Positions 1 to 60,179 of a stretch of DNA of 60,179 bases are shown here, piece after piece. Made by a program: the position numbers and the translations under genes. Source of the DNA: Girardia tigrina (Eukaryota); assembly GCA_001938485.1 (NCBI GenBank), contig MQRK01251260.1:1-60179 (forward strand), in the 5' to 3' direction. Position 1 is the stretch's first letter. The number at the start of each line of letters is the position of its first letter. The notes below the pieces were generated by a model. The model ran no database searches, had not been told where the DNA came from, and saw nothing but the letters and a program-made list of their open reading frames with translations.

Positions 1-120
1 AACCGTGGGTGGGATAAACGCCAACGGTGGTAACGTCACCTCTGATTCTGAAGACGAGCAGTAATGGAATCAAGCGACGAATCAGGCCTCGCTGAATTGT
101 CCGCGCTGAATTGACTGAAC
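1..120 (+). mobile_element. possible 3' end of a Mutator-like DNA transposon
   Basis: Acidic ORF end (..NVTSDSEDEQ*) followed by tandem cgctgaattg(tc/ac) repeats typical of animal MULE termini. Confidence 0.35.
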
Positions 121-253
121 TAGAAATATTCTCTTCTTCAATCTCTTTATTAGATAAATCAAGTGAATTTGATTTTGATCTAATGATCAATATAATCTTG
201 AAAATACGTTGATTCGCTCTCGTGTACTGGTATCATACAAGTAGCACTGATAC

Positions 254-473
254 CTGACTCCAGTATTGTGGAATAGGGTTTCTCATAAAACTGAATATAT
301 TCTTCCAGGCCGATGAGGCACGAATCTGTTGAAATTTCAGCCAAGTAGCCGATTATAACTGTAAAATATATCGGGATCGTAAACATGAATGGTATCAATG
401 TATCAATACTCTGTTGGGGAATCAAATCTGGAACATTATCACGAATATTTTCCAGAACTTCCGCTAATTTCAT
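254..473 (-). CDS. TEX47: TEX47-like exons 5-6 (410-473, 254-358)
   Basis: 51-nt in-frame GT-AG intron inside ORF 180..473; phases consistent. Confidence 0.75.
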
Positions 474-3400
474 CTATGATACACAGTCATGAAATAACCG
501 TTTGAAAAATAATGTTACAAATATATTACTGTTTCGTTTTATTGGATTAAACTCATAGATAAAATGTGAAAAAAAGAACAATATCTATAGAGAACCGAAA
601 ATTTGTATAGGGTTTGCAGTCTTCTTAAAATCTAGCTTAACATCTAGATTAACATCTAGATCAAAAAATGAACGCCATTTTTCAAATTTATTTTTGGTTT
701 TGTAATTAATTTCGGCGGATTACCCGGTGCCATCTTCAGACTAAATTAACATTAGCTTTTTGCTGCTTATATATGAGAAGGTGATTATGTAATCAGTTAT
801 GCCATAAAGGTTCTACTTGAAAATGTTTAACAGATAAGTTAAGTGTGACGCTGGAATATTAATTTTTGGATCAATGGATCTTGTTAATAAGGCCTCACAC
901 ATCACTTTCTCCCAGTAATTTTTAAATCGATTACACAGAATTTGAAAATCATTTTCTTTTTACATTTTAAATTAGGTTATTTCAAGCAATGATCAGGGGT
1001 AACGGATTGCAGTTCATCCTTGCTTTATCACGAATCTAGGTCCAGAAAAAGAAGAAGTGACCCCATCCATATTGATTAATGAAAACTTAAACGACAAAGT
1101 ATATTGGAATATATCACGTGACCAAGCCAATCATTCATCTCATTGACGAATGTTTGCGATTTTTTGCTCATAAAGCACGGAGCCAACCTCATACAATATT
1201 ATGGGTTTTCGATTTGTTGCACGAATACTTCGACTGTCGAGTTATTGCATTAGATGCGGAGCTTGTTTTTTCATTTTACACCATTATTTTTAGGAAAAAT
1301 GCAAATTTATACGCTAATTTTTTTACAAATTTTTACGCTAAATGGAAAATACAATAAAAAACTATAAAAAAAACATGCATAATTATATTGTATTACAACT
1401 GAGTCGGATAGACTAATAATCTTCTTCCTTTTCTTAGTACATCCAACATTTGGGCAACAATAAGCATACAGTTGTGGTTATAATTCACCTGCCACCCCTA
1501 AAAATACTGAGATCGAAAGCCTCCTTCAACCAGACGTCGACAAATGGTTTGTGCGCTAGGCAATTTATCAATGTTAGCTGGACGATCAGCTTGTATTGCG
1601 CGGGAACCAGCAAATGGATTGGTCTTGCAGGATCTCAAAATGGCTCGATCTGTCACCTTGCTTGTGATACGCGGCCTTCCACTGCGTTTCGTATAGGCAA
1701 AGGCGCCGGTGGCTTGATGAAGACGGAGAGTGTCGGCTACTGCAGCGCGGCTAATATTGAATCGCAGGGTAATTGCACGGTTCGAGACTCCAGTGTCGTG
1801 TAAAGCGACGATTTGTGCCCTCAGAGTGGGTAAAAGTTGGTAGCCAGTCATGTCGGAATAGTCACAAATACTTTTATATATCATAATAGCATAATGGGTA
1901 TGCTACTAAAGCTGTATTCTTATTGGATGTTGGTTAAGAACATTATTTACACGTACTTACACACACACGCAGATATTAATTTTCTTTCAAATGCAAGAGT
2001 GACCGGTGAATTATGGCTACGACTGTTTTATTTTTTATCTCTCTGAATCCATATTCGACTTTCATCATTATAACCAACTCCTTCATATGATTTCCATAGG
2101 TTTACCGTTCGTTTCTTAAATTCTTTTGTATTATTATTGTTATCCATTTATAGATAAATTTTAATCAATTTTTAAAATTGGAAATAAATTAAAAAAACTA
2201 AATAATAAAAATAAAAGAACGCCATTTTAAAATATATCATTTATAAATTTTTAATATTTTAAAAAATTGGAAAGAAAGTTGAATTATATTTAGCGTAAGA
2301 AATTGTAAAAAAATAGCGTAAAAAACTGTAAAAGTTAACTTAAAAAATTAGAGTTCAAATTGTTAAATTAGTAAAAATTATATAATTAGCGTACAAATTT
2401 GCATTTTTTATTGTATTTTCCATTTATCGCAAAAAATAAAAAAAAATATGCGTAAAAATTGTAAAATTAGCGTAAATTTTGTAAAATTAGCGCATGAATT
2501 GTAGAGCGCCCATTATTTTTATTAATAGTTTATTTACTAATCAATTTCTATGGTGACCCGACAAATGCGCTAAAAGGGGATTGCAAAGCTGTTTTAATTA
2601 CTTAATGTTAAAGATATTTTTGAATTATAAAATGTATTTAATTTAATTCAAAAATATTTTTTGCACTAAATAATATTCACTTCGTGCTAAAAATATTTTT
2701 GAAATATAAATTTCGTCCTACAATTTACACATTGATCGATCATTTCCGTCGTGAACAAGACTTTGTTTTGTTTTGTTTTTTTTGGAATTTCTACTCAAAC
2801 AGCCAGTAAATCTAAGTACGTACAATCAGTGTTTTTTCTAGCCCTGTACGGGGGGGAACATTCCCCCATCAAAAAATTCCAATTATAAGCCATACTTAGA
2901 AATAAACACGCAAATAATAATGACATATTATGCAAATAATGGAGTAAAACAACAGCCCACATACACTTAAAGTAAAGAGGTAGTTTGTGGAACTGTTTTC
3001 AATCAATTGCACATAGCAAGTGAATCCGATATGCAAGAGAACCAAGATCGTCTAGTAGACTATTTAAAGGTAGAATATTGGCTGGTTAAAGAGGAAATAC
3101 CGCACACTACAAAGCATGGCAGACTGCTGAATCTCTGCACTGAACTAGATGGTAGTGGGCACATGAACCAATGGCAGGAGCTCCGCCTTCAAAATACTAC
3201 TTATATTTCCCACAACATTCCTTGTGAGTTTCTTGTTGCTTTCAAAAAACACATGCAAGTCTTTTTAAAAGACCAACTGAAACCATTCATTATTGGTGTA
3301 CCCTATCTGTCTGTCGTGGCTGATAAGGAGACTGGTCTGCGAGGAAGAACTACTCTGTTAGTTTGTCTTCGTTATCTTGACCTTAATGGTGAGCCAAAAG

Positions 3401-6001
3401 AAATCTTTATAAGTTTTCAGGAGTTGTAAAATACAGAGGCAACTACAAAAAACTTTCCAAATCTTTCAATATTGGCTTCTATTATTCTCCTGTGTCTTTT
3501 GGGTACGCCTACTGTCGAGAGGTCCTTTAGTCCAGTGAACCGAATAGACTCTCTCTCTCAAATCTAGAAGCTTGAATGCTCATTTCCATCGAGGGAAAGG
3601 ATACACTTTCCAATGAGGAAGCATTGGAAATTCTTCGTATTTGGCATAGACAAAAGGAGAGGCGAATTCGCATCTCTTTTATGGGTTAATACTATATTGA
3701 GCATTAGTTATTAATAAATCTTTTACATTTGGTGTTTGTGTTGACTTGCTGATTGTATATCAAGGTTAACTGTATAGTTGTAATACCAACACATCCAATC
3801 AATTAAAAAAAACAACGAAATTCTAACACCCCCTAGAAAACGAGGTTCCCCCAAAACCGTTAGGCTGAAAGAAACACTGCGTACAATTATCCAAACGTCT
3901 TGCTGCAATTATTCCTACTTATAATATACGTGAATTTTAGGAGTATTTGCATGCAGTAGCTCTAATATTGACATTTAGATTGTCTCTTTTAGATAATTGT
4001 TTAATTGATAATAAATTTGTGTTTTTGAATCTTTTGTTCAGTATATTAAATTGATATTGGCATTAAGATTGATATTGACATTAATTATTTCTAATATATT
4101 TTAAATAAATCATTCCAATAAAATCCAATACCTATAATTTGACAATGACTCAAAATATCTTTAGCAATAAGTAAATAATAATAAAAAATTTTCAAAAAAA
4201 TCTATTAATTTTATAATTCGAAAATATCATAAATATTAAATAATTAAAAACAGTTTTGCAATCCCCTTTTAGCGCATTTGTCAGGAAACCAATACAAAAT
4301 TGGACTAAAAATTTGGACTTAGGAAAAAAAGTTTTGTTGTGTAATATTTATATGAAGATAAATCAACAATCTTAGTCAATCTGTGAGTGTGGGAGTTCAC
4401 TAATCCGTGTTTTGAGATGATGATTTGCATCGTACATAAGAGAGACGAATCGTCATCTACAAACATGGATTAGTGAAAAGTCATATTTTGTTAATAACTG
4501 CAAATGCTGCAAAGAAAGAACCTCATCGATCTCGAAAGTGAGAGTTTTCTACTAATCAGAAGAATTTCGATTCACGTTGTGATGAAAAATTCTGAATGTT
4601 GTAAGTTCGTTGTTTGCATGATGTTTAGATTGGTGACTCTCCTGTCATACGTAAGTTTTGGTTTGGTGTGCCTGAAATCATGTGTCGCGGTGTGAAAGAA
4701 CTTTTGCATGCTAATGGAGGTACAACTTCCTATTGAAATAAATTATCCTCTATATTTCATGTCTTTTTTTCCCAATGTGCAATTAAAACCGCCCCATTGT
4801 AAGTTACCTTGTAAGTATGAAAGATAAATAAACATACAGCTTCCTCAAATAACAGTTTATAGATTTGTTAATAATTAGTCAAGGATTACGCGATTGATCA
4901 TAATTCGTATCTTTACTTATTTCTTAAATTAAATAAAATAATAAAAAATAAAATTTACAGCAAATATCTCGGGAACGAATTCTCGTTGATCCTAAATAGC
5001 CGAGATACATTATTCAACATAAATAACAGCCCATCTCACTTTCAAAGGTTCCTTGAAAAGATAAACGCCAAGCTTGGTCAGTTGGTTCATTACGTCTATA
5101 ACGATCTTATGATCGGGTTCATTCGTCTCAAACAAGTTTATATTTGCGGGCTCCATGTCCAGTATTTTGGTGTTGTACTGTACATATAGTCTCTGATTAA
5201 GATTCCTCGAAACAACAAGTATTCTGCTCTTGGAGAATATTAATGACATGTCATCAACATCACCACGTTCCATCATTTTCAATAGCTTTATAATGTCAAG
5301 AATCGTGCGATCTGTAGACTGAAAACATTATAATAAATTACCGAATTTGACAAAAAAACATTAATTGTTCAGCATTGACACAGCTCAACCAAGAAAAATT
5401 GTTTATTTGTTATATTTATTATCATATTTCAAATGATTTGTTGTATTAATTTTCTCCAGACAATAGCTAAAATATTTTTTGAATACTTTGTAATTTTACA
5501 TTTATCAATGCATTAAAAATGATTTTCTTGAATTTATTTATATAATTCACTGAAATAATTACATCAAATAATAAAAACTAATTAAATCAAAATGATATTA
5601 AAACTGCAAAAACGACAAAAAATAAATTTAAAGAATAATTAGTATCGCTTGAAATGAATTTAAAAAANNNNNNNNNNNNNNNNNNNNNNNNNNNNNNNNN
5701 NNNNNNNNNNNNNNNNNNNNNNNNNNNNNNNNNNNNNNNNNNNNNNNNNNNNNNNNNNNNNNNNNNNNNNNNNNNNNNNNNNNNNNNNNNNNNNNNNNNN
5801 NNNNNNNNNNNNNNNNNNNNNNNNNNNNNNNNNNNNNNNNNNNNNNNNNNNNNNNNNNNNNNNNNNNNNNNNNNNNNNNNNNNNNNNNNNNNNNNNNNNN
5901 NNNNNNNNNNNNNNNNNNNNNNNNNNNNNNNNNNNNNNNNNNNNNNNNNNNNNNNNNNNNNNNNNNNNNNNNNNNNNNNNNNNNNNNNNNNNNNNNNNNC
6001 G

Positions 6002-6056
<55 letters not shown>

Positions 6057-8026
6057 GATAATATATTTTATATATATATTATCAATATATTATATATATA
6101 TATATCCATAGAATTTAGATACCTATTTTTGAAGGCCTTTTACTCAATCAATGTTCTTCAAACTTGGTACACTTACGTGGTGCGATCCATAAGTCCTTAG
6201 ATTCGACAAGAAAGCAAAGTTCAATCAACTTTATTTTTTCAGAATCAGTACATGACATCAAAGTAAATCATTTCTCAATGTATGAGCCGTGTACATCAAC
6301 ACACTTGCGTCAGCGAGCAACAAGCTCAGAGAACGCATTTTTGTAAAAAATGGGAGGCAAAGAATTGAGAATATCAAGGACTTTCTCCTTGAGGACATCA
6401 ACTTAATGAAAGTTGACACCTTTCAAATGTTTCTTTAGGTGTTTAAACAACGCAAAATCACTTGGGGCTAGGTCAGTGCTATAGGGGGGTGGTAAACCAA
6501 CTGAAAACCACAGTCGTCCACAGCAGTCAAAGTTGCTCGCGAAGTGTGAATTGGTGCATTGTCTTGAAGGATCCACAATGGGATTCCTCTTGGTTTCCTA
6601 CGAGACTTTCTCACATCGCGAAGTAATTCAACATAATACTCACTATTCATTGTCAGTCCTTTCTCAAGAAAATCAATTTTAATAATGCCATGAGAATCCC
6701 AGAACACAGTCAGCATTGCTGCTCGCTTGTGCGAGGTGCCGATTCGAATTTTTCGGGGAGCACTTTCACAGGGGGAAGCACCACTCAGAAGATTAATGTT
6801 TGCTCTCAGGCACATACAAGCTCACCGGGGTTTCATCTTGTGTAACGATGTTGTTGATGAAGCGATCACCATGAGTGCGAAGCAACTCCAAATTGGCAGA
6901 GCAACACTGCAAACGTTTGTCGCACATTTCACCGGATAGGAACCGGGAACAAAACGTTAACACAGTTTACGAACTCCAAATGATTGCAGAATATCATATG
7001 TAGAATGGTAGCTGATGGATAGACGCTGTGCAAGTTCACGGATGCTTATTCGTCTCTCTTCCGACACGATCTTAATGCACAAATCCCTTTCCCGGGAAAA
7101 ATTTCACACGGTCGTCCTGATCTCTCAGCATCAAAAGCGGATTGTCCTCCATTTTTAAAGTCTCTGATCCAATTATACACTGTTTCATGTGATGAGCACT
7201 GGTCACCGTAAGCTTCCTGCAACTGCTGCAAAATATCACAGCTTTTAGTATTGCGCAGGAGCAGAAATTTTATCACGCTGCGATATTCGACGTTACAGTC
7301 CATGTCTACAGTAAAAATTGAAATAATGGCTGTACGCACCACTCACCCACACAGGTTTGGTATGGTGAGTCATATCTGTAACCAATGATAGCTCATCTAT
7401 TTATAGTATCCACGGCATATACGTCATAATCTTATTTATCAACGAGTCTAAGGACTTAGGGATCGCATCACGACTCATTCTCAATGATAATAAATGATTA
7501 TGTGAAAATTTGATCAAAAAAATTTTTAAGATCCCAAAATTGGAAAATTCTGAGTTCCAGAACAATATTAATTGAAAAAGATATACTTATAAATTATAAG
7601 TAGTTTATATTAATTTTTTATTGTGTTTTTTAAATCATTTTTTTATAATTAAAACTTTGTTGGCAAAGTAGAGTTCTGTCTGAATAAAGAATTGAGATAA
7701 AAAATTATTTTTTTCTGATTTAATAGTTAATAATAACATAAGGAACAATTAGAATGCATCCAATATATGTCTGAATTCGATATTTTACAAAGGTTTAAAT
7801 TGCTATTTACCCTCAAATTATTTGTTAAGTAATTTATTAATAAATGATTTATTAAATAATTGATTATATAAGACAGTAACATTTGTTAATCAATCCTTAA
7901 TATAGTGGAATATCGCCCAAAATATATAGTAAAAAATTTTTGATTTTTTGAATGGCATTATTAATTATGATTAAAAAATTTCCATTATTTTTAAATTTCT
8001 TAAAGTTCTGAATTTAATATTTTAAA

Positions 8027-8057
<31 letters not shown>

Positions 8058-11000
8058 GTAAATGGAAAAAAATCCCAATACAAAAATTAAAAATCACAAT
8101 TGATAATCATTAACTGCATTATATAATTATGCACTCTTTTTAATAATCTTTTCTGTTGATAACGGTCAATCCGTCAAAATTAATATTTTTTTAAAAATAA
8201 AACAAATAATTGACTTAATTCTTTTTATTCTAAAATAAAAAAAATCTAAATTTAAAATAACAAAAAATAATTTAAATGAAAAAAACCTATTTTAAAATAA
8301 AATTTGTTTTACCAGATCATTTTTGTTGTTTAACCAGATCATTTGTTTTTTTTTTGATAATTTTTGTTTTACCAGATTATTTAAGTCGAACATTTATACA
8401 CAACATTCGGTATCATTTTAAAGCCCATAAAAAGGTGAATCAAACTACACTTTAAAAGTTAAATCTTTAAACTTTATTCCCCTATTTTTTACATTTACTA
8501 GTTAGAATGATTGAAGAAAAAACAGTAATTCATGTCTTATTACGACATCATTGGAAAATAGGCTTAACAGTAGCATCTGTGACTCAAGAAATTTGCAACG
8601 TGGAAATTAAGGATGTGCTCAAGAAAAATACAGATCAGTGGTGGTTTCGTCGCTTTAATCAGGGAGATACAAGTCTTGAAGATCAGGAACGTTCAGTTCG
8701 ACCATCAGTGGTGGAACAGCAGCCTTTGTGAGCATCCGCAGACTGTCCGAGGAGTTCGGCCATTTTCAAAGCACCATAATTCGTCACTTGAATAACTTGG
8801 GATTTGTAAATAAAAATCCACTCCGAGTTGCCCACGAATTGACAAATATTCAAGCCCAGCGTCGAATTGATCTTTGCCGCGAACTACTTAATAACCCCAG
8901 AGACAGCCGTTTTTGGAAGCGAATTATTACAGTAGATGAAAAAGGGATTTTCTTCGTAATTCTAGTGGAGATCAGCCAACTCAAGGTTGCTTCGAAAAGA
9001 AGGTGATGTTGCGTGTTTGATGGAATGATGAGGGACCTCTGCACTGGGAACTTGTTCCTGATGGTCGAGCCATCGATGGTAACATTCATGCTGGACAATT
9101 ACAGCGAGTTCATGATGCTTTGAGCACTCGCTACCCAGGATTGTTGAATCGTGGCAATTTACTCAGGCACTATAATCCATTAATTAACAATCAACATGGA
9201 CAAAGTAAAGCCGCTTCAAATTTTAATTAATTCAAAATTTTGACCAATAATATATGTTTANNNNNNNNNNNNNNNNNNNNNNNNNNNNNNNNNNNNNNNN
9301 NNNNNNNNNNACTGAAATAATTACATCAAATAATAAAAACTAATTAAATCAAAATGATATTAAAACTGCAAAAACGACAAAAAATAAATTTAAAGAATAA
9401 TTAGTATCGCTTGAAATGAATTTAAAAAAACAAAGCGATTTCAGACACCATTAAAATGATTTATTATCAACATATATGGTTAATTTGGACGGCTGGCAGA
9501 CAAATAAATAATGAAAAAACAAGCATAAATATGAATGTGACTATTGTGTGATCTTCATGTAATGGCTATTTCTTCCATTCTTTTTATTAGCTTACTTTAT
9601 ATATATATCCATGGAATTTAGATAGCTATTTTTGAAGGCCTTTTACTCAATCAATGTTCTTCAAACTTGGTACACTTACGTGGTGCGATCCATAAGTCAT
9701 TAGACTCGACAAGAAAGTAAAGTCCAATCAACTTTATTTTTTCAGAATCAGTACATAACATCAAAGTAAATCATTTCTCAATGTATGAGCCATGTACACA
9801 CTTGCGTCAGCGAGCAACAAGCTCAGTGAACGCATTTTTATAAAAATTGGTAATCAAAGAATTGAGAATATCAAGGACATCAACTTGAGGACATCAACTG
9901 AATGAAAGTGGAATTTATTTATATAATTCACTGAAATAATTACATCAAAGTAACACACCTTTTCAAAGTAACACACCTTTCAAATGTTTCTTTAGGTGTT
10001 AAAACAACGCAAAATCACTTGGGGCTAGGTCAGGGCTGAAAGCCACAGTCATCCACAGCAATCAAAGTTGCTCGCGAAGTGTGAATGGGTGCATTGTCTT
10101 GAAGGAGCCACAATGGGATTTCTCTTGGTTTCCTACGAGACTTTCTCACATTGCGAAGTAATTCAACATAATAATCACCATTCATTGTCAGTCCTTTCTC
10201 AAGAAAATCAATTTTAATAATACCATGGGAATCCCAGAACACAGTCAGCATTGCTGCTTACTTGTGCGAGGTGCCGAATCGAAGTTTTCGGGGAGCACTT
10301 TCACAGGGGAAGTACCACTCAGAAGATTGATGCTTGCTCTCAGGCACATACAAGCTCACCAGGGTTTCATCTTGTGTAACGATGTTGTTGATGAAGCGAT
10401 CACCATGAGTGCGAAGCAACTCCAAATTGGCAGAGCAACACTGCAAATGTTTGTCGCACATTTTACCGGATATGAATCTGGAACAAAACGTGAACACAGT
10501 TTGCGAACTCCAAATGATTGCAGAATATCATATGTAGAATGGTAGCTGATGGATAGATGCTGTGCAAGTTCACGGATGCTTATTCGTCTCTCTTCCGACA
10601 CGATCTTAATGCACAAATCACTTTTCCCGAGTAAAATTTCACACGATCGTCCTGATATCTCAGCATCAAAAACGAATTGTCCGCCATGTTTAAAGTCTCT
10701 GATCCAATTATACACTGTTGCACGTGATGGGCACTGGTCACCGTAAGCTTCTTGCAACTTCTGCAAAATATCACAGCTTTTAGTATTGCGCAGGAGCAGA
10801 AATTTTATCACGCTGCGATATTCGACGTTACTGTCCATGTCTACAGTAAAAAGTGAAATAATGACTGTACGCACCACTCACCCACACAGGTTTGGTATGG
10901 TGAGTCATATCTGTAACCAATGATAGCTCATCTATTTATAGTATCAACGGCATATACGTCATAATCTTATTTATCAACGAGTCTAAGGACATAGGGATCG

Positions 11001-11871
11001 CACCACGTACTCATTATCAATGACAATAAATGATTATGTGAATCGTGGCAATTTAATCAGCACTATAATCCATTAATTAACATTCAACATGGACAAAGTA
11101 AAGCGGCTTCAAATTTTAATTAATTCAAAATTTTGACCAATAATATATGTTTAAAATATAATTCATTTAAATTATGTTACAATTAATAGGAAATTTTAGA
11201 TTACAATTAAAAATTGCTGAAGATGATGTGAAAATACATCGAAACATGCCCGAATTATAAAAATTGCTTTATTCACATTAGTTGTAAACGATATATGTTA
11301 TGCAGAATTTTGTAATTGCCGAATTCATGAATTTCTATGAAAATTACTCAATTAAGAATGCATAAACTTCTTCCTTGGTGACAAGCTGAATTACAAACGT
11401 TTGTATTTTTAAACATTTTTTATTTTAAATTGATATTTTTTCATATATAATATATGCATATATTTATATGTAAAAGATCGCAGTGCGATGAGTGTGTAGC
11501 AGAGCTCACCTCGATGATGTGGATGGCGTGATTGGGATACACCAATAGTATTCCCGTGATTCGATAATATCCCGTGTATCCTTCCATTTTTTTCTCCCAA
11601 AAATCTACAAAAAATGTCCAATTCGATCACAATTTGCCGCTCAAAGATCGGTTATTACCGGCGACTATTTGTCTGAAATCGAGAGATTTGTTCGGAGGCA
11701 ATTTCGATACGATTGTGATTCTATGGATCGATTCTTTCTTGATGTTACTTCAGTGGCGCTATGGAAACAATTTAGAAATACCTTGACTGCATTTATGTCT
11801 TTCTCTTGCAGAAAATGGTAGATAGATTTTGTGAAAATCTCTTCTTCTTCAGTTTCAGCGGTCGATGTCAT
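254..11871 (-). CDS. TEX47: TEX47/C7orf62-like protein (BLUF-like fold), spliced; exons 11782-11871, 11659-11737, 11510-11604, 5040-5318, 410-473, 254-358; last exon not securely located
   Basis: GT-AG introns with consistent phases give MTSTAETEEEEIFTKSIYHFLQEKDINAVK|KESIHRITIVSKLPPNKSLDFRQIVA|DFWEKKMEGYTGYYRITGILLVYPNHAIHIIE|STDRTILDIIKLL..SRILVVSRNLNQRLY..QLTKLGVYLFKEPLK|MKLAEVLENIRDNVPDLIPQQ|IIIGYLAE..YIQFYEKPYSTILES. These segments match remembered TEX47 motifs (TGLLLIYP..LHILES, IVVMSHNIPTRLF, KLALYLFK, YNRPIHITLDSE). Confidence 0.8.
700..1010 (-). mobile_element. Penelope-like element remnant (GIY-YIG C-terminus plus hammerhead-like motif)
   Basis: DFQILCNRFKNYWEKVMCEALLTRSIDPKINI; downstream CTGAAGA..GAAA motif. 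Confidence 0.6.
1469..2025 (-). mobile_element. internally deleted Tc1-like element
   Basis: Imperfect TIRs cagt(t/c)gt(g/a)g..ataattcacc; ORF 1498..1884 has a paired-like HTH and RSGRPR but no DDE domain. Confidence 0.75.
2552..4290. mobile_element. non-autonomous TIR element hosting a nested hAT
   Basis: ~45-bp inverted repeats gacaaatgcgctaaaaggggattgcaaa at ~2552-2600 and ~4241-4290. Confidence 0.65.
2827..3879 (+). mobile_element. hAT element, internally deleted (ZNF862/KIAA1586-like transposase remnant)
   Basis: TIRs cagtgttt..gcc; perfect 8-bp TSD CGTACAAT (2819-2826 and 3880-3887); ORF 3007..3429 (YWLVKEEIPHTTK, SVVADKETG, VCLRY) and a dimerization-domain remnant FPNLSILA..VERSFS. 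Confidence 0.88.
5040..5318 (-). CDS. TEX47: TEX47-like exon 4
   Basis: ttttcag acceptor and gtgaga donor; 279 nt, phase 0-0; overlaps ORF 5010..5282. Confidence 0.8.
6176..7472 (-). mobile_element. mariner (irritans/Himar1-like), full length, frameshifted; copy A
   Basis: TIR cgtggtgcgatccataagtccttaga; EYRSVIKFL, VTQDET, MLTVFWDSHGII, LQDNAPIH, HPP..PDLAPSDF. Confidence 0.93.
8507..9150 (+). mobile_element. mariner transposase remnant
   Basis: QWWFRRFNQGDTSLEDQERSVRP, RVAHELT, KRIITVDEK. Confidence 0.8.
9311..11153 (+). repeat. duplicate of 5549-9260 (allelic haplotype or tandem duplication)
   Basis: 9311-9428 repeats 5549-5667; 9600-11040 repeats ~6100-7505; 11040-11153 repeats 9147-9260; the two copies are joined by an N gap. 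Confidence 0.85.
9679..11007 (-). mobile_element. mariner (irritans-like); copy B at the same flanking site as copy A
   Basis: Same TIRs, TA TSD and flanks as 6176-7472. Confidence 0.93.
11510..11871 (-). CDS. TEX47: TEX47-like exons 1-3 (11782-11871, 11659-11737, 11510-11604)
   Basis: ATG at 11871; 44-nt and 54-nt GT-AG introns; ITGILLVYPNHAIHIIE motif. Confidence 0.78.
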
Positions 11872-12296
11872 TAGTGATATTTTGTGTATCTATGGAATTG
11901 GAAAATTAAAACAAATGTTTTTTGTTAATTTTTTTCTTCGGAATAAATTGCGTTTAAAAATATTTATCACTTTTTTGGCAAAAGAAATTTTAGTTTTTTT
12001 GTTATTATTTATTTGTAATTCTTTTTTGATGGAATTGATAATTATTTATGCATATAATAGTATTATTTTAGTAGTTAAATTTTGAAAAAAATGCTGTAAA
12101 TTTATTATCTTTTATTGATTTAAATTCTTGAAAATTTTAAATTTATTTTGACAACTTTCAATAATTTTGACTTTAACGTTTGTCATCAATATAAATATGA
12201 TTAAAAGGAAAATTACCTATATGCTGCCGGTAGTTAGTTACACTGTCACAATTTCATCAGAAGTTCATTTAAATTATTGAATATAAGATGTAAAAT

Positions 12297-13078
12297 TGTT
12301 GAGTGTTTAATGTGTTTTATAAAAATAACTAGGAATAATTATTTTTTCTTTATAAAATATATTTGATATGTACAATTTAGTTACAAGTTAAAAGTGAAAG
12401 GAAGTATTTTATTTGGCCCCTAGCCGATTTTATACATGCTGACCGAGAGCCTTAACGACAACTCGGGTTTGCTTATGAATTTTAATAGTTTTACTTCACA
12501 CTTTACAGTGTGTTTATATAAAAATATGGTATTTAATAATTACTTTAATATTACTTTTTAGTTGCTTTTAAATATCAATCAATTACTTTTTTTATAGTTT
12601 CTTTCTTTCCTTCGCTTTTTAAACAAGTTTTCTTGAACTTTTTGATTCAACAATTTCTTAATCGTCTTGAGTCGCACTTAAATAGATTTACTTGTCTTTA
12701 ATTTATGCGACGTCGTCTAGACCAAATATAATTAAGATAAGCTTGACTTTCCTTCTTAACTTGAACTTGTAAACTCTCTTAAACTTGTACTCTTAAACTT
12801 ACTCTGTCTTAATTAATAATGACCTGTTATACTATCTCTTTCTTTTTAAATTAATTTTAATTTTAATTTATTGTTTATTATTTTCCTTTAAATATTTACC
12901 TTTTTTCTGTTCTTTTATTTATTTAAATTTTCTCAATATCTTGTTTATTTATATAAAATATATAATTTTAAAATTAAAACATAAACAATTTCGATTTATG
13001 GTTTTTTTATTTTTTTCTAATTTAAACAAATATCAAAATATAATACATTATTATACATTTTGGAATATTCCCTCAAAA
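12297..13078 (-). repeat. LTR (minus strand), diverged inverted relative of LTR 17191-17930
   Basis: Minus strand starts t(t)ttgagggaatatt..aaaatgtataata and ends cactcaaca; 12297-12570 aligns with the reverse complement of ~17640-17930 (ttggcccct(a/g)gccgattttata, cacacttt(a/g)cagtgtgtttatataaa). Confidence 0.8.
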
Positions 13079-13228
13079 ATTGTGGGGGACACAAAAAATT
13101 TATGTCTCCATAAATCGTATAAAAATATACATAAGACGTCTGCAATTATACAATATACGTGCATTACAGGAATTAAAGAAGAAGGAATCAATAACACTTA
13201 ATAAATATCAAATAACAAAGAGAAAAAA

Positions 13229-15268
13229 TCAATCAATTGACGAAAAATATTCACTGTCAGATAAGTTCACATCGATGAGTTCATTAATATCATCGTCAGA
13301 TGGGATGTCCAAGAAAGGGTTTTCGATCATTGCGGAAGCCGGATACGAGACAGGCGAGCGAGTAAGAGAGGTGAGAAGAATCTCTATATAATTCGATGAG
13401 ATTTCATCTGTGCTTCGATTAAGATCAACCTGCGACAAGGGTATGCGTGTAATTTGTGTCATTGTGATAAAATTTGTATCGTAGTCTCCATTGCGTGTTA
13501 ATTCTTTATTCGAGGCATCCCTATCGTTTATATATTCTTTGACTATAATCGATTCAGTGTCGTTTCCTTTTATTTCACTTAATAACGGAACCACATGAAC
13601 GTTTTTCTTAGTTGGAGTATTTGGTATTTTAAAATTAAAAGCTGAATCGTACTCATTATCACGGATGTATTGTTCGTCATCCTAATTTGACACGGGTGTT
13701 ACATCCTATGGTTGTTCACGAGGTTTATTTGGCATGTGGTATGAAGAAATTAATTCAATTTCATTTTCTAGTGGGCGTTTCCTTGGGCTGAGGCTATTAT
13801 TGATCATCCGTTCCTCAGGGGTTGGTGAGGGCGGTGAATTGGGAATATGTGTAAAGATATTATCGACATTCGTGGAAGATATTGTATCTTCCCAATATGA
13901 TTCGACTTTTTATAAATGTCTAACACTGCCGATACGTCCTCCTAGGCAATGTGATATCTGGATTGAATATCTCTTTGAAGGATATACCTAGACAGGGTTT
14001 TTAGTTTGTAGAAATCTCCCTTCCGTGGTACATTAAATTTCTTGAAGACGGGTGTTGCTGCTGTGTCCCTAATGCCTAAAAGGGATTCTACTGGCAATGC
14101 TAGTCCTCTGATTTCTATTTGCAAATAATGCCCTACCAATATATTCTCGAAGAGGTGGCGGTGGATTGCGTTTATTACTTCATACTCATCGGGTTGTCCT
14201 ATAACATCTGTTTCGGTTATACCGTGGCAACCAGTACATCATTCATCTATGTGTGCACGAGGCTTTGCTAGTGTATTCAAAAGGATTTCTCCATTATAAT
14301 CCATGATAACGACGGACTCCGCATGAAACATTTTATGATCATCCTAAACGAACTCTGCGTCAAGGAATTTTAGGTGACTTTGCATTTCCGTTATGGTCAG
14401 CACCTTCCTCAAAAAGGAAGCTCGTTGAGCGATTAATTTTTTCACTAATGCGCAGGTCCGACTGGATATATAAAATGAATTTCGTCTGAAATGGGTTAAT
14501 AGTGTTATTAAAGATAAAATATTCTATGGCGAATATGGCCAATCCTCGGGCTGGTAGTATTCGGACATCGTTTAGTTTTTCTTTTTCTACCGTATCCATA
14601 TTATCCAGGAATTGTATTTGTATGGACCTACGGACGGGTAAATTAAATTTTGATGTACCATCCCCGATAATGAGTGAGGAAGAGACTGCATGTATGGATA
14701 TTCCTATTACTCTAAAGTGCGGATTGTGTGAGGTTGTCGGAATATTTTCTCGATATACCCCCATAATGTCAGAAACACAGAATAATCTGGCATCGTTTAT
14801 TTTTACAACTCGCATACGCTTGATGAAATCATTATATACAAGTGTATTTGGGTATGTGTTTGGAGATGGGTATTCAGAGAAAATAATGGATTCTTTTCCT
14901 TTGAGGCCACGCTGAACTAATTTATGAAATGATGCCGCATATTGGAAAGGTCTTACTGTAAAATTAAATATCCTGGTGATGGTATTCACTATGATTTCAT
15001 CTGGATTCCAGTCCGACGGGAGGGGAATTTCTTCTACTGATAATGTTATTCGTCGTTGCTTGGCGAACTTACTTCGCTTTGCGTACTCAAGTTTTGCAAA
15101 GGGGGATATATGTTGCAACTCCTCGGTCACACGTCGATCTCGATCAAAGACATTTGAGTTCTCCATTTAGCGATGAATCACAGTTTCTCTTTGTAGAAAT
15201 CTGTTAAATGTTACAGACTGTTCATTTGCTCTGATAGGCAGAGCTGGTGCTGGATACTTCTCCTGCAT
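13229..15268 (-). pseudogene. disrupted ~680-aa cargo ORF: unknown N-terminal domain, DEDDh 3'-5' exonuclease (REX4/ISG20-like) and acidic/Pro-rich tail
   Basis: 14367-13907 reads FLDAEFV*..VVIMDYNGEILLNTLAKP..CHGITETDV..NILVGHYLQIEIRGL..IRDTA..YKLKTLSRYILQRDIQSRYHIA*EDVSAVLDIYK. It joins ORF 14360..15166 and ORF 13229..13594 through single frameshifts in A-runs. Confidence 0.8.
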
Positions 15269-15500
15269 TTTCTAGAGGAACTGATTTGAAATTGATTTCA
15301 TGTCTAAAATGAAAAAATATAAGTGAATTGTGTTCATTTCAACACAATAGAAAATAGAAATATAAAAAAATAAACAAATATATATGAGATTCAAAATCTC
15401 TATGCCAATACAGCATCTATATATGATTTTTATACATGTGTAGTATTTACGTACATCTCAGGCAGGTATTTCCCCAGGGATGTACGATACAAGTTTAAAG

Positions 15501-16596
15501 TCAAACGTTTCCTTTTGTATTTTTATATGTTTCTATGATTCCATATATTACAAGAAGTAAAAACAGAACAACACTTATACCAAGTAATAAAAATGGCCAG
15601 TGGTGATGCTCGTGTAAGTCATTATATATAACTGCTTTCGGTGTATGTTCCTCAAACGGTGCTTGTTTAAATGTTGCTGTATGTTCTGTAGTAGTTGTAA
15701 CTTGCCTTTTTGTGTTTGTTTCTTTAATGTAAGTCATCAATTTAGGAATTTCGTCCGAATATTCCTTTATCTGTACATCTTGATGTTGTGAATCGTCATA
15801 TTTTGTTAATTGTGGTTCCTGAAATTGTGCATTATAATATATTTTAATTTTCCAACGTTTAGTAGTTATTATTTTAGTGTGATATTGATTAAAATTATTT
15901 GTTGATATGTTCCAGCTCAATTGTATGATAGTTACCAGATCTGTTACGTAATAAAAAAAGAGATTCATAGTTGTATAATTTTGTTTATTATTTATCGGTA
16001 AATTATTTGTTTTATTGAACCCATATGTTATACATGTTTTGATACAAAATCTGAATTTATAAGGGTTTTGCCCAATTCTCATTGTAACATTATTGGGAAC
16101 TATCCAAATTACTATATTATCTTTTCTTAAAATCGTAGAAATTGTATGTGGGATAGTTACAGTTGGTGTAGTTGTTTGTTGCCTTTTAGAATCATTCGTG
16201 ACTTTTATAAAGTATATAGTATTGTATGATATTAATAACATTAAGCCTGGTTCTTTATGAGGCTTAAAATATCTTGTTACTTGTTTTTCGGTTTTATTCC
16301 ATGGATCGGAATTCCTCCATATATTAATTAGGATACTATACCGTAAGAGGTATATAAAATATGCTTTTAATCTTATTTGTTAGTTTGAAAGTTATACTCT
16401 CTACTCCATTATTTATTTTACATTCACTTAATGAACATATTTTAAATGAAAAGTAACTTATTTGAAGTGGATTTTCAAACTTTATTTGTCCTTCTGAAAC
16501 CTTTACGTGCATAGGACTACCATAGAAGCTAAATCCTTCCGACTTAACCCCTTTTATTAGATATTGTATTAGGAAAACAATAATTATATGTTTCAT
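15501..16596 (-). pseudogene. type I membrane glycoprotein (env-like/surface protein), one frameshift
   Basis: Signal-like MKHIIIVFLIQYLIKGVKS; several N-X-S/T sequons (NKT, NVT, NYT, NIS); Thr-rich stalks; TM WPFLLLGISVVLFLLLVIYGII; short basic tail. Confidence 0.7.
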
Positions 16597-16824
16597 TATT
16601 TTATATGGAAAATTTATTTTAGAATAATTTTTGTGACATATAACTGTATTACTTCTATTTAATATTTCCTTTTTGATTTGATCTTTGTTTATCAAATATA
16701 TTTGATGATCATGTTGTTGAAGCTCAAATAATACTATGGCCCTCTTTCCTTCTATCGAACTAATGTTATTATTTTGTATAATTTGTAATGTATTTCTTGT
16801 TATTTCTGATTTACTTTGCTCACC

Positions 16825-17190
16825 TTAATCGAATGTGGTTTTTCCTAAAGAATCTTGTATAGTTAAGTCTGAGTAGATTATAAGAGATTGTATTATGTTT
16901 TTGAAAGAATCCTGAAGTTGTATTGCATCTATTAATGCTGGTGAACCATTTTCATCTTGAGAATTTAGTAATCCTGGATATCTGCATATCTTATCTCGAA
17001 GCATCCTTTCTACATTGTGAAACTTCCGTCTACACAAAGCGACTTGAATCGGTGTTTGTTTTAACGAATTTTTTAACGCAAATAATTGTGGTTGTTTACA
17101 CATTACTTTTCTGAGTAATTTATCATCATAATGATTTCCGAGTGCATATTGGAATCCTATACCTTCTTGTAAGACAGAAATTGTTGCTTG
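16825..17190 (-). pseudogene. ankyrin-repeat protein fragment, reading frame open up to the LTR boundary
   Basis: KNSLKQTPIQVAL, LNSQDENGSPALIDAI, DLTIQDSLGKTTFD ankyrin-like motifs. Confidence 0.65.
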
Positions 17191-17930
17191 TGTTGAGGGA
17201 ATATTTTAAAATGTATAATATGTATTTAGTTATATTTTAATAATATTTTGATAATTGTTTAATTGTTTAAAATTGAAAACATAAACTGAAAATGTTTATG
17301 ATTTTAATCCTTTAAANNNNNNNNNNNNNNNNNNNNNNNNNNNNNNNNNNNNNNNNNNNNNNNNNNGTATAAAAGGTCAATATTAATTGGAGTTAATTAG
17401 AGTTAAAAGTTCGTTTGAAGATTTCTAAGTTCAATCTGAAAACAAATCTACCTCCAGCGTTGATTCTATATTAATTATTCAAAAACGATCACCTCCTGGA
17501 GTGTAAAGTATCGCTATAAATTAAGTGATCGAATTCGGATAAAAAAAAGAAACGAAGATTATTAAACCACACTGTTATAGTGCGATCTATATCAGCTCAT
17601 AGAGAAAAAAAGTAATTAATATAAAATGATTATTATTTAAAAACAATTATTAAAAGTTATTTAAAAATAATTATTATTAAAAAGTATATATCCTTTATAT
17701 AAACACACTGCAAAGTGTGAGACTAAACCTTAAAATATTTAGCTATTTCTGAGTTGTCGCTATAGGCTCTCAGACCAGAAATATAAAATCGGCCAGGGGC
17801 CAACCAAATATCACTCCTTACTTACAAATATCTTTTTTGTAATTAAATTGTAATACATAAATATATTTTGTAAAACAAAAACTATCGCACGTTCTTTAGT
17901 TATTTTAACAAACACATTAAACAATCAACA
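17191..17930 (+). repeat. 5' LTR of a Ty3/Gypsy element
   Basis: TGTTGA...TCAACA termini, TATA-like gtataaaagg, followed by a PBS. Confidence 0.85.
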
Positions 17931-17934
17931 AATT

Positions 17935-17952
17935 TGGTGCCCGACGTGGGGC
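17935..17952 (+). promoter_or_regulatory. primer-binding site, tRNA-Lys(CTT)
   Basis: TGGTGCCCGACGTGGGGC vs canonical Lys1,2 PBS TGGCGCCCAACGTGGGGC (2 mismatches). Confidence 0.85.
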
Positions 17953-18116
17953 AATACACATTTCAATATAATCAAAGAAAATAGACTTTATTGAATTTAA
18001 GTCACCTTTGTTGAGTTTTTCTAGTGTTTTTTTTCTTTTCTAAACTACAGTTTCAAACCAAATAAGAATACAACACGGAGTTAAGAACAATTAAAACAGA
18101 GGTTACACCAAACACA

Positions 18117-21100
18117 ATGAGTAAAAAAACAGGGCAAATAAGAATACAAAAATCATTAGATTTTCTCCCATTAGATAAATTTTCAGCTAAACAGGAAGAC
18201 TTTGACACATATTTTACAGAATCAAAAAACTATGCCATAGCATGCGGTTGGGAGGAATCAGATATGATTAAAAGACTCCCATTAATTTACAAGGTTACAC
18301 TTTTCAAGCATTTGAAACTATAAATAAAGAATTAACAGAAATTGATAAGGTAATAAAACAATTAAGAGAAATAGTTGTAATAGATTCAGAATTAAATAAA
18401 ATATACACTAGAGCATTCAGAAATCGTAAACAGATATCTAATCAAACAATAACAGAATATAGCTTCGCACTAAATAACATAAATTAGCGGATAAAGCCTT
18501 CGGAGAAAGGGCTAGAGTAGTATCAATTTGTTGGGTTTTATTAAAATTATCTTTAATCCCAATATTCACTTTTAGAACACAAATCTTAAATCTTTATCTT
18601 TAATCGTAAATCTCTATTCTTTATTCTTTAATCAATAATCTTTATTCAATAATTCGTAAATATTATTGAATATTTCAAAATAAATATTCAAATATTCATA
18701 TATATATTAAATATATTATATAAATAAATATATTAATATATTAAATATATAATTAAATATATTAATATATTTAATATTCAAATACTGCACAAATATTTAC
18801 TAAATGTATAAAAACATTTCAAATACATTCCAGAATCGTGCATATTGATAAATTGTTGTCTGTTGATTAAAATTTTTCTTTAAAATCAGAACAAAACATT
18901 TAAATTGATTCCAAATAGAATTTCATCAANNNNNNNNNNNNNNNNNNNNNNNNNNNNNNNNNNNNNNNNNNNNNNNNNNNNNNNNNNNNNNNNNNNNNNN
19001 NNNNNNTTTTCTTTAAAATCAGAACAAAACATTTAAATTGATTCCAAATAGAATTTCATCAACAGCACAATATTCCACATTTGCATGTAGAAGTATGCAT
19101 AATAATGAGAGAAAATAACAAAATCATTTCAAACATTTCTCTCATTAACATCTATAATCTGACTCCAATTATTCAGAAAGGGCTTCCAACATAAATATAT
19201 GAATAATGAACACAAATTCTTTGATGAAACTTTATTTCAAATAACAAATATTGTCAAGACAAAAATAATAATAATAATTCAATTCTTGGTGACAGTGTGA
19301 GGGATAATTGTGAATGTTGTAAGTTTGTTGTTTGTATGCTGTTTAGATTTGTGACTCTCCTATTCAGATGGGATTGATATGTTATTTGATTAATTATTTG
19401 AATCTAATGAAATTAATTTAATGATATTAAATTAAAGTACTAATTAATTAAAGTTTGATAATTATGAATTTTAATAATATTTTCAGTAAATGATTTTAAC
19501 TTATTAAATTTAATATATTTTAAAAATTAATGTTTAATGTTTTAAAAATTACATAATGTCTTTTTATCCAATAAAAATTATGAGAAATTAAAATGTAATA
19601 TTAAAATTTCCCCATTCATTATTTTTTTCATATTTAAATATTTAAGCAAAAACTATATCAATCAAAGAAAGATGACCACTGAAAATTGTTGTGAAGAATC
19701 TGTTTGTGTTGTAAATAAATGTTTGCATTCAAATTGTGATGTTGTTGTTGTTGATGTTAGTGTTAACAAAACACAAAACAATATTTCGAACGAGTTAATA
19801 GATTACAGTAAAAGCTGTTAATCTCCCAAAACGTACGATATTGAAATTTAAAACAAACCTTCTTCTCCCATACGGGGTACTTATGGTTTGTATGATTAAT
19901 ATTTTAATAAAATAAAAATAAAATAAGATTTTACGTTACTTGTTAACACGACTCCTCTTAGTTAGATTTCTTGTAATTATTTTTGGGGCAAACTAAAACT
20001 AGATTTGCTGTTGTTTATATAGTAATTTTCCTCAGCCTTGAAAATTGATGAGATAAAACAAAGAGTAAAATATTTATAATTTTTGATGAAGTAAAACAAA
20101 CATTTATAATTTTTAATTCCAAGTTTTGTTAAACTAAATATTACTTTGTTTGAAATTAATAATTTTACTAAAAGAATTATTTAAAAATTTTCCTTTATAA
20201 AATTTTATCAAAAGTGTTCACATATAATTTTCGAAACCCTAACAAATTGTTCAAGATCAGTTTTTAGAGAGTATACATGAGTATATAAAGAAACGCATTG
20301 GCATTAATTGATTATACAGACTATAATGATTTAGTGCAAAAAGCTCGATGTATCCGAAGCTCATAATATCGATAGAAATAATATTGAAATTTGTTCCACA
20401 GGTTCACAACATATTTTTAAGAAAAATGTAGATTCAAGGAACAGTCACCCTTCCGAAAAGAGGGAAGGTGGTGGTTTCTCGAATCGATTTAATAATAATA
20501 ATAATGGAAATGTAAGAAATGATGATGGAGTGGTGCGCAATAGTTTTAATAGAGACCGAGTAAATAATTATAGAGGAAATTATAGAGGCCAAAATAGTAA
20601 AAGAGGGGTAATAATTATAATAATAATAATAGAGGCAATATGAATAATAATAATTATCGAGGTTCAAGAAGCAATTATCGAGGAAATAACAATAATAATT
20701 ATCGGAATAATAATACTGGTTTTAATAAAAATAATGACAATAAAATAATAAGAGGACAAGTAAATCAGGAAGGAGAAATGAAATGTTTTATATGTCAAGG
20801 ATGGGGTAATCTGGCAAGGTCCTGGCCATCAAATATAAAATATTTTCCTCAGAGTACAAAGCGACCGATACATGGAGTAGAGGTCGAAGATATAGATAAA
20901 GTAGAAGATAAGGATGCTTCAAACTACATTCCAGTTGGAATGTTAGAATATAATGAAATAGAGGAATTACGAAAACAAATTTGAGAACAAAAAATTCAAA
21001 ATCAAAGATTAAGAGAATATTATGAAAACACAAATAAATCGGTCAAAACGATTATAGAAGTTGAACAACCTTTAGTCGGAATGATTGAGGAAGAAAACGG

Positions 21101-21930
21101 AATTTTAAACTATAAAATAGAATTATAGAAACTCATACAAGCAACTCGATTGGAGGAGGAAAAAATAAAAGATAGTTTGATAAAATTTAAAGAAGATAGT
21201 GCAGGGAAAGAAATTGAAATATTAATGCCTCTTTTAAGATAAGAAATGACAAGGATGTCTACATATCGAAAAGAATTAATGAATTTAATTGAAAAATATG
21301 GGCGATATATTGTAATAAATAAGGATCAACATAAGAGTCTAGAGTTATCAATAATAACAAATGAAGGAAATCCAGAGGATACAGAAATTCTAAGAATACA
21401 TAAATTGCATCCGTGTACTAAGATAAAAAAGATTATAAATAAAACGAAATTGGCATGGCCAAAGAGATTAGAAGAATCTGATGAAATTCAGTTATTTTAT
21501 AATAAAACAATGATGAACCCCTCTGAACATATCATCTGCTCAGGATTAGCATTTGACAAAGTAAATGTAATAAAAGCCATAGCAGTAATTAATAAAGCAC
21601 AGACAAAAGGAAAAACTATTCCACAATTTAATGTTGATATTGATGATATAAGAATAGATGAAGAATTTGATGATAGAACTCCAACAGCACCCATAGATCC
21701 AGCCTTAATGGTCTCAGATATAAATGAATAAAATATAACGGATAACTTTAGATATTTAATCACGCAAACAGCGGAAGCCGCAACCTCTACAAGAAGGCCA
21801 AAAGGAAGGCTAATGAAAATAGAAAACTTAAACATGGGTGAAACATGTAATTATAATAAAAATGCAAATTTTGCGTCATTCATTCGGTCCATGCAAAGAT
21901 TTCCCATTGATGAAGATGGATTAGATACCA
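18117..21930 (+). mobile_element. gag: Ty3/Gypsy extended gag pseudogene, interrupted by a solo LTR; pol absent
   Basis: KFSAKQEDFDTYF..AIACGWEESDMIKRLPL; VQDQFLES; N/R/G-rich tract; degenerate knuckle KCFICQGWGNLARSWP; long charged coiled-coil-like extension. Confidence 0.8.
18529..20244. mobile_element. solo LTR inserted in gag
   Basis: TGTTGGG...CCCTAACA termini; AATT TSD (18525-18528 and 20245-20248); removal restores gag RVVSIVQDQFLE. Confidence 0.8.
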
Positions 21931-22542
21931 CATAAATTATATATAAAGAATATTATATAAATTAAATTGTTTATAATTTTCACGTAAAAATTTTTTTTAA
22001 TGTCAACAATTCGTTTTTTTTACAATTATTTTTCAAGTTTTTTTACAGTTCAGTTTTTTCTTCTTTTTTTTGAATTTTCATCATCAGTAACGTTTTTTCT
22101 GTTAATTAACATTTTTGTGTAAACTTTTTCAAGCGTTTTAGGAACTCCGAAAGGGTCCGCGGACTTCATGTTAAGAAACATTGGTTTAGATTGATTAAGA
22201 CAAATAAGTTTTAACTTAATACTCATTAAGTTCTGAGCTTCTTATATGAGGAAGGTTTAGAGAGATGAAGAAGGATAGTTAAAAGAGCGATAAAGATGAG
22301 TAATCGAGTGGGGCTATAATGTTCCAAAAAAATAAATAAGTATCGAATCAAATAACGGAGATAGTAGCGTAAGGTTTGGTCTTTAGAAACTAATGTTGTT
22401 GTTTGAAAAGCTATTAACTATTTGATCGATTAGTTAGATCACAACTACCTTTGCTAGGAATGTGAGAAATAAAGATTAAATGAAATGTTTTGCATCGAAT
22501 AAATAAGTAAATAAAGTTATTTACAGGAATCATTTCCTTCAG

Positions 22543-23010
22543 AATAATTGTCGTCGGAGTGTACTCTCCTACTGACTGTGGATACAGTGACATGGAGAAA
22601 ACCACATTCTTTGGCTCTCTAAATACTGTGGTTGGAAAAGCAGAGACCGAAGCTTGGCAGTCCGAATGCATGTTGGTGGTGGGAGGAGACTTCAATTGCT
22701 ACATACACTTTGACGGAGAAAACCAAGTACCCAGCGCCGGAAAGTATGCACACAGTGCATACATGTCGGATAATGGGGAAAGGTTAGTATTACTAGCGGA
22801 AAAGAGAGAGTTATGAAGGTAATAAACTCTTTTTTCACCATAATGAGTGAAAAAGCACCAGCTGGATCCACCCGGCGACGAAGAGGAGGGAGCTACTGGA
22901 TTACTTTCTTGTACGTTCAGAAAATATGAGCAAATTCAAAAATCTACAATCTAAGCATCTTTATGACTGTGGATCCGATCACGATTGCGTAGTCATATCT
23001 AAAAACAAAA
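22543..23010 (+). mobile_element. non-LTR (RTE-like) APE endonuclease remnant
   Basis: VGVYSPT, VGGDFN, SDNGERL, SWIHP..LDYFLV, DCGSDH motifs. Confidence 0.8.
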
Positions 23011-23439
23011 GGATATAAGACAGCTAGTACGAAATGGAAACCGAAAAAAAATGTCTAAAAGCATTCAGAGAGATCTTGTAACTCGTGACCGCGACAATTT
23101 GTCATCCAAGCTTCAGTGAACTTTTGGGGAAGCAGGACCAGGATGGGAAAACACTATTTAGAAAAAGAGAAAATGCGCTGCACGTCACTCATCGCAGTGA
23201 GTACTGATCAATGTTTCCATTGAATTTGGCGATATCGTGAATGAATTGAACGGGGCCTCTAAATTGTGTGCCCGGGGCACTGGTCAACAGGACTCATTGG
23301 TAAAACAGATCACTCCGTGTGATGAAAGTGTCAACAAAGCAATTCATTCCCCCGCAAATCACAAGCCAAGTCAAATCAAAAAGCGATGTATTATTAAAAT
23401 TTACAATAGCAAATTTCTTCAAATTTATCTCCAAATGTG

Positions 23440-23939
23440 TCACCGTTCATAATTCACCAATTGTTGACCAACTAAATACCTGCATTATAAAACCGTCTCG
23501 TGTCAATTATCTTTCACCCAATCGTATATGCTTACCTCTCATTTTTAATATGTTCATAAAGCCGATACATTTGACGAAACTGAAACCATATAATAAGAAT
23601 CAATAATCCAAAAAAGAACATTGTAGGATATATTCTTCTGTATATATAGTGATCATCTAAAACTGAAAAAAAAGAAAAAAAATCTCACGAAAAGTAAAAA
23701 TAAAAAAGATTACAAAATAATGGAGCAATCGATCGTGAAAAAACAAACGGTCCAGTGATGGCCAATGTCACAAAGGCCACCAATGGTCCGGCTTGTTCAG
23801 TTAGATTTAACAGTCGTAGATTTTCTCGCCTGGCCAGTTCTTGTTCTATAATATCCAATCTTTCTCTGAACCACCATCGGGGACCGAAAAGGAGAATCAT
23901 TACCCAAATTTTCAAGTGCATCATTCCGAACATCCAATT
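23440..23939 (-). CDS. MARCHF6: MARCHF6 last three exons
   Basis: [16 protein letters not shown]; [15 protein letters not shown]|[12 protein letters not shown], stop at 23440-23442. Confidence 0.92.
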
Positions 23940-37531: not shown

Positions 37532-40500
37532 CATTTATTCAAAAAAATGAAAAATTTCGATGAACATTATTGTAGCTACATGGGTAAATCATTAATTTCA
37601 TACAATTCATGAAATTTACTCAATTCATAATAGTCAATAAAACATAACCCTAAGGTGGCTCAAACATTTATATTGCCGAAGGAAGAAACAATTTTATCTA
37701 GTAGCAATATCTATACATTTTTATAAGACTGGCAAACTTAAATTTCACTATATATTTATTCAATTCATGATAGCCTCATTTTTATTGATTAAACAACCAC
37801 TATAAAATACATAATATACAAAAAATAATTTCATATTTTTCCCTGTTAAAGCCAATTTGATGTAAATTAAATAATTCGGTGACGCATGGAAATAACTTAT
37901 AAGAGAACCAACTTTTTATCTTTAATGAAAGTCTTTCTTTAAAATGTAAATATAATTAAGGATTTAAAAGAGGGTTGTAAACGTCTAAATAACCATTTAT
38001 GGAAATTTATGTACCCATTTTCTAAATCACAATGAAGTCAAAATTAAGTTTTTCAGTTAATTCTAATCGGCTTGGAATTCTTCATCTAAAACCGTTCATC
38101 ACATCTTCCGTCTTTTTAATCCAACTCAACCATTTTCTAAATCTATATTTTCTCATCTAACAGATAAAAAAGAAATAACATTACAAAAGAAATATTTCAC
38201 ATAATTGTAGAGATGTCAAGAAATGATAAATACAATATCAAGGAAATATCAAGTACCGTCAAGATAAACAGAAAAACATGTAAACGAAAAATCCGTGAAG
38301 GAAGATTATTTAAGTTTGCAAATCAAAAATTTAAGGCGACATACAAACAAAGAAATAAATCATTTTCTGATATTTTTCATGTAATACTTCAAATATTTAG
38401 ATGCAATTTTGTGAAGATGTATGATATAATTTGAACTTTCACAAGCAACTATTGCAAGTGGGCATAATATGAATTTCACTACGAAAAGATTATTATTCGT
38501 CAAAAAACAAAATGCAACACAATAGAGAAAATTGAAGTTAGAGTCAATTGTAAAATGGAGCTGTTGATAATTACTGAATCTTATCTTTCTTCGTGAATAA
38601 ACTTCATACGTGAAGCTCTACCAAACCGTCCCAGCTGATCACAGAACAAATGAGAACCCCATTGCACATTACTGAATGCTGAATTGTTTAACTATTATTT
38701 TTGATCAACTTGTATGATATCTAACCGATAATCCGGGAAATAATTTTAAATATGTTGATGTATTGAAAATTATTCACGAAAATCTAATACATTAAAATTT
38801 ATAATCGCATGCAGAACAAAACTCAATCATATCAAAGTTATTCACGATGATTATGGTTTGAAGCCATAATTTATCGATTGATTAATGTTTGAATGCCATT
38901 TTAATCTCAGAAAATGATCATAATGTGGAATTTAAAAACTCTATGACCATGAGAAACTTGCTCAAACAAAAGAGAAGTAACACAATTCTAAATAAATTTT
39001 TATTCATACCCCTTCTCTTTGTTTTGATTTTTAAATTTAGAATCAAATATTTTAAAGAGTAAAGATTTGTATACGTACACGCATAGACTTGCGTTACCTT
39101 ATAATCAACTCACACGGATCACAAACGCGTCAGTCTTCATATTCTCCTGTAGTGCGAAAAGAAATTTATATCTTGGACTATCGCCGCATATTATTTTATC
39201 ATAACACAAGGCAAATTAGATATAAAACTCATCATCATTACAACAAATATCAAAGTATCCAATTCACATTATGAAGAACTACATCGACTTCATGTAACAA
39301 TTGCAGTAGGAAAAGTAAATCAAATGATTTTGCATCACGATAACACAAATATCACACTGTAGTAGTCACTAAACAATAAATAAGCTTGAGTATATATGCT
39401 ATGTAATGAAAGTATGAATAAATTAATAGATTTACAGTCCATTTCAAAAATAAAAATCCAAATTTCATAATTAACAAAATAATTAAAAAGAAAAGTAAAG
39501 TCCAAGAAGGAAATGTTGGACATCACTTCGTTGAGTAGGGCACCTCTCAACGTCGCCATTCCCAAAATTGAATCTTTTGAAAACGGTTACCCTAAATTCG
39601 AGTCACTTTACAAATGTGCTGGCAGAACTAATGTGGATCATGACAATCTTCTTGTTGAGATCCATTCCTTATTGGGCAATGATAATTCATTGACTCAAGT
39701 CGAGTGCAAAGAGCTTCTTCAAAACAACTCTACATCATTGACAACAATATGTAGAGCAGTAAAAGAGGCCAATCCTTCAAGAAAAAGATTAAAGAAAAGA
39801 GCAAATGTTGCTCTTACAGAAGAAAACACGGTTACCAAACAGGTATTTTGCTGGAGAGTCTTGGGGATCAGGTCCAGGCAAATTCTATTTTTAGATGAAC
39901 CTGGATTTAATCTGCATTCCCCTGCTGGACAGGATGCATTCATCTATCAATCAAGGTCACCTGGAAGAAGCATATCCCTATAATCAATGATTTCCATGAA
40001 TGGAAGAGCATTTCGTCCTTTTTGGTGGTGCATGTACCAGAGATTATTTTTTGGTTTTTTAGAAGAATGTTTTCGCAAAGGTGTCTCTCAGAACAATTCT
40101 GTGTTAGTTATAGATAAATTAAATTAGTGGAAATTAAAGTTTTTTTTATCAGTCACATGTGTCTAGGTGATGATGTTTCCTACTTACGCACCCGATCGCA
40201 ATCCAATTGAGAATACCTTCGGGTGTATTAAGTCGAGATTAGAATGAATTAGACCTTGTTAATGCAGTTTGTTAATACAATCAATAACAGACAGGAAGAA
40301 TAAATAACATTTAATTATTTTAGTTGTTATATTTTTTTATTATTTTCTTGCCTCTTAATTTAATGTAATATTCGTTGGATGTATGTTTGAAAGTTGATCA
40401 AAATAAATAAATTGTGTAATTAATTCATTTATTTATTTTAGAATTTTATTTCAAATTCTATTTTTATTTCAATTTTATTTCAAAGAATAAATAAGCAGTA

Positions 40501-43500
40501 ATTATAGTCGTTTTTATATTTTTTATTATTTTCTGACCTCTTATCTTAGTGTAATATTCATAATAGTATTGTGTATGAAAGTTTGGGACCACTAATTATT
40601 ATTATATGCATTACAGATTTTGATTATATTTATATAATGCAATCAATAATAATTAGTGGTTCCCATACCGAACCAAATTTCAAAACCTGGATTTTGGTAA
40701 TAATTTTAATTAATACTAGTATGTCTGTATCGATACCATTATACAATTAATAAAAAAAATTATTCATAATAAAACATAAAAAAAATTTATGAAATTTGGT
40801 TTTTTTATTAATGAAATTTGGATATTTATTTAATGAAATCTAGCTTTTTATTTATAAAATGGACTGTATTACATAAAAATGGGCATTCTAAATCGATAGT
40901 AAAAAGATTAATTAGAGAAATCTTGGATAAAATAATTATATCGAAGAAAGAAAAAATAAAATTACTGATATAAATGAAAATATTCAGACACAGATAACAA
41001 TAATATTATTCATTTGGAATTTGTTTTAAAGAAACTTTGAGGGTTTAAAAATTTCCAGAAACATTTCGATTAAACATTTGATAATTTTGAAAAGTCGATA
41101 ATTTATTAAATCTAAAAATTCTTTCTGTCATGTAAAAAATGAGGTGTGTTTAATAGTAGATACATCACTCTTATCGGTTTAAGTTCCAATTTAGTTTACC
41201 AGTTTAAATGTAATTGGTTGTGACACACATAAATCTGAGAGACATGTCATAATTTCAATAAAAGATTTCAGGAACATAATCGAAAAGAGAGTGAGAGTTA
41301 CATTGCTCAACATAGAAAGAAATGTTTAAATAGTATAGTAGATTTAAGTAATTTTAAGTAAACCAAATATCAACGAGCAAACACCATTGAAACTCTTCTA
41401 CTTTATTGAAAATATTCTGAGAATTTAGTGATTACGAAAAGATTATGCAAAGAATCCTTCAATATAAAAGGTGAGTTTATCAGTATTGATCTACATTCGC
41501 ATGGTGAGGACGGTTAATCCGTCGAAATTAATCACAATAAATTATAAATATAGCTTATCATCGTTAACAAAGCTTGTCATTAAAATTATCCTAAACATAA
41601 AAAAACTCGAAAATAAAGATCCATAATTTTTTAAACTAAGTTTATAACAAACAGAACTTGTTTTAAAGTAAAATAACCAAGGAAATTAGTAAATAATATA
41701 ATTACAGTATGCCTCAAAACAAACATACTTCTCAAAACACTTGAACTTCGCATATCGTAAAACTCTGTGCAAAATAAGCAATCCAAATGCTATAATTACG
41801 TAGCCGATAATGGTTGTTATAACTCCTTCCATTTTGGTCCAAGAAATGAGTTTAGTTAATTTGAAACCAGCAATTGTGAAATGACCGATGTGATAAGGGC
41901 AAAACGCTGTATATTAATTTTGTTTTAATATTATTCGAAAAAAATTATTTCTTCTTACCGAAGACAAGAATAAATAGTGTATTCAATGAAACAATCCAAA
42001 AAACATGTTCCAAAAAAAATAACGAACCATCCAAACCAATCAACTTTTCCCAAGTCAACTCTTCTCCACCTCTACCCCAATCTAAATTGAAATTTCCCAC
42101 TCCTTGATTGCCTGCATTATGTGCATGATTTTCGACTAGTTGACCATTTTCTTGATTTCCAGCCTCACCTATGTTTACATTATCTGCGTTTTGATTCATC
42201 TAATATGATTTATCATTAAGTGAGCAGCAATTATAATTTTATTAATCGTAATATAATTAATTTTTAGTCAAAATGACAAAAAAAAATAAGAAGTGTCCCT
42301 TGTTCGACAATATTTATCTCAAAACAAAGATCAACTATTATTTACATTGTAAATAGACCATTACATATTTTTTCCATTCTTTATATTACCTTGCTTTCTC
42401 TCTCTTTCTATATATATATATATATATATATATATNNNNNNNNNNNNNNNNNNNNNNNNNNNNNNNNNNNNNNNNNNNNNNNNNNNNNNNNNNNNNNNNN
42501 NNNNNNNNNNNNNNNNNNNNNNNNNNNNNNNNNNNNNNNNNNNNNNNNNNNNNNNNNNNNNNNNNNNNNNNNNNNNNNNNNNNNNNNNNNNNNNNNNNNN
42601 NNNNNNNNNNNNNNNNNNNNNNNNNNNNNNNNNNNNNNNNNNNNNNNNNNNNNNNNNNNNNNNNNNNNNNNNNNNNNNNNNNNNNNNNNNNNNNNNNNNN
42701 NNNNNNNNNNNNNNNNNNNNNNNNNNNNNNNNNNNNNNNNNNNNNNTATATATATATATATATATATATCAATTTATTCAAATGGCACCGGGTTAATTAA
42801 ATAAAAAAGCCATTTTCTAAACATTAAGCATTGATACTGGCCATATCAAAAGCGTCCCTTTTGTCATAGGCAGTGCAGTTTAAAATTATTTCAAATTCTA
42901 AAATAAAAATAATAGTAATCTTAACAAACTGCAACTAAAGAGAAATAATTATAATGAACAGCGCTAGTTAATTATTTTTTGAAAGAAAATGGAAATAGAA
43001 ATGTCAAAAAAGATTTATAATAAAAACAATATTTTTAACCGCCAAAGAACTTTCTATAAAAAATTCATTGCTAAGAAACGTAAAATTAATTTTTGTTTTG
43101 GCTTTTAAATATAAAAATTATAAGTTTGCTATTCAGAGTGAATAATTTGTTTACATTTGTAGAATGTGATCAAATGAACACATCTCGTGAGAATAACACA
43201 TAGTGAGAATACGAATAACCAATATTCTTTATTCTCTCTTTCAATGTATCTTTTGAACATAACAGAACCCATCATTTAACTTTGGACAATATTAAGCATA
43301 TTACATTATAATGTGATGGAAGTAATTAATCTTTTTGCATTTAGACATTAAATTCTACTGTTTTATCTTTTATTGTGGCTATTTCCTATCTATTCAATTA
43401 TTTAAGAAAAAAACCAAGTGAGCAACAATAAGAAAAGATCGAGAAACACTAATATTCATAAATAGAATGATAAAACGGCAGGTTACTCACAATCCTTAAA

Positions 43501-46500
43501 TCTGAATAGTCAGTTACCTTAAACATTAAAATCTTCATGCTATAAATTAAATTAAAATAAAACTTACAATAAAACTTATTAAAATCAAAACTTTTTATTT
43601 GTTCTTATTTTACTTTTCTCGCTTATCCAATCACAAAAGTATATTTAATCTCTTTTAAGTACCTTTTCTATCGATCCATAACATTGATTAATCATACAAT
43701 ATATTAATTTTTGTATCATAATCATTTGACACTTTCACTACATTTTTTTAAATTACTGAAGTACTGCAAACCTTACAAGTTAAACTAAGAACTTTACATT
43801 CAAACGATCTTGGAATGTGTATCGTTAGAATTTAGAGGTTTGATTCATTTTATCTCGCCAATAATGATAAAAGGCTATAAAAAATATTTATAGGACAGCC
43901 CGGAAAGTTCTTTCGGTTTTAATCAAAAAAAATTAACCATTTTTTAAAAACATTTCAATTAATAATATATTTACAACATTTTCAATTATTCTTTGCCATT
44001 TTTGGAATAGCTTCATAAATCTCTTTGGGAAAACATCTTTTCAATAAAAAATTCTTCAAAGTATCTTTTTCAAAAAAAGTAAAAGTTTTTTCAACTTAAC
44101 AGATTCATGGAACAAAACTTGATGGTGCCATGTCCGGGCTGAATTGTGGGTGTTGTTGCACATCATAGTTAAAAGTTCAACAAGTTTTGCTAAGTGGACA
44201 AAGAGGTTCAAAATCTTATGTTATCACAACAACTTTCTTTAATACAACTTTCTCTGAGTTGACCAATTTTGAACGATAGCATCAATGTTCAAATTGAGTT
44301 GCAGAAGCTCAAAATACACAATATACGAAACATTATTAAGCTGGTCAGTTTAAATCATGTTTTTTTCTGAGAACCATCACCTTTAGCTGGTCTACCAAAG
44401 CACAATCTGTTTTAGAGAGAAATATTTCTTACAAACAATATAAAACGCAGTCGATCATTTTGAAATAAAAAAACACACAAAACACAACTATGTGTAAAGA
44501 ATAAAAAAATAGTGACTGGAAATTATTGAGATTGATTAAATATAAAACCAAAGAACTGTACATCAGACAAAATCAGCCATCAATAACATAATCTCAATTA
44601 TTCATTCAGATAATGTAATTTATGAATAATGTGTGTTTCGATGTACACTTCTTTTGTATTATATTTAATCAAACTAAGGATGTGCAGGAAACCTTAATTT
44701 TCAGACTATGTTTATACAAAATATTAATTGATTTTGTTTTAATTTATTACTTTACGTCAATTCAAAAAGGAAAATCAAAATGAACATATTCTTCATGTTT
44801 TGTTGCATTATTTTCGCAAAGGGAAAACCGCTGTGCAAGCTCATAAGAAGATATGTTTTGTATGTGGTAGTGACTCCTTAAAACTTCGACAGTGTCAATA
44901 CTGGTTTTTTCAATTTCGTTCTGAAAAATTTCATCTGAAAGATGCACCACACTCCGGTCGACCAGTTGAAGTTGATGGCGACAAAATAACAGCACTGATC
45001 AAATCTAATCCACATATGACGATAAGAGAAGTTACAGAGACTCTGGAAATATCAAAATCAAGTGTTGGAAGTCATTTAAAGAAACTTTGATTCGTTAGTA
45101 AACTCGATATGTGGTTACCACATGAACTGAAAGAAATTCATTTGGTGAAACGTATAGACAATTGCGATTCCTTTTGAAGCGAGAACAAAGTGATCCGTTT
45201 TTGAAGCACTTGATTACGGGTGACGAAAAATGGATTGTTTACAACAATGTGCAACGCCGACGATCATGGACAAAACGTGGTGAGCCTGNNNNNNNNNNNN
45301 NNNNNNNNNNNNNNNNNNNNNNNNNNNNNNNNNNNNNNCAAATCAATCAGAGTTCGAAGTAAATAAACAAAAGTAATTATACACACAAATGTTTATAATT
45401 AATTAATTCATTAATTTGAATCTTCCAGTTATTTATTATTTGCAATTCATTTTTCTAATAGGTACAATTTCCAGCTATTCTTAAAAATTTTCTTTAATTT
45501 AGCATAAGTAGGTACTTACTTAAACTCGTCACAAATCCGGCACATCCCTAAATCAATCTCAATAATTTCCGGTCATTAAATTTTAAAATGATCGACTGTT
45601 TTATTTTGTTTGCTGGAATTGTTTGATCCAACAGATTTTGTAGTTCGCGAGTGAAAGTTGTTTTCGATATGGCTTGTAGTACCTACTGTGCAGAATTTTC
45701 CCTTTTCTTCATCGTCGAAAGATTCTTTTCACCCATGTTCAAATCTAGTGAAAATAGTGCTTGGAAGATTGTTCTCACTTCTCGTCCCTCGAAGAGATCC
45801 TTGGCTTTGAGTGCCGAAATAAGTCTAACATAGTCAAATTGGATAAGATTTTCTTTCAATCTTGTTTAGGAAGTAATCAGCGTCCACTGTCTATCTTGCT
45901 GATGTCATTAACAAGCAGAATTTCTTTTAACAAAAACATGGTTATTCTTCATACAAAACTTAAACCTTGTTCTTCACCTTTATCAAAACATAAAAGAATT
46001 AAACCAAGTTTCAGTCTATATTGTATAGATCTTCTCTTTCTTGTCGACGGTACATTTTTTTCTTAACTTTCCGATATTTCCAGGCACATTTGTTGAGCAA
46101 TAAGTTAATATGGAACACCATCATAAATATAAATCCAGTGTAAAGAGGCGATGATTCAGCTCAAACAACGTGGACATTGCCTCAAATGTTGTAGAAGTAG
46201 GAGGGTTTCTAACTCTTCCTATACCAATTTCTTCATTGGTAGCAGCATAAAAGTTTTTTTGTGGTTTCATGAACTTTACTTTATTTTTCTCCAAGGATAA
46301 TTGTTGTTTTCGCCATGGAAATTTTCATTAAAGCTTTGTATATCACGTTATTAGAAGTTATTGTTACATATGTCACTGTGGTAGAAATTGATCGTTTTAG
46401 AGAACAACAATAAATCTGAAAACTGTCTGAATTATTTCTTGTTCCACGAAGTATAATAAAACTATTCATTCATTGAAAAATAACTGATACACTATGTTAG

Positions 46501-49500
46501 TAAAAACAGAAAGAACTTTCCGAACCTTCCAATACATATTATTTAACAATGAATAAAAAATAAACTGGTAAGATATTGAGAAATTCGAGCGGTATTTGAA
46601 AATCTATTCAATGAGGTTGGTCGAAATATCAATTAGTAGTTATTTTATGTCTAATAGTAATAAGGTAACCGATCGATTCTAATTGCGATCAATACCAAGA
46701 TCTATTAAATTGGCATAGCCTATCAGACGTAAGGTTTGATAATTCATTCATATCGGTATAGGACTATTGCGATTTCAGTGTCAATTCACATATTATTTTA
46801 GAAAATTGAAGAATGAATTTTCAAAGTGCAGCATGTATGTGAGAAAAGAGGAACGAATACATGGTTTAGATAATAGTTAGTCTACCGAAAATATATGAAA
46901 TATAATTGATTTAATAAATTAACCGAATCGAATATTTCTAACTTGTTCAGGGTTAAGCCAGTTTCCATCGTCGAGGTTATCGTCATTCTCTAGCCCACCA
47001 CCCAAAGCATTAAGTACATTTGGCAACAGATTTCTAGCACCGTCCAACAGATTAACGTTCGCTAAAAAAGGAAAATTACAACTGATACTACTAATTGTAT
47101 CCACTGATCATATTATTCACCACAATTATTATTATTTTAAACACATAGTAAAATATTTTGCCTGAATCACTACTGAAATCAATAAACATTTATCTAATAC
47201 ATGCAGTTCTCACATTTTAAACTTAATTCTGATCAGAAATTGGTTTGTAACTCAAGTTTTCTGTCCCTCGATCTCAGAATACTCATACTTCAAATTAATG
47301 CATGTCAAACTCAGTAAAATAAACATCCCTGATTTTTGGAAACAAAATATACATAATTTAAGCAATAAAGAACATTGAAAAACCAAAATTTTTACAAATA
47401 TATTATATTATTGTTTTGGAATTTATAGAAAGAAATAATGACATAGGAAAATAACATTTTATTTAACACATTGAATGCTGAGTACGAGATATCTCGTACT
47501 TTGGCTTACATTACTAAGATGCTAAGTACGAGATATCTCGTACTCAGCATTCAATGTGTTAAATACTAAAAAGGCAACAATGTTCGATCATATTTTTCAA
47601 GAGTCTCTATGATAATAAAAGAAAAACCCATTAGTTCCTTTTGTTAGAAAATGACTGCATGGACATGCTAAACAAAATTCGTAGCGCGCGTAGCAGACGT
47701 TCGGTGCATGATGTCAATGTGTGACTTTTGTCTGAAACAATTATTTTTCAAGAATATTAAAAGTAAATACAAAACTTTCTTGAGGAATATAAATTATCAT
47801 ATTTAATTCAGCATTATTAATCATAATTAGGAAAGAATAACTATTGGAGCTCTTTTAATACAGACTTATTCAATGTCATAATCTCAATTATTTATTTTGA
47901 TAATCGCATAAATTTATCCTTATGGCAAGAAAGCAGCGCAAAATATTACATAGGACATATAATTTGTCAGAAATTCAAATATCAAAGTCTGCTAAGTATA
48001 AGATCAACGATTGGTTGTTTCCAGCTATCTTCGGGTGATCTTTTCCTAGAATGATCCGTTTCTGGACCAAATTGTAACGTGTGATGAAAAGTGGATTCTA
48101 CGACAAACGGAGACGTTCTTCTCAATGGTTGTACCACGATCAAGCTCTGCAACCCTTTCCTAGGCCGAAATCGTACCAAAAAAGATGATGGTGACTATTT
48201 GGTGGTCTGCAGCCGGTGTTATTCATCATGGATTCCTAAATCCAGAAGAAACAATTACGGCAGAGAGATACTGTCAGGAAATTGTCAAAATGAACCAGAA
48301 ACTCCAACAACAAATACTAACAATAAAAAGGGGCCTATTCTTCTCCACGACAACGCTCGGCAACACATCGCACGTCTGACAATGCAACTGTTGAACGAAC
48401 TTGGCTACGAAACTTTGAGTCATCCACCATACTCACCTGATCTCTCGCCTACTGATTATCACTTTTTCAAACATCTTGACATTTTCCTCCAGGAGAAATA
48501 CTTCAAAAATCAAGGGGATGTTAAAACTAGCTTCAACGATTTCATTGCCTCCAAAAAGCTAGAATGATATGCAACCGGAACAAAATAAACTTGTGCAACG
48601 TTGGAAAAAGTGTATTGATGCAAACGGTTTTTATTTCGATTAATAAAATTGATTCTACGCTCAGATATTTGTCTTTAAAAATTAAGGTTAAAAAACGACA
48701 TTATATTTTAAACAACCTAATAGAACGCACAAAGTGATTCGTCTTAACATTTAAAAGTATTTTGGCCTAAAGACAGTTTTTCTGCATATTAGATATTGTT
48801 TGCATTTAGGAAATTTTCTTTATAGATTATATACATACCAGAAAACAATTTATATGATAATGGGATAATTGTTTAATAATTCTAATAAGTTTCCAAATAA
48901 CATGTGAAGTAAAGAGTTTCTCTTCGATCTGTTCCTCCTACATAAATAACAGTTGCTTATGAAAAAAACAATAAATATAATTCAACAACAAATATTTAAT
49001 TCAGACAGAAAGTAAAACAATATCATTAAAATCTAAGCACATTTAAGTTTTATTGTTTGTGTAACACAATTGATGATAGTTATCATCGTTATCTGTATTT
49101 AGTTTTCATAGACTCAACTGTTTCCAAACGTTACTTAACCGAGAAGCTTAAAAATAAAAATTTGGCGAGAAACTTCTCGTAATTTTAAGTAAAAAAATAT
49201 AATTTAAACTAAACTGAATGATAATACTGAACTTTTTGAGTTTCTAGACAGAAAAGTAGGTCTATTTCTAATATGACTAAAGTATTTTTGTTTTATAATC
49301 TCTTAAATAGAAAATTTACTAAACGTATCCTTGAAAAGAATATATTTTAAACTTGCCTATATAATACGTTAACAATTAACATTACCGTAAATTTTAATAC
49401 ATAACACATGTACCTTCATTGGTTTATTACTGTACTATCAACCTCTATTTATTGTTAGTACTAGCGCGCTCGGCCCGCTTCGTGGCCCTCTCTTGCCGGG

Positions 49501-52500
49501 GGTTCAATGTTATTAGATCACGCGACTTTTTTCTGAAAGCATTTTTATTGAAAATTTCAGTGTTTCGAGTATAAAAAATCGTTTAACAAAAGTTTTTATT
49601 TCTGTTTAATGCAAAGTTTGAAAATCATATCTCGAGACAAAATGATATTTAAGAAATTACGGTTACAAAAATCGCATTCATTCTAATATCAGTCTAATAT
49701 TTNNNNNNNNNNNNNNNNNNNNNNNNNNNNNNNNNNNNNNNNNNNNNNNNNNTAATATACAATCATTTCTTTATTGATTATAAAATCATTTCAAAAATTT
49801 ACCTTACAGCGTTAGTGAGGCAGTGAGGCAGGCAGTGAGTGACTTGGGCTTTTATAAGATAAGATAATTAATAATCACTTATATAATTTAAAAATATTAG
49901 TTAACCGTAGTACAGTAAGGAATGGTTGACATTACATAAATGAAGGAGATAAGGAAATGAAACGAGGTGACACAGTTAAAGATATTAAAAATTCCGACAG
50001 TTTTAATTTAAAAACAAACTTGTTCAAAAATATTTAGTATAAATAACTAACTTTGTTTATTGTGTAACATTTACAATTATTGTACTTAATTAATTTTTAC
50101 AACTAATTTTGCTGTCATAAATTATTTTGTTTATAGATTGTTTATGGTATATATATAAATTATTTATCATATAATTATTTTATTTGTAATCTTAACACAA
50201 AAAATACTTCATAAAGTTAGAAAATGTATTTTTGTCGTATTTTTTAGTATAAATTGTATAATTATATAAATACAGAAAGAAATTTGGTGATGTTAAATCA
50301 TGTAATTGAAATTTGATTAACGCGAGATGATCTTCCATTCAAAGAGTTTTTTAAATCCATAATCAGTCGAGTTATATGTGCTGTGGTTTCGTTCTGTTTC
50401 CAATATATAATGAGTATCTAATGAACTACAGGAAGCACAAACTGATTCAGTATATGTCGATATCTTTCACATGTTACGGGTAAAGAGTTTTCTATCGTAT
50501 TATCAAAGAAGTAAGGATCAATAAATCTTCCCTTACTTTTGCCACCCCATACCAAGTAGAGTTCTTGGTCGCGGATTATTCAACGGTGTTCAGTTCCCAG
50601 GAAATGAGTAGTTTGTTTAATGAAAAACCCATTTAACTGAAATGGGGTCTCGTCATCTATTATCCAGTTATGAATAAAATGAAATTTTTGTCTTATCAAA
50701 TCTTGAAACTGCTCTGAGTATAATCATCGTGCTTGGCTATCAATTGGCTTAAATTCCTGTACGATCTTAACTTTTGGGACGTGCAGTATTTTATGAATCC
50801 TCTGCAGGAAAGCTCGTGATATGCAGAGCTCCTTACATCGTATTTTGCTTAATGTTAAAGGTCCCTCAATGTATTCCATTACACGAGCTTTCAAGTGCGT
50901 GGAAAGCCACTTAGATTCTAGATTATGGAATCATCCGAATAAATTGATTATGACGTACTTAAACGGAAGTTGTCTTACTCTAAAATTGCGAGAGTATTTT
51001 TTTTCATTTTCAAGAAAAAGTTCAATGAATTCCATGCTTTCCTCTTTTGTGAACTTCTCAATAACTGGTATATTAAAAATTATCTCCAAGAAATAAATGT
51101 TATTAATTTAAATCAAAGTAATATAAATAATACAATTATGAACATATACCAAATTTAAAAATAAACTAGTGACTTTTTACAACCATGTATATATTCGAAT
51201 AAAATTGTTTCAACCATTGGAATTTACTGTTGCATTAATATTCATAATCGATCAGTGCAAATAGAGAACACAAAAATCGAATCAGACAGACACATTATGC
51301 AGGTAATATATGCTCATATGGTAATATATGGTTACAATCAAACAAATCTTATCGCAAATTCGAAACTAAATTCTATGTCTAAATAGCGTCGCGTTTCAAT
51401 GCCGTGTTTATAGACTCATATTCGTTGTATCAATAGAAGAGTACTATTTTAAAGGCGAAATGATATCAATCGCGGAGGTAAATAATGAAAAACGTCTGAT
51501 AAAATGGAATTAAGACATTTCCGAACAGCGACTATCGGAGGAAAAATAGATATAGATATATTTAGAAACAGTGAAATTAATATTAAATATATATTTCTTC
51601 TGAAAAATTGAATTATATAAATATTTTTTTCTGTTAAAAGAAATCACTAAATTATTTGTACTATAGACAAAGCATTTAACAAAGCATTTGTTAAATTTGT
51701 TGAAAAAAATTTAATGATTGCACTATTTATATTTCAGGTCAGATCAGACAAGATTGCCTGCTACAGGTACCAGGTAAACCTGTAATACCTCCACCAAAGT
51801 CGGATGGTTGGTGTGAAGAGGGTGTGTGGACACCAAAGAACCAAACCTAGCAAAGGGAGCCAACGGCCATCCGTACATGGAGAGGAGATAGGAGCCACAA
51901 GGTTACTGGTATACTGATACACTGAAAAATATGCAAAACCAAGTCACAAATCCATTTATACCGGATCGGTTGGGGCCCGGGTCAATAACGGCGACAAATA
52001 AAGAGATGCGGCGAAGGCTTTTGCATAATTGGCTGCACCCACGTCAAAATTGCTACGGTCCAAAAAAAAATATTTAATGTTTATCATAATTTCATGTTAA
52101 GGTAATGTAATTTGGTAAGGTTAAGATAATTTGGCAGATAATAGTACTTTTATGATTTTATAAGGCACCCTCATCCTCCTTGATCTTTTGAATGTGTATT
52201 CTATCCAGAAAATGCTATTAATGACTAATGTAAAGTTTGATGTAATTTATAACTTCATTTAATTTAATATTTCGAAAGAAGACTTATGGGGGAACAAAAA
52301 TCTTTTATTTGCTCCATAGAGTCCAATGTTGAACCAGATTGAATCAACTTTCTTCGCTTTAGAGGTATCAAAAAATGCCAACTGGTAATTAATAACCTAA
52401 GATATGAAATTGGATCACGTAGGACTGAGTATTGATAGTATAAATTTGAAAACATGGTGCATGATTAAGGTAATGAAATTTCCTTAAATGTTTGTGTGAG

Positions 52501-55500
52501 GAATATTTTGAATGTTTGATGTTTTGTGTTTGAATGTTGTGTGTTGATTTGGGATTATGTCTCTCCTAACCAGATGGACTATTAATATTTTAATATATTA
52601 TTAAAATATCGGAATCGTGTGGTTGTCGGACCGGCAACAGTCGCTGTAAGAGAACACGGCGTCCATGGCAACCGAGTCACTGATTGTTGACGATTGGCGG
52701 CCAATCTTCCCGATTAACTGATCGATCGTCCAATCGCAATTGATTCGATAACTGAAATAAATCGATTTCTTCATCGATTGTTCTTTGATTTGAAATACGA
52801 GTTCGTTTGGGTGAACGAAAATGTGATTTTTGCCACTAGAANNNNNNNNNNNNNNNNNNNNNNNNNNNNNNNNNNNNNNNNNNNNNNNNNNNNNNNNNNN
52901 NNNNNNNNNNNNNNNNNNNNNNNNNNNNNNNNNNNNNNNNNNNNNNNNNNNNNNNNNNNNNNNNNNNNNNNNNNNNNNNNNNNNNNNNNNNNNNNNNNNN
53001 NNNNNNNNNNNNNNNNNNNNNNNNNNNNNNNNNNNNNNNNNNNNNNNNNNNNNNNNNNNNNNNNNNNNNNNNNNNNNNNNNNNNNNNNNNNNNNNNNNNN
53101 NNNNNNNNNNNNNNNNNNNNNNNNNNNNNNNNNNNNNNNNNNNNNNNNNNNNNNNNNNNNNNNNNNNNNNNNNNNNNNNNNNNNNNNNNNNNNNNNNNNN
53201 NNNNNNNNNNNNNNNNNNNNNNNNNNNNNNNNNNNNNNNNNNNNNNNNNNNNNNNNNNNNNNNNNNNNNNNNNNNNTACGTATGCGCCGATCTTGAGCGA
53301 CCTCACGGGCGGTCTCTGCCACACGTTCCCGATCCTCGTAACACGGTTCTCATTGCACGAGCGCAGCCAAATCGACGTGCTCATCCACCAGATCGGCATC
53401 GAGGACCACGAGCCGGCGATTCTCGCAATCTTCGACAATCAATCGATTCTCGTCCGGTGAATGCCTCACGCATGGTCAGAGGATCACATCTCGTTTCTGT
53501 GTCGCCTCTTCCACCATGAGTCCGACGCGGTCGAAGAGATCCCCAAATTTTGGTGTCAGAAGTGGGATTTTATGTATATATATTTAATATTTATAAATAC
53601 TGATAAAAATTTGTGTCACTACACTTATTTATGTTCAAAGCACAGTTTTTTCATTCTAGATTGAGATTTTTCAATAATTTACATTAATTTAATATAAAAA
53701 AACACTGAATATTTTGGCTGTTATATGAATTATACGTTTTGAAAATTTATTTGAGATTTAACTCTATATACATTATACCCGTCATACATGACGGGTGATT
53801 TACTAGTTCTTATTATTTGAAAATATGTAATGTTTAAATTTATTTCTAATTTAAAATAATTTTACAATTTTAAATAAGTTAATTAATTTTATTTACAATT
53901 TTTAATAAATAAATCAAATTAATATTTTTTAAATAATTAATATTCATTTTAATTTTTATCCAATAAATTTTGAGTAAACATTTTAACAAATTATTTATAT
54001 CACCATTTGCTAAAAATAATTATATTAAAGTCATATAGTTACATTTAATGTTACAAATATTACATTTAATGTCCCCTCATTCTGATCAGTACTTGTGCTG
54101 CTATTGTTAAATAAATAATTCACAAAACCTTTTTTTATTTTTTTATCACTTAGTATTATTTTATCACTCACGAGAACATGAAATTTAATAAAACTATCGA
54201 GGATTCCCAATTACAATTAAATTAGCGAATAGCTATCAATCTGGCCACTGATATCGCATAGAAAAAGACTTACCTCTATTTAACGAAGTATTTTTTCGGT
54301 CCCTTCCACTTCGTTAAATAGAGGTTCGACTGTAATGAGGTTAATTAAGTAACGTTGCCCTAAAATCAATGTTCAATTAGCATTCTCAGCAGGCTTATTG
54401 AGAATTTTTGATAATCGTGATGTCACGGAATCGATTACATAATCATTATTTTTGCATTTATATACAGGTGAATTAATTATTAATCAGTGATCTGAAGATG
54501 ACGGTTCATCCGTCAAAATATATTTTATTTTTTTAATAATTTTATTGTAAATAAAACATGTTTTCAACAAATATTCTCAGTAAAAATAGCAGTTTTGGTA
54601 AGAAAAATATTTTCATTAAATAAAATGAACACTGATGACAGAAAATCACCAAACAATACAAATTAAAAAAAATAAATTCTTACCGACAGCATTAGCAAGT
54701 CCAGCCGGATCATTGGGCTCATTATTCTGCTGATTATTAGGCTGCTGCTGATTATTGTGTTGATTCTGCTCGTTATTCCTCATCTCGAGCCATTCAGGCC
54801 CTCCATTTAACATGATCTGCTCGCGCACCCACATAAAACATACAAAAGTACCAAGAGTCAGGCCGACCACAACGATACCGTAGAGACAGTCGATGAAAAC
54901 GTGCTCCGTGGAGAGCATATCGAGCGGTAGCGTCAGTAGACTACTGACAGAGCCAGTGAAGAGAGACCGGCAGATTCTACACGCGGTCAGTGGGACAACC
55001 AGTAACCAAGCAAGTGCTACCAGACTGTAGTGGAGCCAAGATAGAACGGCTCNNNNNNNCCCCGCCACGAGGATTGCCACCGGTAGCCGGGTTGGCATGT
55101 CGGCCGAGTAGATCGGGGCGAACGCAAATTTGTGCTTACACAACTCGCAAAACTCGCGCTTGCTGTGTTTTAGCCACTGCATTAGGCTATTATCGACCAT
55201 CAATCAATAATGTATCAAAAATTATGAAAAATATTTTGAAATATTAGAAAAAAATATTTATTTTAGTAATTAATTTCGATGCATTACCCAATGTCATATT
55301 CAGACTAAATTAACGTTAGTTGTTAAAGCTTTTATATGATGATAAGTGTTGATTGTGCAATCAATTGTCGTTAAGGTTCTGTTTAAAAAGAGAGGTTGAG
55401 TGTGAAGCTTGGATATTAATTTTTAGGTCCATTGATCTTATTGATAAGGCTTCATACTTTACTTTTTCGTTTTCTTCGATTTTATTTTTACATTTTAAAT

Positions 55501-58500
55501 TACGTTCGGCAATATAGATTACATTATCCAATTGACTATGATCTCTGATCCGTTTGCAGAGATGACTAGATGTATTTGTATTTGTATTTCTTCAATACAA
55601 AGAATCCCTTCATTGTATTTATTTCACAGAATCTTTTTTCAACGCTCTTCATCATGACTAAAGTCAAGTTGGGAATTGAAAGTTTTTAAAAAACAATAAA
55701 GATCAATTATTGATGGAACAACTGCAGAAATACTTGCATGACATCCAGTGAAACTCTTCTGGGGTTTGAAAAAGTATGGTTGAGAAGAAGAATGGCAATT
55801 TTTAATCGAAATTCACTTCTTATGCTAGATTCTGCTCCTGGACATGGAACTGTTGAAGTCAAATCGAAATTTGTTGCAAATGGAACCTTAATGGCCATGA
55901 TTCCAGGTGGATTAACGAAAAAATTACAAGTTTTGGATATCAGTGTCAACAAATCATTTGGATGATTAATGGTTATAAGCGATATACGAAATCAGGAAAT
56001 TTGAAGAGAGCTTCATGCGAAGAGATTTGTCAATGGATATCAGAGTCGTGGAGTTCAGTTCCAGTTTCTGCCAACAAAAATGGCTTCAAGAAGACCACAA
56101 TCAATTTTTATCCGAATGAACTCGAAGACGTTGAAGATGTAGTTATTGAGGAAAGCGATGAAGAATCTGAAGAATCTAAAGATGAGGTAGATGAAGATCA
56201 AGGTATTCGTGAGCAGCTCATTGATATTTTGTTGGATGAAAATAATTTTGGTAGCGAAGATGATTAAAAAATATAATATTTTTATGATGGTTAAAAAATA
56301 TAATTGAAAAAGATGGAATTTTTTTAATTTTTGTTTCGTTTTACTAAGGTGCCACTTTTAACTAGAGTTCCACTGTTTACTAAGGTGCTTTCGGGGTAAA
56401 ATTTTGTCTTTTAAAATCTACCAAGGTGCCACCATATAACCATAAAAAAGGGTAATAAAAGTTATGAAATAAGTTTAAATAAATTTTAAAATAGATAATT
56501 AACAGAATAAACTTCGTAATATTTTAAGAAATAATTTTATTTATAAAAACTTATGGTAAATATAAATTAATTAGTTTTTATGATAAAATTTTGTAAAAGT
56601 TCGTAAAATTTCTAAAAATGTAAAATTATTTTAAAGTTTAAAATTTAGCAAATTTTAAAAATTTAATCGATTAATTTTTGGCGAAATAATTGAATAAACA
56701 AATTTGTTTAAATATGTGAATTGCTGATATGAATAAAGATTTTGGTGAAATGAAAGTTGTATAAACGCTACATACAAAGTAGCGACGGGTGGTGTGTACA
56801 AAGGGCAGGGACATAATCAGCGCAAGCTAGCGACTTGCGCTTACTAGGAATTCCTCGTTCAAATGGGATAATTTCAATCCACTATTCCTGACACGACAGT
56901 GATTCAGAAGGTTAGCCGGTCATTTCTAGCTAGGAATAAAACTCAGTGGTACTGCCATTGTAGCGCGCGTGAGGCCCCGGTCATCTAAGAGCATCACAGA
57001 TCGGTTATTGCTCCATTTCATTTAGCTAAGTGCTATTTATTCCTCTAAGAAGTCAGCATTTGCAATTTAACACAAATGTACTATTTAGCAGATGAGAGTC
57101 TCGTTCGTTAACGGGATTAACCAGACAAATCGCTCCATCAACTAAGAGCGGTCATGCACCACCCCCCACCGAATCAAGAAATATTCTTAAATTTAAAAAA
57201 TTGGTTCGTGGAAAAATAAAATTTCTTGTTGATATTATTATTTCTTTCACTATTTAGGCAAGTGTTAAATGTTTAAAGAACTTTTGACTAACCGTGTATT
57301 TAATAAGCGACAAAGCATCAAAAAAAGATTACTAAATTGTCTTTGAGTAGGAGGATATTACGTGATAATAGCGAATATACACAATAATATTTCGATTTAA
57401 ATTCCGAACATAAATAAAACATAAATACATCAAAATTCAGTTATCAACATTGATACTGCTTTACAGTTTCCCTGTTGAGCATGCTTATATTTGTTTGGGT
57501 TTTTTTTAATTTTAATTGAAAACATTTATTGCAATTATTTTTTATTTTATTTTATTTGAATTAATGTGATAATTAATAAATCAAATAAAAACCAACCAGT
57601 CCTGGTGGACGTATTTGATACTGCCCGTGCATAAACACGGATAGAACAATGCTCGATTAAAAGTCGCTCCACACCGACAAACGCGACAGAAATCTAAAAA
57701 TCCGGATAAAAATCAAACGAATAAATAATATTATGGATATAATTGGTTAAAATATGTTTAAAGAAACGATTATTGAACATGTTTTGATGTTTCATTACGG
57801 GCCGATTTACAGACCACGGTCCGGGAACGGGCTCGGATTTCACTAATTATGTAATATATATATATATATATATACTTCGAAATTATAATTTGATTAAAGC
57901 TTTTTTTATATAACTATTGGACATGTTTCGATGTTTACATACATCATCATTAGCAATTTTTGGATGTTTAGTATATGAATATTGAATTGTTTGAATAACA
58001 CAATTTTAATAGATACATTTACTTTAAAAGGTATATTAGGGATTTTATATTATTATTTATTCAAGTATTATTGGGTAATAATGGAAAAAAATATTTTAAT
58101 TAAAAATTTTAAGTATTGAAATAACCTTACTTTGCCCATTCTGAATGTTAATTGATGGGTTATAGTGTCTTATTAGTAGAGATTCACAAAGCTGTCGTTC
58201 GTAATGTGAATCAAAACCCTTTTGTAAAACAGAAAACTCATCTTTTGAAATGGATGAGGTTTTCTCCTTACAACATAACCAATGATCAAGAACCTTACTC
58301 GATCAACTCATTTGCGAGTGCTCGCTAATCCGGGTTTTGAGATGACGATTTGTTTCTCCGATGTACGAGTTTTGACACCCGTGACAATTAAATTTATATA
58401 CCAGATTAGCTTGCAAATCACAAACTGTTTTCGATTTGTTTGAGAGGAAACTTTGAACTTTGGATGTGACAGAGACTATATATATTTTAGCAGTCATCCA

Positions 58501-58598
58501 AACCTAACTTTAAACATTCATGATGACGCTCAAAAATCTTACTTAACTCAGTTTTTCCCTAAAGTTAAATCTACCATCAGTCTCATCATCTCCGTTCT
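23440..58598 (-). CDS. MARCHF6: E3 ubiquitin-protein ligase MARCHF6 (TEB4/Doa10), multi-exon; start exon not found and one internal exon probably in gap 35268-35978
   Basis: Exons: 58575-58598 (tentative), 57597-57693, 54684-55186, 46943-47061, 41959-42199, ~41729-41906, 36509-36623, 36260-36463, 36157-36207, 36011-36111, [gap], 30628-30980, 30366-30576, 23714-23939, 23536-~23662, 23440-23479. Contains [90 protein letters not shown] and C-terminal [20 protein letters not shown]. Confidence 0.95.
25502..26410 (-). mobile_element. mariner (cecropia/Hsmar1-like) remnant
   Basis: [27 protein letters not shown]; TIR ttaggttgttacaaaacc. Confidence 0.85.
26503..28187 (-). mobile_element. Tc1 (DD34E) element with long ~225-bp IR/DR termini, decayed
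   Basis: Long TIRs at 26503-26730 and ~27960-28187 with internal gtccgaat direct repeats; [24 protein letters not shown]. Confidence 0.92.
29148..30316 (+). mobile_element. mariner (mellifera-like), interior mostly gap
   Basis: TIRs ttgggttagccaaaaagtcattgcgtttt and its reverse complement; TA flanks; [19 protein letters not shown] tail. Confidence 0.85.
30366..30980 (-). CDS. MARCHF6: MARCHF6 exons 30628-30980 and 30366-30576
   Basis: [23 protein letters not shown] and [27 protein letters not shown]; 51-nt intron. Confidence 0.9.
31292..31817. mobile_element. MITE/foldback with ~170-bp TIRs
   Basis: ggctatataggtaaa...tttacctatatagcc long inverted repeat. Confidence 0.85.
32023..33084 (+). 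mobile_element. old irritans-like mariner
   Basis: [23 protein letters not shown]; TIRs ggtgacgt(g/t)aaaa(a/g)gtc. Confidence 0.75.
33836..34845 (+). mobile_element. Merlin (IS1595/ISXO2-like) DNA transposon, decayed
   Basis: TIRs gggatcttgt(a/c)aaaat; [20 protein letters not shown]; IHSDE; [17 protein letters not shown]; subterminal ttttataagtg repeats. Confidence 0.9.
35150..35267 (+). mobile_element. Helitron-like non-autonomous element, 5' end
   Basis: ttataaaagcccaagtcactcactgc..cactaacgctg, same family as 49461-49864. Confidence 0.55.
36011..36623 (-). CDS. MARCHF6: MARCHF6 four-exon cluster (TD domain)
   Basis: [26 protein letters not shown]|[22 protein letters not shown]..|[17 protein letters not shown]|[18 protein letters not shown]; introns of 45, 52 and 45 nt. 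Confidence 0.92.
39040..39275 (+). mobile_element. possible Penelope GIY-YIG remnant
   Basis: Degenerate RTRIDLR..H...SPV..ETIA pattern. Confidence 0.35.
39513..40255 (+). mobile_element. IS630/Tc1-like transposase remnant
   Basis: [42 protein letters not shown]. Confidence 0.8.
41000..41545 (+). mobile_element. Penelope-like remnant with degenerate hammerhead motif
   Basis: [19 protein letters not shown]; gacggttaatccgtcgaaattaatcacaat. Confidence 0.55.
41729..42199 (-). CDS. MARCHF6: MARCHF6 exons 41959-42199 and ~41729-41906
   Basis: [34 protein letters not shown]|[10 protein letters not shown]; 52-nt intron; donor of the second exon could be 41729 or 41741. Confidence 0.92.
43891..46533 (-). 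mobile_element. old mariner with nested insertions
   Basis: Matching TIRs ggaaagttctttc(g/t)gtttt at ~43900 and ~46500-46525; [11 protein letters not shown] remnant at ~44125-44160. Confidence 0.55.
44677..45549 (+). mobile_element. mariner (mellifera-like)
   Basis: [37 protein letters not shown]; ggatgtgc/gcacatcc termini. Confidence 0.85.
46943..47061 (-). CDS. MARCHF6: MARCHF6 exon (low-complexity loop)
   Basis: Phase 1 to 0, fitting flanking exons; polypyrimidine-AG acceptor and GT donor. Confidence 0.75.
47467..47558. mobile_element. 92-bp piggyBac-type MITE (hairpin)
   Basis: TTAA on both sides; TIR cacattgaatgctgagtacgagatatctcgtact. Confidence 0.75.
47960..48720 (+). mobile_element. 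mariner (cecropia/Hsmar1-like), 3' half
   Basis: [39 protein letters not shown]; TIR ..aaacaacctaata. Confidence 0.9.
49461..49864 (-). mobile_element. non-autonomous Helitron
   Basis: 5' TC and 3' CTAG at an A|T site; GC hairpin ggccacgaagcgggcc just before CTAG. Confidence 0.7.
50310..51050 (-). mobile_element. Tc1/mariner rosa (DD41D)-like transposase remnant
   Basis: [40 protein letters not shown] motifs. Confidence 0.55.
52620..53568 (+). mobile_element. probable Gypsy LTR followed by a tRNA-Leu PBS; internal region lost
   Basis: GC-rich block ending ..cccca-aattt, then TGGTGTCAGAAGTGGGAT at 53551-53568 (complement of the tRNA-Leu 3' end). Confidence 0.6.
53777..53806 (+). mobile_element. 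Helitron 3' terminus
   Basis: Hairpin acccgtcatacatgacgggt followed by CTAG|T. Confidence 0.6.
54270..54334. repeat. pogo/Tigger-type TIR end with internal palindrome
   Basis: acctctatttaacgaagt..acttcgttaaatagaggttcgactgta. Confidence 0.6.
54684..55186 (-). CDS. MARCHF6: MARCHF6 exon (RING-CH end plus first TM segments)
   Basis: [51 protein letters not shown]; contains a 7-N gap. Confidence 0.95.
55700..56454 (+). mobile_element. pogo/Tigger DDE_1 transposase 3' remnant
   Basis: [47 protein letters not shown]; acidic tail; repeated taaggtgcc near the terminus. Confidence 0.88.
56779..57181 (-). pseudogene. 18S rRNA fragment (3' part), degenerate, in a MARCHF6 intron
   Basis: Reverse complement contains GATTTGTCTGGTTAAT, AACGAGGAATTCCTAGTAAGCGC and TCCCTGCCCTTTGTACACACC; substitutions at invariant positions; abrupt ends. 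Confidence 0.92.
57597..57693 (-). CDS. MARCHF6: MARCHF6 RING-CH exon
   Basis: [33 protein letters not shown] between tttttag and gttggt. Confidence 0.92.
57890..58500 (-). mobile_element. Penelope-like element 3' remnant (GIY-YIG plus hammerhead-like motif)
   Basis: [30 protein letters not shown]; [15 protein letters not shown]. Confidence 0.85.
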
Positions 58599-59580
58599 CT
58601 AGAAGGAAATCGACGAGTGATGTTATGATTATTGGAATAATTGTAAGAATAGAATTATGATTATCTTAATAGACTCAATTTAAGATAATTTATTATTAAC
58701 GAGAAAAAATGTAATATTTTTTTAAGAAATTTTAATTAGTATAATTTTAATTAATATTAGTTTTATTCAGATAATATTTAATAATTTCAAAATATTTTTT
58801 TTAAATTAATTAATTTTGAAAAACAAGAAAATTAGATATTTTTTATTTCAAAATAATGTTTTTAGAAACAAATTGAAATAATTTAATAAAAGTTTTCAAG
58901 ATAACAATTTGATCACCAGGTCAATCCACACTACGTATCAAATTTTAATACACAATATAAATAATTGTTTACATAATTAAACCTAAATAATTTATAAATA
59001 TTTAAAAATAATCAAATATTAACTGAAAAAATTATAAAATAAAAATTTCAAAATAAAAATGTTTGAAAATTAAAATAAAGAATTTTTTAGTACTAATTTA
59101 TGATAATTTATTAAAAATTATTAAATAAAATAAAAAAATATTAAAAAATAAAAGAAATTATTAAATATATAGGTGTGCTTGGTTATCTATACCCCATCGG
59201 TTTAAGAGTATAAATTTATTTAAATAATTTAACTATCAATGCCTTAGACAATCGTATTTGTACATTGTCTTTATCTTTTTAAGTGGATTTATTGATAAAT
59301 TTGTTCCTAACATTTCATTCTTAAATCAATTTTTAATTTATTTCTAAGAACATTATTGTATTTTCAAATTAAAATATATATTTTGCTAAATTTAAAGGTA
59401 TTTGGTTATATTCCTTAATATAAATATGTTAATAAGATTAACAAAGTTATTTTCCTCTTTTTGGAAAAATTGTTAAAATCACTGATAATTGAATTAAAAA
59501 AATAAAGTTAAATCTATTTAAAATTATTTTTACATTAAGTTAAATTAATTTAAAAATCAAAATAAATTCATCAAAATTTA

Positions 59581-59621
59581 TTGTGATCAATTTCGAAGGA
59601 TCAACCGTCATCATCAGACAA
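59581..59621 (-). ncRNA. minimal type I hammerhead ribozyme motif (Penelope-associated)
   Basis: Stem I ttgt/acaa, core CUGAUGA, stem II gacgg/ccttc (one mismatch), GAAA, AUC cleavage triplet. Confidence 0.55.
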
Positions 59622-59810
59622 AAATTAACAATGATTTACTCGTGTTTATCTATCAAAGCAATGTTTAATTAATCATTATGTAACTTAAAAAGCATGAAAA
59701 TACTTTCAATAGTGTGCATATTGAATTTAGGATCAAAGGATTTGATCAACAATGCTTCACACATCATTCTCGTCCAGTAATTATTCAATTATGAACACAA
59801 AATCTTTTAC
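59581..59810 (-). mobile_element. Penelope-like remnant with hammerhead motif
   Basis: NNYWTRMMCEALLIKSFDPKFNM; ttgt-CTGATGA-..-GAAA-ttgatc-acaa. Confidence 0.7.
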
Positions 59811-60179
59811 TAACATTTTTTAATTATTCGATTTTATGATTTTAGAAAAATAGATATTTTATTTCAAAATAAAAGAATGTTTTTTAGAAATAAATTAAAA
59901 TAATTTATTAAATATTTTTAGAATTATTAAAAAAATAGCAGAATTAAATTTCTGATAGAACTGAAACAAAAGAGACATTCAAACAACTCAAATGAAAATA
60001 ATGTACAAAAGAAAATATCCATTTTTAAATATGTGATAAAATAAATATCCGAAAAAAAATCATGTGAAATAACGGATAACATGAAATAGTAGGACACCTA
60101 CTATTTTAATAGTAGGTGGAAAAAAAATTGAAAAGGCGCCCAATATTGGTTTACACCTACTATTTGGTGCTTTTGTTTT

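What the first reader, a model, noticed from the sequence alone, without database searches (positions are those of the whole stretch)
12297..21930. Cargo-carrying Ty3/Gypsy system: ankyrin, surface glycoprotein and DEDDh exonuclease cassette between two inverted LTRs, next to PBS-Lys and an extended gag
Seen in sequence: two related LTRs point away from each other (13078 to 12297 on minus; 17191 to 17930 on plus). Between them, 4.1 kb is almost entirely coding on one strand with no obvious internal introns, unlike the intron-rich host genes. The order is ankyrin, signal-peptide/TM glycoprotein, then unknown domain plus DEDDh exonuclease. A tRNA-Lys PBS and a long gag follow the right LTR. Established: ordinary Ty3/Gypsy elements carry gag-pol(-env) only, and planarians are known to have giant LTR elements (Burro) with extra domains. 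Inference: this is the accessory region of a large, virus-like LTR retroelement family that may be related to Burro or undescribed.
Basis: partly seen in the sequence, partly recalled or inferred. Interest (0 to 1): 0.9.

Follow-up and report, generated by a model that had tools for sequence, protein, structure and literature searches.

The report
Dead Burro-like retroelement fragments with accessory genes
The region holds the broken tail end of one giant flatworm-type retrovirus-like element and the broken head end of a second copy pointing the other way, and the "cargo" is that family's regular set of extra genes (an ankyrin-membrane glycoprotein and an ISG20-like RNA exonuclease), which intact relatives elsewhere keep under selection.

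Summary
The sequence features are real, but the geometry differs from the finding. Window 12297-17190 (minus) is the 3' end of one Ty3/Gypsy copy: an ankyrin + membrane-glycoprotein ORF, an unknown-domain + DEDDh exonuclease ORF, and a 3' LTR. Window 17191-21920 (plus) is the 5' end of a second, diverged copy: 5' LTR, tRNA-Lys(CUU) PBS and the first ~726 codons of ORF1. Its LTR starts about 11 codons inside the first copy's ankyrin ORF. The two LTRs align only at their ends (~72%). No env, PR, RT or IN is left in the window, and every gene is broken.

Intact relatives on metagenome contigs settle the interpretation. L005 has RT-RNaseH-IN, then the ankyrin ORF 24 nt later. L004 has ank-gp, exo, an 827-nt LTR, the PBS, then one giant ORF (Zn knuckle, rhabdovirus-like fusion glycoprotein, PR, RT, RNase H). 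This is the Burro-type GAG-ENV-POL layout, but the element is only ~14 kb. A distant lineage (L006) also has exo, then ~2 kb, then gag.

The exonuclease is ISG20/ISG20L2-like (profile E 1e-19). Its catalytic columns are invariant in 8 of 8 relatives, and dN/dS is 0.1-0.33. Neither gap touches the cassette. I rate it a new variant of a known kind, of moderate interest.

The parts
12297..13078 (-). 3' LTR (782 nt) of the minus-strand copy. It runs from TGTTGAGGG... to ...CTCAACA on the minus strand.
   Evidence: Its ends align with the right LTR and with the L004 LTR (12910-13078 is part of the long match, and 12292-12526 matches L004 4984-4745). No PBS follows it on the minus strand.
13079..13231 (-). 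Untranslated spacer between the exonuclease ORF and the 3' LTR. It holds a conserved G-run ... C-run segment and has no clear purine tract next to the LTR.
   Evidence: Alignment with L004 4000-4200.
13232..15301 (-). Accessory ORF 2, broken. It has an unknown beta-rich N-domain (about 14414-15145) and an ISG20-like DEDDh exonuclease domain (about 13880-14385), followed by a low-complexity tail. Against L004 it has about 10 frameshifting indels, 5 in-frame indels and 7 premature stops.
   Evidence: tblastn outer bounds and 70% identity to the L004 688-aa ORF. Break counts. P0001 and P0002 hits at E 2.5e-46 and 5e-41. 47% identity to the P0001 exonuclease part.
15433..17190 (-). Accessory ORF 1, broken and cut at its 5' end. 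It has ankyrin-like repeats (Pfam match at 16852-17079), a hydrophobic signal/anchor segment (16549-16596), a glycosylated ectodomain, a TM (15534-15599) and a conserved cytoplasmic-tail remnant. It lacks about 11 N-terminal codons and has 2 frameshifting indels, 1 in-frame indel and 1 premature stop against L004.
   Evidence: tblastn residues 12-594 of the L004 594-aa ORF at 84.5% identity. Break counts. 93% nucleotide identity to L005 up to 17191. P0004 is 86% identical. Coordinates.
17191..17930 (+). 5' LTR of the plus-strand copy (740 nt, counting a 50-N gap at 17317-17366). Its U3-side 400 nt are unlike L004 and the left LTR, apart from the first ~125 nt.
   Evidence: It starts with TGTTGAGGGAATAT, as the L004 LTR does.
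17935..17952 (+). Primer-binding site, 4 nt after the LTR. It matches the L004 PBS at 16 of 18 positions, and the L004 PBS is complementary to the 3' end of tRNA-Lys(CUU).
18117..21920 (+). Gag part of ORF1 of the plus-strand copy, matching residues 1-726 of a relative's ORF of more than 2219 aa. It is broken and 3'-truncated, with 9 frameshifting indels, 4 in-frame indels, 4 premature stops and one nested insertion. Its zinc knuckle is degenerate.
   Evidence: tblastn at 84% identity. Break counts. blastn 17694-18527 and 20245-21874 against L004.
18528..20244 (.). Nested AT-rich non-coding insertion in gag with inverted-repeat-like ends. It holds the gap 18930-19006 and that gap's 56-nt flanking duplicate. 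It is not part of the retroelement.
   Evidence: Absent from L004, where positions 5574-5576 are contiguous.

Best explanation
SHOWN. The locus holds two dead, truncated copies of one family of flatworm-type GAG-ENV-POL Ty3/Gypsy elements, which resemble Burro in architecture. The copies lie tail-to-head on opposite strands.

The family's unit, read from intact relatives, is: 5' LTR (~0.8 kb), a 4-nt spacer, an 18-nt tRNA-Lys(CUU) PBS, and one giant ORF. That ORF carries Gag with a CCHC knuckle, a rhabdovirus-like fusion glycoprotein, protease, RT, RNase H and integrase. Two accessory ORFs and the 3' LTR follow. One internal region plus one LTR comes to about 13.3 kb, so a full element is about 14 kb.

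The minus-strand copy keeps only its last 4.9 kb: accessory ORF 1, accessory ORF 2 and the 3' LTR. The plus-strand copy keeps its 5' LTR, the PBS and the first ~726 codons of ORF1. Its LTR starts precisely at its terminal TG, inside the ankyrin ORF of the other copy.

INFERRED HISTORY. The second copy integrated into the first. A later deletion then removed the rest of both.

INFERRED MECHANISM IN LIVE COPIES. Replication is tRNA-Lys-primed reverse transcription. The two 3' ORFs are probably read from spliced subgenomic RNAs, because a pyrimidine run plus AG sits 0-3 nt before the exonuclease ATG in four lineages.

- ORF 1 would give a membrane protein with ankyrin repeats on the cytosolic side, a glycosylated luminal domain, and a strongly conserved 24-residue cytosolic tail ending T-Q-V.
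- ORF 2 would give a 3'-5' exonuclease of the RNA-preferring ISG20/REXO/PAN2 clade, with D-E-E-D-h at its active site.

My best guess for their role is that they are host-interaction or counter-defence factors. The exonuclease would trim or destroy RNAs that would otherwise silence or signal the element. The membrane protein would act in trafficking or signalling. I do not think they are core replication enzymes. In this window none of this can work, because every gene is broken.
For: STRUCTURE
- blastn of the window against L004 and L005 gives 12910-17189(-) = L004 76-4321 at 82%, 16546-17191(-) = L005 3073-2428 at 93%, 17694-18527(+) and 20245-21874(+) = L004 4749-7298 at 83-88%.
- Pfam on L004 and L005 finds Monjiviricetes_fusion (E 2.7e-84), RVP, RVT_1, RT_RNaseH_2, Integrase_H2C2, rve and zf-CCHC.
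- L004 and L005 overlap at both ends.
- The LTR start, LTR end and PBS are shared.
- No env or pol remains in the window.
- The PBS is complementary to tRNA-Lys(CTT).
- A distant lineage, L006, has exo, then ~2.1 kb, then an ORF with Retrotrans_gag and two zf-CCHC. Its gag is homologous to the L004 gag (E 3e-23).

SELECTION
- dN/dS is 0.20 for gp, 0.33 for ank and 0.10 for exo, and pN is far below pS for the N-domain.

EXONUCLEASE
- By profile search the closest solved structures are ISG20L2 (E 1e-19), ISG20 (2.6e-14), SDN1 and PAN2.
- The AF2 exonuclease domain (pLDDT 75-94) superposes on ISG20 and ISG20L2 with TM 0.79-0.83.
- The five catalytic columns are invariant in 8 of 8 intact relatives that share only 23-45% identity overall.

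OTHER
- The glycoprotein tail is conserved across lineages.
- Published descriptions of Burro and of GAG-ENV-POL elements in Platyhelminthes agree with this layout (PMC6431247, PMC13524379).
Against: - The window itself has no RT or IN, so family assignment rests on relatives from metagenome contigs of unknown organisms.
- L004 may be an assembly collapsed through the LTR or R region. It therefore proves adjacency of exo, LTR and gag, but not which LTR it is. L005 (IN then ank) and the window (exo then an LTR with no PBS after it) supply that.
- The junction at 17190/17191 lies 126 nt from an assembly gap, so a chimeric join cannot be fully excluded.
- No purine tract abuts the 3' LTR.
- The functions of both accessory proteins are inferred from domain family only.
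- The ankyrin assignment is below Pfam's cut-off.
- The N-domain has no recognised relative.
- The ExoII acid is Glu rather than Asp.
Confidence: 0.88

Rival explanations
1. This is the composite "cargo" unit implied by the finding's title. The two inverted LTRs bracket the ankyrin-glycoprotein-exonuclease cassette and move it as one body, or the cassette belongs to the element whose PBS and gag lie to its right.
For: The cassette does lie exactly between two related LTRs in inverted orientation, and both junctions are at LTR termini.
Against: - The LTRs are only ~72% alike at their ends and cannot be aligned in the middle.
- The right LTR's PBS and gag point away from the cassette.
- The ankyrin ORF is cut about 11 codons in at the junction.
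- In relatives the cassette sits on the same strand as pol, directly after IN and before an LTR.
Confidence: 0.03
2. The cassette is not retroelement DNA. It would instead be a fragment of a DNA virus, a Polinton-like element or a host gene cluster that two LTR elements happened to land beside.
For: - The ORFs are intronless and compact with short AT-rich spacers.
- Giant-virus exonucleases are among the fold hits.
- The ISG20-like domain must ultimately derive from a cellular gene.
Against: - There are 24 nt between the IN stop and the ankyrin start in L005.
- Homology with L004 runs continuously from the cassette into the LTR.
- The same linkage appears in the diverged L006, and its gag and exo diverge to a similar degree.
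- No DNA-virus hallmark genes appear in any locus.
- The giant-virus fold hits cover only the generic DEDDh fold.
Confidence: 0.04
3. This rival accepts the same structure but gives the exonuclease a different role. It would act in replication itself, either removing mismatched 3' ends during reverse transcription (fidelity support for an over-long retroelement genome) or processing the tRNA primer or RNA 3' ends. It would not act against host defence.
For: - Exonuclease ORFs recur in unusually large or complex retroelements: DEDDy ORF3 in rotifer Juno/Vesta and in Terminons (PMC5408684, PMC6431247).
- Nidoviruses tie ExoN to genome size (PMC7968707).
- The catalytic columns are strictly conserved.
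- The exonuclease is the accessory gene retained in all lineages, while its upstream partners vary.
Against: - It is a separate ORF, not fused to RT.
- Its nearest relatives (ISG20, ISG20L2, SDN1, PAN2) are RNA-degrading or RNA-processing enzymes rather than proofreaders.
- At ~14 kb the element is not far above ordinary retroviruses.
Confidence: 0.25
4. The inverted arrangement is an assembly artefact. The contig left of the gap at 17317-17366 and the contig to its right would come from different loci and were scaffolded together.
For: - A gap lies 126 nt into the right LTR.
- A second gap nearby is flanked by an exact 56-nt duplicate, a sign of imperfect merging.
- The family is repetitive.
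Against: - The cassette/LTR-start junction at 17190/17191 lies inside read sequence on the left of the gap. An inverted LTR start abutting the ankyrin ORF therefore exists regardless.
- Both gap flanks are collinear with one LTR.
Confidence: 0.1

Closest known systems
Burro / GYPSM1 giant Ty3/Gypsy elements of planarians (Grohme et al. 2018; Jurka 2007; reviewed in PMC6431247)
   Same: - The genome context is AT-rich and flatworm-like.
- Gag, env-like fusion glycoprotein, PR, RT and RH are read as one giant ORF, with env in frame between gag and pol.
- Ankyrin repeats and accessory ORFs have been reported for Burro.
   Different: - This family is about 14 kb, not more than 30 kb.
- Pfam finds no MATH, BIR, BCL2 or SMC-type domains in the first 900 residues of ORF1.
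- The text I could read on Burro does not mention an ISG20-like exonuclease or a second membrane glycoprotein.
- I could not compare directly with Burro sequences, because none is held.
GAG-ENV-POL errantivirus-like Ty3/Gypsy elements of Platyhelminthes, Nematoda and Bryozoa (PMC13524379)
   Same: The ORF order is gag-env-pol, with a class-III-like (gB / rhabdovirus G type) env. L004 matches Pfam Monjiviricetes_fusion at E 2.7e-84.
   Different: That survey does not mention exonuclease or ankyrin ORFs. Here two more ORFs follow pol.
Juno/Vesta LTR retrotransposons and Terminons of bdelloid rotifers with exonuclease ORF3 (PMC5408684, PMC6431247)
   Same: - An LTR retroelement carries a 3'-5' exonuclease ORF after pol, alongside TM or coiled-coil ORFs.
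- The DEDD motif reads DEED in both cases.
- The same open question applies: what is an exonuclease for in a retroelement?
   Different: - Those are DEDDy (RNase D-like) enzymes. This one is DEDDh of the ISG20/REXO/PAN2 clade.
- It is fused to a ~240-residue unknown N-domain.
- The host phylum and element lineage differ.
Cellular DEDDh RNA exonucleases ISG20, ISG20L2/REXO4, SDN1 and PAN2
   Same: - Sequence profile hits.
- Fold match with TM 0.79-0.83.
- The ExoI D-x-E, ExoII G-H...acid and ExoIII H-x4-D motifs are present.
   Different: - It is encoded by a retroelement.
- It carries an extra N-domain and a long disordered tail.
- The ExoII acid is Glu in all members.
- The longer Foldseek alignments to the PAN2 UCH-Exo module (374-393 columns, rmsd above 14 A) are too loose to call the N-domain UCH-like.
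Viral ExoN domains (arenavirus nucleoprotein, nidovirus nsp14; PMC7968707)
   Same: They are functional analogues: a virus-like replicator encodes a DEDDh exonuclease, which serves there for immune evasion or proofreading.
   Different: No such protein appeared among the listed PDB or BFVD fold matches, nor among the PDB sequence and profile hits. The resemblance is one of logic, not of family.

Membership tests
Ty3/Gypsy LTR retroelement | Long terminal repeats with TG...CA ends | tested here: met
   Both LTRs run from TGTTGAGGG... to ...CTCAACA, and the same termini occur in L004.
Ty3/Gypsy LTR retroelement | tRNA primer-binding site just after the 5' LTR | tested here: met
   The site is at 17935-17952. 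The L004 version is complementary to tRNA-Lys(CTT) 3' ends.
Ty3/Gypsy LTR retroelement | Pol domain order PR-RT-RH-IN | tested here: met
   Met in the relatives L004 and L005. The window itself has no pol.
Ty3/Gypsy LTR retroelement | Polypurine tract abutting the 3' LTR | tested here: inconclusive
   No purine run lies directly upstream of the LTR in the window or in L004. A conserved G-run/C-run segment is there instead.
Burro (giant planarian Gypsy) | Env-like fusion glycoprotein in frame between gag and pol in one giant ORF | tested here: met
   The L004 ORF exceeds 2219 aa, with zf-CCHC at 331-347, Monjiviricetes_fusion at 889-1536 and PR/RT/RH after it.
Burro (giant planarian Gypsy) | Total length above 30 kb, with an internal region up to 25 kb | tested here: not met
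   One unit (internal region plus one LTR) is about 13.3 kb, computed from the overlaps of L004 and L005.
Burro (giant planarian Gypsy) | MATH/TRAF, BIR, BCL2-like and SMC-like domains in ORF1 | tested here: not met
   Pfam at E up to 1 on ORF1 residues 1-900 gives only zf-CCHC and noise.
Burro (giant planarian Gypsy) | Nucleotide or protein similarity to Burro-1..4 / GYPSM1 reference sequences | not testable with these tools
   No Burro sequence is held in any searchable collection here, and the Grohme et al. paper is not held.
DEDDh exonuclease, ISG20/REXO clade | ExoI D-x-E, ExoII acid after G-H, ExoIII H-x4-D | tested here: met
   D, E, (G, H), E, H and D are invariant in 8 of 8 intact relatives. 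The ExoII acid is Glu rather than Asp.
DEDDh exonuclease, ISG20/REXO clade | Significant sequence and fold similarity to solved members | tested here: met
   ISG20L2 at E 1e-19 and ISG20 at 2.6e-14. Foldseek gives TM 0.79-0.83 and rmsd 2.7-2.8 A. Pfam RNase_T matches 6 of 8 members, best E 1.7e-11.
DEDDh exonuclease, ISG20/REXO clade | 3'-5' exonuclease activity | not testable with these tools
   This feature is biochemical.
Ankyrin-repeat protein | Repeats scoring above Pfam's gathering cut-off | tested here: inconclusive
   Ank_2 gives E 0.005-0.007 at 17-18 bits against a cut-off of 27.3. PDB hits are all ankyrin or DARPin chains, but at E 0.04-0.8.
Viral/retroviral envelope fusion protein (for the cassette glycoprotein) | Similarity to a known fusogen family | tested here: not met
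   P0004 and P0005 have no Pfam family and no PDB relative outside the ankyrin part. The family's recognisable fusogen is the separate env domain inside ORF1.

The most novel reading that the evidence does not exclude
Flatworm GAG-ENV-POL retroelements have kept, across lineages that are now only 23-45% identical, a dedicated ISG20-like exonuclease with an intact active site. This exonuclease is itself the adaptation that lets these retrovirus-like elements grow and persist. It would work either by supporting fidelity or 3'-end repair during reverse transcription, as nidovirus ExoN does, or by destroying the small or double-stranded RNAs through which the PIWI-rich planarian stem-cell system silences them. 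If so, this would be a third, independent exonuclease solution among RNA-templated replicators, and it would have been taken from the very gene family (ISG20) that hosts use against viruses.
Probability: 0.15. Interest if true: 0.85.

Novelty: new variant of a known kind. Interest (0 to 1): 0.55.

Why it matters
Burro-type elements are a main reason planarian genomes are hard to assemble, and they are enriched at synteny breakpoints (PMC11410931). What their extra genes do is an open question that was raised when they were described (PMC6431247).

This locus itself is debris. It nevertheless led to a clear, testable picture. A smaller sister family carries two conserved genes after pol, and both are under purifying selection. 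One is an exonuclease of the ISG20 antiviral family, which I did not find reported for LTR elements in the papers I could search.

This gives a compact model for asking why large retroelements repeatedly acquire exonucleases (rotifer Juno/Vesta and Terminons). It also allows annotation of thousands of similar fragments in flatworm genomes as retroelement remains rather than host ankyrin or exonuclease genes.

Tried and rejected
SEARCHES THAT FOUND NOTHING
- Pfam on the window's own pieces gave only sub-threshold hits.
- PDB searches with the window's exonuclease piece alone found nothing.
- The first homologous-protein search, with the 268-aa piece, found nothing. The length filter probably excluded the 660-770-aa relatives.
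- The metagenome scan with the exonuclease alignment found no confirmed relative. That collection evidently lacks the samples holding L001-L008.
- ORF 22511-22813 has no Pfam or PDB relative, although it looked endonuclease-like to my eye.

STRUCTURE WORK
- The first AF2 model, built on 3 sequences, was unusable at pLDDT 38.
- The second model is good only for the exonuclease domain. Its N-domain matches (PAN2 UCH-Exo over long, loose alignments; weak jelly-roll and 2OG-oxygenase-like viral hits) are too weak to use.

IDEAS DROPPED
- An arenavirus-nucleoprotein-like or nidovirus-like origin of the N-domain + ExoN protein. No such hit appeared in the PDB searches or the listed BFVD matches.
- An intron joining the glycoprotein tail to the exonuclease ORF. 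The frames do not join.
- An extension of the right LTR leftwards into the ankyrin ORF. The apparent similarity there is weak, and the ankyrin homology to L005 runs up to 17191.

OTHER
- The bacterial promoter/terminator scan is irrelevant to a eukaryotic element.
- The Grohme et al. 2018 paper is not held.

SLIPS, DECLARED WITH NOTHING DELETED
1. That amounts to showing where the frames end.
2. Searches printed frame translations of the broken copies. One search shows all three frames of the gag region with stops marked and a position ruler.
3. One search aligned the window's frame pieces, as separate rows, beside intact relatives, and the tool stored it as A2. I used it only for identities and domain bounds, and afterwards printed counts and outer bounds only.
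4. The tests cited rest, and all typed patterns were copied from tool output.

Full report
1. GAPS FIRST

The window has N runs at 17317-17366 and 18930-19006 inside the finding.

The first run lies 126 nt inside the right LTR, which is non-coding. Its flanks match the left LTR in the same order and orientation: 17193-17316 with 13076-12967, and 17624-17935 with 12584-12292. They therefore fit one LTR. The middle of this LTR aligns with neither the left LTR nor L004, so the real gap size cannot be judged. I did not look up the missing letters.

The second run lies in a ~1.7 kb AT-rich insertion (18528-20244) that the relative L004 lacks. It is bracketed by an exact 56-nt duplicate, which looks like an unmerged contig overlap. 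No reading frame of the element crosses either gap, and the cassette has no N.

2. WHAT IS IN THE WINDOW

The window is about 30% GC. It holds Tc1/mariner remnants and a MARCHF6-like host gene on the minus strand between about 30 and 55 kb.

Two LTR-like repeats lie in inverted orientation at 12297-13078 (minus) and 17191-17930 (plus). Only their ends align, at about 72% identity (E 1e-34 and 9e-12). No third copy exists in the window.

The minus strand between the LTRs carries the longest open frames of the whole window, but they are pieces, not genes. Pfam sees only a sub-threshold Ank_2 match and a very weak RNase_T match.

To the right of the right LTR are a 4-nt spacer and an 18-nt site starting with TGG that is unique in the window. 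Broken frames follow, and Pfam does not recognise them.

3. RELATIVES

An exhaustive HMMER search with the 268-aa frame found two metagenome proteins. P0001 has 662 aa (E 2.5e-46) and P0002 has 296 aa.

P0001 continues into a domain that is 47% identical to the window's exonuclease piece and matches ISG20L2 and ISG20. On its contig, L001, the gene upstream ends in a TM segment and a tail like those of the window's glycoprotein.

A search with the glycoprotein frame found P0004 (392 aa, 86% identical). Its 90% cluster holds P0005, on a 12.2-kb contig (L004), and P0007, on a 3.2-kb contig (L005).

- L004 reads, all on one strand: a 594-aa ankyrin + glycoprotein ORF; a 688-aa ORF with RNase_T; 1.15 kb of non-coding DNA; then an ORF of more than 2219 aa. 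That ORF carries zf-CCHC, Monjiviricetes_fusion (E 2.7e-84), RVP, RVT_1 and RT_RNaseH_2.
- L005 reads RT, RNase H and integrase, then the ankyrin ORF 24 nt later.
- L004 and L005 overlap at both ends at 95% identity. One internal region plus one LTR therefore comes to about 13.3 kb. I did the arithmetic only and built no joined sequence.

A third search, using the L004 exonuclease ORF, added five further clusters besides P0008 (P0009 to P0013), 32-45% identical to the query by BLASTP. One of them, on L006, is followed after ~2.1 kb by an ORF with Retrotrans_gag and two zinc knuckles. That gag is homologous to the L004 gag (E 3e-23).

4. MAPPING THE WINDOW ONTO THE RELATIVES

- 12910-17189 (minus) matches L004 76-4321 at 82%. 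The match runs without a break from the cassette into the first 170 nt of the left LTR.
- 12292-12526 matches the end of the L004 LTR.
- 16546-17191 (minus) matches L005 at 93%, right up to the first base of the right LTR.
- 17694-18527 and 20245-21874 (plus) match L004 4749-7298 at 83-88%. This covers the LTR end, the PBS, the leader and ORF1 residues 1-726.

The LTR start (TGTTGAGGGAATAT) and its end (...CTCAACA, then 4 nt, then the PBS) are shared. The L004 LTR is 827 nt, the left LTR is 782 nt, and the right LTR is 740 nt including 50 N. No env, PR, RT or IN is found anywhere in the 60-kb window.

The left part is therefore the 3' terminal 4.9 kb of a minus-strand copy. The right part is the 5' terminal part of a different, plus-strand copy. 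Its LTR begins at its own terminal TG about 11 codons inside the ankyrin ORF of the first copy.

The simplest history is integration of the second copy into the first, followed by a deletion that removed the rest of both. This is inference. I also list a chimeric scaffold at the nearby gap as a rival.

5. STATE OF THE GENES (counts only, against L004)

| Gene | Frameshifting indels | In-frame indels | Premature stops | Other damage |
|---|---|---|---|---|
| ank + glycoprotein ORF | 2 | 1 | 1 | loss of ~11 N-terminal codons |
| N-domain + exonuclease ORF | about 10 | 5 | 7 | - |
| gag part of ORF1 | 9 | 4 | 4 | one nested insertion; 3' truncation |

The counts for the exonuclease ORF are approximate, because it is only 78% identical to the reference. 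Nothing here can be expressed as a protein.

6. THE PBS

The reverse complement of the L004 PBS, without CCA, was scanned in metagenome contigs. ARAGORN on 60 of the hits found the match at the 3' end of a standard tRNA gene in four contigs, and each one is tRNA-Lys(CTT). A second match in L021 falls in an ARAGORN call labelled 'tRNA-Stop' (anticodon TTA), which I take for a Lys-like variant or pseudogene. The window's PBS differs from that of L004 at 2 of 18 positions.

7. THE ACCESSORY PROTEINS

ORF 1. In three copies the ankyrin part and the glycoprotein part are in one frame with no stop between them (see the slip note in Tried and rejected). The product may thus be a single ~600-aa protein. 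It would have cytosolic ankyrin-like repeats, an internal hydrophobic anchor, a luminal domain with 10 sequons, a TM and a cytosolic tail. Alternatively a 392-aa glycoprotein could start at the anchor.

The 24-residue tail ending T-Q-V is the best conserved part across lineages whose ectodomains barely align. The protein has no detectable relation to any fusogen. The family's fusogen is the separate env domain in ORF1.

ORF 2. It has a helical N-terminus, a beta-rich domain of ~170-240 residues with no known relative, a DEDDh domain and a disordered tail.

- A profile search of the PDB gives ISG20L2 at E 1e-19, ISG20 at 2.6e-14, SDN1 at 3e-8 and PAN2 at 3e-7.
- The modelled domain superposes on ISG20 and ISG20L2 at TM 0.79-0.83.
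- The catalytic columns D, E, E, H and D are invariant in 8 of 8 intact members that are otherwise 23-45% identical.
- Between intact copies, dN/dS is 0.10 for exo, 0.20 for gp and 0.33 for ank. For the N-domain pN is 0.09 against pS 0.79.

These are working genes in live copies. In the L006/L007 lineage two coiled-coil ORFs replace ank-gp upstream of exo. The exonuclease is therefore the constant member of the module.

8. HOW IT MOST LIKELY WORKS

The following points are shown: the family layout, the PBS type, the conservation and the fold.

The rest is inferred. The two ORFs would be expressed from spliced subgenomic RNAs, since a pyrimidine run plus AG lies 0-3 nt before the exonuclease ATG in four lineages. 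The exonuclease would act on RNA, as its nearest relatives do.

- I put about 40% on a host-interaction or counter-defence role.
- I put about 25% on a role in replication itself (fidelity or 3'-end processing).
- The remainder goes to something not yet imagined.

9. COMPARISON WITH WHAT IS KNOWN

The gag-env-pol single-ORF layout is that of Burro (PMC6431247) and of the GAG-ENV-POL elements reported for Platyhelminthes (PMC13524379). However, this family is about 14 kb and lacks the MATH, BIR and BCL2 domains. I therefore do not file it as Burro proper.

Exonuclease ORFs after pol are known from rotifer Juno/Vesta elements and from Terminons (PMC5408684). Those are DEDDy enzymes. There too the motif reads DEED.

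In the papers I could search I found no report of an ISG20-like DEDDh exonuclease, or of this ankyrin-membrane protein, in an LTR element. The main Burro paper and the Repbase entries were out of reach, so part of this may already be recorded there.

10. VERDICT

The "between two inverted LTRs" picture is corrected to two truncated copies. I rate the finding a new variant of a known kind. The locus is debris, but the family it points to is worth a closer look, so I set interest at 0.55.

Noticed in passing
window 18528-20244: A ~1.7 kb AT-rich non-coding insertion sits inside the gag of the plus-strand copy. Its ends look like inverted repeats (TTGGGTTT... / ...AAACCCTAA), which suggests a non-autonomous DNA transposon. 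Short stretches recur at window 4578-4643 and 6005-6105. It holds the gap 18930-19006, which is flanked by an exact 56-nt duplicate.
   Followed up: partly
window 10359-10877 (-), 26501-28189, 48088-48564 (+): There are three Tc1/mariner remnants. The first is an HTH_48/Tc3-type DNA-binding part. The second is an element with ~240-nt terminal inverted repeats around a DDE_3 ORF (26737-27264). The third is another DDE_3 fragment.
   Followed up: partly
window 30189-30611 (-) and 54649-55203 (-): These are host exons of a MARCHF6-like E3 ligase (MARCHF6_C at E 5.6e-7, and a weak RINGv). The retroelement debris lies beyond the 3' end of this gene.
   Followed up: no
window 9167-9260 and 11060-11153: A 94-nt direct repeat (98% identity) brackets the mariner remnant. 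Its first copy abuts the gap at 9261-9310, so it could be a transposon end or another assembly overlap.
   Followed up: no
L001 332-435, L003 1175-1278, L004 1723-1826, L008 26-121; window about 15430-15500: The last ~24 codons of the cassette glycoprotein, a cytosolic tail ending T-Q-V, stay 80-86% identical at nucleotide level between lineages whose other parts are 31-45% identical as protein. Third-position changes do occur, so the constraint seems to act on the peptide, which may be a docking motif.
   Followed up: partly
L001 about 560-588, L003/L004/L008 just upstream of the exonuclease ATG (alignment A6): A conserved ATTCATT..AG lies 0-3 nt before the exonuclease start codon in four lineages. 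It is a candidate 3' splice acceptor for a subgenomic mRNA.
   Followed up: no
alignment of P0001, P0008-P0013 and the L004 exonuclease ORF: The ExoII acidic residue is Glu in all 8 intact members, giving D-E-E-D-h. The unrelated DEDDy ORF3s of rotifer LTR elements are also reported as DEED (PMC5408684).
   Followed up: partly
L006 228-1194 and L007 226-1196: In the most distant lineage, two small coiled-coil ORFs (158 and 120 aa, dN/dS about 0.13 where measurable) take the place of the ankyrin-glycoprotein ORF upstream of the exonuclease.
   Followed up: partly
window 13079-13130 (-) and L004 4100-4152: No polypurine tract abuts the 3' LTR. A conserved segment with a G-run and a C-run about 12 nt apart, possibly a hairpin, is there instead. 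How plus-strand priming would work is unexplained.
   Followed up: no
window 31292-31817: Nested inverted repeats of 44-84 nt, 91-96% complementary, form a ~520-nt palindromic unit inside the host gene region, perhaps a MITE.
   Followed up: no
window 21921-24500: The sequence that replaces the rest of the plus-strand copy has short ORFs (for example 22511-22813) with no Pfam or PDB relative, and a ~165-200-nt direct repeat at 23980-24154 / 24322-24522.
   Followed up: partly
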